Below, in pieces: positions 1 to 64,000 of a stretch of DNA of 64,000 bases. Made by a program: the position numbers and the translations under genes. The stretch is from a virus: IMG/VR virus record IMGVR_UViG_3300043567_001187, positions 1 to 64,000 of that record, one strand, 5' to 3'. The stretch's first letter is position 1, and each line of letters opens with the position of its first letter. The notes under the pieces were generated by a model, which saw nothing but the letters and a program-made list of their open reading frames with translations, was not told the DNA's origin and did not search any database.

Positions 1-3000
1 AGTTTAGATCCTAGAGATTTAAGATTTTCTGCGATTGTTGAAGAACTAGGTGGTTTTAGACAAATTGGTAAAGTTATTCCTCTTATTCAACAGTTTGCAG
101 TAGCACAGCAGGCACTTAAAGTTGCTCAACAAGGCCAGGGTATTTTAGCTAAAGACGCCGCTACTGCACAATTAAGTTTAGCAAACCAAATAGCAAAAGT
201 AAGAGAAGAATTTTTAGCATTAATTAGAAGTATTGGTGAAAGTGATAGTTTTAAGAGTTTTGTTAATTTATCACTACAATTAGCTAGCGCCTTAATAAGA
301 GTAGCTGATGCTGCAAAAGATGTACTACCAGCTATTGCCGCTATTAGTACCATTAAAGGTATTTCAGCACTAACTCAATTTGGATCTGGATTTGCTAGAG
401 GATTAACAAGACCACGAGGTTTTGCTACTGGTGGATATGTTCCTGGTAGTGGCAATAGAGATACTGTTCCAGCAATGTTAACTCCCGGCGAGTTTGTTAT
501 TAGAAAAAAGGCTGTAGAAACTATTGGCGTAAACAGACTTCAAAATCTTAATACTGGTGGTGGTGTTCAAAAATTTGCTAGAGGTTCATTTGTTATGCCA
601 AAAGCTAGAGGCGTAGCTGGAGCAAGGGGTGCTAGAAGCAGATTTAAAGATCTCACAGAAGAAGAGTTAGCACAACTTAGCACGGCCGATATGATCAAAT
701 ACGCTAAAGCTCAAGCGCGAGATATATTTAGCTCTGGTGGAGCCGGTATTGCTACAAGCAGCAAATTTATACCAGTATCAAAAGAGAGAATAACACCAGA
801 ATTAGAATCTAGCTTAACAACATACTTAGGACAAAAAGGTTTTTGGAAAGAACAAGTTTCTCCGTTTGGTAAACCAAACAAAATGGCAGTTAAAGCACAA
901 GGTAAAATGTCTAGAGAAGAAGCATTAAAGAAGCAACAATCAAGAATGGCAGACGAAGTTGCTGCTAGATCTCAACAGTGGACTAGTATACGAAGTGGAT
1001 CAGCTATAGATAATTATTTATTGAGTTCTTTAAAAGATCCTATTCTTTCTGATTATAGAACTGTTCGTGGTGGAGGTAGTTTAAGTAAACCATTTTATAA
1101 TACTCGTTTAAGACAAGCTGTTAATAAAAGTTTAGAAAGTTATGATGATTTTGATTATAGCGCCGGTAATATTGATAAACTAGTAAGCAATTTTGCTGCT
1201 AAAAAATTTGCTAGTGGTGGTTTAGTGCAGAAGTTTGCTGAAGGAGGAGCACCATTACGTCAAAAAATGTCTAGAGAAGAAAGAATTCTACAAGGTATGG
1301 ATGGTGGTCAAACCAGGGGTGGGCGTCAAATATATAACTTTGGTGTTGCTGCTTTAAGAAGAGGAGGTAGAAGAGAAGGTGAGCCAGAACCAGCCAGTAT
1401 TTCTATAGAACCATTTACTATACCTGGCAAACCACCTAAAAAGGCTCAATTTTCTATAGGTACTTTATCAACTCAGGGATTAGATAAACAAATTGAATCA
1501 ATATTAAGTAAAGGATTTATAGACTCAGTATCGACTGCTGCTAATACATTAGGAAGTCAAATAGGTAGTAAACCAATAGTAGCAGGAGCAGCTATAAATA
1601 GAATTCTCAAAGGATCAGGATTTCAATCCGTCATAGGTGCTGGATTAGAAGCTTCGATAGCTAGTATAGGATCCCCTTATATTGATAAAACAGAAAAAAC
1701 AAAAATGTTTGATTTTCCACTCGGATTAGGATCACCAGCAACACTTTTTGGTTTACAGCCAAATATTCCAACAGATGTTACTAGAACTATTGGTGGATTT
1801 GGTAAAAATAGAAGTACCCTTAAAGATGCTGCAATTAGATTTGTAAACGCTATTGAGGGTGGCGAATTTACAAAAGCAAGAAAAGATAAAATTAATACAT
1901 ATCTAGAAAAAAGAAAACTAAGAAATGCATCACCGATCACATCAGGCCAGGATAGTTTATTATCATCTATTTTTGATGATCTTGGTTCAGGAACAGTTAG
2001 AGGTGGAGCTGATTTAAGAGCAAAATACGGATTTAATAAATTAACAAAAAAACAAGTATTTGAACAACTACCACTATTATCAGAACTAGAAAGAAAATCA
2101 TTTTTAGAGGAATTTCGCAGAGCAGTGCCAGTTAGACGTAAATTGGCCTCTGGAGGCTCTATCCAGGACACCGTTCCAGCCCTACTTACTCCTGGCGAGT
2201 TTGTTATTAATAAAAAAGCTGCTAGTCGTATAGGAGCATCAAGACTACATAATCTAAATAGGGCAGATAAAATTCAAGGATTTAATAAGGGCGGGGCGGT
2301 TGGTCATGTACAAAAGTTTGCTAGTGGTAGAACTGTGAACCCTGGCGATTTTGAAGCCAGAGTTCAAAGAATATTGATGATGTTAGAACAATTTGAAAAG
2401 AATATCTATGAAGGATCACGGGCGGCAGGACAAACTGCTAGTAAAGCAAAAGAAGCCGCCAGAATAGCTGCCGGTTATAGACTTTCATCTTTAGAAGATA
2501 GTGCTGAAAGTAGAGAAGTATCACGAAGATATGGTCAACAAGGAGCGCCTCAACCAAGCACATTTAGTAGTAGAGCACAACAATATCAACAAGCGTCAAT
2601 GAATGCAGCACCAGGTATTAAACAAGATGCCTTTTGGGCTATGGGTAAATTTAATAGCATAGTCGTTGCAAGTTCTAATGCATTAAATAAATTCGGCACT
2701 ACCGTCATTGGTGTTGCTCAAAATACTGGTAGGTTTGGTTCTCAAATAGCATCGAATCCAATAGGCACCTTCCTTAAGGCCATTGCACAGGCTACAAATG
2801 GACTATATAACTTATCCAAAGCTAGTATCGGCACAATAGGTGGAGCAGGAGCGTCTGCTTTAGGTTTAGGAGGGTATACTACAGGTGCTGGTGGTGCTGG
2901 TTTGGGTTTGGGTAGTTCAAATATGAGACAACAAGCGAGAGCTTTAAGAGCACAAGGATTACGTGGATCAGCACTACGCAATGCTATGATGAATGCTGGC

Positions 3001-6000
3001 GGTGGCGGCGGAGGTATGCTCCCCTATATGTTACCCGTTGTGGGAGGATTAGCGGTTGATAGCATATCTCAAAGATATGGGGGAGAAACTACAGATACAG
3101 GACGTTTCATAGGAAACGTAGGGTCATCAGCAATAAATTATGGTGCAACAGGAGCCATGATAGGCAGCATTATTCCCGGTGTTGGAACAGGTGTTGGTGC
3201 TCTTGCCGGAATCACTTATGGAGTATATGAAGGCTTAACCAAAGTTGAAGAAGCAAGCAAAGAGTATGCTGAAAAAATGCAATCTATGAATATTGAGAGA
3301 GTAGTAGGAGCTAATGCTCAAAATATAAGTTCTTTTGCTTCTAATTCGAATCTAAAAAATAGGGCGGCAGCATTACAAAGTTTACAAAATATATCAGCTG
3401 AAGAAGATAAACTCAATCTTGTCCGATCAAAAACAGATACCGACGCCACTTTTGCTAGAAGAATAGCGTCCTCCCAACAGTCAGGAGGCAATACTGCCGC
3501 ACAATTCTTAAATACTGAAATAATTAGAACAGGCAAAACATATAGCGAATTAGCGTCATCATTAGACCCCTCTGTTGTTAAAAATATTGTAGAAGCAGAT
3601 GAAACTTATGTTAAAGAAAGAGAAAGATATAATAGACTTCTACAAGAACAAAAAGACAGAGGATTAAGTACGGATAGTTCTGCTACGGTTGCCCTACAAA
3701 AAGAACGAGATGAAGCCTTGTCGGGATTAACCAAAGAAACCATTAATAGAGTAACAGCAGAAAGCAGAGCAGCTTTAGAAGCTGAAAAGACAGCTAAACA
3801 ACAAGCTATGTTGCAACAAGCTGTTGAAAGAGTAATGCAAACTTATTCTGACTCTTTTACTGTTTTTGACCAAATTCTTAATCGTTCTTCGGCCAGTATT
3901 GAGCAAATCAATCAAAGATTAGATAAGATATCTCGTGGACTATCAGGATTTTCTGCTACAGCAAAATTAGAAGAAAATATTAACGTATTAAGAAATCCTA
4001 AAGCATTTTCTACTAAGGAAAGAGATGCTGCTTTCTCTAACGCAGCATCATCTTTCCCAGGAATGGAAAAAACCTTCAAACAAATAGCGGATTATGGTAC
4101 TAATGCCGAAAAGGCTGTTAGAGAAAATTTAAAAAGTGTGAATACAGACCGACCAGATCAAGGAGCAGTTAAGCAAGATCAAATAGCTGTTATTAGAAAG
4201 ACTTTTGATAAACAAATAAACGAAGTATTCAAAGGAGATGAAACACTTAAAAGAGCAGTTGAAACCATCTTAGAAGAAGCAACAAAGGATGCTGAAAAAG
4301 GATTTCTTGATATAGATAGTGTTATTAAACAAATAGTAGAATCTACAGGAGGACAACTAGGAACAACAGTAGAGAATCTACTAATCAAATCTCAACAACA
4401 ATTGATAGATACTTTTGATAAAATCAAAGCTAGTGCCCAAGCTATTGCTAATATTAATCAAGAAATTATTGATAGGAATGCCGCTTTTACAGCACAAACA
4501 ACCAATAATAGTATGGCCTATAGAGAAGCGTTGGGACAAAGAATATCTCCTCAAGAAAGATTACGTCTAAATCTCTCTTCGAGTGCTCAAAGATTAGGTA
4601 TAGGCTTGGCCCCTGGTCAAACTTTAAATGCTAATATAATAGCTGATCGTAGAAGTCAGCTAGAACAACAACGAAGTACTAAACAACAAGAATTAGCTAA
4701 ATTAACACCAGACTTAGAAAAAAATAAGTCAGCAGAAGAAGCGGCCAAAGCTATTGATCAGTTGCAACAAGAACTAGCAAAACTAGATAGCGCTATCGAA
4801 ACTACTAATCAGGAGTTAGAAAAATTTGGAAATACTATACAATCTTCTATAGATGAAACTATTAATAAAATAGCCGATAGAGCAAAAGTTTTAGAAGAAA
4901 ATATGTCTTTCAGAAGAGAAGACTATACCTCTCAAATAACCTCTACTCCGGAACAGAGAATAGATGCTGCTACTATTCAAAGACTTACAAGAGATGCTAT
5001 AGGTGGTAACTATAATATTGGCTCGTCTCCTGGTGCTAATAAAGCCTATAACGAATTTATGGCTCCTTATAGACAGGAAATGGTCCGACTACAATCTGTT
5101 GGTGCTCAATTTACTACTCAAGGTATGCAAGAAGTTCAGAGAGTATTAGCAGAAGGAGAAAAAGTTCGTCAACAAGCTTTTGCTCAAGAAATTGAACAAA
5201 TTATCAATAATTTTCAAAGAACCAATAGAGATCCAGAAGATCCTCAACAAAGAGCGCAATTAGGTCAATTATTACAGAATTTAGGAAAAGCTCAAGGTAT
5301 AGATCCGGCACTCATTAAGCAAGTTGCAGAAGAAGCCCAAATGAATGCTCAAGATAGAGCAAATGCAGCAAAGGCTGACCAAAAAATTATAGAATTTACA
5401 GCAGAGCTTAAGACACTATATACTGATCAGGCTACTGCTAATAAAGCTCTAAATGAAGAATCTAATGCTAGAATAATTGCGATACAGAAGGATGTGGTTG
5501 CTCCTACGCTAGAAGCTGTAACAACAAACACAAACCTTCTAAAAGCAGAAATTAAAAGATTAAGTGACGCGGTAACAGCTTTGGCGGCTGCTGGTGGAAA
5601 GCCAGTGCCAGTAGCAGCAGCACCAGCTGTTGTCGCGGGTGGTAACGCTAAGGGTGGATTAATATATGCAAATAGAGGTATGCTAGTTGATTATCAACCA
5701 AAAGGAACCGATACTGTACCCGCTATGTTAACCCCTGGGGAATTTGTTGTAAACAAAGATGCTACCCAAAAGAATTTAGGATTATTAAGAAGTATTAATA
5801 GTGGTTCAAAAGCATATAGTAAGGGTGGAGTAGTTTATGCTGCTAATGGTGGTGAGATATTAGCTAGATATAATGGTGAAGTTAAAAAATGGGAAGAAGA
5901 TTTTGCGGCTAAAAAAGCTCGCTGGACGGATAAACCACCAGAATTTACAACTTGGTTAAGAAATCAAGGATATGATAGTACTGAGCAAGAAAATGCTATC

Positions 6001-9000
6001 AGAGCACGAGGACGATCCAGAACAAGAGCAGTTAGAGATCGACAAAGCTTACAAACATCATATACATCACAAAAACCACCAACATCATCAACAGCTCTAG
6101 ATACATATAATAAATATGGCCCCTCGTCAGATGCTGATATACAGGCAAGGTTCAACACTCCTGTTCCAGAAAGGGGTGGAATTAAAAAGATTGAAAATAA
6201 TAGACTAGGACAAAAAATTTATTACAACGACGGTACGGTAGAACAACTCATACAGAAAGATGAGATTAGTAATCAAAATCAAGCATTAGAAACTTTAGTA
6301 GTAGGACCAGCTATTGGTAAGGGAATAAGTTTAGCGGCTAAAGGATTATCAAGATTTATCCCCAAAAAAATTAAATCATCAGTAACCACTACAACACAAG
6401 AAGCAGATTCTCTTACTCCAGATGCTTATAAATGGTTTTCACCAGAAACAGCAGATCCTGATAATATACGCGACTTTGTAAAAGCTGGTTTAAATATACC
6501 TGAAGCCAAAGCTGCCAGAGCTAGTGGATACAGATTACTCAAAAGAGCTAATCAAATAGATCTGGTTGATTCTAATGGTAACACTATTAGAAGATTAACA
6601 TATGGTGGAGAACCTTTAAACCCCACTATGGCTCAGGCAACCAGAGCTGCTATAAGAGAGGCTCGTCGATATAATCAAGAGGCTATGTTACCGCGTCGTC
6701 CTCGCCAGCCCGTAACCACTAATAGCTCACCAAGAGTGGCAACAACCACAGGTGCTGTTGCAGCAGCAGGGGTAATTGGAACAGGAATAGGGACTGTTGG
6801 TAACAGATTCTCTTCGAATCAACAGCCTAGTTCAACAACTACAGCATCTAGACAAGACGTTGTTGTTAGACCCACAAGTAGAACAGAGCCAAAAAAACCA
6901 CCCAAACCAGTTGTTTCTGACAATAATCGTGGCATAATAAGAGAAGAAGTTCCATCAGTAACAAAGCCAGAGGTATATGGTGCTCATCCCGCCACGGCAT
7001 CACTTAGTCCTTTTAATTTTGAGGATATAGATCCTACTGGCTCATACGACTATTATAAAGCCGCACTAGCGAGACTTGATAGCGAATTAAAAACAGTTCC
7101 AAAGGTATTATTCTATACTACAGATTGGTATAGGAATGTACAAGATGCTAATTATCAATATTATAAAGCAATGGAAGAAAAAGCAAAATATAGATTTGGT
7201 GAACCAGATCATATTAGATTTATAGAAAGCGAAAGAGCCAGAATACTGCAACAATATCAGGATAAAAAAGCTTTAGTTATGAAAAGAATTAGTGAAACTG
7301 CTAGTCCTTTTGATCCTGAATATAAACCAGCAGCCGCTATGCAAAATGAAAAAGAGGCTAATCCTATGCCTCAAACAGCGCCAAGTTCACGCAACGATGC
7401 TAGGTCCGAAGTTAGAAAACCAAGAAATGCTAAAGAAGCAAGACAAATGGAAGCTGAAAGACTAGATAAAGCAGGAATAGACTCACAAGCAGTGAATCTT
7501 GATCGTAGCGCTAAAGAAGCCATGTTTAAAAAACATTTTGAAGCTATTAATAAGCAGATCAATATACCTATAAGTAATAAACTAGCATATCTTACTCAGA
7601 TAGCTAATGATCCACGTTTTGTTGGTAATCCTGACTTACCAGAAATAAATAGAAAAATTAATGGTTTAAGCGGCTTACTTATTAGTGAAGGTATGCTTAA
7701 AGCTGCATATGGTTTATACAGAATACCAGAAATAGTTCCAGATATAGCAAAGGCTCAACAAGAAATTACAAATAGGGTAAAAGCGGCCAGCGCATTATTA
7801 AAATTCTCAGGATCTCGTAGAGAATTTTTACAAACCGGTGTCCCAGTCGCCGCACAAAACAGATCAAAGGGTGGATTAATTTATGCTAGTAATGGAATGA
7901 TGGTTCCTTATGAACCCAAAGGAACAGATACGGTGCCTGCTATGCTTACTCCAGGAGAGTTTGTTGTAAATAGAGAATCAACACAGAAAAATTTAGGACT
8001 ATTAAAAGCTATTAACAAAGCTCGTGGCGGAAAGATCTCTATGGAAGAGTTACAAATGCTAACGGGGACTTCGAGAGCAGGATTTTATACTATTTCTCCT
8101 GATGACCCAATGTTTATTGATGGATCTTCTATGAGATCAAGACCATGGGCTAGGGGCGGAGAAAAAGAAGCAACAGACCAGTATTACTATATGCAAAAAC
8201 TTTTTGAGGAATATTGGTCTAAACCTCAAATGAGAAGATATAGAAGTACTCCTGAAGGTCAAGCAAAATATGATAAAATGCGTAAAATGATAGCAACCGG
8301 TTTTGGACTTGATGCTGTAGGTCGGCCAGTTTTTAACAATCCTTTTAGTAAGTATGGAGATCCAGCATCACACGCTAAAGATTTAGAAACTATATTCGGC
8401 AGATTACCGCAGGGGATGAGCTATTCTTCTTCCACTAATGCTGCTGGGGGTAATGCATTAATGAATCAGTGGAGAAGTAATGGTGGATTAATCTATGCTA
8501 GTCAAGGTCAATTAGTCAATTATCAACCAAGAGGTAGCGATACTGTTCCCGCTATGCTTACTCCTGGAGAATTTGTCGTTAATAAAGAATCAACACAAAA
8601 AAATCTGGGCCTATTAACTGCTATTAATAAGAGTCGTGGTGGCGTAATCTATGCTAGAGATGGAGTAGAAGTTGGCGCTGGTAGTAATTCGTCTTATGGA
8701 AGTATGGGTGCTACTACCGTTAATTTTAGCATTCCACAAGATATTAAAGATCAGCTATCATCGTTAACTATGATTAAACTAGATCCCGCGGCGATAACAT
8801 CTCTTAATTCGTTCAAAACAGATTTTAGTAATATAGTACAAAGGTTAAACAATCTTAATATTAATATTCCAGCAAAAATTGAGATGGTTGGAACTCATCA
8901 GGTTAATGTTACTATAGATGCTCCTGCTCTAGAAAACATGATTCCTGGTATAGAGAGTATGGTAGCATCATCAGTATCTAGTAAGATGGAACAAATTTGG

Positions 9001-9048
9001 AATCAAAGTGGCGGTGAACTAGGACCTACTCCAACAATGTACGGATAA
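1..9048 (+). CDS. Giant tail tape-measure protein (5' end outside window)
   Basis: Frame of ORF 475..9048 is open back to base 1 (SLDPRDLRFSAIVEELGGFRQIGKVIPLI...); long helical/coiled-coil and Gly/Ala-rich hydrophobic segments; TMP-type GG...DTVPAMLTPGEFV motifs; followed by tail-like genes. Confidence 0.85.
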   Translation, partial: SLDPRDLRFSAIVEELGGFRQIGKVIPLIQQFAVAQQALKVAQQGQGILAKDAATAQLSLANQIAKVREEFLALIRSIGESDSFKSFVNLSLQLASALIRVADAAKDVLPAIAAISTIKGISALTQFGSGFARGLTRPRGFATGGYVPGSGNRDTVPAMLTPGEFVIRKKAVETIGVNRLQNLNTGGGVQKFARGSFVMPKARGVAGARGARSRFKDLTEEELAQLSTADMIKYAKAQARDIFSSGGAGIATSSKFIPVSKERITPELESSLTTYLGQKGFWKEQVSPFGKPNKMAVKAQGKMSREEALKKQQSRMADEVAARSQQWTSIRSGSAIDNYLLSSLKDPILSDYRTVRGGGSLSKPFYNTRLRQAVNKSLESYDDFDYSAGNIDKLVSNFAAKKFASGGLVQKFAEGGAPLRQKMSREERILQGMDGGQTRGGRQIYNFGVAALRRGGRREGEPEPASISIEPFTIPGKPPKKAQFSIGTLSTQGLDKQIESILSKGFIDSVSTAANTLGSQIGSKPIVAGAAINRILKGSGFQSVIGAGLEASIASIGSPYIDKTEKTKMFDFPLGLGSPATLFGLQPNIPTDVTRTIGGFGKNRSTLKDAAIRFVNAIEGGEFTKARKDKINTYLEKRKLRNASPITSGQDSLLSSIFDDLGSGTVRGGADLRAKYGFNKLTKKQVFEQLPLLSELERKSFLEEFRRAVPVRRKLASGGSIQDTVPALLTPGEFVINKKAASRIGASRLHNLNRADKIQGFNKGGAVGHVQKFASGRTVNPGDFEARVQRILMMLEQFEKNIYEGSRAAGQTASKAKEAARIAAGYRLSSLEDSAESREVSRRYGQQGAPQPSTFSSRAQQYQQASMNAAPGIKQDAFWAMGKFNSIVVASSNALNKFGTTVIGVAQNTGRFGSQIASNPIGTFLKAIAQATNGLYNLSKASIGTIGGAGASALGLGGYTTGAGGAGLGLGSSNMRQQARALRAQGLRGSALRNAMMNAGGGGGGMLPYMLPVVGGLAVDSISQRYGGETTDTGRFIGNVGSSAINYGATGAMIGSIIPGVGTGVGALAGITYGVYEGLTKVEEASKEYAEKMQSMNIERVVGANAQNISSFASNSNLKNRAAALQSLQNISAEEDKLNLVRSKTDTDATFARRIASSQQSGGNTAAQFLNTEIIRTGKTYSELASSLDPSVVKNIVEADETYVKERERYNRLLQEQKDRGLSTDSSATVALQKERDEALSGLTKETINRVTAESRAALEAEKTAKQQAMLQQAVERVMQTYSDSFTVFDQILNRSSASIEQINQRLDKISRGLSGFSATAKLEENINVLRNPKAFSTKERDAAFSNAASSFPGMEKTFKQIADYGTNAEKAVRENLKSVNTDRPDQGAVKQDQIAVIRKTFDKQINEVFKGDETLKRAVETILEEATKDAEKGFLDIDSVIKQIVESTGGQLGTTVENLLIKSQQQLIDTFDKIKASAQAIANINQEIIDRNAAFTAQTTNNSMAYREALGQRISPQERLRLNLSSSAQRLGIGLAPGQTLNANIIADRRSQLEQQRSTKQQELAKLTPDLEKNKSAEEAAKAIDQLQQELAKLDSAIETTNQELEKFGNTIQSSIDETINKIADRAKVLEENMSFRREDYTSQITSTPEQRIDAATIQRLTRDAIGGNYNIGSSPGANKAYNEFMAPYRQEMVRLQSVGAQFTTQGMQEVQRVLAEGEKVRQQAFAQEIEQIINNFQRTNRDPEDPQQRAQLGQLLQNLGKAQGIDPALIKQVAEEAQMNAQDRANAAKADQKIIEFTAELKTLYTDQATANKALNEESNARIIAIQKDVVAPTLEAVTTNTNLLKAEIKRLSDAVTALAAAGGKPVPVAAAPAVVAGGNAKGGLIYANRGMLVDYQPKGTDTVPAMLTPGEFVVNKDATQKNLGLLRSINSGSKAYSKGGVVYAANGGEILARYNGEVKKWEEDFAAKKARWTDKPPEFTTWLRNQGYDSTEQENAIRARGRSRTRAVRDRQSLQTSYTSQKPPTSSTALDTYNKYGPSSDADIQARFNTPVPERGGIKKIENNRLGQKIYYNDGTVEQLIQKDEISNQNQALETLVVGPAIGKGISLAAKGLSRFIPKKIKSSVTTTTQEADSLTPDAYKWFSPETADPDNIRDFVKAGLNIPEAKAARASGYRLLKRANQIDLVDSNGNTIRRLTYGGEPLNPTMAQATRAAIREARRYNQEAMLPRRPRQPVTTNSSPRVATTTGAVAAAGVIGTGIGTVGNRFSSNQQPSSTTTASRQDVVVRPTSRTEPKKPPKPVVSDNNRGIIREEVPSVTKPEVYGAHPATASLSPFNFEDIDPTGSYDYYKAALARLDSELKTVPKVLFYTTDWYRNVQDANYQYYKAMEEKAKYRFGEPDHIRFIESERARILQQYQDKKALVMKRISETASPFDPEYKPAAAMQNEKEANPMPQTAPSSRNDARSEVRKPRNAKEARQMEAERLDKAGIDSQAVNLDRSAKEAMFKKHFEAINKQINIPISNKLAYLTQIANDPRFVGNPDLPEINRKINGLSGLLISEGMLKAAYGLYRIPEIVPDIAKAQQEITNRVKAASALLKFSGSRREFLQTGVPVAAQNRSKGGLIYASNGMMVPYEPKGTDTVPAMLTPGEFVVNRESTQKNLGLLKAINKARGGKISMEELQMLTGTSRAGFYTISPDDPMFIDGSSMRSRPWARGGEKEATDQYYYMQKLFEEYWSKPQMRRYRSTPEGQAKYDKMRKMIATGFGLDAVGRPVFNNPFSKYGDPASHAKDLETIFGRLPQGMSYSSSTNAAGGNALMNQWRSNGGLIYASQGQLVNYQPRGSDTVPAMLTPGEFVVNKESTQKNLGLLTAINKSRGGVIYARDGVEVGAGSNSSYGSMGATTVNFSIPQDIKDQLSSLTMIKLDPAAITSLNSFKTDFSNIVQRLNNLNINIPAKIEMVGTHQVNVTIDAPALENMIPGIESMVASSVSSKMEQIWNQSGGELGPTPTMYG
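460..501 (+). repeat. DTVPAMLTPGEFVI motif copy 1
   Basis: Read directly in translation. Confidence 0.95.
2167..2208 (+). repeat. DTVPALLTPGEFVI motif copy 2
   Basis: Read directly in translation. Confidence 0.95.
5710..5751 (+). repeat. DTVPAMLTPGEFVV motif copy 3
   Basis: Core of a ~55-aa repeat GGLIYA..G..V.YQPKG.DTVPAMLTPGEFVVN...TQKNLGLL..IN. Confidence 0.95.
7927..7968 (+). repeat. DTVPAMLTPGEFVV motif copy 4
   Basis: Same ~55-aa repeat, synonymous divergence at DNA level. Confidence 0.95.
8539..8580 (+). repeat. DTVPAMLTPGEFVV motif copy 5
   Basis: Same ~55-aa repeat. Confidence 0.95.
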
Positions 9049-9052
9049 TATT

Positions 9053-10765
9053 ATGAGTTATGACCCTCCAGTAAAACTATACTATGCAGCAAATAATGAG
9101 TCTACTAGTGAAGACTGTAGATTAGTTCCAGCACCACAAATCAGTATTAGTCCAGAAATATATTATGCAAATAATATAGCAATAGGATATACTTTTAATG
9201 TAACGTTAAATGGTTATGCTACTTCTTTAGACCTTAGAAATCCAGCTCCTAGTGCGATTTTTTCAGATACCCTAGAATCTATTCAAAATATAAAAAATCT
9301 TTTTTTTGTTAATAATGGCACTTTACTTATCACTAACAACGGTAGTGAAATTTTAAAAGGTACTGGAGGCATAGTAAAAAGTATACAGTTTGAAGAATCT
9401 GATAATCAATGGATTAATTATGCTCCGTATACTATAGAACTAGAACTGAACGAATTAAATATTGGAAGCTGTGGTGGTGCCCCATCTTTTGCTTGTGGAA
9501 ATATCCCAGAAGGTATAGTAGAAACACCAGAATTAGTTGATATGACTAAATATAAAATTAAATCTTTTGAAGATAGTTGGAGTATTACTTTAGATGAAAA
9601 TATTTATAGTAGCCATAGCGGGATTGATAATCAGTACTTTAACTTAGAATACAATGTTAGCGCTATAGGCAAACATTACTTTAATGGTCAAAACTTATTA
9701 CCAGCTTGGGAACAAGCTAAAAACTTTTGTCAAGATAGATTAACTAAACAAATCAATAGTTTAACTGATCAATGCTTAGACGGAGAAACAACAGAAGGAT
9801 GTGAAGGCACTACGTTATCTAATGCTTTTATAACTTCTGATGGTAACGGCATACTATCAGAAATAAACCTAGATTCTAGTTATGATATTTTTAATGAAAG
9901 CGCTAGTGTAGAAGCTTCAGAAGCTGAAGGTTCTTTCAAAATTAACTATAAAAGCATAATAAAAAAAAGAGGAAGTGCTGAAAAAGCTATTCATACTTTT
10001 ATAGTAACTAAAAAAATATCAGATGACGAGAACGGAAAAATTATTTCATACAATATTTCAGGCTCAATACAGGGGTTGATCCCTGGAGCTTTAATAAGAA
10101 AAGAAAGTCATTTAAAACTACCATCGTATGGAACAGTAATTGAAAGCACTACTTTCAACGGCGATTCTAAGTATAGTAATGCTTATAGTTATTATATCTC
10201 TAATGTAGGAGATAATAAAACTTTACTAGTAGATTTTGTTAGAGATAAAATAAATAATAATGATATTAATATCACATACGCAGGATTAGGAATATCAGGA
10301 TGTTCTGATCCTACTACAGCTCCAGACAGATGTACATCTTTTTCTTTAACGCATGACAATATCAAAGGGATAATATCTTATGAAGCCGAATATGATGGAT
10401 CTAAAATATTAAGCTTAATAGATAAAATTCCTATAAAAACATATAGCTTATCCATAGAAGAACCATTGCCTATGACGGCAGAATTTATAATCCCTGGAAG
10501 AAGCGGTGGTCCGGTGATACAATTGCTAGATATCGAAACCCCACGCAAATACACATTATCGGTGGAAGGATTAGAGACACCAAACTTGTGCAACACAACG
10601 AATATAAGTTCTTTGGTTTCCGGCGCCTGTAATGGAGACTATGCTATAGATAGCGTTGGTATTCCTAATATAGACTTAGGCACTGTTTTCTTAATAGAAG
10701 AAAAATACAAAAAAGGATTTAATGGTACTTATACTCTTAATAGGACTTATATAGAATATGAGTAA
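9053..10765 (+). CDS. Putative tail/baseplate protein, paralog A
   Basis: 570 aa, beta-rich, directly after TMP; shares blocks with the next ORF. Confidence 0.55.
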   Translation: MSYDPPVKLYYAANNESTSEDCRLVPAPQISISPEIYYANNIAIGYTFNVTLNGYATSLDLRNPAPSAIFSDTLESIQNIKNLFFVNNGTLLITNNGSEILKGTGGIVKSIQFEESDNQWINYAPYTIELELNELNIGSCGGAPSFACGNIPEGIVETPELVDMTKYKIKSFEDSWSITLDENIYSSHSGIDNQYFNLEYNVSAIGKHYFNGQNLLPAWEQAKNFCQDRLTKQINSLTDQCLDGETTEGCEGTTLSNAFITSDGNGILSEINLDSSYDIFNESASVEASEAEGSFKINYKSIIKKRGSAEKAIHTFIVTKKISDDENGKIISYNISGSIQGLIPGALIRKESHLKLPSYGTVIESTTFNGDSKYSNAYSYYISNVGDNKTLLVDFVRDKINNNDINITYAGLGISGCSDPTTAPDRCTSFSLTHDNIKGIISYEAEYDGSKILSLIDKIPIKTYSLSIEEPLPMTAEFIIPGRSGGPVIQLLDIETPRKYTLSVEGLETPNLCNTTNISSLVSGACNGDYAIDSVGIPNIDLGTVFLIEEKYKKGFNGTYTLNRTYIEYE

Positions 10766-12368
10766 TATTACTTTTACATATGGTGGTGCAACGATAGCGC
10801 CAGCACCCAAAATTAATATAAAATCAAATATAATATATGCAAATGATAGCGCTATTGGATATGAGCATGAAGTTACTCTTAATGGACAAGCTATCGATAA
10901 AGATGTTTTAACATTTGGTGCAACGATATCTAAAGCAGAAGAAATAAGACAAACTTTATCTAAAAATGGATCAGTATTAATAGTGTCTGGCGATGGATCG
11001 GATTTAATAAAAGCTTTTGGGGGAGTATTAACAGATCTAAAATTTGATTCTGATAATTCATTTAGTAAATTTGCTAATTATTCAGCAACTATTATTTTTA
11101 ATGAGTTAAATATATTAGATGATTCTTTTAGTTGTAATTCCTCTCAGCTGTCTGGATATAGTCAGCTTATAGATATTAATAAATATAAGATCAAAGAATT
11201 TACTGATAGTTGGACATTTAATTTAGATGATGGAATTTATGATTTTGATAACCAAATTAATAATAGTCAATTAAGTGTATCTTATCAAATATTAGCTAAA
11301 GGATTATCCTATTTTACAGAAGATTCGAATATTGTCTTGCCATGGCAGCAGGCTAAAAATTTTGTTCAAGATAAACTATTTACTCAAATAAAAAATTTTC
11401 ATAACAAGAATATTCTCAAATTAGATGCTGATACAGCTTGCGCAGCCTCTAAATCATTAACAGATCTACATTCGGATAATGGTCAATTATACGCCATAAA
11501 CCTATCATATTATGTATATGATGAAACTATTTCTTGTGAAACATCAGAAGCTGAAGGCACATTTTCTGCCACATATAATGCTATACTAAAATTTGATGAT
11601 GATAATTCAGATATTTCCAGTAAAGAGGCTATACATAACTTTACAAAAAAAATTAGTACCAACTATGAAGGATCAAAAGAGATTATATCATTGTCTGTAG
11701 ATGGTACTATTAAAGGATTAAATAGTTCTAATTTATCTACAGATTTAGTATTTGGTGGTTTTTCTTTACCCAAAAACGGCAAACTTTTAAAGGATGGCAA
11801 CAGTTTTACAAAATTAACTAATGCAAATATAGCTAAAAATAAGATTATAAACGCCTCGCAAGAAGATTTTACAGATACTTTTAAAGATATTCTAAATATT
11901 GAAGATATTTTTTCTACCTTAAATTGTTCTGATACAATAATATCTCCTAATGTTTTTAGCTTGACAACAGATCTTTTTTTAGGTATAATAAATTATAGTG
12001 CGCAATATTCTAGCGATAGATTATTAGCCGTTGATAGTGGAAATATAGTAATATATAATACCACAATAGATGTTGAGAAACCCAAACCAATATATGCAGA
12101 ATTACCTATTGTTAATGGAAACTATGTTATACAGGATTTATCTACTACTACTAGTCAAAAAATTAATATTGGCGTGAATGGTAGGTTAAAATATGATCAG
12201 TGTACTGCTCAACCATCGTTACAGAAAATTAAAGGCATTATGGAAGAATTTACTTTTCCCACAGGATTGAACTTTATATTAACAAATAAAAATTTATTAT
12301 ATAATTTTCCCAACCATAGTTTTACTATGAATGTATCATATTTATGTAAGAGTGGGTGTCCAATATGA
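10758..12368 (+). CDS. Putative tail/baseplate protein, paralog B
   Basis: 536 aa; shares PAP.I.I, YAN..AIGY...VTLNG, KYKIK.F.DSW, W.QAKNF.QD.L, SEAEG.F with previous ORF. Confidence 0.55.
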   Translation: MSNITFTYGGATIAPAPKINIKSNIIYANDSAIGYEHEVTLNGQAIDKDVLTFGATISKAEEIRQTLSKNGSVLIVSGDGSDLIKAFGGVLTDLKFDSDNSFSKFANYSATIIFNELNILDDSFSCNSSQLSGYSQLIDINKYKIKEFTDSWTFNLDDGIYDFDNQINNSQLSVSYQILAKGLSYFTEDSNIVLPWQQAKNFVQDKLFTQIKNFHNKNILKLDADTACAASKSLTDLHSDNGQLYAINLSYYVYDETISCETSEAEGTFSATYNAILKFDDDNSDISSKEAIHNFTKKISTNYEGSKEIISLSVDGTIKGLNSSNLSTDLVFGGFSLPKNGKLLKDGNSFTKLTNANIAKNKIINASQEDFTDTFKDILNIEDIFSTLNCSDTIISPNVFSLTTDLFLGIINYSAQYSSDRLLAVDSGNIVIYNTTIDVEKPKPIYAELPIVNGNYVIQDLSTTTSQKINIGVNGRLKYDQCTAQPSLQKIKGIMEEFTFPTGLNFILTNKNLLYNFPNHSFTMNVSYLCKSGCPI

Positions 12369-14146
12369 CAACAGTTTTAGAACCAGCAATATCGGGACTG
12401 CCTATATATTTTATGGGAGGTTCTGTAGTATCTTTTAATGCTTCTATAGGTTTTGGCTCTCAGCAAGAAAGCACACTAACAGTAGAACTCATAGAAGACT
12501 GTGAAACACAATGCGGCACACCTCAAACTATTCAAACCTCAGGAATTATAGGAAGTCCGCAATATTTTACTGCTGGAAATTTTACTTTTGGTGGTATAGT
12601 TACTTCGTGGAATAAAACTAAAAATATAAACGGTGAAATATATACTATAAAATTAAACGATCCTAGACAGCTTTTACAAAATGTTACTATTATTACAGAC
12701 AGTATTAGAGGCACTACAAGCCCCACTTCTATCGGCTCTACTAATTATTGGCAGAATGAGACTATATATGGACCTAATTATTATAATGTATTTGCATGGT
12801 ATGAAGATAGGCTAACCATTACTAATGGGGTGGGTAGTAAATGTCCTGCTTTTGGTGACTCTGGAAATGTTGATGGTCAAGGAATGCCATACTCTAGAAT
12901 AAAACATGCTCTGACTCCAAGAATTTTTCCAACAGGTACTTTCTTCACTCCAGTCCGACCAGTTCACGGTCCGTTAGGCGCGTTCCCATACAGTATGTTT
13001 TCCGCTTTAGCATATAGCGGAACTCCTCTAAAGTCTTCTCCTGACAATATCAATACTTATAATTTTGAAGTGGATTTAAATACTTTGCCAAACGCTCCTG
13101 ATTACTATAGGGTGCCTGGACCAAGCACCACATTACTAGAAATGGCACAGGATGTTTGCGATGTAATGGCTCAAGATTTTTATGTTTATATGGAACAAGT
13201 ACCAGTATCCGGACAAGCTCCTAAAAATATTATTAAATTTGGATTAGTAGATTTGACTGCCAACCCTTCTAGTTTTAATACCATATTAACAGCCTTTAGC
13301 GGACAAGCATTGGATTTATCTTTTGGAGAAGAATTTAGAAGTGATATTACACGTAGTATACTTATTGGAGAAAATATACATCAATTAACTTATGTTAATG
13401 AATTTTTACCATTTTTTGGAGAAGACCTAGATCCTATCACTTTAAACATGCGTCCTGTAATAGCTTTTTATTTTGACTATAATGGATTTTGGATAGCAAA
13501 AAATGTCAACGATTTAAATTCTAAATTATATAATCCCTTTTTTGTTAATAATGGATTATATTCTATTCATGAATTAGATATAAGATGTGCGATGGCCTCT
13601 TTTAAAGCTTGGTTTTTTCGTACTTTTACGGGAGAATCCTTAGAAGAGTCTGGGTATTTGGGTACTCCAGGAACATTTAATAGTGCTATTAGAAATCGTT
13701 TCTCTAATTGTGTAATAAATAATCCAGACTGGATAAAAACTAGACTTATAGATTCTGAAGATCAACTCAATATCATACAATCTTCACTGTATAAAAGTGC
13801 TCAAGATTTATTTCAAAATCCTACACAATTTGCTGCTGCTAGTAATAAACCAGATAATTTGATCGATTTAGAAAAAATACATTCGTGGCTAGCAGATTTA
13901 GGCAACACATATTATGGTAAACAATATATAGTTTCAGCACCAAATATATGTTTTAGAAAAATTACAGACGGATCAGTTGTTTTTACCAAAGAACCAACTA
14001 ATGCCGGTGGTTGGGTAGAACCTGGAAGTACAGTATTAGATTTGACGGATCCAGAACTAGAAACATTTAGAACAGAAGATGGACGTATTAAATGTTTTGC
14101 CGTATTTAAAACTGATGGTGAAGTATATAATGCTGGAGTTAATTAA
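12365..14146 (+). CDS. Putative tail tip/hub protein
   Basis: ATG at 12365 overlaps upstream stop (ATGA); tail-module position; beta-rich N-terminus. Confidence 0.45.
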   Translation: MTTVLEPAISGLPIYFMGGSVVSFNASIGFGSQQESTLTVELIEDCETQCGTPQTIQTSGIIGSPQYFTAGNFTFGGIVTSWNKTKNINGEIYTIKLNDPRQLLQNVTIITDSIRGTTSPTSIGSTNYWQNETIYGPNYYNVFAWYEDRLTITNGVGSKCPAFGDSGNVDGQGMPYSRIKHALTPRIFPTGTFFTPVRPVHGPLGAFPYSMFSALAYSGTPLKSSPDNINTYNFEVDLNTLPNAPDYYRVPGPSTTLLEMAQDVCDVMAQDFYVYMEQVPVSGQAPKNIIKFGLVDLTANPSSFNTILTAFSGQALDLSFGEEFRSDITRSILIGENIHQLTYVNEFLPFFGEDLDPITLNMRPVIAFYFDYNGFWIAKNVNDLNSKLYNPFFVNNGLYSIHELDIRCAMASFKAWFFRTFTGESLEESGYLGTPGTFNSAIRNRFSNCVINNPDWIKTRLIDSEDQLNIIQSSLYKSAQDLFQNPTQFAAASNKPDNLIDLEKIHSWLADLGNTYYGKQYIVSAPNICFRKITDGSVVFTKEPTNAGGWVEPGSTVLDLTDPELETFRTEDGRIKCFAVFKTDGEVYNAGVN

Positions 14147-14149
14147 ATT

Positions 14150-16096
14150 ATGTCTAGAATATTAGATTGTGGAAATCTAGATATATCAAATATTTCAGAA
14201 GAAATCATAACCATTAATCAATCAGCATGGGTTGCTGCTGACGTTGATGAAAAAATATATTTATATTCAACAAACAATACTGTTTTTGGATTTATGGTAA
14301 TAAAATTTGCTTCTCCATGTTTAGCTACACTTTGTGACGATACAACAAGTAGAGGAATTCAATTCGCAGTAAGTACACAAGAAATGGCATTGCGCGATTT
14401 AGAAAATTTTAGAGATTTTGCTATAAATAACACGTCATATTACTCTCAACAAATGAATAATGCTCTTGCAAATTTTGGATTACCACCATCTCATGCTAGT
14501 CATTTTAATCCACAATGGGGTATTCAAAGGCCAATTCCATCATTTAATGATAAAATCAGCAAAAACTTAGCTTCTCAACCCACAAAAGGTATAGACGCTC
14601 ACAATCTTAATGATTTTGGTTTTCAATCAGTAGCAGTTAGACCTCTAGGTGCTGTTATTCCATTAAGAGATAATTTTGACACTTATGGACCATGGACATC
14701 TAATAATTTTTGGACTTCTACGGGTGGAATAAGTGTTACTAGTGATAATAGTTTTTCTCCTTGGACTTTCGGATCTATATATACATTAAATAACGCAGGA
14801 GAAAATATAGTTGAATTTAGTAATAGAGGATTAGTGAAGGCTGAGACTGGTCTCGTTACGCTTGTAGGAATTCCATCTTCTGAACACAATTTGCCAAAAC
14901 TAGGGGAAAAATTATCAGGATTTGGACCTAATTTAACTTCAGTAAACTTTAGCTTAAGCACTAAAGGGGCAACTACAACCTATGAATTTAAAACATACAC
15001 TCCTAAATTTGGTAAACTTACAAAATTATTTTATGATAGATATAAAGAATTAAACAAGGCAAGAAATAAGCAACTTAAACTACTTAAAGATTTTCAAAGT
15101 AAACAAAATAAATTATATAGAAAAATTGCAGCACGAAGAATTAGAGAAAAATTAGACTCAGTTAAACCCGATGCCTTTAGCAATAGTATGCAAAGAGTAA
15201 TTATTGGATATATGGATGATTGGTATAATTTAGGTGATGGTTCAAAATCTCAAAAAACAGTTGTTGGTATGGCTACATTAGCAAAAACTAGTTTGGAAAC
15301 TTTTGCTGATGAAAACATGAATAAAAGCATAATGAGCTTAGATGGTATCTTTAGTCCGGTATCAAATTATAATTCAGCTTTACCTAGAGTAGTAGAGCCA
15401 GAAGACCCAACAATTATTAATACTTTGCCTGCTATGCCACCAGGATTTAGCGATTTTGAAAATCCAAAAACAATTAATAGTAAAAGTTATAATCCTATAA
15501 CTATTGGAGATACAGAAGGACCAGCAAAATTTCATGATGGTGAAGCTATGGGTCATTCTATAGATATTATAGGTAGAAATTCTATACCAAAAAATGGTCT
15601 AATTAATAGTTTTTATGGGTTGTCTCAAGACGATAAAGAAAAAAAATATGGAGAAGGATCATATAACTTTATAGCTTTAAAAGGCCCATTAATGCTACAT
15701 TCATGGGGTTATGATCTGGAGGGTAATCCTGTACCTGGAGACGGAACAACTTTTGAAAGTAATTGGTTACAAAAGCCAAAATCTTGGCCAGTAGCTCCGA
15801 TAGATCTTAGGTTTGATAAACAAAGAGGTATGTGGGTATGTCCTCAGCCTTTTAGAATTGTTACTGGTACCTTATTGAGTCCACTACTTCCTGGACAAGA
15901 AGCTTTTGCTATATTAGAAGATGATTTTTCTAAAAGAGTTGGAGTAGTAGATAAAATAGGTCGTTCATGGAAAGCTGGTACTCGTTGTTATCTTTATTTT
16001 GATGCTTATATTAATGTGTATATCGTATTAGAAGGTCATGAACCAGAAGAGCCAGATGATGAAACTAATTGTTGTGATGAATCTGATGTGGACTAA
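14150..16096 (+). CDS. Putative tail protein
   Basis: 648 aa, same frame as previous ORF after a single TAA; tail-module position. Confidence 0.45.
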   Translation: MSRILDCGNLDISNISEEIITINQSAWVAADVDEKIYLYSTNNTVFGFMVIKFASPCLATLCDDTTSRGIQFAVSTQEMALRDLENFRDFAINNTSYYSQQMNNALANFGLPPSHASHFNPQWGIQRPIPSFNDKISKNLASQPTKGIDAHNLNDFGFQSVAVRPLGAVIPLRDNFDTYGPWTSNNFWTSTGGISVTSDNSFSPWTFGSIYTLNNAGENIVEFSNRGLVKAETGLVTLVGIPSSEHNLPKLGEKLSGFGPNLTSVNFSLSTKGATTTYEFKTYTPKFGKLTKLFYDRYKELNKARNKQLKLLKDFQSKQNKLYRKIAARRIREKLDSVKPDAFSNSMQRVIIGYMDDWYNLGDGSKSQKTVVGMATLAKTSLETFADENMNKSIMSLDGIFSPVSNYNSALPRVVEPEDPTIINTLPAMPPGFSDFENPKTINSKSYNPITIGDTEGPAKFHDGEAMGHSIDIIGRNSIPKNGLINSFYGLSQDDKEKKYGEGSYNFIALKGPLMLHSWGYDLEGNPVPGDGTTFESNWLQKPKSWPVAPIDLRFDKQRGMWVCPQPFRIVTGTLLSPLLPGQEAFAILEDDFSKRVGVVDKIGRSWKAGTRCYLYFDAYINVYIVLEGHEPEEPDDETNCCDESDVD

Positions 16097-16112
16097 ATTA
16101 TAGGGTATTTTT

Positions 16113-18839
16113 ATGAGCTGCACACCAACACCAACTATATCTAATACTCAAACATCTACTCCAACCAAGACTCCCACATCTAGCGTTACGGCATCTAAAA
16201 CAGGAACTCCATTAGAAAGTGCAACTCGTACACCTAGTATCACACAAAGTAAAACTAAAACTTTAAGCAAAAGTAATACTAAAACTAGAACCGCCACTGT
16301 CAGCAGAAGTCCCGACATATCGCCAACGCCATCGTTTTCAATTTCAAGAAGTTCTACTCTTACAAGAACTATTTCAAAAAGCCTAGGAACTACCAAAACC
16401 CCGTCCCCATGCTCAAGTCCTACTCCTTCAATATCTTTTAGTAAAACTAATACCGCTACGCCTACTCGTACAACCACAAATACTGCTAGTAAAACCCCAA
16501 CACTATCAGCAACTAAGACACGTACTAATACAGCAACTAATACAAAAACTAATACAAGTACATCTAGTTTAACTAAAACAAAAACCAATACTAGTACAAT
16601 TACATCAACTAATACAGCGACTAGCTCATCTACTCCTACTATAACAGCAACTAATAGCCCTACAAATACTATGACTGCAAGTATAACTCCTACTTATACG
16701 CCTACTAATACCACTACTAATACAGTTAGTATTTCTATGACGAATACCTCTACTAGTACTGTCACACGTAGTATTAGTAATACGACTACTCAAACACCAA
16801 CTAGTACTAATACATCAACGGTTAGTCAATCAGTTAGTGGTACTCCTAATGCTTCTCATACATCAACACCAACCAATACGGCTACAACTACAAGAACAAC
16901 GACTAATACTGCGACACCAACAAAAACATTGACAAATACTGCAACCTCTACTACTACAGCAAGTAGCAGCTTAACTGCAACTATCACAGCTAGTATAACT
17001 CCAACAAATACCGCCACCAATACTCTGACACCAACTAATACGTCTACCAACACCCTAACCGCCACTAATACTATAACACCATCTCCAACCTATTCCCCAA
17101 CTAATACCATAACATCTACACCAACATCAACTATTACAGCAACTCAAACCAAAACAACTACTAATACTCCAACTTTTACCAGAACATCAAGCATAAGTAT
17201 GACACCCACAGATACACCCACAACAACACCAACCACAACACGTACCAATACCACAACAAACACTATAACTGGTACTCAAACTAAAACACCCACCACAACC
17301 AGAACACCAACTAAAACCAGCACAATGACACCATCTGCTACTATAGTATGTGAAATAGAGACAATAACAGATCCTGTTGATACAACTATTACTATAGATA
17401 GACATACAAGAATAGTTGCTGATAATGGACCAATTAATATAGACTTAATAAATTATACATCTTCTATATGTCCATTAAATCCATATCCGTTACCACATGT
17501 TACATTAATTCTTGATGGATCTAGTTCAGAATATAATACAGTATACCAAGTTTTGCCTGGAAATCAGCCAGTAAATATAAGAATAGCTAAACAAGGATCT
17601 GGCACATGGGTATTTACTGATTCTAATAGTAATTGGACACATAGAGCTAGTGGTACTCCACATTTACTATTCGAAGAAGGAACTATTATTTTAGCCGGAA
17701 ATGCTCTGGGCGGTTCGGCTACCGGTAGTATAATAGGCAGACAAAATGCTACTATGCCATATCTTGGTAGTGCTGATTTTAATGGACCAGTGGCTCTTTT
17801 AATAGCTCGACAAGCAAGAGAACTTACCGAGGATGGAGATTTAATACCAGAAGAAAACAGAGAACCATCAACTTTTTCTAGAGTCTTAGAGATTCCATCA
17901 GGAGCAATAAATTCTGATATTATTCTAGGAGGTAGTTCCTATGGTAATCAAAACGGAGAATTTGGTACTTTTGATAGTAATGCAGCATTTAGAATTGGAT
18001 CTAGTGGCATAACACTAGCATCAGATGCTAATGGATATGTAAGATTTATAACAGCATATTGGCAAAAAGTAGATGGCAACCCAGATCCTGAAATAGATGT
18101 CAATATTGGTACACAAACAATGACAGGAGATGTCTGGCTAGATTATGCATTATTCCCATCATCTATTAATAATTTAAATATAAGAACTGGTGGTCTGGTT
18201 TTTGCTAATGGAAACTATAGATTTGGCGGCAACCCATTAAGCAATCCTCCAATATTAACCATAGGTAGTGAATATTCTTCAGCAAGAATAGAGATGGTAT
18301 CAAATATTCAAGCTTTTAATAGTACAACATTTATAGGAAACGATAATCTTATCACAGGAGGAACATTTAGATTATTTAATAACGGAACAGACCCGACCGT
18401 AACTGTACAGGCTGGTAGTCACACAATTTCATCAGACTTAATATTTGATACAACACCAACATTTGATGTATCGGATGGCTGTCAGATAACTATTGGTGGA
18501 ACTATACAACCTACCAGTGCCGGATTAATAAAAAATGGCTTGGGAACTCTTATACTACAAGAAGCTGTCGGATATAGCGGCACTACGAATATTATAGATG
18601 GATCTTTAACAGTAAACTCTATAATAAGCGGACCATCTATAGTTGATTCGGTAGTATTTACATCTGGTACTTTAACTATAAACTTTAATAGTGAGCCATC
18701 AATCAATGATACTTTCCAGATATTGCTTGGTTCTACAGCACAAACTTATGTCACTGAAGATATCAGCCTCGTTGGGATAACAGGAACTTATATCCCAGCA
18801 TATGACGATACTACTTCTACTTTAACTATTAATGAATGA
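16113..18839 (+). CDS. Fibre/adhesin-like protein: Thr-rich mucin-like stalk plus autotransporter-associated beta-strand (PATR-like) repeats
   Basis: First ~410 aa dominated by T/S/P/N; C-terminal IAKQGSGTWVF and GLIKNGLGTLIL..GYSGTTNIIDGSLTV motifs. Confidence 0.7.
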   Translation: MSCTPTPTISNTQTSTPTKTPTSSVTASKTGTPLESATRTPSITQSKTKTLSKSNTKTRTATVSRSPDISPTPSFSISRSSTLTRTISKSLGTTKTPSPCSSPTPSISFSKTNTATPTRTTTNTASKTPTLSATKTRTNTATNTKTNTSTSSLTKTKTNTSTITSTNTATSSSTPTITATNSPTNTMTASITPTYTPTNTTTNTVSISMTNTSTSTVTRSISNTTTQTPTSTNTSTVSQSVSGTPNASHTSTPTNTATTTRTTTNTATPTKTLTNTATSTTTASSSLTATITASITPTNTATNTLTPTNTSTNTLTATNTITPSPTYSPTNTITSTPTSTITATQTKTTTNTPTFTRTSSISMTPTDTPTTTPTTTRTNTTTNTITGTQTKTPTTTRTPTKTSTMTPSATIVCEIETITDPVDTTITIDRHTRIVADNGPINIDLINYTSSICPLNPYPLPHVTLILDGSSSEYNTVYQVLPGNQPVNIRIAKQGSGTWVFTDSNSNWTHRASGTPHLLFEEGTIILAGNALGGSATGSIIGRQNATMPYLGSADFNGPVALLIARQARELTEDGDLIPEENREPSTFSRVLEIPSGAINSDIILGGSSYGNQNGEFGTFDSNAAFRIGSSGITLASDANGYVRFITAYWQKVDGNPDPEIDVNIGTQTMTGDVWLDYALFPSSINNLNIRTGGLVFANGNYRFGGNPLSNPPILTIGSEYSSARIEMVSNIQAFNSTTFIGNDNLITGGTFRLFNNGTDPTVTVQAGSHTISSDLIFDTTPTFDVSDGCQITIGGTIQPTSAGLIKNGLGTLILQEAVGYSGTTNIIDGSLTVNSIISGPSIVDSVVFTSGTLTINFNSEPSINDTFQILLGSTAQTYVTEDISLVGITGTYIPAYDDTTSTLTINE
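16122..17345 (+). repeat. Low-complexity Thr/Ser/Pro (TPT, TNT, TxT) coding repeat
   Basis: Imperfect ACN-codon-rich repeats. Confidence 0.95.
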
Positions 18840-20435
18840 TCATTGTTTATAAACAATAAACTGATCAGTAGATAAAATATCTAATCCTGTATTATCTAAC
18901 ATCCATAATCCATCTTTATATGAATTAATTAATGGTTTACCATTTATATTAAAAGATGTATTTAATAGTACGCCTATTCCAGATAGTTTTTCAAATTCTG
19001 TAAGTAAATCATATATAAAAGAATTTTGGTCTTTTGTAACCGTTTGTAATCTTGCTGTTCCATCAATGTGGGTGATAGATACTAATTGTTCCTTATATTC
19101 TTCCCTAACATTAGCATAATAACTCATAAATCTACTTTCACCATTAAATTCAAAATACTTATTAGCATCTTCCAATTTAACTACAGGAGCAAATGGTCTG
19201 AACCACTCTCTTCTTTTAACCTTTTGATTAAGAATATCTTTCATGTTCGGTATGGCAGGATTGCATAGTATACTCCTATTGCCAAGTGCTCGCGGTCCGT
19301 GCTCACAATCACCTTGTATTAATCCTACTATATTTCCATTATTTAAAATTTCAGCCATTTTTTCATGACTATATACTTCTGACCATTTATTTTCTATTAA
19401 TTCATATATACAATAAGGATCCAAAACTGGCAACCCTCCATATGTTACATCAACTTGATATCTGGGTCTTTCATAGTCTAATAACATACCCAACGCCAGC
19501 CCCGAATCATTTGAGTTTGGCGCTATAAATATTGGTCTATTAAATAAATCCTTAACTCTTGTGTTACAAACAACATTTAGAGCGCAGCCTCCGGTTAAAC
19601 ATATAGGTAGATGACTATACTCTATTGAATTTAATATTGGTGTAATAATTTCTAAAAATATTTCTTCAAATACTTTCTGAGATGTTGCAGCTATATCTAA
19701 AGCCAAGTCTCCCATTAGTCTATTATTCGTATCAAATACTATTCCAATTTTTGATCCTATTATTGTATTAATTTTTTCTAAATAATCTATACCATTGGGT
19801 TTACTGAAATAATAATCTTTAAAGTATCTTACCCAGTCTTCTCTTACTGATCCGTATCCACACAAACCCATTAGTTTTCCAGCGTATACTAAATTACCGA
19901 TAGATAATTCTGATTCAAACTTAATTTCATTAATAAAATGTCCAAAGGACATATAAGCAAAACCTAAATCTATATCTACGTTCTGTATATTTGTAACACT
20001 GTTTTGTCTATTCCCATAAAATATATTAAAAAATCCATCGCTACCACCCCCATCATAACTAATAATAATAGCTTCATCAAAAGGAGATTGATAAAATGTT
20101 CCGGCAGCATGGGCCTTATGGTGTAAACAAAAATGTTTATTTTTAGCCGATATAAGATCTTCAAATTTTATATGATCACTTCCATATATCACATCGGTAT
20201 TCGCATATAATAGATTATCAAAAAGTAAACTATTATTAAATTCCTTTTTAATATACTGTAAAATTTGATCTAGAATATAGAAAGAGTTACGACACAACAG
20301 ATACTGTGTTAAGCCATAATTTTTTTTATTAATAAATCTTTCTATTTCTATAATTTTATACCTATTATTATCTCTAAAGGCGATACCACCATTATGAGAT
20401 CCGTATATAGCTAAATTATTTTCATGATAGTACAT
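18840..20435 (-). CDS. O-carbamoyltransferase (NodU/CmcH/TobZ family)
   Basis: HHKAHAA, DGGG.DG, GGCALN, NDSGLALG, GPRALGNRSIL, KRREWFRPFAP, HIDGTARLQTV, LNTSFN; ATG at 20435 preferred over TTG at 20453. Confidence 0.93.
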   Translation of the reverse strand: MYYHENNLAIYGSHNGGIAFRDNNRYKIIEIERFINKKNYGLTQYLLCRNSFYILDQILQYIKKEFNNSLLFDNLLYANTDVIYGSDHIKFEDLISAKNKHFCLHHKAHAAGTFYQSPFDEAIIISYDGGGSDGFFNIFYGNRQNSVTNIQNVDIDLGFAYMSFGHFINEIKFESELSIGNLVYAGKLMGLCGYGSVREDWVRYFKDYYFSKPNGIDYLEKINTIIGSKIGIVFDTNNRLMGDLALDIAATSQKVFEEIFLEIITPILNSIEYSHLPICLTGGCALNVVCNTRVKDLFNRPIFIAPNSNDSGLALGMLLDYERPRYQVDVTYGGLPVLDPYCIYELIENKWSEVYSHEKMAEILNNGNIVGLIQGDCEHGPRALGNRSILCNPAIPNMKDILNQKVKRREWFRPFAPVVKLEDANKYFEFNGESRFMSYYANVREEYKEQLVSITHIDGTARLQTVTKDQNSFIYDLLTEFEKLSGIGVLLNTSFNINGKPLINSYKDGLWMLDNTGLDILSTDQFIVYKQ

Positions 20436-20439
20436 AATA

Positions 20440-21702
20440 TTATATATTTCCAATTATAGGTTCAGCCCAGCCCTTGGATATGCTATGAGGCCATACTACC
20501 CAGCTAGTTGGTCTAATTTTAGTTTCAAAACTTCTCCATACTTTACAGTATCCGTCGGGATCATTTTTCATACGAGCTATTTCATATTGATCCGCGTCCT
20601 CTCTGAACATATCATTACCATCCTTATCCTTAAAAGCTACAGCCCAGAAATCATAATCGTCTTCTGGCACCTGGTCATATCCTATATCTATACAGTGTTT
20701 AAAAATATAAATTAGTTGTTCTTGAAACTCATTATCTGGAATATTCATATTTTCTAATTTTGGAGGTATATGATCCAATAAATCTCTAGTAACCCCTCTG
20801 CTACTAAAATGCATACCAGCGTATTTTTCATAGTCCTTAAGAGATCTAACAGTACCAAAATCATAAACTCCAAAATCAATATCTTTTTCATGATTATCCA
20901 TTTGAAATAATTTTCTATTTCTTAAATGACAACTATTATTCCTAGCGCCCCAATCGTTAATATCGTCCCATTGCTTACTTCTTCCTCTTCTAGTATATTC
21001 ATGCCAACAGATAACTTTATTAGGATAAAATATATCATACCCATAAGTAAAAGCACGAACAGCAATATTTATTTCTTCTCCATGAAAATAATAATAAGGA
21101 TCATGCTTAACTTCTTTACAGAATTGTCCTAAAGTAAATGCAAAATGAGCACTATAAAATCTACCCAGTAATGGTTTACTAATATCTTCTATTTCTGGAT
21201 TAAAATTAGTAGGTAAAAAAAATACAGCTCCTTCGGGTATATATCTATCAAAAGTCATTTTCCATGGTTCTTGTACTCTTTCAGGTGGATCATTATCAGG
21301 ATTAAAGCTGGGTATATATCCTGTAATTAGTGGTTTTGAATAACCATCTTTTTGTAGCTTTTTTAACATTTTTATTAATATAACATCCCAGTCTTTAACA
21401 AATCTATGATGACTGTCTAGTTGTAGAGTATAGGTTTCGCCGGCATATAGACTCTGAATAAGGTTTCTCGCCCAGCATACACCCTGGCTATCTCTATAAT
21501 CTATATCTAGAATTTTAAATCTAGAATCATTGATATATTCATTTAAGTTGTCCCAGCCATCATCCGGATGATGCTGCCAAGCTATGCCAAATCTTAAATT
21601 TTTAGGATATTTAGCATTATGCAACATATCTTGTAACGTTAGTAATAACTGAGGATCTCTATATGACGCAATTTGTATAAATATAGTGTTTTTATTATTC
21701 AT
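20440..21702 (-). CDS. GlcNAc-transferase family (GT60-like) glycosyltransferase
   Basis: TIFIQIASYRDP, GVCWARN, YTLQLDSHHRFVKDWD (DSH motif), FYSAHFAF, FHGEEI..AVRAFT.GYD. Confidence 0.8.
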   Translation of the reverse strand: MNNKNTIFIQIASYRDPQLLLTLQDMLHNAKYPKNLRFGIAWQHHPDDGWDNLNEYINDSRFKILDIDYRDSQGVCWARNLIQSLYAGETYTLQLDSHHRFVKDWDVILIKMLKKLQKDGYSKPLITGYIPSFNPDNDPPERVQEPWKMTFDRYIPEGAVFFLPTNFNPEIEDISKPLLGRFYSAHFAFTLGQFCKEVKHDPYYYFHGEEINIAVRAFTYGYDIFYPNKVICWHEYTRRGRSKQWDDINDWGARNNSCHLRNRKLFQMDNHEKDIDFGVYDFGTVRSLKDYEKYAGMHFSSRGVTRDLLDHIPPKLENMNIPDNEFQEQLIYIFKHCIDIGYDQVPEDDYDFWAVAFKDKDGNDMFREDADQYEIARMKNDPDGYCKVWRSFETKIRPTSWVVWPHSISKGWAEPIIGNI

Positions 21703-21705
21703 AAG

Positions 21706-31430: not shown

Positions 31431-31802
31431 TCAGAATGCTACTGGTTCAGCATCTGTGGTCTTTTCGGCCCTTTTAGACTTTACAATCTTACCGAAATTA
31501 TTCACTCTTACCTTTAGGGTACTATGTTTAACACCATCTTTTTCCCAACTATCGTTTCGTAGTGATCCTTCAACCATTACCAGATCACCCTTCTTTAATG
31601 AAGATGAGATGCTCTCGGCACCACTATCCCAAGCCTCACATTGGATAAATGAAGTAATCTTATCCTGGGTTCCGTTAGCCTTGGTAAACTCTCTTGATAC
31701 AGCTACTGTGAAGTTAACTACTGAGGTTTGTTTATCACCAATATTAACAACTCTTAGTTCGGGATCACGAGCCAAATTTCCTCTTAACATTACAATATTC
31801 AT
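31431..31802 (-). CDS. ssb: Single-stranded DNA-binding protein
   Basis: GNLARDPELR, FTVAV, CEAW, KGDLVMVEGSLR, acidic tail ending in F; AGGAG RBS. Confidence 0.95.
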   Translation of the reverse strand: MNIVMLRGNLARDPELRVVNIGDKQTSVVNFTVAVSREFTKANGTQDKITSFIQCEAWDSGAESISSSLKKGDLVMVEGSLRNDSWEKDGVKHSTLKVRVNNFGKIVKSKRAEKTTDAEPVAF

Positions 31803-31841
31803 TCATCAATCTCCTTTGAAAAGTTTTGAAACCAACAAAAT

Positions 31842-31869
31842 ATAATAGATCTGAGCGGTAGGGTGTCAA
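31842..31869 (-). promoter_or_regulatory. Sigma70-like promoter for ssb
   Basis: TTGACA-N16-TATTAT. Confidence 0.6.
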
Positions 31870-33479
31870 GTTTTGGCGATATAGGCTTTGTCTACTATGA
31901 TGCCGTCTCCGTTTTTCGTTTTTGACCCCTTTACTATAATTACGTTGTTTTGAAATAATAAATTTTTATAGGTTTTATATTGTTCAGGGAAAAATATAAT
32001 AGAGTCCGTCGATCCTGTGGAATCCGACAGTGTCACAAAAGCCATTTCTAGTCCTGGGTTTTTACCGCTCTTAGTTTTTGTAGTATTAATAAAATCAATC
32101 TCACCACCAAGTATAAGATTATCTTTTAGTATAGTATTCTTTAGTTCTTTACAACTAATATTGGTCATACTAATATCATACATATCTATTCTAGAACAAG
32201 TAATAGAGCATCCCAATAAAGAGTCCTCACTATCCGCTATCCATTCTGGACTATCATCTAAACTATAAGGAGGGTGATCGAGAGAAGATAGTATGTCTTG
32301 TATAGCTTGTTTTCTATTTTTATTTACTTTGCCTATACTTAATAAAAACTTTAATGCATCTCCTAAACTGGTAAAATTTTCTATATGATCAATAATATGC
32401 TGAATTTCTTTTTTGGTCAAACTACTACCAAGACTATATTCAAAAAGCATACTATTTCTAGTTTTTTTTATAAAGCTTATAGCGCCACTTTGTATAAGGG
32501 CTTTAGCTGCTGTAGAATTAATATTTACTAGTATATTAAATAATATCTTAAGCCAATTCATACTATTCCATTCTATATTGCCACATATAGTAAGTAGTTT
32601 ATCAAAAACAGATCCACCCACACCCTTTATATCTGTTAAACCAAAATATATTTTATTATTTTTTATAACAAATAAACTATTTAAATTTCTGAGATCCGGC
32701 GTATGTACAGTAATGTCCATTTCCATGGCATTCTGAACTAAAGACTTTATTTCTTCTTGAGGGTCTATTTTATCTTTAGCAAATCTTAAGTATGAAGCAA
32801 AAAACATCTTAGGGAAATGAGCTTTGGCATATGCAGATAAATACGCATTAATAGCATAGCTAACAGAATGAGACTTATTAAAGCTATATCTCTGACTTTT
32901 CTCAATCCAACCGAAAATTTGTTCTGCTTCATCATTTGTTACTATGTTTAGTCTATTAGCACCCTCTATAAATTTAGTTTTGACTTTAGCCATCTCTTCC
33001 GGTTTTTTCTTGCCAATAGCTTTGCGTAATAAATCAGCCTCTTGAAGATTAAAGTCAGCAATAACCCTAGCAATTTCCATAGCCTGTTCTTGATAAACCA
33101 TTTCTCCATATGTTTTGTTTAAGATAGGTTCTAAGGCTTTATGAAAGTAATCTACAGACTCTAAACCATTTTTTCTATCTATATAATGATTAGTAACACT
33201 TTTACCATCTCTTATCGCCTCTAATGAACCCGGTCTTAATACCGCGATCAAAGCAGATAATTGTTCTATATTTTCTGGTTTTAGTTTTTTAGCAATTGAT
33301 CTTCCTAGTCTAGACTCTAACTGGAAAACCCCCTTAGTATTTCCTTCGGATATTAATTCCCAAGTTCTAGAACAATCGAAATTAATATTTTCTATTTTGA
33401 GATCAAAGTCTACCTGGGTAATGCCACCATCCTCAATAATAGGAAAACCACAACCACAAGAATACTGATATGTTTTCAT
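31866..33479 (-). CDS. dnaE: DNA polymerase III alpha, C-terminal half
   Basis: TKGVFQLES, RPG, YQEQAM, ADLLRKAIGKK, YSFNKSH, GLTDIKGVG (HhH), MAFVTLSD (OB fold). Confidence 0.92.
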   Translation of the reverse strand: MKTYQYSCGCGFPIIEDGGITQVDFDLKIENINFDCSRTWELISEGNTKGVFQLESRLGRSIAKKLKPENIEQLSALIAVLRPGSLEAIRDGKSVTNHYIDRKNGLESVDYFHKALEPILNKTYGEMVYQEQAMEIARVIADFNLQEADLLRKAIGKKKPEEMAKVKTKFIEGANRLNIVTNDEAEQIFGWIEKSQRYSFNKSHSVSYAINAYLSAYAKAHFPKMFFASYLRFAKDKIDPQEEIKSLVQNAMEMDITVHTPDLRNLNSLFVIKNNKIYFGLTDIKGVGGSVFDKLLTICGNIEWNSMNWLKILFNILVNINSTAAKALIQSGAISFIKKTRNSMLFEYSLGSSLTKKEIQHIIDHIENFTSLGDALKFLLSIGKVNKNRKQAIQDILSSLDHPPYSLDDSPEWIADSEDSLLGCSITCSRIDMYDISMTNISCKELKNTILKDNLILGGEIDFINTTKTKSGKNPGLEMAFVTLSDSTGSTDSIIFFPEQYKTYKNLLFQNNVIIVKGSKTKNGDGIIVDKAYIAKT

Positions 33480-34165
33480 GCTGTAAAAGAATCTTTGAAT
33501 TTAATTTTTTGACCAAGATTTCTATGCAATTTCATAAAACGAACTATCAACTCGGCTGTATCCTTAACATCTTTTAGAGCATCATGAGCACCGGTTTTAG
33601 ATATGCCAAAATAATCTCTCACACTATCTAGCGTATAGCTTTTAAGATCTTGATTACTTTCAAACCAATAAAACATTAAATTCATACAATCTACCACATC
33701 TCTTGGATAAAATAGTTCTGTTTTGTTTTCTTTATTGGTGTTACCATATTTTCGGCTTAGTCTATCAATAATTGGTAGGTCAAATCTATAGATATTATAG
33801 CCTGCCGCAATGGGCGCACTAAATTGACTTTTTTTAGATGATCGTGTATGATATTTATCCAAATAGTTGACAAACAAATTCCAAGAATGATCTTGTTTTG
33901 GGTATTCTTTCCATAAGGCCAAGACTTTTTCTTTTGAGCATTGTTTCACTTTAGCATGAAAGTCTAAGATATCTGTTTTATATTCATAGTTAGGATCTTT
34001 TTCAATACATTCTGGTTTAAAATTAATATTGAATTCAGAACCATTTATAATTTCTAATTGTATAGGATCAATCATTACCGCAGCAATTTGTACAGGACTA
34101 CATTCACCAGGGTCTGATCCGTCGGTTTCAAAATCAAAAACACAAATTTTATTATAGTTGATCAT
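33476..34165 (-). CDS. DEDDh 3'-5' exonuclease (DnaQ/epsilon-like)
   Basis: FDFETDG, YNIYRFD, HDALKDV. Confidence 0.88.
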   Translation of the reverse strand: MINYNKICVFDFETDGSDPGECSPVQIAAVMIDPIQLEIINGSEFNINFKPECIEKDPNYEYKTDILDFHAKVKQCSKEKVLALWKEYPKQDHSWNLFVNYLDKYHTRSSKKSQFSAPIAAGYNIYRFDLPIIDRLSRKYGNTNKENKTELFYPRDVVDCMNLMFYWFESNQDLKSYTLDSVRDYFGISKTGAHDALKDVKDTAELIVRFMKLHRNLGQKIKFKDSFTA

Positions 34166-34337
34166 CAACATCTACTTCTGTGAGGGGTTGTACAAATGTT
34201 CTATTATTAGGATCTGCTACTTGTTGAGCATTGATAGATTTGCAGCAACTAATTTTTACAGCATTAATTTTTGTGTATTCTACATCATTAAGCTTAAACT
34301 TTTCATCTACAGATATATCTTTAAATTGTTTTTTCAT
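34152..34337 (-). CDS. Small hypothetical protein
   Basis: 61 aa, GGAG RBS, overlaps both neighbours. Confidence 0.6.
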   Translation of the reverse strand: MKKQFKDISVDEKFKLNDVEYTKINAVKISCCKSINAQQVADPNNRTFVQPLTEVDVDDQL

Positions 34338-36202
34338 AATTTAACTCCATTGAATAATAAATCTTGAACTGTCATCATTTTATCGAGTAAAGCAACTCCT
34401 AGTATATCCAATTTAATAACTCCCAAAGCTTCTAAGTCTTGCATTTCCATACCAGCTATTAGTTGATCGTTTTTGCTATCATAAACCATAGGACAAATTT
34501 CATTCAAGGGTTCTGCACTAATGGCTATGCCAGCAGCGTGTTTAGACTGATTGGACTTTGTACCTTCTAATCTTATAGCCTGTTCGAACCTTTTTGACAA
34601 TGGACCCTGTAATTCGTTATTTTCATCTATGAAACACCATTCTCTCAGTTTATCTTGATTATTTTCTAATGACCATCGTATAATTGAAGCTTCTCCTGTT
34701 TCTTCTTTCATCTCTTGAAGCTCATCAGCAATTTTAGATTCATCAGGAATATTTTTGGTTATATTATTCATTTCATCAAACGTTATATTACCATACACCC
34801 TAATAACATCTTTGAGGGCGCCCCTACCTTTAATAGTATTAAATGTTACCATTTGAGAAACTTTATCTATACCATATTTATTTTTAATGTACTGAATTAT
34901 GTTTTCTCTTTTATTAATTGGTACGTCAACATCAATATCTGGCATAGAATCTGATCTAGCAGCATTAAAAAATCTCTCAAAAAGTAGATTATATTTTATA
35001 GGATCAATACTAGTAATACCTATTAAATAAGATACCAAACAACCAGCGGCACTCCCCCTACCCGGACCCGGCAACCAATTATTAGATCTTACGTAATTTA
35101 CTATATCTTGAACTATTAGAAAATAACTACTAAGATCAGCACCTTGTAAAACCTCTAATTCATATTTGACCCTATCTACATAAATCTGCTGGTCTTCTTT
35201 TGGAATAATATTAGCTATTTTTTCTTTCCATCCTTTACGACATAACTCTCTTAAATACTCAGCATCATCATATCCTTCTGGACATTGAAATGTTGGGAGT
35301 TTAGGTTTGCTAAGTATATCATAATTTTCAATTAAACTTGCCACATAATTAGTGTTTTCTATTTCTTGTGGTAAATGCAAGCTGGACATTTCTTCTTGAG
35401 AAAGTATATGATAATTATCAGAATTAAAGAAACACCCCATAGGCACAGATTCATTATTACTAATTTTACGACTAATTTCTGGAAATGTAGTCTTTAAATT
35501 ATTGCACAACAATATTCTTTGATCAACAGCATCCTCTTTTCTGCAATAATGAGCATCTGGTGTGCATACTACTTTAGTGTTTGTGATTTGCCCCAAGTGT
35601 CTTATAGATTCTGTAAGTATTTTTTGAACTGGTAAATTTTCCACATCCATTAATTGGACTTCTAAAAATACATTATCAGACTCAAAGATATTTTTTAAGA
35701 TATTTATATGTTCTGTTCCTAAAGTTTTCCAATTGTCTTTTAGCTGTAGATTATTATCTAATAGGGTATCTGCTAATGTTGAACCCAAATGACCTGTAAT
35801 AGCGACCATATCAGACTTATTAAATTTAGATAGAGTTTTTAAATCTAGTCTTGGCTTGTGATAATAAAAATCCGGACGATTAGATTCAGAAATTATTTTG
35901 ATAAGATTTTTCCATCCTCTATAATTTTTAGCCAGCACTATAAAATGGCTTAATTCTTTGTTGTCTTTTTCTTTAATAGACGGATCATGATTACAAATAT
36001 ATAATTCACAACCCAGTATGGGTTTAATACCAGCCTTTTTCATAGATGAATAAAACTTGACAGCGCCAGCTATATTGCCATGATCTGTTAAAGCACATGC
36101 AGTAGCGCCAATTTCTTTGCATCTTTCAGCAATCTGGTCTGTTTTAGAAAGTCCGTCTAATAACGAAAAAGTACTATGAGTATGAAGAGGAATATAGTTC
36201 AT
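34334..36202 (-). CDS. dnaE: DNA polymerase III alpha, N-terminal half (PHP + catalytic palm)
   Basis: LHTHSTFSLLDG, TDHG, DAHY, GPGRGSAAG, MPDIDVD, SKHAAG, KLDILG. Confidence 0.95.
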   Translation of the reverse strand: MNYIPLHTHSTFSLLDGLSKTDQIAERCKEIGATACALTDHGNIAGAVKFYSSMKKAGIKPILGCELYICNHDPSIKEKDNKELSHFIVLAKNYRGWKNLIKIISESNRPDFYYHKPRLDLKTLSKFNKSDMVAITGHLGSTLADTLLDNNLQLKDNWKTLGTEHINILKNIFESDNVFLEVQLMDVENLPVQKILTESIRHLGQITNTKVVCTPDAHYCRKEDAVDQRILLCNNLKTTFPEISRKISNNESVPMGCFFNSDNYHILSQEEMSSLHLPQEIENTNYVASLIENYDILSKPKLPTFQCPEGYDDAEYLRELCRKGWKEKIANIIPKEDQQIYVDRVKYELEVLQGADLSSYFLIVQDIVNYVRSNNWLPGPGRGSAAGCLVSYLIGITSIDPIKYNLLFERFFNAARSDSMPDIDVDVPINKRENIIQYIKNKYGIDKVSQMVTFNTIKGRGALKDVIRVYGNITFDEMNNITKNIPDESKIADELQEMKEETGEASIIRWSLENNQDKLREWCFIDENNELQGPLSKRFEQAIRLEGTKSNQSKHAAGIAISAEPLNEICPMVYDSKNDQLIAGMEMQDLEALGVIKLDILGVALLDKMMTVQDLLFNGVKL

Positions 36203-37242
36203 TCTGTGCTTCCTGGTGCTTTGTAAGATCCTACACTATAGCCCGGAATGGTATATTTGTCAACCACGTTCTCTATGCCAAGCAGATCAACATCATGCTT
36301 AACCTGTTGACACTTGGTCATAGTATTATCAACTTTAGTTATCTGATTATCTCTATATTCCACAATAGGAAGTACATGGCTATTTTCAAAAGTTGTTTTT
36401 CCAAAATGGCATAGTTTCGTACATTTCCAGGTTTTGTTTAACTCTGGCACCTTAGTATTTTTAATGGTTTCAAACTTCTTTTTAATCATTAATTCTGTTT
36501 GCGGCAAATCATTTTTATCATAACAAACACTAAAAGCTCCACCATCATTAATAAAATTTATAGTGAAAATAATATGATCCATTTGAGGATATAAAGAACT
36601 AACAGCATAATGATAAATTCTTAATTGTGGATCATTTTGTAGTTTAGCTAATGTTTTTTCTTCGCCAGTGGCCCAATCTAATCTTTTACCACTTTTCCAG
36701 TCTATTATCTCAATAGTATTATCATTAACCTTGGTTATGAGGTCAATAGTGCCTTTAATGGCCAAATATCCTTCTAATAATCCGTCTTTAGTTTGATAAG
36801 AATATTTAGCCCATGGTTTTTTTATAACAATATCAAATCTTTGTTCTGGTTGTAGTATGTTTCTATTGCGAGGGTCGAATGATCCGTTGTGCGATTCCAG
36901 AGCCTTGTTGACCCACAGGTGGCAATCTTTATAGTCTTTGACACTCCACTCATGGTTTTTAAACTGAGTCGAGTAATACTTGTAAACCTTTTCAATAATA
37001 GAGTTTAAATTGTACTGATTAATATTAATTGGGCCTAAAATATCATCAGTATAAATAGTTTCATTATTTTGTTCGGTCAACTTGATGTAAGCTAAAACCT
37101 CTAAGACTTTATGTATAATAGTGCCTTTATCGGCTTTAATTCCCGAAGGAGATTTCATTCCTAATACATATTCAAGAAAATATTGCTGTCCGCACATACT
37201 ATGAGTATTATATGATGAACTTCTAAGATAAGTAATTATAAT
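36199..37242 (-). CDS. PD-(D/E)XK exonuclease (RecB/Cas4-like)
   Basis: KGTIIHKVLE, KGTIDLI, IIDWKSG, QLRIY, C..LC; frame extends upstream of ATG 37197 (IIITYLRSSSYNTHSMC), so the start is uncertain. Confidence 0.8.
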   Translation of the reverse strand: MIITYLRSSSYNTHSMCGQQYFLEYVLGMKSPSGIKADKGTIIHKVLEVLAYIKLTEQNNETIYTDDILGPININQYNLNSIIEKVYKYYSTQFKNHEWSVKDYKDCHLWVNKALESHNGSFDPRNRNILQPEQRFDIVIKKPWAKYSYQTKDGLLEGYLAIKGTIDLITKVNDNTIEIIDWKSGKRLDWATGEEKTLAKLQNDPQLRIYHYAVSSLYPQMDHIIFTINFINDGGAFSVCYDKNDLPQTELMIKKKFETIKNTKVPELNKTWKCTKLCHFGKTTFENSHVLPIVEYRDNQITKVDNTMTKCQQVKHDVDLLGIENVVDKYTIPGYSVGSYKAPGSTE

Positions 37243-37856
37243 GGCAGTATTCCTCTCTTAAGTATGAATCGGTAAATAAGACTATTTTTTTCTTCTATAG
37301 AAATGTTATCATTTTGTATAACACAACTAAAGTTGCCCCAATTATATTTGTCTGGATCTAATGCGGTTTCTGGTTCAGCAGAGGAGTTGAATGGATTTCT
37401 TGTTAATCTAATAACATATCCACCAGCTTCTAGTATAGGATCTACCTCATTGGGAAATCTATTATCTAGTAATAGGGCGAAGTCCGGATTATCTTTTTGT
37501 ATAGTATTAAGAGTTGCTTCTACCCAAATTTTATCTTTCATTCTTCTGAACATTTTTGTTCCAATATATTCCATAACTTCTCTTGCTGTCATTAATCCTA
37601 TTAATGGACCATTATACCCCGGCATATTTTCCCACAATAATGAAGTAAACGAATTCTTATCCTCATCACTACCATAACATTGAGCATTTGTTAATCCTAG
37701 CAAGTCTATACAAATATTCTTTTTTAATGGATCAGCAAAACTATATGTTCTAACATCTATGTTAGGGTTTATAGAATATATTAAACTCTGTAAATATTCT
37801 CCTGATGTACTTTTGCCAGACTGTTTACGTCCAGAGAATGCTAATATTTTGGTCAT
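37236..37856 (-). CDS. Deoxynucleoside monophosphate kinase
   Basis: GRKQSGKST, SFADPLK, REVMEYIGT, D.RFPNE. Confidence 0.85.
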   Translation of the reverse strand: MTKILAFSGRKQSGKSTSGEYLQSLIYSINPNIDVRTYSFADPLKKNICIDLLGLTNAQCYGSDEDKNSFTSLLWENMPGYNGPLIGLMTAREVMEYIGTKMFRRMKDKIWVEATLNTIQKDNPDFALLLDNRFPNEVDPILEAGGYVIRLTRNPFNSSAEPETALDPDKYNWGNFSCVIQNDNISIEEKNSLIYRFILKRGILPL

Positions 37857-39013
37857 GCTATACTTTCTATAAAACTCTTAATTTCAGTATTAATTTGTTC
37901 ACTATTCATTTCGCCCACATCAGAACAACTAATTTTAGGTATAAAAATACGATAAGTATTCTGGCATTTACTCTTAATCTGATCAGCAGCTTTGTGTCCA
38001 GCATCATCATTATCTGTTAGTATTACCAAATTCATAGCTCCTGAACTATCTAATAGAATTTTTTGTCTATCGCTCAGTGATGACCCAAAAATACCTACAC
38101 TATTATGTATATTGTTTTCTTCTAGTCTCCATACATTACCAGGGCTTTCTACTATAATAGCAGTGCCACTATCTAAGATAAACTTTTTAGCAAACCATAG
38201 GTTATACAAATGGTTTTGACTTTTAAAATCCGCATTATGTTTCCACTTAGGATATTTCCACTTAAAAGAATCTTCTGGACACCTATTTAGAGGATTATGG
38301 TAACATTTACAACTATCACATTTTTCATATATACTACGACCAGTACATCCTACCATATATTTATAATCATTATCATATATGGGTACAACCACCCTATCAG
38401 ACATTTCCCTACCTTCTCTGCTACATAAACCTACATCATATTTAGATAGTATTTCATCGCTATAATTTCTATTAAGATAATATGATGCGGGAATTTGCAG
38501 GGTTTTGATTATTTGTTCTCTAGTAATATTAGATTTGGTGATGGCAACATTTTTATTGATATAGCTAATAACAGATGTAAACTGCTGTTTTTCTCTATCA
38601 ACCTTAGACACTTTTATCTTACTAAAGTCTTTATTCAAGAAGTTTGTAGCAAAGGCTAATGCTTCTTGAAAGGAACACATATCATCACCTGGTTGTGTCC
38701 ATCCATAATTCTGGGCTGAAATAATCCCCCTAATAAAACCTAGAATAGATCCCTTAAAAGTTTTTTCACAATTATGGGTTCTGCATTTCCAATTACCTCT
38801 ATAGTGATCTCCTTCTGGATAGATATTGATAGCAGACGAGTTATCTCCACCATGAATTGGACAACTCATGGTGATCATTTTTTGGTTGATTTTATAGTCT
38901 AAATTAAAAGAGTTCAATAACGATGTGATATTATCACACAACTCATCACAGACTATTTTTAGTTTAGCCTGATCATTCAAAAGGGATTTGGTCATTGTCG
39001 TTGTCATTATCAT
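37853..39013 (-). CDS. dnaG: DNA primase (Zn finger + Toprim)
   Basis: CPIH...CRTHNC, VVPIYD, IVES, TDNDDAG; exact start uncertain. Confidence 0.85.
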   Translation of the reverse strand: MIMTTTMTKSLLNDQAKLKIVCDELCDNITSLLNSFNLDYKINQKMITMSCPIHGGDNSSAINIYPEGDHYRGNWKCRTHNCEKTFKGSILGFIRGIISAQNYGWTQPGDDMCSFQEALAFATNFLNKDFSKIKVSKVDREKQQFTSVISYINKNVAITKSNITREQIIKTLQIPASYYLNRNYSDEILSKYDVGLCSREGREMSDRVVVPIYDNDYKYMVGCTGRSIYEKCDSCKCYHNPLNRCPEDSFKWKYPKWKHNADFKSQNHLYNLWFAKKFILDSGTAIIVESPGNVWRLEENNIHNSVGIFGSSLSDRQKILLDSSGAMNLVILTDNDDAGHKAADQIKSKCQNTYRIFIPKISCSDVGEMNSEQINTEIKSFIESIA

Positions 39014-40430
39014 CTACTACAAAACCTTCACTATTATTTTTGATATTATGAGCTACTTCTAATTTGGTTTTACCTTCCGTAATCTTTGCACACCAGCCCT
39101 TCATATAACAGTTAATATAGTCATTATCGTCTAATCCTCCACCATGACGACTAATTAATGGTACAAGTTTTCTATTCCCATTATCTGGACCATCTTCTGC
39201 AATTTCTTCATCACTTTTTCTTTTAAAAATACTAAAATTACTACAAAGCCAAATAATTCTATCTGATCCACTAGCAGAATCGGTACTTTCTTTTGTAATA
39301 CCATCCCTGTTTAACTGAATAAAGGCAACTATAGGAACTTTATATCTAACAGCAAAATTATGAAGGCTAGTCATCATAAATCCTAATAATTGATATTCTT
39401 TTAGATCTTGACTAATACCACTACTATCCATAAGTTTAAGATAGTCATAAAAAATCACACAATCTTTTGCTGTACCGTCATCATTTAATCCTACCTCTTT
39501 AACAAGCCATCTTCTCATAATAGCTAATTGATCTTCAAATGGTTTTCCAGCTATGCTCTTATGATACAATTTCATAGCCTTAAGTTCTTGAGCTGCTTTT
39601 GTGATTTTATTCTTTTTGTCTGGTGAATCTGAGAATTTACCAGTTTCAATATTATTAATCTCAATCTCGGTAAGCATTGCTAAAATTCTATGAATATGAT
39701 CCTCTTTATTCATTTCAGTATCCATATTTAATACTGGAACACCTAGTTTAGCAACATTAATACCCATATTATCGCTTAAAAGAGTTTTACCCGTTTTGGG
39801 CCTGGCTCCTATAACATTAATAGTACCCTTTCTTAATCCTCCACCAATTGCTAGGTCATACGTAGGAAATCCTGTAGGAATACCAACCTGATCAACTTTA
39901 TTAGTCTCTAATGATTCAATATACTCTTCAATAGACGAGCCCATTTTTTCTGGACCACTATCGGTATCATTTAATAAAGAGGTAAAATTAAAAATGCTAT
40001 CTTCTGCTATTCCAATAATTGAAGATATGGGTTCATTACCAGTAACTTCTAAAATTTTATCTTGGGTTTCTTCTAGTTGTTTTCTTAAAAGTCTAGCAAT
40101 TTCTAGTTTACGAATTTTAGCCGCAAACTTTCTAACATTATCTAGGCTAACAGGAAAATCTATAATAGCCTTTAAATGTTGCGTTTCTTCTTTTTTAGAT
40201 AGTATATGAGAAAATCCAAGCTCTTGAGCTACAGAATATATAGATGCTATATCTATAGGGCTTTGATTACTATCACAAAGAGTCTTTAAACACTTAAAAA
40301 TAATGTTATTACTATCGATAGTAAAAGAAGTTTCTTGAACTATATCAGCAATATCTAAATAGGCATTTTCACCATATTGAAAAATACCAGCCAATACCGC
40401 TCTTTCTGCGGCAGGATCACACAAAATCAT
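38973..40430 (-). CDS. dnaB: Replicative DNA helicase
   Basis: AERAVLA, GIPTGF, GARPKTGKT, YDYLKLM, QLNR; ATG 40430 overlaps upstream stop. Confidence 0.92.
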   Translation of the reverse strand: MILCDPAAERAVLAGIFQYGENAYLDIADIVQETSFTIDSNNIIFKCLKTLCDSNQSPIDIASIYSVAQELGFSHILSKKEETQHLKAIIDFPVSLDNVRKFAAKIRKLEIARLLRKQLEETQDKILEVTGNEPISSIIGIAEDSIFNFTSLLNDTDSGPEKMGSSIEEYIESLETNKVDQVGIPTGFPTYDLAIGGGLRKGTINVIGARPKTGKTLLSDNMGINVAKLGVPVLNMDTEMNKEDHIHRILAMLTEIEINNIETGKFSDSPDKKNKITKAAQELKAMKLYHKSIAGKPFEDQLAIMRRWLVKEVGLNDDGTAKDCVIFYDYLKLMDSSGISQDLKEYQLLGFMMTSLHNFAVRYKVPIVAFIQLNRDGITKESTDSASGSDRIIWLCSNFSIFKRKSDEEIAEDGPDNGNRKLVPLISRHGGGLDDNDYINCYMKGWCAKITEGKTKLEVAHNIKNNSEGFVVDDNDNDNDQIPFE

Positions 40431-40795
40431 TAGCCTGCTCCTGTGGAACACTTGTTGCACTTGTATCTATCTATAGACTCTATGAGGGACGGTGCAACTT
40501 TTTCTGTTTTTCCACAAACTCTACACTTGGCTTTTACAAAGTCAAAAGTTCTATTCCTCACCGATGGTGGTGGTTTTCTGATCTTTTTGTCAAACTCAAC
40601 ATCCTCTTTGCACATACCAAATTCAGCCATATGCTCAAATTTATTGGTAGTTTTTTTCTTTTTTGTTGCGGTTTTGGGCTGGGTTTTTCGTGTCTTAGGT
40701 TTTACAATCTCTACATTGCCCTGATCATCCTCATCAGTTAAACCCTTTTGTAAAATAGCTATCAAAGCTTTAATATCATCTTTATCAAGAGCCAT
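40430..40795 (-). CDS. Zinc-ribbon hypothetical protein
   Basis: CRVC...CNKC. Confidence 0.55.
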   Translation of the reverse strand: MALDKDDIKALIAILQKGLTDEDDQGNVEIVKPKTRKTQPKTATKKKKTTNKFEHMAEFGMCKEDVEFDKKIRKPPPSVRNRTFDFVKAKCRVCGKTEKVAPSLIESIDRYKCNKCSTGAG

Positions 40796-41273
40796 GTTTC
40801 ACCTTGCTTTTTTGTACAGATAGTATAATATCAGATAAATTCTTAAGACTATTAGCTAAATAAGATAATCTATCACTTCTTTGTTTAGCGTATTTTTTAA
40901 TATTGTTTAATGATTGAGCTTTATCATTATGTTTTATAGCCTGTGTGGATTTCTCTATATATCCATACCCCTTATATGTATTTATCTCGTCGGCTATTAA
41001 ATCCTTTAATGTCTCCTCTGCCCAGTTATATCTAGCTATTTCTCTATTAATAGTTCTTTGAGTATGAAAACTGAATTGTCCTAATCTATATGCTATTTGA
41101 GCACAATCTTCTGGTCCTAATTTTTCAATAGCATCCCTATTCATAGTAAGATATTCATTTAGTTCAATAGAGGGTAAAGAGTCTTCTTTATAAGAATTGA
41201 ATCCTATAGCTTGTTCATATTCATCTAGAATATCATCCCAATATTTGACTTCTTCTTTGGATGTTTTAAGCAT
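40785..41273 (-). CDS. Helical hypothetical protein (possible recombination mediator)
   Basis: Coiled-coil-like, near recA; function speculative. Confidence 0.45.
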   Translation of the reverse strand: MLKTSKEEVKYWDDILDEYEQAIGFNSYKEDSLPSIELNEYLTMNRDAIEKLGPEDCAQIAYRLGQFSFHTQRTINREIARYNWAEETLKDLIADEINTYKGYGYIEKSTQAIKHNDKAQSLNNIKKYAKQRSDRLSYLANSLKNLSDIILSVQKSKVKHGS

Positions 41274-41673
41274 CTTTTATCCTTTCATTCCACACTTCGG
41301 AATCTTCGTTATACGCCAAAGAAATATATTTAAGACCATTGATCTCGCACCATTCTTGTTTATCATTGTCTCTTTTTTGAGATTTTTTAAACGCTAGCAT
41401 ATTAGTATGATAAAATGCTACAAACTTAAAATGTTGTTCCCCGTGAACTTCAAAGCAAGTCTTTTTTAATGGTAGATAAAAATCTAAATATAATGTTTCA
41501 CTTTTTCGTAGTGGAATAGGTACTTCTTCTAATATTTGCATTGTTGGAAAATTTTGCGTAATCAAAGATCTGGCAGTTAGGTGTAAAGACGATCTATTAT
41601 CTACCTTTCCTTTAGCCATATTACCAGTTAGTTGCCAGTTACGAGAGTTTCCATCTAGATCCTTAATCAGCAT
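41266..41673 (-). CDS. Vsr-like PD-(D/E)XK endonuclease
   Basis: LDFYLP...FEVHGEQH, RDNDKQEWC. Confidence 0.75.
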   Translation of the reverse strand: MLIKDLDGNSRNWQLTGNMAKGKVDNRSSLHLTARSLITQNFPTMQILEEVPIPLRKSETLYLDFYLPLKKTCFEVHGEQHFKFVAFYHTNMLAFKKSQKRDNDKQEWCEINGLKYISLAYNEDSEVWNERIKDA

Positions 41674-42683
41674 TTTATAATGCCCATCATGTCTTTAATA
41701 CTTACTACTAATTGTTCATATACTTCTGGATGTTCGACTAAATATTGTCTTACTTTTTCTGTACCTTGAAATTTTGGTTTATCATCAACACAGTTTAAAG
41801 TATACCAAGCACCTCCCTTATGAATCAAACCCATATCAGAACCTAAACTAATAGCTTCTGTATATTTATCAATTCCTTGTCCATATCTAATATAACTAGT
41901 AATATTACCTCCAGGTGGCCCCAGAGCAGAACAAATAACTTGCCATTCTATTTCTTGACCAATTTGAGTATTATCGGCACCTAAAGTCCATGGCTTAAAA
42001 GTTTTTGCTCTTAGTTTGATATCTGTTTGATAAGCTATAGCCTGACCACTCTTCTCTTTAAATTCTGCACCATATCCTGTTGGATTACCCATTAAGTGAG
42101 TAATACCAATAACTATATTTTTATTAACGGGAATAACGTTGGCTACCTTTCTACAAAATTTAGCTAATAGTTTTGCTCCGTCTGCTCTTTGCATCTTGTC
42201 CATTTCGCTTGTAATCTCTGCTTCTGTACATAGTGCAGAATATGAGTCGATAATCAATACAGAGCCTGGAACTTCATTAATAATTTTTTCAGCTATTTGT
42301 AAATATTCTTCGGCATGTAATATTTTACCCTGTTGACTTCCTATAACATGAAATCTATCCAATAATAATCCTGGTATACCTTCTAGATCTCGTTTTTTCA
42401 ATCTACCTTCGATATTTAGATAATACACTTCTCTTGGACTTTTCAGGTTGCCCTTATATTTTTCTTGTTGTGCAGTAGCGGCGAAATCTAGACTACTCGT
42501 AGTCTTGCCACATTTGGGTTGACCGGTCAACACAACAAAACTTCCTTCTGGTATTCCACCGTTTAAAAGAATATCTAATGATGGACTGACTGGTATAACG
42601 ACACTTTTTCTATCTATTATAGCGTTGCCGGTGACTATAATATCGTCCCCAAAGTTCTTAACTACATCTTCCTTTAAACTCAT
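41667..42683 (-). CDS. recA: RecA/UvsX-like recombinase
   Basis: SLDILLNGGIPEG, GQPKCGKTT, IIDSYSAL, KGGAWY. Confidence 0.92.
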   Translation of the reverse strand: MSLKEDVVKNFGDDIIVTGNAIIDRKSVVIPVSPSLDILLNGGIPEGSFVVLTGQPKCGKTTSSLDFAATAQQEKYKGNLKSPREVYYLNIEGRLKKRDLEGIPGLLLDRFHVIGSQQGKILHAEEYLQIAEKIINEVPGSVLIIDSYSALCTEAEITSEMDKMQRADGAKLLAKFCRKVANVIPVNKNIVIGITHLMGNPTGYGAEFKEKSGQAIAYQTDIKLRAKTFKPWTLGADNTQIGQEIEWQVICSALGPPGGNITSYIRYGQGIDKYTEAISLGSDMGLIHKGGAWYTLNCVDDKPKFQGTEKVRQYLVEHPEVYEQLVVSIKDMMGIIKC

Positions 42684-43093
42684 TCTAGGTCCTTTAATTT
42701 AGAAATAATACTTGTAGATTTTTTATTAGCTTCACCAAATACTATATTTTGTTTTCTATCTACTTTTAGAGATAGTGTTGTATTTTCTGATGCTAGCCTG
42801 TTTTGTTCTTCTTCTATGATAGATATAAGGTGTGGTGCTCGCAGAGAATATATTTTTGCTGATTTAGGATTAGACAATGCCCTAACAATAGCTTGGTCGC
42901 CATATTTTTTGAGCAGCTTATTGGCCGAACCTATTTGATTTCTATAGTATTTTTGCCACTGAGGACTTGACCAAAACTTATAGTGTAAGTCCTTATTTTC
43001 CTTTTTTGCCATTTTTTCACATATTAGTTCTGTGATATATTGAGCTGGCGAAACGCTCTTACCATTAGAATACTTCGATAAGTATTTTTGCAT
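42680..43093 (-). CDS. Hypothetical protein
   Basis: Coupled ORF. Confidence 0.55.
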   Translation of the reverse strand: MQKYLSKYSNGKSVSPAQYITELICEKMAKKENKDLHYKFWSSPQWQKYYRNQIGSANKLLKKYGDQAIVRALSNPKSAKIYSLRAPHLISIIEEEQNRLASENTTLSLKVDRKQNIVFGEANKKSTSIISKLKDLE

Positions 43094-43395
43094 TATTTGT
43101 TAGGTCGAAAAATATAAGTATTAGTATTTTTAGTTGAAGGTCCTATGTTTTTAATAAACTCATCACTAACTTGTGATGCTGCTTCTGTCATTATACTCAC
43201 ACTATTACTTTTCTTAGATGATGTTTGTCTGATCATCAACTCTTTAGTCTTATCAGTTTTTGCTGGTTTAGTTTTTTCTTCTGTCTGATATGACTTTACT
43301 ATTGAGATAGAGACTTTTAATTCTTTAGCTATTTCCTCTGGTGATTTCTTTTGAGACAATAAGTATTTGATAGCATATTCTTTAGTTTTATTCAT
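43093..43395 (-). CDS. Hypothetical protein with HTH-like N-terminus
   Basis: SPEEIAKELKVS; ATG 43395 overlaps upstream stop. Confidence 0.5.
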   Translation of the reverse strand: MNKTKEYAIKYLLSQKKSPEEIAKELKVSISIVKSYQTEEKTKPAKTDKTKELMIRQTSSKKSNSVSIMTEAASQVSDEFIKNIGPSTKNTNTYIFRPNK

Positions 43396-43775
43396 TAGGA
43401 CATCTCCCTTTCGGCATTGTTTAACCATGCTGTATTTTTAGTTGATAAAAAGTTTACATATAAATCAAAGATTTTTTGATTTACCTCTTTGAATTCAAAT
43501 TGTTTTCTGCCTATCTTAGCCAAAAACTTTTTGCTTTGGCCTTCGCTATATAGACCGATGGGATTATAAACCTTGCCATAAGTACCAACCTTAATATAAA
43601 ACCTGGTAGGTTTATTGTCTACACTAACAGCTTTTGCTAACGCGTCTTCTTCATTGTCTATTCTGGGTTTCTTCAGACTATCTAGGTAGTCTTGTTGACC
43701 TAAGATAGTATAGCATTCAACAACTCTTGGTGATTGTTTTGTGTGATTTTGTATAAAGTCATTTATGTCGGCCAT
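43395..43775 (-). CDS. Hypothetical protein
   Basis: Coupled ORF. Confidence 0.55.
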   Translation of the reverse strand: MADINDFIQNHTKQSPRVVECYTILGQQDYLDSLKKPRIDNEEDALAKAVSVDNKPTRFYIKVGTYGKVYNPIGLYSEGQSKKFLAKIGRKQFEFKEVNQKIFDLYVNFLSTKNTAWLNNAEREMS

Positions 43776-44113
43776 ACGGTTTTATTGCCTTTCTTTATTC
43801 TTGTCATGCCGCTTGGTAGAGGCTTATCTTCAATCTTATTTTCTTTATAATCGTTATGTTTTTTATATAGAGAATCTTTTTCATCTTGACTCATTCTGTC
43901 ACGGTTCCTATTTGCTAAATCCCCTATAGTTTTTAGTTCACTATCGGTTTTTTTCACAGAACAGTTTTGTGTTGATACATCCTTCATATAATTACGATGT
44001 GTTTTTTTGTTATTACAATGAACACACTGTGGAGATTCTATATAATTTCTAATAGAAAAGAATAACTCAAAATCTTGAGAACATTTACTACAAGTATAAG
44101 AATATGTAGGCAT
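43763..44113 (-). CDS. FmdB-type zinc-ribbon protein
   Basis: MPTYSYTCSKC...PQCVHC. Confidence 0.75.
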   Translation of the reverse strand: MPTYSYTCSKCSQDFELFFSIRNYIESPQCVHCNNKKTHRNYMKDVSTQNCSVKKTDSELKTIGDLANRNRDRMSQDEKDSLYKKHNDYKENKIEDKPLPSGMTRIKKGNKTVWPT

Positions 44114-44115
44114 AA

Positions 44116-44703
44116 CTAATTAAAATAAATATCTGATATGTATAATGACCACTCTGGTGGTATGTTCTCTTTTATCTTAGATAGGTGGTGGGCTATAGGC
44201 AAGTATTTGGTATTTTTCTGTGGCATTATAGGAATATTTTTGAGCGGCATATTAGCCTGTTTTGGAGTTCTATTTCCCTTTTTTCTATTGCAATCTATAC
44301 AAGCTGTTACTATATTGGTCCAACACGTTGGAGAACCCACAATACAAGACCAGGATGATTTTGGGATCACATGATCATATGTTAATTCGCTAAGGTTAGG
44401 ATTATTGCCACAATATTGACAAGTATATTCATCTCTAATATAAATATTCTTCCTAGAAAACTTAACATACTGAGTAGCAATTCTCAAATAATGATGAGTT
44501 TTTACTACCGCAGGGATGGGGTATTTTTTATAGTTAGCCCCCAAAATATAGTCATCTTTATAAAAGTCTATGATTTGTATACTAAGATTATGATTAGTCT
44601 CATATTTCATAGACCATACTAATGCTCTTTGCCAACTGATAATAGTCAGTGGAGAATAATCTGCATTAAGCACTAAGCATTTGCTATGTTGCTTTTGTTC
44701 CAT
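44116..44703 (-). CDS. HNH endonuclease
   Basis: LVLNADYSPL, RDEYTCQYCG, DHVIPKS, WTNIVTACIDCNRKKG. Confidence 0.9.
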   Translation of the reverse strand: MEQKQHSKCLVLNADYSPLTIISWQRALVWSMKYETNHNLSIQIIDFYKDDYILGANYKKYPIPAVVKTHHYLRIATQYVKFSRKNIYIRDEYTCQYCGNNPNLSELTYDHVIPKSSWSCIVGSPTCWTNIVTACIDCNRKKGNRTPKQANMPLKNIPIMPQKNTKYLPIAHHLSKIKENIPPEWSLYISDIYFN

Positions 44704-45427
44704 CGTTATTTTCGTATTTATCTATTTGTTTCAAAAGATCTGCTATAATAGGATTACGTAAAATATCAGATGAATTTAAATATGAAATACCAACACCAAC
44801 AATGTCGGTTAATATATTGATCATAGTGAAAAATCCACCCTGTAAATGTCTATTCAAATCTGATTGACTAACATCCCCAGTTAATACCATTTTACTTTTG
44901 AGACCTAATCTTGTCAATAACATCTTCAGTTGATCATATGAAGCATTTTGACACTCATCTGCTACAATAAAACTATCATGAAAATTACGACCTCTCATTA
45001 GTCCAAGAGGAACAATTTCTATTTTATTATTAGTCTTTAAGGAATTATATTGTGCTGGACTGATAAAATAATTGATTTCATCCAGTATAGGTAGAAGATA
45101 TGGGTGAAGTTTTTCTTCTGCGGTTCCTGGCAAATAACCTATCTTTTCACCACTTTCTACTACTGGTCTAGTTATGATAATTTTTTTTACTTTATTATCT
45201 AATAGATAAGATAAAGCCATACCTATAGCAATGTGCGTCTTCCCGGATCCTGCTACACCTTGGCAAAAAGTAATATGGTTTTCAGCTATGTTTCTAATAT
45301 AGTCGTGTTGATTGGGTGTTCTTGGTTTTAATTCATTTCTATAGGTTTTATCAGCACCATTAATATTAGCATCTTTTGTTAAGTCGATAGTTTTCTTATT
45401 TTTTGTGTTTTTAGTTTTTTTTCTCAA
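44684..45427 (-). CDS. phoH: PhoH-family ATPase
   Basis: GVAGSGKT, TRPVVE, GYLPG, MRGRNF, ADECQN, TGDVSQSD. Confidence 0.95.
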   Translation of the reverse strand: MRKKTKNTKNKKTIDLTKDANINGADKTYRNELKPRTPNQHDYIRNIAENHITFCQGVAGSGKTHIAIGMALSYLLDNKVKKIIITRPVVESGEKIGYLPGTAEEKLHPYLLPILDEINYFISPAQYNSLKTNNKIEIVPLGLMRGRNFHDSFIVADECQNASYDQLKMLLTRLGLKSKMVLTGDVSQSDLNRHLQGGFFTMINILTDIVGVGISYLNSSDILRNPIIADLLKQIDKYENNDGTKAT

Positions 45428-45451
45428 TTGTTGCCCTTTTATTATAGAGTG

Positions 45452-47644
45452 TTAAATTAGACATGCACCGCCAGCGCAACTAATTTCCTCTATACCGGTC
45501 GTATTATCCTCTGTCTCAGACAGTTGCGTATAATCAACCTTCTTAAAACTATTAAATAAATCACAATAGATTTTCCAATTATAAACATCTTTCATACAGT
45601 AAGTTAACCTCTTGATGTCTCCATCAAAGTATTTTCCTGCAAAGTTTTTCATTTTGGTGATAAATAATAATTTTTCTTTAGAGTCGCTTTCTTTGGCTTG
45701 ATTCATATTAACATAATCACAAGCTGACCATAAATTATTAGAAAAAGCATTAAGACCTAATTCTATTAAACCAGAGCACCATAAAGCAGCATCTCCATAT
45801 TCTTTAACAATTTCTCTGCTAGTATATACTGTGGTAAAGGGAGCTTGGGGATAGTCTTTATCTCCGCTTTGTGGAATAAGGCTAATACCAGCAAAATATT
45901 TTCTATGATTATAGATATATTTAGTAACATCATCCCATTCATCTGGTTTAACGGTAACTGTGTTGCTAACATTATGACTAAGATAATCCTGGGTACATAG
46001 TTTTTTGTTTTTACCAGAATAAACCCAATTTTTTTGTGTTTCTTTTACTATACTCAACATCTCTACTGCTGGTAATTGATTTTTTAATTTAGCTCCGTCT
46101 GGAACTTCAATTGGAAATTTAATAACTTCATCAGTATCATTGGCAGACCATGAAGATTTTTCACAGGCTTGTGGGTTATAGTTCTTAAAGTGCTGGAATG
46201 GTGCTTCTAAAACATTGGCCTGTACATGGCGTATATATCTTTTAGCGTGATGTGGATGGATACCAGACGAAGTTCCTAGCATAGAACTAGAAGTGCCTTC
46301 CGGTTTTAAGCAAGTGACTCTGGCTGCTTGGTTAATATCTAACAATTCTGCAATAGCTTTATTGGTATCTACCGCTATTTTAGCGCCATTCTTTAGTACC
46401 TTTTCTGTAAGCACAAGTTCATGCTTTTCCATAATACCAGTTAATGATACTCCTAATAAAGCTTCTCTTTTGAATATTCTGCAACTAATTTCTCCTAGAT
46501 AGTCCAGTTTTGTAAAGCCTGCTTGTAGAGTGCCAATAATTGCTGCTGCTTTGCATCGATCATAAAAATCATCTTCATCTTCTATGGATGAACAATTGAT
46601 TGTAGATAGATTACATCCTTGCCAGCCACTTTCATTTGTTTCGGCATCAACAGGCCACATACCTACTTCTACGCATGGATTAAAAGTCATCTCTGTAGAA
46701 TCACTCCAAATAAATCCTGGTTCACCAAACTCTTTAACGCTCTGCATTAATGTTTCAAATTCTTCTAATGTTGTAGATTCTTTGAGTAAAAGAGCAGAAT
46801 TATTGCTTCTTGCTCTTTGTGGATTATCAATAAACCAGTTACCAGTTTTTGCTTTAGCCATTTCTTCGTCGTCGTGACTAAAGAGTGCTAAACTAGCAGA
46901 GCGTCTGACCCCACCACTTAATACAGCATCACTACTGTGCATAATAATATCATAAGCATCAATAGGTCTTAGTTTCTTTTGTTCATTAGCTAAACATCTA
47001 TCTAACAAGGTGCGAATTTTTTCTAGACCATTAGCCAACGGTTCAAATCCTGGAGCTTTACCAACACCAGAACTTAATATAGAACCTTTTGGTCTAATAT
47101 TAGAGTAGTCAAATACAACATAAGTATTTTTATACATCTCAAATTCTGGAATAGGATCACTAAAGTAGCTGCTAAGTAGTACTCCTAAAGCATCAGCCCA
47201 TCCTTCTATACTATCTTCTATAGTATACTTAAGACCTTCACCTTCTGGTGGATTATGTTCTAGTTTTGGTAATTTAGCCACATGATGTTTTTGTACGCTA
47301 AATCCTGTACCGCTACCACATAATAGTAACCAAAAACACTCTTGAAAAAATCTTAATCTATCACAGTATGAGCTTGTGCAGTTATATATTTTAGCGTGAC
47401 GTTTTAGAATGGGTTCTCCCCCAAACTGAAGTGCTCTTTGACTACCAAGAACCTTTTTCTTATACATCATATCGTAAGCCCAATTAATCTGCTCACCAAT
47501 ATTTTTATCTGCATACATAGTATGCATCATGTTTTTTACTCTTTCTACAGCCTCTTTCCAAGTTTCTCTGCGATTCTTGTCTTCTAACCACCTAGCGTAC
47601 TTACTAACAAATGTATAATTTTGAAGTTCTTGAAGCGCAGACAT
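45452..47644 (-). CDS. nrdJ: Class II (adenosylcobalamin-dependent) ribonucleotide reductase
   Basis: YNC, GVRRSA, NPCVE, CNL, KPEGTSS, C-terminal CAGGAC; ATG 47644 with AGGAG RBS. Confidence 0.9.
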   Translation of the reverse strand: MSALQELQNYTFVSKYARWLEDKNRRETWKEAVERVKNMMHTMYADKNIGEQINWAYDMMYKKKVLGSQRALQFGGEPILKRHAKIYNCTSSYCDRLRFFQECFWLLLCGSGTGFSVQKHHVAKLPKLEHNPPEGEGLKYTIEDSIEGWADALGVLLSSYFSDPIPEFEMYKNTYVVFDYSNIRPKGSILSSGVGKAPGFEPLANGLEKIRTLLDRCLANEQKKLRPIDAYDIIMHSSDAVLSGGVRRSASLALFSHDDEEMAKAKTGNWFIDNPQRARSNNSALLLKESTTLEEFETLMQSVKEFGEPGFIWSDSTEMTFNPCVEVGMWPVDAETNESGWQGCNLSTINCSSIEDEDDFYDRCKAAAIIGTLQAGFTKLDYLGEISCRIFKREALLGVSLTGIMEKHELVLTEKVLKNGAKIAVDTNKAIAELLDINQAARVTCLKPEGTSSSMLGTSSGIHPHHAKRYIRHVQANVLEAPFQHFKNYNPQACEKSSWSANDTDEVIKFPIEVPDGAKLKNQLPAVEMLSIVKETQKNWVYSGKNKKLCTQDYLSHNVSNTVTVKPDEWDDVTKYIYNHRKYFAGISLIPQSGDKDYPQAPFTTVYTSREIVKEYGDAALWCSGLIELGLNAFSNNLWSACDYVNMNQAKESDSKEKLLFITKMKNFAGKYFDGDIKRLTYCMKDVYNWKIYCDLFNSFKKVDYTQLSETEDNTTGIEEISCAGGACLI

Positions 47645-47645
47645 A

Positions 47646-47795
47646 CTATCTCCTATCAGCAGTAATAAGTGTAAAAAATCCGAAAATAACAATAGATTGA
47701 AAAGATAATTCGATCATTTCAATATTATGTATTGCCTTATAGTAAACATAAGCATATATACTAAGATAAAATATTATATTATTAATTTTAGACAT
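47646..47795 (-). CDS. Small membrane protein (49 aa, not in ORF track)
   Basis: MSKINNIIFYLSIYAYVYYKAIHNIEMIELSFQSIVIFGFFTLITADRR fills the gap between neighbours. Confidence 0.55.
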   Translation of the reverse strand: MSKINNIIFYLSIYAYVYYKAIHNIEMIELSFQSIVIFGFFTLITADRR

Positions 47796-47798
47796 AAT

Positions 47799-48272
47799 CT
47801 ATAATACACCGCTTAAATGTTTCAGCCAAGAAAGATCTGGATCGATATTGATAATATTGATACCGCTCATTTGTACAAAAAGATCAAATCTTTTTTTAGC
47901 ATCGTCATCAAAAAGATGAGTTCCATGGCTTTTCATCATGATAACAGTAGAGACTCCTTCTTGCCACAGAGCCATTAAACAATCATTACAGCATTGACCC
48001 GTTACATATGCTGTGGCGTTATCTGGCCTTACTACACAATTAGATAAAGCGTTTCTTTCTGCATGAATCATCCAGTTATACTTTTCTGGTCTAGTATTAG
48101 GCAGAATAGAGTCATTTAGTCCGCGAGCAAATCCATTATATCCTACACCCAGAATACGATTATGGTTATCAGCAATAACACAACCGTGTTGAGTTTGAAT
48201 ATCGTGGCTGCGTTGAGAAACAACAACAGCAAGTCCTAAAAAATAATCTATCCAGTTTGGTCTATTGTTCAT
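47799..48272 (-). CDS. dCMP deaminase
   Basis: GYNG, HAERNA, CCNDC (CxxC) zinc motifs. Confidence 0.9.
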   Translation of the reverse strand: MNNRPNWIDYFLGLAVVVSQRSHDIQTQHGCVIADNHNRILGVGYNGFARGLNDSILPNTRPEKYNWMIHAERNALSNCVVRPDNATAYVTGQCCNDCLMALWQEGVSTVIMMKSHGTHLFDDDAKKRFDLFVQMSGINIINIDPDLSWLKHLSGVL

Positions 48273-48278
48273 AGAACT

Positions 48279-48306
48279 ATGATAGACTATGTTTTGTTGG
48301 TAGCAA
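48279..48306 (-). promoter_or_regulatory. Sigma70-like promoter, probably leaderless transcript
   Basis: TTGCTA-N16-TATCAT, 6 nt upstream of the dCMP deaminase ATG. Confidence 0.5.
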
Positions 48307-48311
48307 GGTAT

Positions 48312-48557
48312 TTATTTTGCAAGCTTATTGTATAGAACTAGTGCTAAAATAGCCCCTACTACGCCTACTACAACCCCTGCCGGTGATACTGCGCTATATT
48401 GACCGAGCATATACATAATTGCGCCGCCCATATATGAACCAGCAACACCTAGAGCCACAGTTTTAATGAAACCGAAGTTTTCTTCACCAGGAACAATAGT
48501 TTTAGCGATTGATCCAACAAATAGACCATAAACACACCACACTAAAATATTAAACAT
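48312..48557 (-). CDS. GlsB/YeaQ/YmgE (transglycosylase-associated) membrane protein
   Basis: GLFVGSIAK.IVPG, LGVAGSYMGG, VVGAIL. Confidence 0.8.
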   Translation of the reverse strand: MFNILVWCVYGLFVGSIAKTIVPGEENFGFIKTVALGVAGSYMGGAIMYMLGQYSAVSPAGVVVGVVGAILALVLYNKLAK

Positions 48558-48939
48558 GTGCTGCCTCCATTAAAATTAAAGTTTCTTCTGTAGAAAGGTT
48601 AGACCCACACTCTAAGATAGCATCCATTAGTGGAATACCATATTCTTTGTATTCTGCTGGTGTGAGTTCTTTTTTTAGTAGTTTTTTAATAGTACGTCTA
48701 GTAAACCAACTTCTTTGTAGACTAAATGTTTTTAATTCTGTCATCATAAAAGAACATTTTTCATCTTTACTGCGAAATAGTTTAAGTTTACTTTGACGAC
48801 ATTCTTGAACTACTCTTACTAGGGTTAGTATAATACTAATAATCATTAGAATAGCCATAACGCTACCAAAAGTTTCTGGTGGATTAGGTACCATAGACAA
48901 TATTTTTTGGGCTAAATTTTTTAATTTTTCGTTATTCAT
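48550..48939 (-). CDS. Hypothetical membrane protein
   Basis: One hydrophobic helix (VMAILMIISIILTLV). Confidence 0.55.
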   Translation of the reverse strand: MNNEKLKNLAQKILSMVPNPPETFGSVMAILMIISIILTLVRVVQECRQSKLKLFRSKDEKCSFMMTELKTFSLQRSWFTRRTIKKLLKKELTPAEYKEYGIPLMDAILECGSNLSTEETLILMEAAHV

Positions 48940-49199
48940 TGTTTTAGTATTATAGATGTTGCTGATTCAGGTTCACAATAGCCACAATCTACTTTCTTAA
49001 TACCATCACCGCTAATGTACCATCCTTTACCCTTGCATACTGGGCAGTTTTTTCGTGGATATTTTTTGTTTGTTTCTTGATGAGACACTTTAATAACAGA
49101 TCCAGCTAAGATTACTGGAGCTAAAGTGGATCCATTATAATCTTGAGCGGCAAAAAAGCCTACAGAACAAATTAGTGGTAAAACTAAAAACTTATTCAT
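48936..49199 (-). CDS. Small exported protein with CxxCxGxG zinc finger
   Basis: Signal-like N-terminus; CPVCKGKG...CGYC. Confidence 0.6.
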   Translation of the reverse strand: MNKFLVLPLICSVGFFAAQDYNGSTLAPVILAGSVIKVSHQETNKKYPRKNCPVCKGKGWYISGDGIKKVDCGYCEPESATSIILKQ

Positions 49200-49362
49200 C
49201 TTTTTTCTCTTTTCTCCATCGTGGTTTCCACTTTCGATCTGGTTTAATAATAGGGTCTACCGTGCCAGTTTTAGATGGTACAAATATTTTAATTAATGTT
49301 AGCACAAAAGACAAAACCATTGATAACGCTCTTTCAAGAGCTATTCTATCTAAGAGTTTCAT
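49192..49362 (-). CDS. Small membrane protein (56 aa, not in ORF track)
   Basis: MKLLDRIALERALSMVLSFVLTLIKIFVP...KWKPRWRKEKKDE; overlaps both neighbours. Confidence 0.6.
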   Translation of the reverse strand: MKLLDRIALERALSMVLSFVLTLIKIFVPSKTGTVDPIIKPDRKWKPRWRKEKKDE

Positions 49363-50285
49363 AAATAATCCTCAAAACCGTAGGAAGGAAGTTTTTGTAC
49401 AGGAAAACCGTCAAAATTGCTAAAAACATAAGCAGCATTGCCACTTAACATACCAGAGGCAACATCAGCAGTAATTAAAAATGATCCGTCTGGAATAGGA
49501 CCCCATTCTGGATGACCACCACTATTCCACTTGCCCCAACTATTTTGTACTAAAAATGCTGGTTCTTTACCTGTGTCGTCACAGGCTATCCATGCCATAG
49601 CATGAGCCCATTGTCCTTGTGGCTTTGCAAATCCCTTTTTATCTCGTGTGCTACTAAATCCATACATACTACAAACACTAATACCATAACCATTAGCAAG
49701 AGCATCTCTTGCTTCTTCTATTGTACGGACCAAACTTACTGTTTTAATTTGATGATCATTAGCTAAATCAATGACTTTATCTGGTAATCCTCGTCCGCCC
49801 CATCCTGCTCCTAGACTACCATTATATTTGGTTAAATCTACAACCCCTTTATATTCTTTTCTAACCAATACTCCACCGTGTTTACTTACAAATTCTGCCG
49901 CTCTGGCACAACTCATGCCTTCACCAGCATGACCTCTAGCTCCATAGACAGCTTCAGTAGCGCCTCGTGCTATCCAACTCTCTCTATCATTATGAACATC
50001 AATTTCTACTGCTCGTGTAACGTCTATAGCGTTTCTTGTAGAATGGCTTACGCAATCCCCGGTTGTTTGTCTCTCATTATATGGATTCTTATCAAACTTA
50101 TAAACGCTCTTATAAGGAGTACTTAGTTTGCCTTTACCGCTACCGGCTATTCTTCTGCCACCATCACTGAAGTAAGCATATTTAGATACTTCCATTAAAT
50201 GTTCAAAGATATGGGGTTCCCACAAACATCCACCAAAACCATTCTTATATAATTTTAATAAATCTTCTGGAGAATAACGTGGCAT
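49359..50285 (-). CDS. Papain-like (C1) cysteine peptidase
   Basis: QTTGDC, WAHAM, VQNSWG catalytic motifs. Confidence 0.85.
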   Translation of the reverse strand: MPRYSPEDLLKLYKNGFGGCLWEPHIFEHLMEVSKYAYFSDGGRRIAGSGKGKLSTPYKSVYKFDKNPYNERQTTGDCVSHSTRNAIDVTRAVEIDVHNDRESWIARGATEAVYGARGHAGEGMSCARAAEFVSKHGGVLVRKEYKGVVDLTKYNGSLGAGWGGRGLPDKVIDLANDHQIKTVSLVRTIEEARDALANGYGISVCSMYGFSSTRDKKGFAKPQGQWAHAMAWIACDDTGKEPAFLVQNSWGKWNSGGHPEWGPIPDGSFLITADVASGMLSGNAAYVFSNFDGFPVQKLPSYGFEDYL

Positions 50286-50780
50286 TTATTTACTTCCTTC
50301 ATTACAGGCCCAGGCTAATGCTTTAAAGCCATCAACAGCTTTAGTTCTTAACTCTGCTGATAATAAAACTTGATCATCTCCAATAGCAGATACCATAACG
50401 TCTTTAGCTTCTTTAGCTAGATTAGCATACTTGTCTTTAATATCTAATCTTAGCATCACACCAGCTAAACTATTAGCCTGACGAATTTCTTCAGTATTTT
50501 TTACTATCTGATTTTCACCATCTAATGAAACTAAGGTTGATAAATCTAGATAAAGATCCCGTAATCTAAGACTATCATCTTTTGCTGAAGATCCAAAAGA
50601 TTTTAATAAAGCTACTAATTCATCGGCTTGTGCTCTAATGTTAGAATCCATAGGAGCGTCTATCACCACACTATTTGTAGGATTATTATTAGATGGTATT
50701 AATTTAGATAAATCTGGTTTAATTAAACCAACTAGTACCAATAAGGCTCCACAAACTAATAAAATATATTTGAGTTTCAT
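50286..50780 (-). CDS. Membrane-anchored hypothetical protein
   Basis: N-terminal TM/signal, helical body. Confidence 0.6.
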   Translation of the reverse strand: MKLKYILLVCGALLVLVGLIKPDLSKLIPSNNNPTNSVVIDAPMDSNIRAQADELVALLKSFGSSAKDDSLRLRDLYLDLSTLVSLDGENQIVKNTEEIRQANSLAGVMLRLDIKDKYANLAKEAKDVMVSAIGDDQVLLSAELRTKAVDGFKALAWACNEGSK

Positions 50781-51169
50781 AGCTGTGTTTTTTCCTCACA
50801 AGAATTAGGACTTAAATAGGGGAACATCTGATCAGCAACCTTAACTGCTTCACTACAATTTAATTGAGACGCTAAATCTCGTGTTTGTTTCCAGCTCACT
50901 ATCAATTTAAAAAAGGTATCTTCTTTAGCAGACGCGGGGTGGTTGTTGGTAACCACTGGTAGTTTTACTTCTGGAACAACAGTTAAATTTGATTTGTTGC
51001 CTAAAAGGGTTTTGCTCTTATTCATTAGATCAGTAATTATTTTTTGCACTGGACTCATTTTGTCCTTAAATAAAACAAATAGTACCAAAGCAGCACCAGC
51101 GTATAGGGCTAAATCTGTTGGACCCAATCTGCTTGAAAAATCACTAAAACTTTCAGTAGCATAATTCAT
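50777..51169 (-). CDS. Membrane-anchored hypothetical protein
   Basis: LALYAGAALVLFVLF TM. Confidence 0.6.
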   Translation of the reverse strand: MNYATESFSDFSSRLGPTDLALYAGAALVLFVLFKDKMSPVQKIITDLMNKSKTLLGNKSNLTVVPEVKLPVVTNNHPASAKEDTFFKLIVSWKQTRDLASQLNCSEAVKVADQMFPYLSPNSCEEKTQL

Positions 51170-51552
51170 GATAGTTTAAATACTCCTGTATTTTTAAATA
51201 TGGTTACGGTAGCATCAATCGTAGAACTAACTAATAACATTAGTAAAGTCTTGATGTATCTACTTATAATAGGTTGTAAAAATGCTGGCACAAAGGGAAT
51301 ATTAACTATAACAAAAACCTTATCGTAAAACGATGATAACAATTCCATAGCTATAGTTTTTTTATCTTTACCAGCTAAATCTGGATAATTAATTTGAATA
51401 GTTTGAACAATTTCCGCTACTGCTAATTGTAGTATTTTCCAAGCTTGATCTAAAGCAACACCTTTAATATTATTTAGGTTTTCTTGGTTGTTTTTTACTA
51501 GTTCTTGTAGTTTTAGATTTAACTTTTCTAGGTTTATCATTAGTATCACCAT
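51166..51552 (-). CDS. Hypothetical protein
   Basis: GKDKK..A motif, hydrophobic C-terminus; start may be 51540. Confidence 0.55.
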   Translation of the reverse strand: MVILMINLEKLNLKLQELVKNNQENLNNIKGVALDQAWKILQLAVAEIVQTIQINYPDLAGKDKKTIAMELLSSFYDKVFVIVNIPFVPAFLQPIISRYIKTLLMLLVSSTIDATVTIFKNTGVFKLS

Positions 51553-51826
51553 TATTAATTACTGGTTTAGGAATATCTTTTTGCTCATCACCCATCATGC
51601 TCCACCAAGTTTGTTTAATCTCTTTTCTACTATTAATATATTTCCAAAGAATGATTAATTGACCGCCAATTAAAATAATACTTTCAACACCATGACTAAC
51701 ATCTCTTATAAGATCTTCTTTTTGACTATTGTCACCTATTAATCCAAGCAGATATAAGCCACTAAAAATAAAGCTTACAGCTGTGAACCAAAATTCTGAG
51801 CTTTTCCAGCCAGGTTTATACTTCAT
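51470..51826 (-). CDS. Holin-like two-TM protein
   Basis: GWKSSEFW, two TM segments, basic C-terminal tail; GGAG RBS. Confidence 0.5.
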   Translation of the reverse strand: MKYKPGWKSSEFWFTAVSFIFSGLYLLGLIGDNSQKEDLIRDVSHGVESIILIGGQLIILWKYINSRKEIKQTWWSMMGDEQKDIPKPVINNGDTNDKPRKVKSKTTRTSKKQPRKPK

Positions 51827-51926
51827 ATTTTATTCTCCATACTATTTTACACCAGAATGGAGTAAGATAAAAAGACATTATATTAATCCAAGAATACTTG
51901 ATTCATTAATGGTCTACTCTCTCAAG

Positions 51927-53066
51927 TTAGTACGGAGCGGTGGGCGGGGTGAAGTTGGCGGTGTAGAGGGCCGCGCCTTTAACGATCCGCATCTCGTCGA
52001 TGTAGCCTTTAAACCAGTAAGCACTGTATCCAACCCCGATCTTGCCAATCTGGAGGCTCGAACCCGGCCCCTGCGTCGAATCTCCTTCAAGGTCAACCGT
52101 GCCGACAATCGCCCCGTCAAGAAATATCCTGCCAGTGTTTCCGCTTCTGGTCGCCGCTATGTGATACCACTGATTCGCAGACACCGATCCACCGCGGGCG
52201 TCTGTAGCGCTCAAGTAATTTGAGCCTAGCCACACCTCGCCATCGTCAATGCCAAGAATAAAGTCGGCAAGACTGTCATCCCACAGGGAAAGAACCGCTC
52301 GCTCGCCGCCGGTAACGTCCGTTGGGTAAATCCATGCCTCAACCGTCCAATCGCCGGCCGTGAAGTCGAGGCTAGAGAACCCCTCGACTCGCAGATACTC
52401 GTCAGTGCCGTTCAGGAGAAGGCTTGATCCACCAAACTTGCTTTGGGCAGTCGAAATCGTGGCGCTACCGCCCCGAGTGACGGAGTAGTTATTGACCGAA
52501 GAGTCCGCGAACGTGGTTGCGTTGTTGGCCCCGTCAAAGTGCAGAAGTAAAGTTGTTAGGTTTGGATACATTCCTAATATATCGGAGTTTGCTATTCCTA
52601 ATATTTTTCTATTAACAATAATATTATCAGCAGCGATATTAGTTATATTCTGTGAATTATTATTAAAAGTTATACTACCACTAACTATATTATTGCTAGT
52701 GTCCCCTTTGAAAATTGCATTATCATTAAAAATACAATTTCCTATTATGTTACCGACACTATCATGTCGTGACGTATGATTAAATGTACAGTCTCCTGTA
52801 ATAGTTCCTTCAAGGCGTGAATTCTCATTAAAAGTCGCCATCCCAGTAACGGTAATAATGATCCCTAAACTAGAGTAATTCTGTACCGTCAAGTTCGCTA
52901 CTGTTGGCTCACTACCACTATTACTAGCTATACTAGCTGATGCTATTACATTATCACTACTAGATGGCAAACTTGTGGCCGGTGTTGTAAAAGTAGCATC
53001 AGTCCACCAGTTGTCAAGTTCGGTCCACTCACTATCTACTGCACCATTGAAATATAAAGTTGCCAT
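51927..53066 (-). CDS. Structural-like protein: beta-solenoid N-terminus + LamG/ConA-like domain
   Basis: LLLHFDG, SKFGGSSL, DWTVEAWIYP, QWYHIAATR, FKGYIDEMRI, YTANFTPPTAPY. Confidence 0.8.
   Translation of the reverse strand: MATLYFNGAVDSEWTELDNWWTDATFTTPATSLPSSSDNVIASASIASNSGSEPTVANLTVQNYSSLGIIITVTGMATFNENSRLEGTITGDCTFNHTSRHDSVGNIIGNCIFNDNAIFKGDTSNNIVSGSITFNNNSQNITNIAADNIIVNRKILGIANSDILGMYPNLTTLLLHFDGANNATTFADSSVNNYSVTRGGSATISTAQSKFGGSSLLLNGTDEYLRVEGFSSLDFTAGDWTVEAWIYPTDVTGGERAVLSLWDDSLADFILGIDDGEVWLGSNYLSATDARGGSVSANQWYHIAATRSGNTGRIFLDGAIVGTVDLEGDSTQGPGSSLQIGKIGVGYSAYWFKGYIDEMRIVKGAALYTANFTPPTAPY
51930..52545. other. GC-rich, probably horizontally acquired segment encoding the LamG domain
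   Basis: Hand counts of three 60-nt lines give 52-63% GC versus 25% in the line at 52561. Confidence 0.85.
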
Positions 53067-53977
53067 TATACTATTCCTAATATAGAGGATCCATTAACAC
53101 CCTTTGTTCGATTAACAACTACGGTACCTAAACCAACTTTATTTATTGAGCTATCATTAAATATTACATTATCTACTCCCTGGTATATTAGTGCATTATC
53201 AGTCATATAACTATTATGATTAAAAATAACTAATGAAGTACTTGTTATCGAACCATCCTCTTCAATATAACTATAATCATTAAAGATAATGGTTCCATCC
53301 ACACTGCTAGCATAGCCATAATACCTTATATAACTATGATCATTAAATGTAATGTTATCTATAGCTGCTACTCCCCCTGTATCAGAAAGCACATAAGAAC
53401 TATCATTAAATATAGCATTAGATGTTCTTAGACCAGCATCACTGGTATAATCAATATAGGAATAATCATTGAAGGTTGCAGTACCAATAATATCTAATAA
53501 GTTTGTAGAACTAGATATCCCACCATCAAAATGCGAATAATCCTTAAAAACAACATCTCCATCAATTTGTGCTAAGTCTATTCCTAGAATATATGAAGTA
53601 CCATTTAGAATAACATTACCACTAACAACACAACCAATACTAGCACTATTATATAGAGATATATCACCATTTACTGTGGTGAGTCCGGTTATATTACTAT
53701 TTCCATTAAGAACGATTTCATTAGTAACATATATGGCTATACTATCTTCTTCTGTTTGCGGCTGGATATAAGAACCATTATTCATTGTTAAACTAAGTAT
53801 AGTTATGGAACTTCCAGTATTACTTGTTACAGCACCTTCATTTAGTATCACATTGTCTCCACTAGAAGGTAAAACTGTGGCTTGATTTGAGTAGTTTGTT
53901 CCGTCAAAAGTCATCCACCAGTTGTCTAGTGTGGTCCATTCAGAGTCAACGGCACCATTAAAATAAAAAGTGGGCAT
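53066..53977 (-). CDS. Beta-solenoid repeat protein, paralog of the previous gene's N-terminus
   Basis: YFNGAVDSEWT.LDNWW shared start; repeated FND.SYI units. Confidence 0.7.
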   Translation of the reverse strand: MPTFYFNGAVDSEWTTLDNWWMTFDGTNYSNQATVLPSSGDNVILNEGAVTSNTGSSITILSLTMNNGSYIQPQTEEDSIAIYVTNEIVLNGNSNITGLTTVNGDISLYNSASIGCVVSGNVILNGTSYILGIDLAQIDGDVVFKDYSHFDGGISSSTNLLDIIGTATFNDYSYIDYTSDAGLRTSNAIFNDSSYVLSDTGGVAAIDNITFNDHSYIRYYGYASSVDGTIIFNDYSYIEEDGSITSTSLVIFNHNSYMTDNALIYQGVDNVIFNDSSINKVGLGTVVVNRTKGVNGSSILGIV

Positions 53978-53988
53978 AAAATACCTAA

Positions 53989-54282
53989 TCAGTTGATGAA
54001 CAAATCTGTTAGTACTTTAGAAGCATTGTTTCCTAATAATTCTAAAATTCTAGCTTCAGCTTGAACTTGAGTATAATCCCCTATATTTGTGTACTCTTGA
54101 TCTTTCCATAAAACTAAAGCTTTTGGTATGCCCATTATTTTAGCAATAACGTTTTTTCTTTTGCTATTATCTATTAATGTAATATCAAGCTCGTTTAATG
54201 TAATAGGATTAAAACTTCGTATTGTTCCATCTTTTCTTGTAAAGCTTGGAGGAGTAAAAGATATCGGATTTGGTAGATTCAT
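53989..54282 (-). CDS. Hypothetical protein
   Basis: ORF in operon. Confidence 0.55.
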   Translation of the reverse strand: MNLPNPISFTPPSFTRKDGTIRSFNPITLNELDITLIDNSKRKNVIAKIMGIPKALVLWKDQEYTNIGDYTQVQAEARILELLGNNASKVLTDLFIN

Positions 54283-54285
54283 ATA

Positions 54286-54756
54286 TTAGTATCCTGGTAC
54301 AAAGGCGATAATGTCCCATTTGTTTCGACTACTATCATAAGTAGCGCCTAATATATCCATAGTTCCGCTAGAACTACTAAATGGTAGTGGACTAGAGGCA
54401 CTGCTTGGAATTCTAAAATTATTACCAAGAGTTAGTGGGATGCCACTGTTAGCATAACTTATTCTCCATCTTAAACTTTGACCATCAGAACCATTAGTTG
54501 GATCAGCTAAAAGGCCACTACCAGCAAGCGTTAAATCAAAAATACCACCAAGACTAGCGTCTGTAGCAATACTACCGCTTATACTACCTAGTTGTACAAC
54601 GACTGCCGATGCTCCCCCAATAGCGACACTTATTTGGCTAAGACTAATCTTTTTGGTGACGCCGCTACCAGCCGGATCATCCATAAAAAGAAAAACGTCA
54701 TCATTGGTTAGGTTGCCGCTTCCTTCTGGAAATTCATTAATGCGATAAACTGGCAT
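54286..54756 (-). CDS. Hypothetical structural-like protein
   Basis: Gly/Ser-rich beta protein (TKKISLSQI, PTNGSDGQ). Confidence 0.55.
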   Translation of the reverse strand: MPVYRINEFPEGSGNLTNDDVFLFMDDPAGSGVTKKISLSQISVAIGGASAVVVQLGSISGSIATDASLGGIFDLTLAGSGLLADPTNGSDGQSLRWRISYANSGIPLTLGNNFRIPSSASSPLPFSSSSGTMDILGATYDSSRNKWDIIAFVPGY

Positions 54757-54757
54757 A

Positions 54758-54979
54758 TTAACCCCCTACTATAATTTGATTACTACCAGTTAATTCTACA
54801 AAAATACCATTATAGAATCTATTATCAAACTTACTTTGTATAGTCTCTAAAGTAGGAGTATTCAGAACATAGGTGTCTAGAACGTCTTTATCAGAAAATC
54901 CTGTTGGTTTACATCCTACTACTATTGTACCATTTTTTATATCGTTAGAGGTTTTAGCTTTTAGAATATCATTTGCCAT
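54758..54979 (-). CDS. Hypothetical protein
   Basis: ORF in operon. Confidence 0.5.
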   Translation of the reverse strand: MANDILKAKTSNDIKNGTIVVGCKPTGFSDKDVLDTYVLNTPTLETIQSKFDNRFYNGIFVELTGSNQIIVGG

Positions 54980-54982
54980 AAA

Positions 54983-55303
54983 TTATACCCTTTCTATTCT
55001 TTCTTCTAGTGCTTCTAGTGTTTTACCTAATATGCCTATTTGAACTTTTAATTCATTCATAACGTCGCTATTTCTTTGTAGCGCATTAGCGAACGCTGCT
55101 TGATTTTCTTTATTACTATTTAATCTTTCCATTATAAATTGTCTATCATGCACATACGGAGATTGAGTTTCTATCATAACTAATACTTCTGATTTTGTGG
55201 CCATATTACGACCAATCGCAACCCAAAAACCTAGCATAGTAACTATAATACCAATACTAGTAGTAGCAATATTTTCCCAGAAATGAATAATAGTGTCTGT
55301 CAT
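54983..55303 (-). CDS. Membrane-anchored coiled-coil protein
   Basis: TM (IGIIVTMLGFWVAIG) then heptads; ATG 55303 lies downstream of the hairpin. Confidence 0.55.
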   Translation of the reverse strand: MTDTIIHFWENIATTSIGIIVTMLGFWVAIGRNMATKSEVLVMIETQSPYVHDRQFIMERLNSNKENQAAFANALQRNSDVMNELKVQIGILGKTLEALEERIERV

Positions 55304-55322
55304 ATGGTTCTCACTATATAAC

Positions 55323-55354
55323 AAAAGCCATAAAGGATATACACCTTATGGCCT
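55323..55354 (-). terminator. Intrinsic terminator-like hairpin
   Basis: GCCAUAAGG...CCUUUAUGGC followed by UUUU. Confidence 0.6.
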
Positions 55355-55385
55355 TGTTATCTTATAAAGTTTTTAGTAATTAAAA

Positions 55386-55952
55386 TCAGTTAGTTTTAGC
55401 CTTGTAATTATCATTATATGGAGTATTAGAACCTCTCATATAGGTTAATTCGCCAGGAACTTCTCTAGTTGGTGTTGCAGCCTCATCTGTGGCTAGAGCG
55501 TCTACAGCAACCACAGGAAAGCCACTATCAAAAGTATTGGTTACTCTATTATACTTATTGGCTCTAACTGCCGATGTAAATCTGCGAGTTCTAACCGTTT
55601 CAACCTTATTAATACTGCGTACTGTATCTCCATCATTTCCTGGGGTTAGGATACTAGTATTAGCCACACCAGCAATTTCGTTAGTAATTAAACTAGAAAG
55701 TGGTTTGGTGTTATTGTATGCAAAAGTACCACCACTAATAGCTTTACCAGCATAATCTTTGACTGTTACGCTATCTTCTACAACCTTGGAACCAAAAGCA
55801 TCTACTGGACCAACAACAGTTTTAACTTGATCCATTACATTGGATGCTGATGATCCGTTAGCTTTCATTGTGCCGTTATCATTATTGGCTTCTGAAAATG
55901 AACCATAGGGGGTGCTTGTTAAAGATGAACCATTTACTTGTACTGTGGCCAT
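55386..55952 (-). CDS. Hypothetical protein, possibly virion-associated
   Basis: GGAG RBS, own terminator, small-residue-rich. Confidence 0.6.
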   Translation of the reverse strand: MATVQVNGSSLTSTPYGSFSEANNDNGTMKANGSSASNVMDQVKTVVGPVDAFGSKVVEDSVTVKDYAGKAISGGTFAYNNTKPLSSLITNEIAGVANTSILTPGNDGDTVRSINKVETVRTRRFTSAVRANKYNRVTNTFDSGFPVVAVDALATDEAATPTREVPGELTYMRGSNTPYNDNYKAKTN

Positions 55953-55990
55953 TATATTACTCCATATATGGTAGGATATATTGCTAAGTG

Positions 55991-56000
55991 TTTATACACC
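55991..56000 (-). promoter_or_regulatory. GGTGTA-W4 motif, candidate phage promoter
   Basis: Recurs at 55336-55345, 51844-51853 and 47801-47810 upstream of gene starts. Confidence 0.4.
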
Positions 56001-56001
56001 A

Positions 56002-56664
56002 TTATTTCTTTAAAGAAGAATTAAAAGCTACGAAATTTTTAAGACTATTGATAGAGGATGTTCTAAAACCGAATAGGCCAGATTTAATCATGGTTTCAAA
56101 ATGCTTATCACACCACATATTTCCTGTACATAACACATTTAAGTCTTTAGAGTTTTGATGCAGGAAGATGGATGCTAGAATATTATCGGCTAAATTATCT
56201 ATAAAATAACCACTAGAAGGATAAATAAACTTAATATTATTGTTGTCAAAAATTTCACAAATCTTTTTAAGGCAATAGTGGTCAAAAACCCTGTATTCTA
56301 AAATATATCTCATCTCTATATTTTTTTCATTACAGTATTCTGAACAAACTTTGATATCTTCACGAATTTTATCATATTTTCTATTAGCTGCTAGATTTTG
56401 TGGCATACTAATATCCACAGTACAGGCACCAGCAGCATTAGCCTGCTCAATAGAGTATCTGCGACTTTTAATATCAGCAATACCTAATGGATAATCTATA
56501 AGACAGGATAATTTATTATCTGTAGGTATTAGGTTTTTAAAAGACTTAATGAGATAGTAAGGAACCGTTATACTATTAACCGTATAGTTTTTAATTTCTT
56601 GTAATATTGTTTTTGCTTCTGATTCACTAATCTCAGTATTTATAATAGCAAAATCAATATACAT
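56002..56664 (-). CDS. DeoC-like TIM-barrel protein lacking catalytic lysines
   Basis: IDYPLG, GA..VDI, YILE, FIYPSSG, RTSS. Confidence 0.7.
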   Translation of the reverse strand: MYIDFAIINTEISESEAKTILQEIKNYTVNSITVPYYLIKSFKNLIPTDNKLSCLIDYPLGIADIKSRRYSIEQANAAGACTVDISMPQNLAANRKYDKIREDIKVCSEYCNEKNIEMRYILEYRVFDHYCLKKICEIFDNNNIKFIYPSSGYFIDNLADNILASIFLHQNSKDLNVLCTGNMWCDKHFETMIKSGLFGFRTSSINSLKNFVAFNSSLKK

Positions 56665-56668
56665 AACG

Positions 56669-57343
56669 TTATTTCTTTTTTAAGGTATTTTTTATATAGT
56701 CTATGTTAGGATATTTTTTTGAACCCAAGATACCATCAGCAAAACCATAATGAACAGCTTCTTCTGCTGTTAAGATCCAATCTCTTTTTGTGGCTAATTG
56801 TGTTACTATGTGTTTACGTACAATCATTTTTTTCCAATTTTTACTTTTACATAGACTACTATTCATACACTTTTCTGTAAATATATCAATCATCTTTTCA
56901 CTCTCTTTTTCGCTCCAATGAACCATACTAAGGGCCGCTTTATGCTCATTGTCTATGCTCAATGATCCATAATGTATTAAAAAATTAGTATTAGGACTTA
57001 ATATTCTAAGATCTGCCGCCTGTAATAATACTGTACTACTGGATTCTACTTTAGCAGATGCGATGATAGCGACCTTTGCTTTGGAGCTTTTTATGCTATC
57101 ATAGATACCTAAACAATCTTGCCAGTCTCCACCCGGAAGGTGCATATGTACAAGAATAGGATCTAAAGATAACAAGTTTAAATATCTTAAGTTTTTTTCA
57201 AATACTATAGCTGATCTATAGTCTACTCCAGATTCTTCGTTTTCGTCAGAAATATATGAGTGTAAATATAGTTCTCTATTATCTACATCTATATTATAGT
57301 CGTGTATATGGCTTAAATTAATATTATGACTATTCGTTGTCAT
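56669..57343 (-). CDS. ClpP-like (S14) protease
   Basis: RELYL, LPGGD, VES (Ser), LIHYG (His), RDWILTAEEAVHYGFAD (Asp). Confidence 0.85.
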   Translation of the reverse strand: MTTNSHNINLSHIHDYNIDVDNRELYLHSYISDENEESGVDYRSAIVFEKNLRYLNLLSLDPILVHMHLPGGDWQDCLGIYDSIKSSKAKVAIIASAKVESSSTVLLQAADLRILSPNTNFLIHYGSLSIDNEHKAALSMVHWSEKESEKMIDIFTEKCMNSSLCKSKNWKKMIVRKHIVTQLATKRDWILTAEEAVHYGFADGILGSKKYPNIDYIKNTLKKK

Positions 57344-57758
57344 GTGTGTTATTTGGTCCTAAATGGTTATAAATCGTATCACTAATTAATTTCATAGTTT
57401 CTGAATCATTAAAACATTTACCTATAGCAATTCTAAATCTGTATCTGGTAAAAATATCTAAAATTTCTACACCATGAATATTTTCTATAATACCCTTGAT
57501 TTTTTCTGAAATATTAAAATTAGTATGACCTAACCAAAAATTAAATATTTTACTTGACGCCGTATGTTCATTATACGGAATAAGACCAAGAGGAGATGCT
57601 ATCACTTTGATTGGCTTACCAAGGTTGGTATGTTCATCAGAAGGGATCAGACTATCTGTTTCATGTATATCATTTTCATAGTCTGTCCATTTAGCATCAT
57701 CCATATTTTCGCCAAACGGATCAACCCACTTTTCCCATTTTATCAAAGGTTTATTCAT
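57330..57758 (-). CDS. Hypothetical protein
   Basis: FWLGHTNFNI, GVEILDIFTRYRFRIAIGK. Confidence 0.6.
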   Translation of the reverse strand: MNKPLIKWEKWVDPFGENMDDAKWTDYENDIHETDSLIPSDEHTNLGKPIKVIASPLGLIPYNEHTASSKIFNFWLGHTNFNISEKIKGIIENIHGVEILDIFTRYRFRIAIGKCFNDSETMKLISDTIYNHLGPNNTHDNE

Positions 57759-58132
57759 GATGTTTTATTGTTGTTAAATGCTTGTTGCTGAAATAAACTG
57801 GGTTTAACTATAGGAGGTTCTTCAGTCTCATGAATCTTAGAATTGATAGGATTTAAATGCAAAGACCATGTGTTAATCACATTATAAATATAATCTTTAT
57901 GCTGTGGATTTTTTTGAGCAATACCAAGTAGAATATCTAGAACATGCACTGCATAATAGCCACCACTTAAATAATATAAAAAATCTCCCGTTTTGGCAGC
58001 AGAGTCTGGATCTATGTTATCAAATAGAAAATCTACCTTAATATTATCTGTCTTATTGTCTAATATAAAACTAATAGTATTATTGTTTGATTCTTCTTCT
58101 ATAACTTTTTTCCATGGCCATAGATTCATCAT
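57755..58132 (-). CDS. Hypothetical protein
   Basis: Coupled ORF. Confidence 0.5.
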   Translation of the reverse strand: MMNLWPWKKVIEEESNNNTISFILDNKTDNIKVDFLFDNIDPDSAAKTGDFLYYLSGGYYAVHVLDILLGIAQKNPQHKDYIYNVINTWSLHLNPINSKIHETEEPPIVKPSLFQQQAFNNNKTS

Positions 58133-58521
58133 TTTAATTTTTGTATTACCTCTATTAGTAAAGGCATGTACTCTACTGGCTGTGAATAGTCAAATTCAAT
58201 CCAGTAACAATTATTTAAGCTAGTAGTATAATTAATTAAAAATCCATAAATAGTATTTAGTGTTTGAGTATCTGACACAATATGATTTGAATGTAAAGAT
58301 ATTATCTGTGGTAATAATTCTAGATCACTAACAAAAACGTATTCTTTTAAAGATAGAATAATCTTATCATTAAGCTTATTGTCAGATAGGTGGTCATTTA
58401 TAACATTAAAAGACGGAATAGTTAACTTATCTTTATCTAAGGATAAAACATATTTTTTACCTAAAGAAATATTAGTTGTTAAAACAACACAATTAATTTT
58501 AACTTCAAATTTATCGCTCAT
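58129..58521 (-). CDS. Hypothetical protein
   Basis: Coupled ORF. Confidence 0.5.
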   Translation of the reverse strand: MSDKFEVKINCVVLTTNISLGKKYVLSLDKDKLTIPSFNVINDHLSDNKLNDKIILSLKEYVFVSDLELLPQIISLHSNHIVSDTQTLNTIYGFLINYTTSLNNCYWIEFDYSQPVEYMPLLIEVIQKLK

Positions 58522-59171
58522 GAAATACTTTCCTTGATATTTTCTATAGCTTTATTTAAGCCTTGCCTTACCGCTTCTCTAGTAATACCGTATTTTTTGC
58601 CTATTTTTTCAAACGTATAAGATTCAAAATAATATAGCTTAATATACTCTTTTTGTCTAGCAGATATACAGTCTAACGACAACAGCTGTTGTACCAAATC
58701 TGACAGTTGCTCTTTTGATTCTTTTTGAATAGCTAAATCTTCTGGAGATAAATCTGACATATCTGATGTTATAGAAGATAGATTAGTGCCGTCGTCGTTA
58801 TCTAAATTGAAGTCTAATGAGTATATTTTCTTAGTCTTCTTTTTATGTTTGCTATCCTTTGATATATATGTTTGTATAGCCCATAGAGCACATTGGTTTC
58901 TATATGAATATTTAGTTTTTTTAGTTCCTTTATCGTTTTTATAGTTGTCATCCCATCTCCAATCTGCCATCATCAGAGCATTAGCAACAGAAGATATAGC
59001 ATCTTCATCTTTTAACATTTTAATGGCTAACCCATTATAAAAATTATTGGCAAATTTAGAAATGGCCTTTTTCGCCAATGTGACATAAATATGTAAACTA
59101 TCAAATTGAATATCTTTATGATCTTTATAATTTATCTTTTGTTTACCCACACCCTGTAGTTGTAATAGCAT
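58518..59171 (-). CDS. Sigma-70 family sigma factor
   Basis: Region 2-like segment (ALMMADWRWD...KYSYRNQCALWAI) and region 4 HTH TFEKIGKKYGITREAVRQ. Confidence 0.8.
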   Translation of the reverse strand: MLLQLQGVGKQKINYKDHKDIQFDSLHIYVTLAKKAISKFANNFYNGLAIKMLKDEDAISSVANALMMADWRWDDNYKNDKGTKKTKYSYRNQCALWAIQTYISKDSKHKKKTKKIYSLDFNLDNDDGTNLSSITSDMSDLSPEDLAIQKESKEQLSDLVQQLLSLDCISARQKEYIKLYYFESYTFEKIGKKYGITREAVRQGLNKAIENIKESIS

Positions 59172-59177
59172 TATTTA

Positions 59178-59504
59178 TTATCCTTTAATTAAGAAGTCCT
59201 TTGGAACATTATGATTAATTACGTCCTGAACTAAGTTTTTAAGATTATTTCTTAGTTTATATCTACTATTCTTATCAAATCCTAAACCCATATCTTCACT
59301 ATAATCCATGTTGTAGTCAGTATAGTATTTTTCTATTATCCTATCCCACTCATCGTCCGTTAAATCTCTACCTATACTATTGGATAAATGATAAGACAAC
59401 TGGTCTAGACTCTTAATAACCACATCATTATTCTGATATTGATGCTTATTCAGTAGTCTTTGTTTAATCCATGCGATAAATCGCACACAGTCCGAAAGTA
59501 ACAT
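59178..59504 (-). CDS. Hypothetical protein
   Basis: ORF in operon. Confidence 0.5.
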   Translation of the reverse strand: MLLSDCVRFIAWIKQRLLNKHQYQNNDVVIKSLDQLSYHLSNSIGRDLTDDEWDRIIEKYYTDYNMDYSEDMGLGFDKNSRYKLRNNLKNLVQDVINHNVPKDFLIKG

Positions 59505-59511
59505 TTAAAAT

Positions 59512-60045
59512 TTACTTAGTTAGTTTTTTCCACTGGTCTGGATCTGGTCTATCCTTATCTCCCCTTTTTGCTGGTTTGTATTTTTTACCCATTCTTTCTT
59601 TTTTCTTACGAATATTATCCCAAAGTCCAGGTTTACTACCAGCATCAGTAGTATCGGCACTAGATGCTACAAACATGACAAAATCATGAATGCTTCTCAT
59701 CTGATCCTCCACAACAGCGATCATACCCTGTAGGTGTGATGCTGTCAAGTTTTCCTTAACGTTTTCGTTATTTAGATTGTCTAGTATATTTTTAGCGTGA
59801 TTCATAACAGCATTAAGAGAGCCAACGCTCATATTATAAAAGTCGTTTTTATATTCCATCATTTCTGTCTCTGGACTCTCTTCCTCTATCTCCTCAATAT
59901 CTGTAAAATCAGTAGACTCATTAGCTACCAACTTATTAAATGTAGAGATAAATTCTTTTAGCATATCTCCAATATTAGAAATGGTATATTCTTCTGTTTT
60001 TGATGAAGTATTATGGATCTCTAAGAGATCGTCTATATTTGACAT
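59512..60045 (-). CDS. Acidic protein with basic C-terminal GLWDNIRKK domain
   Basis: AGGAG RBS; strong charge segregation. Confidence 0.6.
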   Translation of the reverse strand: MSNIDDLLEIHNTSSKTEEYTISNIGDMLKEFISTFNKLVANESTDFTDIEEIEEESPETEMMEYKNDFYNMSVGSLNAVMNHAKNILDNLNNENVKENLTASHLQGMIAVVEDQMRSIHDFVMFVASSADTTDAGSKPGLWDNIRKKKERMGKKYKPAKRGDKDRPDPDQWKKLTK

Positions 60046-60066
60046 TTAAAATTAACTCCTATTTAA

Positions 60067-60627
60067 TTACCAGGCTTTACAACTCCAATATCGAGCCTTC
60101 CACTTGGGACCAGGATTATCACAATTGTGTCGTGCTCTAAAACTTTTACGTCTTGATGGAATATTTTTTTTGATTTTCATGTTTTTGTCACCGAAGCGCA
60201 CAATAACAACTTTACCCTTATCATTCTTAACATAAACCGCTGATTTCTTAGGACCGTCTGGTGTTCTAAAAGGTTTATTGAGAGTCACTTTACGTCCTTG
60301 ATATTCTGAGGCTACTATGTGTGAGATATCGTACTCTTCAGTTTCTTCTCCAGCGTCTACATAATCTTCATCTTTAGGAATAACTAGATTAGATAGTGTT
60401 AATTCCTCAGATTCTCCACAATCTTCACACTCAAAAGAACTAGCTAATCCTAGAATTTCTAAAACCTGATCTAACAAACTACCCTTACCCTGTTTTTTAG
60501 TTTGTCCTAAGCATATAGCAACCCTTTGTTTACTATCTGGATACTCTTTTTTCATTGTTTCATTGCCCATGCAGCGAGCAACAAAATCCGACCCTTTTTC
60601 ATCGTCTTTTGGTTTTGGAATTGGCAT
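60067..60627 (-). CDS. Phage protein with MPIPKP..RCM N-terminus and basic FRARHNC...YWSC domain
   Basis: Motifs recalled from large-phage hypothetical proteins. Confidence 0.65.
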   Translation of the reverse strand: MPIPKPKDDEKGSDFVARCMGNETMKKEYPDSKQRVAICLGQTKKQGKGSLLDQVLEILGLASSFECEDCGESEELTLSNLVIPKDEDYVDAGEETEEYDISHIVASEYQGRKVTLNKPFRTPDGPKKSAVYVKNDKGKVVIVRFGDKNMKIKKNIPSRRKSFRARHNCDNPGPKWKARYWSCKAW

Positions 60628-61705
60628 AGCTATGATTCTTTATTAGAGTATTAAGTATAATTTGTGCTGTTTGATCCCAAGAATATTTTTTAGCCGTAAT
60701 TAATCCTTCAGGATTAGAGTCTATATTATTAGTATACACAGTTCTCATATATTCTATTGACTGTTCTAGTGCATTATGGTCTAATTTCGCCCAATTACCC
60801 TGACCATGAAACCATTTACCATCATTAGCCGGTTCAGTTTCATTAATATTTACTAAAAAACTATTTTTACTGTTACAATACTCTGTGTGAGCAGAATAGT
60901 TCGTGGTGATAATTGGCTTATTTAATGCCATGCTTTCTATGATCTCATTATTCCACCCTTCCGCCCTGCTTAGAAATACGCCACAATCACAAGAGTCTAT
61001 AAATTCTGCCACATGATACTGTGTTGGTAATCTATCATAAATTTTTATTTTATCTTTGAGCGGTGATTGAGATACTATATTAAGCCAATAGTTTGTTTCA
61101 TTTTCTGAAAGAAAGGGGTTGTGTGGTAGCAACCATAGTTCTACTTTATCATTAATATCAAAAGCTTTACTAAATGCATGTATTAAAAAATCCTGAGACT
61201 TTCTGTGTTCCCATTTTCCTATATGAAAAAATATATAATTTTCTTTAGCAAATCTTATTTTATTTTTTAGTTGAAAAATGTCTAAGTCTACTCCTAAAGG
61301 AGCAACATATATTGGTTTGATTATTTGGTTGTTAATTAAAACTTGTCTAGCCCATTCAGAAGCCACAAAAATATAATCACTATAATTTAGGTGGTGAACT
61401 TCACGAGGAGTTAATTTATCAATTTCGAAAAAGGGAAATGTATAATAATGCCCATTACCAATTTTAGACGCTAAATCGTGTTGGTGCCATATTTTTAAAC
61501 AGGGGGCATCATAATTAAAATCATTAATTTTTAACATTAAAGATTTAATAAGATCAACATCGTTTTGAGAATTTACTTCTATATTAGTGCCAATAGGAAA
61601 TAGGGCTGTTTGTACACCGGCCTTATGAATAGCCTTGACTATATTGGTAGAGGTTATACCATATCCAGTACTGTTAATAGGACAATTAATATTTATTGAT
61701 TTCAT
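60599..61705 (-). CDS. GT4-family glycosyltransferase
   Basis: TGYG, GKWEHRK, SRAEGWN..IIESMA, ITTNYSAH. Confidence 0.88.
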   Translation of the reverse strand: MKSININCPINSTGYGITSTNIVKAIHKAGVQTALFPIGTNIEVNSQNDVDLIKSLMLKINDFNYDAPCLKIWHQHDLASKIGNGHYYTFPFFEIDKLTPREVHHLNYSDYIFVASEWARQVLINNQIIKPIYVAPLGVDLDIFQLKNKIRFAKENYIFFHIGKWEHRKSQDFLIHAFSKAFDINDKVELWLLPHNPFLSENETNYWLNIVSQSPLKDKIKIYDRLPTQYHVAEFIDSCDCGVFLSRAEGWNNEIIESMALNKPIITTNYSAHTEYCNSKNSFLVNINETEPANDGKWFHGQGNWAKLDHNALEQSIEYMRTVYTNNIDSNPEGLITAKKYSWDQTAQIILNTLIKNHSYANSKTKRR

Positions 61706-61709
61706 TAAA

Positions 61710-62834
61710 CTATACTCCTAGTATTGGATTAGTGTTTTTATGTATACTATTTACTCTACAAAATTTGGCACATCTAGACATATGTTTTAAAGAATCTGCT
61801 CCTATATAACAGCAGCAAGATCTTATGCCCCCTAGTAGCTCTTGAGCTACGTTATCAAGAGATCCTTTATATTTTACTGTTATTTTAGTTCCTTCACTAG
61901 CTCTATAATTTTTAATATGATCCTCATATTTTTCTTGTGCATAGTGGGTGCTCATGCCGTAGTATGAGAATTTAATTTTTCTTTTTTCTGTATCATATCC
62001 TGGATTGTTTGGTTGCCAAAAAGCTCCATGATTTGCTAGATACTCATATGTCCATTCTCCATCAGATTCTTCAGAACCAGCAAAATATCCTCCCAACATT
62101 ACAAAATCGCTTCCAGCGCATAATCCCTTGCAAACATCCCCAACTGTTTTATGTCCACCATCAGACACTATCAAACCGAGTTTCTTGGGTCCGTTTTGAA
62201 GACCGTGAGCAATATATGAGTTTTCTAAACAAGCCGACAACTGTGGAAAGCCACAACCAGTAAGAAAGCGAGTCGTACAGGCGCTTCCTCCACCAATTCC
62301 AATTTTGGCCAAATCTACTCCACCATAAATCAATAATTCTTGAGTAGACGAGGTATTGGTTACGTTTCCAGCTACAATTATCGACTCTGGAAAATTTTCT
62401 CTCACCTTCTTACAATACTTTACAAAAACATCCATATGACCATTAGGAACATCAATACAAATATTGGGCTGTTTTCCAAGTTTATTTTTTAGCTCTAATA
62501 AATGGCTTAAGTCACTTTTCTTATATCCTATAGATACAAATGTATAGTCTATATTTTCTGGATAGTCTGTGAAATAGTTGTATAAATCTTCAACCCTATG
62601 ATACTTATGGAGACATGCTATCATTTTATGTTTTGCTAAAGATTTAGCAATCTCAAATGAGCAAAAACTCATATTAGCACACATTATAGGAATACCATTC
62701 CAAACTCTAGGACTATGATAAAAATAGAAAGTTCTTTCTAGTTTAATCTCTGATCGACTAGTAAGAGTTGACCTTTGTGGTTCTATTAATACGTCATCAA
62801 AATCTAGTTTAGTTTCATTGCTTATTGTTTGCAT
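61710..62834 (-). CDS. guaC: GMP reductase
   Basis: LDFDDVLI.P.RSTL.SRS, KIGIGGGSACTTR, SDGG, VMLGG, YGMS, RASEG; no CBS domains. Confidence 0.9.
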   Translation of the reverse strand: MQTISNETKLDFDDVLIEPQRSTLTSRSEIKLERTFYFYHSPRVWNGIPIMCANMSFCSFEIAKSLAKHKMIACLHKYHRVEDLYNYFTDYPENIDYTFVSIGYKKSDLSHLLELKNKLGKQPNICIDVPNGHMDVFVKYCKKVRENFPESIIVAGNVTNTSSTQELLIYGGVDLAKIGIGGGSACTTRFLTGCGFPQLSACLENSYIAHGLQNGPKKLGLIVSDGGHKTVGDVCKGLCAGSDFVMLGGYFAGSEESDGEWTYEYLANHGAFWQPNNPGYDTEKRKIKFSYYGMSTHYAQEKYEDHIKNYRASEGTKITVKYKGSLDNVAQELLGGIRSCCCYIGADSLKHMSRCAKFCRVNSIHKNTNPILGV

Positions 62835-62836
62835 GA

Positions 62837-63367
62837 TTAGATATCAAAAAATCTCCAGCGGTTGTGGTGTTCTATGCTGTTATAGCCATCAATATATTGT
62901 AGATAGTTTTTTAGTTCATCCCAAGAAGAAAAAATCATCTGGTGTGGTATTGTACCAAACAACCAGTCTGGAGCATTTTGTTTGCCCTGTTCCATATGTA
63001 CAACCACGGGCTTTTTAGACCTATTGGCTAAAAATATTTCTTCGTATGTACCACACGGATGCACATCTAAATCTAGATTGACTATTAAAAAATCGCTAAT
63101 ATCTACTAGTCTTAAATCCACTCCTCGTATAGTTTTCATTACGGAGGATAGTGCATCATAATTTTGATCGTATTTTAGTTTAGTCTTATACTCGTGTGTT
63201 TCAGCATCTTCTTTACCAAGTTTTGTTGGTTTTTTAATTGGATTAAAGACAACAACACCTAAACTTTCTAAAAAAGGTGTTATATTATCTCTCCACCCAT
63301 TACCTCTATCTATTACCCTGTCCATCGCACCCGCTAAATACACTCTCTGATTTTTTAATCTATTCAT
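62837..63367 (-). CDS. Nucleoside 2-deoxyribosyltransferase-like protein
   Basis: VYLAGAM, VFNP, D..LVDISD, GTYEE. Confidence 0.75.
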   Translation of the reverse strand: MNRLKNQRVYLAGAMDRVIDRGNGWRDNITPFLESLGVVVFNPIKKPTKLGKEDAETHEYKTKLKYDQNYDALSSVMKTIRGVDLRLVDISDFLIVNLDLDVHPCGTYEEIFLANRSKKPVVVHMEQGKQNAPDWLFGTIPHQMIFSSWDELKNYLQYIDGYNSIEHHNRWRFFDI

Positions 63368-63507
63368 CAATATTTATCCATAAATAAAAAAGTAAATAAA
63401 TTATTAGAAGGTTTCACTCCGACAGCACGACCACTTCTAACAAAATTTATTTGTTGAAGACCATGTATCACTCCCACAATAATACATACCATAAAAACAT
63501 ATTTCAT
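63367..63507 (-). CDS. Small membrane protein (46 aa, not in ORF track)
   Basis: MKYVFMVCIIVGVIHGLQQINFVRSGRAVGVKPSNNLFTFLFMDKY; stop overlaps next ATG. Confidence 0.45.
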   Translation of the reverse strand: MKYVFMVCIIVGVIHGLQQINFVRSGRAVGVKPSNNLFTFLFMDKY

Positions 63508-63554
63508 TATATTAATTATACCTTTCCGATGTCAGCATACCACTCACTGTCTTT

Positions 63555-63582
63555 AGTATAGCGACCAGACGAGGTATTTCAA
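63555..63582 (-). promoter_or_regulatory. Sigma70-like promoter
   Basis: TTGAAA-N16-TATACT. Confidence 0.55.
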
Positions 63583-63596
63583 ACAATATTTTTTGT

Positions 63597-63998
63597 TCAA
63601 TGGCTATAATATATATTTTTAACAGTATTTATAGGAAATATTTTATTATTAACCATATTTGTTATATCTTTTATAAGAATATTCTCTGTATTTTTATACA
63701 GCTCACACAGATAATCGAACTGATCCTGTGCTTCATTTACAGACTCTATTGCCATACGAATTTGATCTGGTGAATTACCATATGCTATACCAGCATCATA
63801 ACAAAAACCGTCTGGATGACACAATATACGAGATCTGAAGTATTCTTTTTTTGTTAAATTGTTCAAAGGATGAAGAACAGTGACGCAACCACATAAAGGG
63901 GCCATAATAGAAAAAAAGGTATTAGGATCATAGCAGTAAAATAATTTAGATCTATTAAAAACATCAACAGCTTCTGCAACAGATACTTTGTCAAGATT
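63597..63998 (-). CDS. C-terminal part of a WavQ-like/glycosyltransferase-like protein (start outside window)
   Basis: Frame is open to the window end: VFNRSKLFYCYDPNTFFSIMAPLCGC. Confidence 0.55.
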   Translation of the reverse strand, partial: NLDKVSVAEAVDVFNRSKLFYCYDPNTFFSIMAPLCGCVTVLHPLNNLTKKEYFRSRILCHPDGFCYDAGIAYGNSPDQIRMAIESVNEAQDQFDYLCELYKNTENILIKDITNMVNNKIFPINTVKNIYYSH

Positions 63999-64000
63999 GG

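Follow-up and report, generated by a model that had tools for sequence, protein, structure and literature searches.

The stretch of DNA analysed here, which we call the window, comprises bases 1-64,000 of a 94,485-b viral record estimated to be 68% complete. A plus-strand frame is open from base 1 and closes with a stop codon at 9046-9048 (1..9048). It encodes at least 3015 amino acids, its 5' end being cut off by the contig start; the record starts within the gene, and the N-terminal part of the protein and the upstream tail genes lie outside it. An earlier note on this DNA had read 421..8660 as a tape measure protein (TMP), and the relatives of the protein bear this out. The frame aligns from residue 379 of P0002, a full-length relative of 3327 aa, with 89% identity over window aa 2-416, and P0002 carries PF10145 at aa 190-391 (E 4.5e-19). 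A PF10145 search of the window frame itself gave no match, the frame being without the TMP N-terminus because the contig begins inside the gene. Related proteins at E<=1e-3 number 3157 among the 7999 scored (lengths 1829-5823 aa), and PF10145 is present in 119 of 120 family proteins among the matches listed (1958-5786 aa). Judged by these relationships, the frame is very probably a TP901-type TMP of an uncultured large tailed phage, and it is at least 4 times longer than what we take to be a typical TMP. It heads a block that continues on the same strand with five large ORFs (9053-18839); replication genes come after this block, on the opposite strand. Neither Pfam nor PHROGs gave a name to any of the five downstream ORFs, the sole match being the unnamed phrog_15511, and no reliable family could be assigned to the genes upstream of the TMP in the related contig L005.

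A 13-residue motif, D[TS][VI]PA[ML]L[TS]PGEFV, occurs five times in this one open frame (+1), at aa 154, 723, 1904, 2643 and 2847, with nucleotide starts at 460, 2167, 5710, 7927 and 8539. These are the five positions reported previously, and a regular-expression scan agreed with them; a looser pattern, run over all six frames of the 64-kb window, returned nothing beyond the five copies. The motif is the core of a module of 60-80 aa, which can be written as [FY]AxGG ... DTVPAMLTPGEFV ... short helix ... GG, and all five modules are flanked by [FY]AxGG and GGx[VI][YQ] motifs. Chunked self-BLAST revealed two types of module, each copy of which (all on the plus strand, as are the features below, and in the order of the motif starts) is also found by a module HMM that we built from 486 copies. 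Type A consists of module 1 (aa 137-201, 409..603, HMM E 6e-22) and module 2 (aa 715-778, 2143..2334, E 7e-21), which are 45% identical over 86 columns (aa 127-200 against 701-781, E 1e-16). Type B consists of module 3 (aa 1879-1956, 5635..5868, E 9e-33), module 4 (aa 2616-2690, 7846..8070, E 6.5e-30) and module 5 (aa 2820-2895, 8458..8685, E 2.9e-30); pairwise E values range from 5e-27 to 7e-31, with identities of 78% (aa 1883-1933 against 2622-2672), 68% (1885-1953 against 2828-2891) and 79% (2619-2679 against 2823-2883). No further internal repeats were found at E<0.01, so the segments between modules, which we call bays, are mutually unrelated at the BLAST level, as had been claimed.

The last three copies had also been described as a repeat of ~55 aa with synonymous divergence, and a comparison of codons supports that description. 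Over 55 codons any two type B copies agree at 39-44 residues but at just 118-124 of the 165 bases, and different codons encode from 17 of 39 to 19 of 40 of the residues that are identical. The module is kept by purifying selection. Type B copies differ at 25-28% of bases, and the longest run of identical bases between any two module copies is 8-16 nt.

Several copies of the module are normal across the family of this TMP. All 121 family proteins examined contain the module in 2-8 copies (mode 5), and the number varies among relatives; the first module has its median start at aa 518 and the last one its median end 136.5 aa ahead of the C-terminus (120 relatives). Beyond these proteins, the module matches 14,464 cluster representatives at E<=1e-3 and 838 at E<=1e-30, in up to 11 stretches each, and at least 646 stretches in viral contigs. 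All 21 GenBank phage records with a match have it in one place only, which agrees, for cultured phages, with the earlier note's statement that the motif is typical of TMP C-termini and usually single; the lambda-type element is indeed C-proximal. The module HMM matches lambda gpH at residues 733-789 (19.9 bits, E 2.3e-8 with Z=1), and on this profile evidence the module is homologous to gpH 733-789, the window modules being a multiplied form of that single element. An Asn that is invariant among family modules is Arg at the equivalent position of gpH. Pfam Tape_meas_lam_C (PF09718) spans gpH 627-701, that is, outside the module, and matched neither the whole window protein nor its five modules at E<=10; TIGR01541 (NCBIfam), which covers gpH 472-813, matched neither at E<=1. 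When the module was modelled as a monomer by AF2 (139 sequences), the result was a single short helix with pLDDT 60.8 and pTM 0.26, that is, no fold is predicted for it.

Bay 1 has two parts. Bay 1a (aa 202-416, 604..1248) is conserved, with homologues in 26 of 461 sequences; a half-module standing alone, KFASGGLVQKFAEGG (aa 403-417), closes it. Bay 1b (aa 417-714, 1249..2142) is, according to the AF2 model, a globular alpha/beta domain (mean pLDDT 75.1, pTM 0.63, block means of 77-93 over residues 51-200), in which G546, D571, G575, R595 and T596 are invariant among 38 sequences. The fold check that had been suggested (AF2, then Foldseek) gave a confident domain here, with nothing at E<=1e-3 in Foldseek against PDB and BFVD; the best Z in a wide VIA structure search was 4.7. 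Of 121 family proteins, 78 have the core of bay 1b, each in a single copy and without exception in bay 1, and the closest relative has a diverged homologue of this domain there, not another payload. For bay 1, then, the proposal of swappable payloads is not supported, the domain being fixed in position.

Bay 2 (aa 779-1878) opens with a part (aa 779-1100, 2335..3300) that is variable and, by its composition, Gly-rich. A hydropathy profile shows a hydrophobic stretch there, in which aa 1053-1071 form the 19-mer of highest hydrophobicity, and within this part falls the only PHROGs match to the whole protein that lies between modules, a weak one to phrog_1047, 'tail associated lysin' (aa 865-1095, E 0.0018). 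Residues 856-1003 have no DNA similarity to L005. The ruler part that follows (aa 1101-1878, 3301..5634) has collinear homologues in 81 of 461 sequences and contains few Pro and Gly residues (6.4 per 100 aa, with as many as 70 residues in a row lacking both), a composition that makes it probably helical. From its alignments, bay 2 as a whole looks like an ordinary ruler, collinear and homologous in many relatives. Neither the globular domain of bay 1 nor the ruler of bay 2 is cargo.

Bay 3 (aa 1957-2615, 5869..7845) and bay 4 (aa 2691-2819, 8071..8457) are lineage-specific cassettes. A search of 5.8 billion proteins gave only two homologues of bay 3, P0002 (partial) and P0154 (36-43% identity, collinear), and P0002 is the sole homologue of bay 4 among 461 sequences. 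The three-way alignment of bay 3 consists of small conserved islands between indel-rich linkers that are rich in Pro, Ser, Thr and Lys; there is a Gly/Ala-rich stretch at about aa 2247-2267, and Pfam gave no match. Bay 3 looks for the most part like short islands in low-complexity linkers, and it could be a fast-drifting spacer. Pro and Gly amount to 12.3 per 100 aa in bay 3 and 17.1 in bay 4, with longest Pro/Gly-free runs of 33 and 21, and the claim that these segments are not coiled coils agrees, as far as composition goes, with these figures. The chain ends with a conserved C-terminal domain (aa 2896-3015, 8686..9045), which has homologues in 31 of 461 sequences. The suggestion that the inter-module segments are payload domains found no support in family and fold searches: none of them matched a Pfam or NCBIfam family, bay 1b matched no solved fold, and no enzyme was recognised by these searches (Pfam and NCBIfam; Foldseek for bay 1b).

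At the DNA level, comparison with L005 divides the gene into blocks with identities, in order, of 81.6%, none, 92.3%, none, 77.8%, none and 91.6%. The six block edges include aa 413 (at the half-module of bay 1a), aa 718 (module 2) and aa 1958 (module 3). Two of the six are no more than 5 aa from a module edge (P 0.018), or three of the six if the half-module is counted (P 0.0016); the other three are away from modules. In 156 proteins, 35.3% of 912 unique HSP ends fall inside modules against 9.4% for random positions, an enrichment that cannot separate recombination within modules from selection for junctions at domain borders, since modules are best conserved and may attract HSP ends. Blocks of different ancestry meet preferentially at module edges. 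The same is seen in proteins. P0154 retains modules 4 and 5 as well as the C-terminus (71-74% identity), but what stands between the two modules is an unrelated cassette of ~240 aa, and in P0003 the whole segment that begins where module 3 ends and stops where module 5 ends is replaced; both replacements are bounded by modules (3, 4 and 5). The 435 bays that we clustered fall into 89 clusters, 50 of which are singletons. The alignment with relatives that the earlier note had proposed came out partly in its favour, with modules kept (2-8 in 121 proteins) and C-proximal segments non-homologous. The idea of swappable domains between motifs stands for the C-proximal bays, which are replaced by unrelated sequence (P0154, P0003, bay clusters), but not for bay 2, a collinear ruler; likewise, the collinear, homologous segments against which that idea had been weighed are seen for bay 2. 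As for a role of modules as recombination anchors, similarity breakpoints are enriched at modules, but the paralogous copies have no run of identical bases longer than 16 and would be ill suited to anchor classical homologous recombination from one position to another.

In our opinion, these data are best read as a conserved backbone with C-proximal, lineage-specific cassettes fenced by modules in the TMP of a large phage, and we put the probability of this reading at roughly 0.7. The backbone would run from the TP901-type N-terminal domain (outside the window) through module 1, the globular alpha/beta domain and module 2 to the Gly-rich hydrophobic stretch, a probable helical ruler of ~780 aa and module 3. 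Past it, modules 4 and 5 would fence the two lineage-specific cassettes, and the conserved domain of 120 aa would close the chain. Since the C-terminal end of a TMP is at the tail tip and the TMP exits ahead of the DNA, the C-proximal cassettes may be the first phage protein at the host envelope, which could explain their diversification. TMPs that leave the tail and have functions of this kind have precedents in lambda gpH* and T5 pb2C (PMC12617516) and in P23-45 gp96 (PMC10770324). The module, for which no fold of its own is predicted, might be a junction or docking element and acquire its shape only once the tail is assembled, or following ejection; we would give this somewhat less than even odds.

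There is an alternative that we consider rather unlikely, namely that modules serve assembly only, by contacting the tail assembly chaperone, the tube lumen or the tip hub, and that the bays are fast-drifting length filler without cargo. It would suit a module without autonomous fold, found at fixed places beside both terminal conserved domains, as well as bays 3 and 4, which are nearly without homologues and without known domains, and the abundant low-complexity linkers of bay 3. However, the cassettes show replacement and not drift, with DNA identity falling from 92% to nothing at sharp edges, and P0154 has an unrelated cassette of another length between equivalent modules. Moreover, the bay 1 domain is confidently folded in the AF2 model, with invariant polar residues, and the islands of bay 3 are 36-43% identical between distant carriers.

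A little more doubtful still is that the protein is a polyprotein, in which the modules or the Gly-Gly motifs bracketing them are proteolytic sites, as in the maturation of gpH to gpH* and gpHC; the virion would then hold a ruler and several separate small proteins released into the host. The homologous module of gpH (733-789) does lie just downstream of the gpH cleavage region, [FY]AxGG and GGx[VI][YQ] motifs bracket each module, and two proteases, one ClpP-like and one trypsin-like, are encoded on the contig. But the estimated lambda cut is upstream of the module and not within it, the two proteases sit among non-structural genes, and a JAB or NlpC-type tail protease was looked for beside the TMP and none was detectable. 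The replacement of the invariant Asn by Arg in gpH makes a shared self-cleaving chemistry at that residue unlikely. We are correspondingly reserved about the module as a cutting site. The notion that assembly produced the long frame as a chimera, or duplicated the repeats, gets some pretext from a metagenome contig starting inside the gene, but it is practically untenable, as the independent contig L005 has the five-module frame end to end, the module copies differ at 25-28% of bases, and thousands of database proteins have this architecture.

TMPs are usually regarded as rulers that play a passive part and have gained one enzyme at most. Here is a family of thousands of metagenomic members with a conserved backbone and a tip-near region where one ancient module recurs and the cassettes between its copies are exchanged. 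The multiplied module also offers a natural handle on the function of the single gpH element beside its long-unexplained cleavage region. Should the cassettes act in the host, they would represent a large untapped pool of early-acting phage proteins and a natural scaffold with which phage tails could be loaded with proteins; otherwise, the family is still an example of tail length and tip architecture evolving through replacements that modules delimit. Going further, and with less conviction than for any of the readings above except an assembly artefact, one may speculate that the gpH-like module is a general signal for release or hand-over, and that giant TMPs are polyproteins packed in the virion, with module-fenced cassettes that are set free in the tail or the host envelope. 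If so, tailed phages would gain exchangeable pre-made proteins delivered ahead of DNA, and the single module of gpH would be the key to its maturation to gpH* and gpHC.

Among known systems, lambda gpH is the closest in its element, to which the module HMM aligns over FATGG...PAGIVHRGEFVFTKEATSRIGVGNLYRLMRGYATGG (E 2.3e-8) and which, as in the window TMP, comes a short way ahead of the C-terminal end located at the tail tip. In gpH it lies inside the gpHC fragment, within residues ~690-817 that are not resolved in virions, and adjoins a cleavage for which neither cut site nor protease has been identified, according to PMC12617516. The differences are one copy in gpH against five in the window TMP and up to 11 in relatives, the gpH N-terminus (TMP_2, PF06791, against PF10145 in the window family), and TIGR01541, which spans gpH 472-813 and misses the window modules at E<=1. 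TP901-1-type TMPs (PF10145, PhageMin_Tail) share the domain near the N-terminus, present in P0002 and in 119 of the 120 relatives listed; the window TMP adds to this a module in several copies, a globular domain within the chain and hypervariable cassettes near the C-terminus. Thermus phage P23-45 gp96, with 5002 aa and an N-terminal virion RNA polymerase (PMC10770324), and T5 pb2, whose C-terminal fragment is proposed to degrade the cell wall (PMC12617516), are tail-lumen proteins too, and they take a non-ruler function into the host. Their extra domains have an identified activity, whereas the window cassettes have no recognisable family and the modelled bay 1b no recognisable fold; both are absent among the tblastn matches, and the available parts of the two papers mention no repeated junction module. 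In Sle1-type effectors, as described in PMC13277306, a TMP-related carrier in a tail-like tube bears an exchangeable functional module. That system is an actinobacterial contractile injection system and not a phage, is likened here by description only, and has one C-terminal functional domain in place of several module-fenced cassettes.

The remaining parallel is with the polymorphic toxins CdiA and Rhs, in which a short conserved motif demarcates a variable C-terminal cassette. The window TMP has no homology to them and no immunity genes, and it has several internal bays against their one C-terminal tip. Yet in both cases a conserved junction stands beside cassettes that are swapped between lineages, as the variability of CdiA-CT illustrates (PMC11630599).

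The tail tape measure protein (TMP) of this virus combines a conserved backbone, an iterated module under selection and variable cassettes near the C-terminus that are replaced within module borders. It is read in frame +1 (1-9048, + strand, stop at 9046-9048, 3015 aa) and is open from base 1; since the viral record (94,485 b, estimated to be 68% complete) starts with the window, which makes up 64 kb of it, the 5' end of the gene is missing. Neither Pfam nor NCBIfam gives a significant match to the protein, and a megablast search with the gene finds nothing in GenBank phages. The PHROGs matches are confined to the modules, repeats of 60-80 aa around a 13-residue motif, and one of the matched families is TMP; GenBank phages match at the module alone as well, mostly within annotated TMPs. 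The identity is clearer from P0002, a full-length orthologue of 3327 aa encoded on the IMG/VR contig L005, which carries PF10145 (PhageMin_Tail) at aa 190-391 (E 4.5e-19) and to which the window protein aligns from residue 379 of the orthologue onwards. In a word-based search covering proteins of 1829-5823 aa, 3157 of the 7999 scored are related; the 120 listed relatives have 1958-5786 aa, PF10145 in 119 of them, and similarity mainly in the first ~565 residues.

The earlier note had placed five motif copies at nt 460, 2167, 5710, 7927 and 8539. A pattern search for D[TS]VPA[ML]LTPGEFV returns exactly those (aa 154, 723, 1904, 2643 and 2847 of frame +1), and there is no further copy in the six frames of the 64-kb window. 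Chunked self-BLAST splits the modules into type A (aa ~127-200 and 701-781, 45% identical) and type B (aa ~1879-1956, 2616-2690 and 2820-2895, 68-79% identical), and returns no other internal repeat in the TMP at E<0.01. Of 55 residues, the type B copies have 39-44 in common, yet they share 72-75% of bases, with different codons at 43-48% of the identical residues, and for each pair of module copies the longest stretch of identical bases measures 8-16 nt. Hence the repeats are old and maintained at the protein level, just as had been proposed from the sequence.

Iteration of the module is the norm in the family. By an HMM of 486 non-identical copies, each of the 121 family proteins carries 2-8 modules (two in 26, three in 1, four in 21, five in 33, six in 17, seven in 16 and eight in 7); in the 120 relatives, the median start of the first module is aa 518, and the median distance from the end of the last to the C-terminus is 136.5 aa. 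When 1.84 billion cluster representatives are searched with a ten-copy profile, 14,464 proteins match at E<=1e-3, of which 838 reach E<=1e-30; the maximum, 11 module stretches, is seen at protein lengths of 7794 and 7872 aa, and viral contigs contain at least 646 matching stretches. GenBank phages have a single module place in 21 of the 21 records with a match. The cultured siphophage Nodularia phage vB_NpeS-2AV2 (KU230356, our L127) has two adjacent modules by the HMM, at aa 996-1046 and 1079-1111 of a 3404-aa TMP (8983-19197), and could suit virion proteomics.

The HMM also matches residues 733-789 of gpH, the TMP of phage lambda (E 2.3e-8, single target). Pfam has no family for the module: PF09718 was considered and rejected, as it covers gpH 627-701. 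TIGR01541 spans gpH 472-813 and does not reach the modules of the window. An AF2 model based on an alignment of 139 diverse copies has low confidence (pLDDT 60.8, pTM 0.26), its sole helix being short and following the GEFV strand region; this fits the description of lambda virions in PMC12617516, where gpH ~690-817 is given as unresolved. A prediction of a three-copy complex (alignment A2) scored 0.01 against a mark of 0.42, which is evidence neither way on self-association. Each module is flanked by [FY]AxGG / GGx[VI][YQ] motifs, and a lone bracket of this kind lies at aa 403-417. Asn-mediated self-cleavage at the invariant Asn of the modules was set aside because lambda has Arg at that position.

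What lies between the modules, in the segments that we call bays, differs along the protein. Among 5.8 billion proteins, bay 3 (aa 1957-2615) has just two homologues: P0002, where the match is partial, and P0154, a C-terminal fragment of 1360 aa in which the bay is collinear at 36-43% identity, with conserved islands amid indel-rich linkers. For bay 4 (aa 2691-2819), P0002 is the only homologue among 461 sequences. Bay 3 further contains a Gly/Ala-rich hydrophobic stretch (window ~6739-6801, aa ~2247-2267) that the three carriers of the cassette all retain; glycine-zipper stretches in C-terminal regions of TMPs are linked to membrane translocation in PMC10240207.

The comparison of the window with L005 at the DNA level gives alternating blocks of similarity and none: identity is 81.6% over aa 2-413, none over 414-717, 92.3% over 718-855, none over 856-1003, 77.8% over 1004-1958, none over 1959-2427 and 91.6% over 2428-3016. 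For two of the six block edges, a module edge is no more than 5 aa away (simulated P 0.018); if a lone half-module is included, three of six are at edges (P 0.0016) and the other three lie away from modules. P0154 retains module 4, module 5 and the C-terminus at 71-74% identity, and an unrelated cassette of ~240 aa (aa 922-1163) stands between the two modules in place of bay 4; in P0003, a further relative, everything that follows module 3, up to and including module 5, is replaced. Family-wide, strong HSPs in 156 proteins have 912 ends after removal of duplicates; of these, 35.3% fall inside modules (9.4% for random positions) and 43.8% within 10 aa of one (12.1%), but such ends may be drawn to the modules, since these are the best-conserved stretches. 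When 435 bays are clustered, 225 of them, mostly bays 1 and 2, form one large cluster; the rest fall into 88 clusters, 50 of them singletons, and bays 3 and 4 of the window are in clusters of two.

The P0154 cassette has no Pfam match. It contains an HExxH motif, as HEIVH, and one weak homologue is found in an ORF of another DNA record (L033, aa 3040-3206, 26% identity, E 7.5e-4), with HELAH inside the aligned stretch. On its sequence, the cassette hints at a zincin-like peptidase.

The two N-proximal bays are of another kind. Bay 1 (aa 202-714) contains a domain, bay 1b (aa 417-714), for which AF2 gives an alpha/beta model with pLDDT 75.1 and pTM 0.63, the ten-residue block means being 77-93 over residues 51-200. 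Five columns (G, D, G, R, T) are invariant in 38 sequences. We had read this domain and P0002 801-1055 as unrelated cassettes, that is, bay 1 as swapped cargo, and reject this reading: by profile, the domain has a diverged homologue in P0002 at 881-1136 (E 4.8e-35), so that the difference is a replacement by a diverged allele. A profile of the core detects it in 78 of 121 family proteins, each time as a single copy and without exception in bay 1. Given this fixed place and the diverged homologue in the closest relative, bay 1b is a conserved, position-fixed TMP domain rather than a free cassette. A peptide-pattern search of viral contigs for its close relatives found none.

A PD-(D/E)xK nuclease, suggested by eye from the pattern E...D...(D/E)-x-(K/T)-R-T, was dropped as an identity for bay 1b because the model has neither a nuclease nor another clear fold match: Foldseek gives none in PDB at E<=1e-3 and none in BFVD, and the best hit of a wide VIA search (Z 4.7) concerns helices only. 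In the ESM Atlas, bay 3 (best score 0.76) and bay 1b (0.82) reach unnamed viral clusters, which is uninformative, and no Pfam family matches any bay. In bay 2 (aa 779-1878), a Gly-rich hydrophobic stretch precedes a Pro/Gly-poor part of 778 aa that is collinear with relatives (81 of 461 sequences) and is presumably the ruler. The idea that the segments between modules are swappable payloads is thus supported in part: the C-proximal cassettes are replaced between modules and may be payloads, and the idea fails for the fixed domain of bay 1 and the presumed ruler of bay 2.

The suggestion that the modules serve as recombination anchors also needs to be divided. Paralogous copies, with identical runs of at most 16 nt, share too little identical DNA to be suited to classical recombination. 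Same-position modules of different phages reach up to 92% DNA identity, and it is probably between these that exchange would occur, or else selection would filter exchanges in favour of junctions at module borders. As to what the module does, we favour a junction or docking element, with a probability of roughly 0.4; in our opinion it is unlikely that it would be a cutting site.

The record encodes a ClpP-like protease (window 56669-57343, - strand, PF00574, E 8e-15) and, in its remainder beyond the window (L003), a trypsin-like protease (L003:12186-12935 = contig 76186-76935, - strand, PF00089, E 1.4e-11). Both are possible processing enzymes; they sit amid non-structural genes, and nothing ties them to the TMP. 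The five large ORFs after the TMP match no named family, and the opposite strand of the contig carries replication, nucleotide and sugar-biosynthesis genes. DNA polymerase III alpha is split over two ORFs (window 31866-36202, - strand), one with PHP and pol3_alpha domains (34334-36202) and one with finger and HHH domains (31866-33479), and an RNase_T-type exonuclease ORF (33476-34171, - strand) lies between them. HNH or homing endonuclease-like ORFs (27221-28015 and 44116-44703, - strand) are found amid the replication genes. A Volactin-family actin-like protein (L003:13326-14327 = contig 77326-78327, - strand, PF25216, E 4.7e-64) adjoins a RuvB-like ATPase. The large set of sugar-modification genes (window 18840-31417 and 60599-61705; L003:697-10140) includes a carbamoyltransferase, a GlcNAc transferase, an FkbM methyltransferase, NeuB, a DegT aminotransferase, a GDP-mannose dehydratase, a DHQ-synthase-like protein, a TPP enzyme and several glycosyltransferases. 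Related TMP N-termini (46-58% identity) occur in three MAG records (L128, L129 and L130) labelled SAR202, Chitinophagia and Verrucomicrobiales, three different groups; phage contigs were probably binned with cells here, and the labels therefore indicate no host.

Since the C-terminus of a TMP is at the tail tip and the TMP exits before the DNA, the C-proximal cassettes would reach the host envelope first. Precedents for a TMP leaving the tail are lambda gpH* and T5 pb2C, as presented in PMC12617516, and P23-45 gp96, as presented in PMC10770324. No paper on a repeated gpH-like module within a TMP was found in PMC open-access full text and bioRxiv. Of the known elements, the single module of lambda gpH comes closest, and the closest known concept is that of a TMP with an embedded function.
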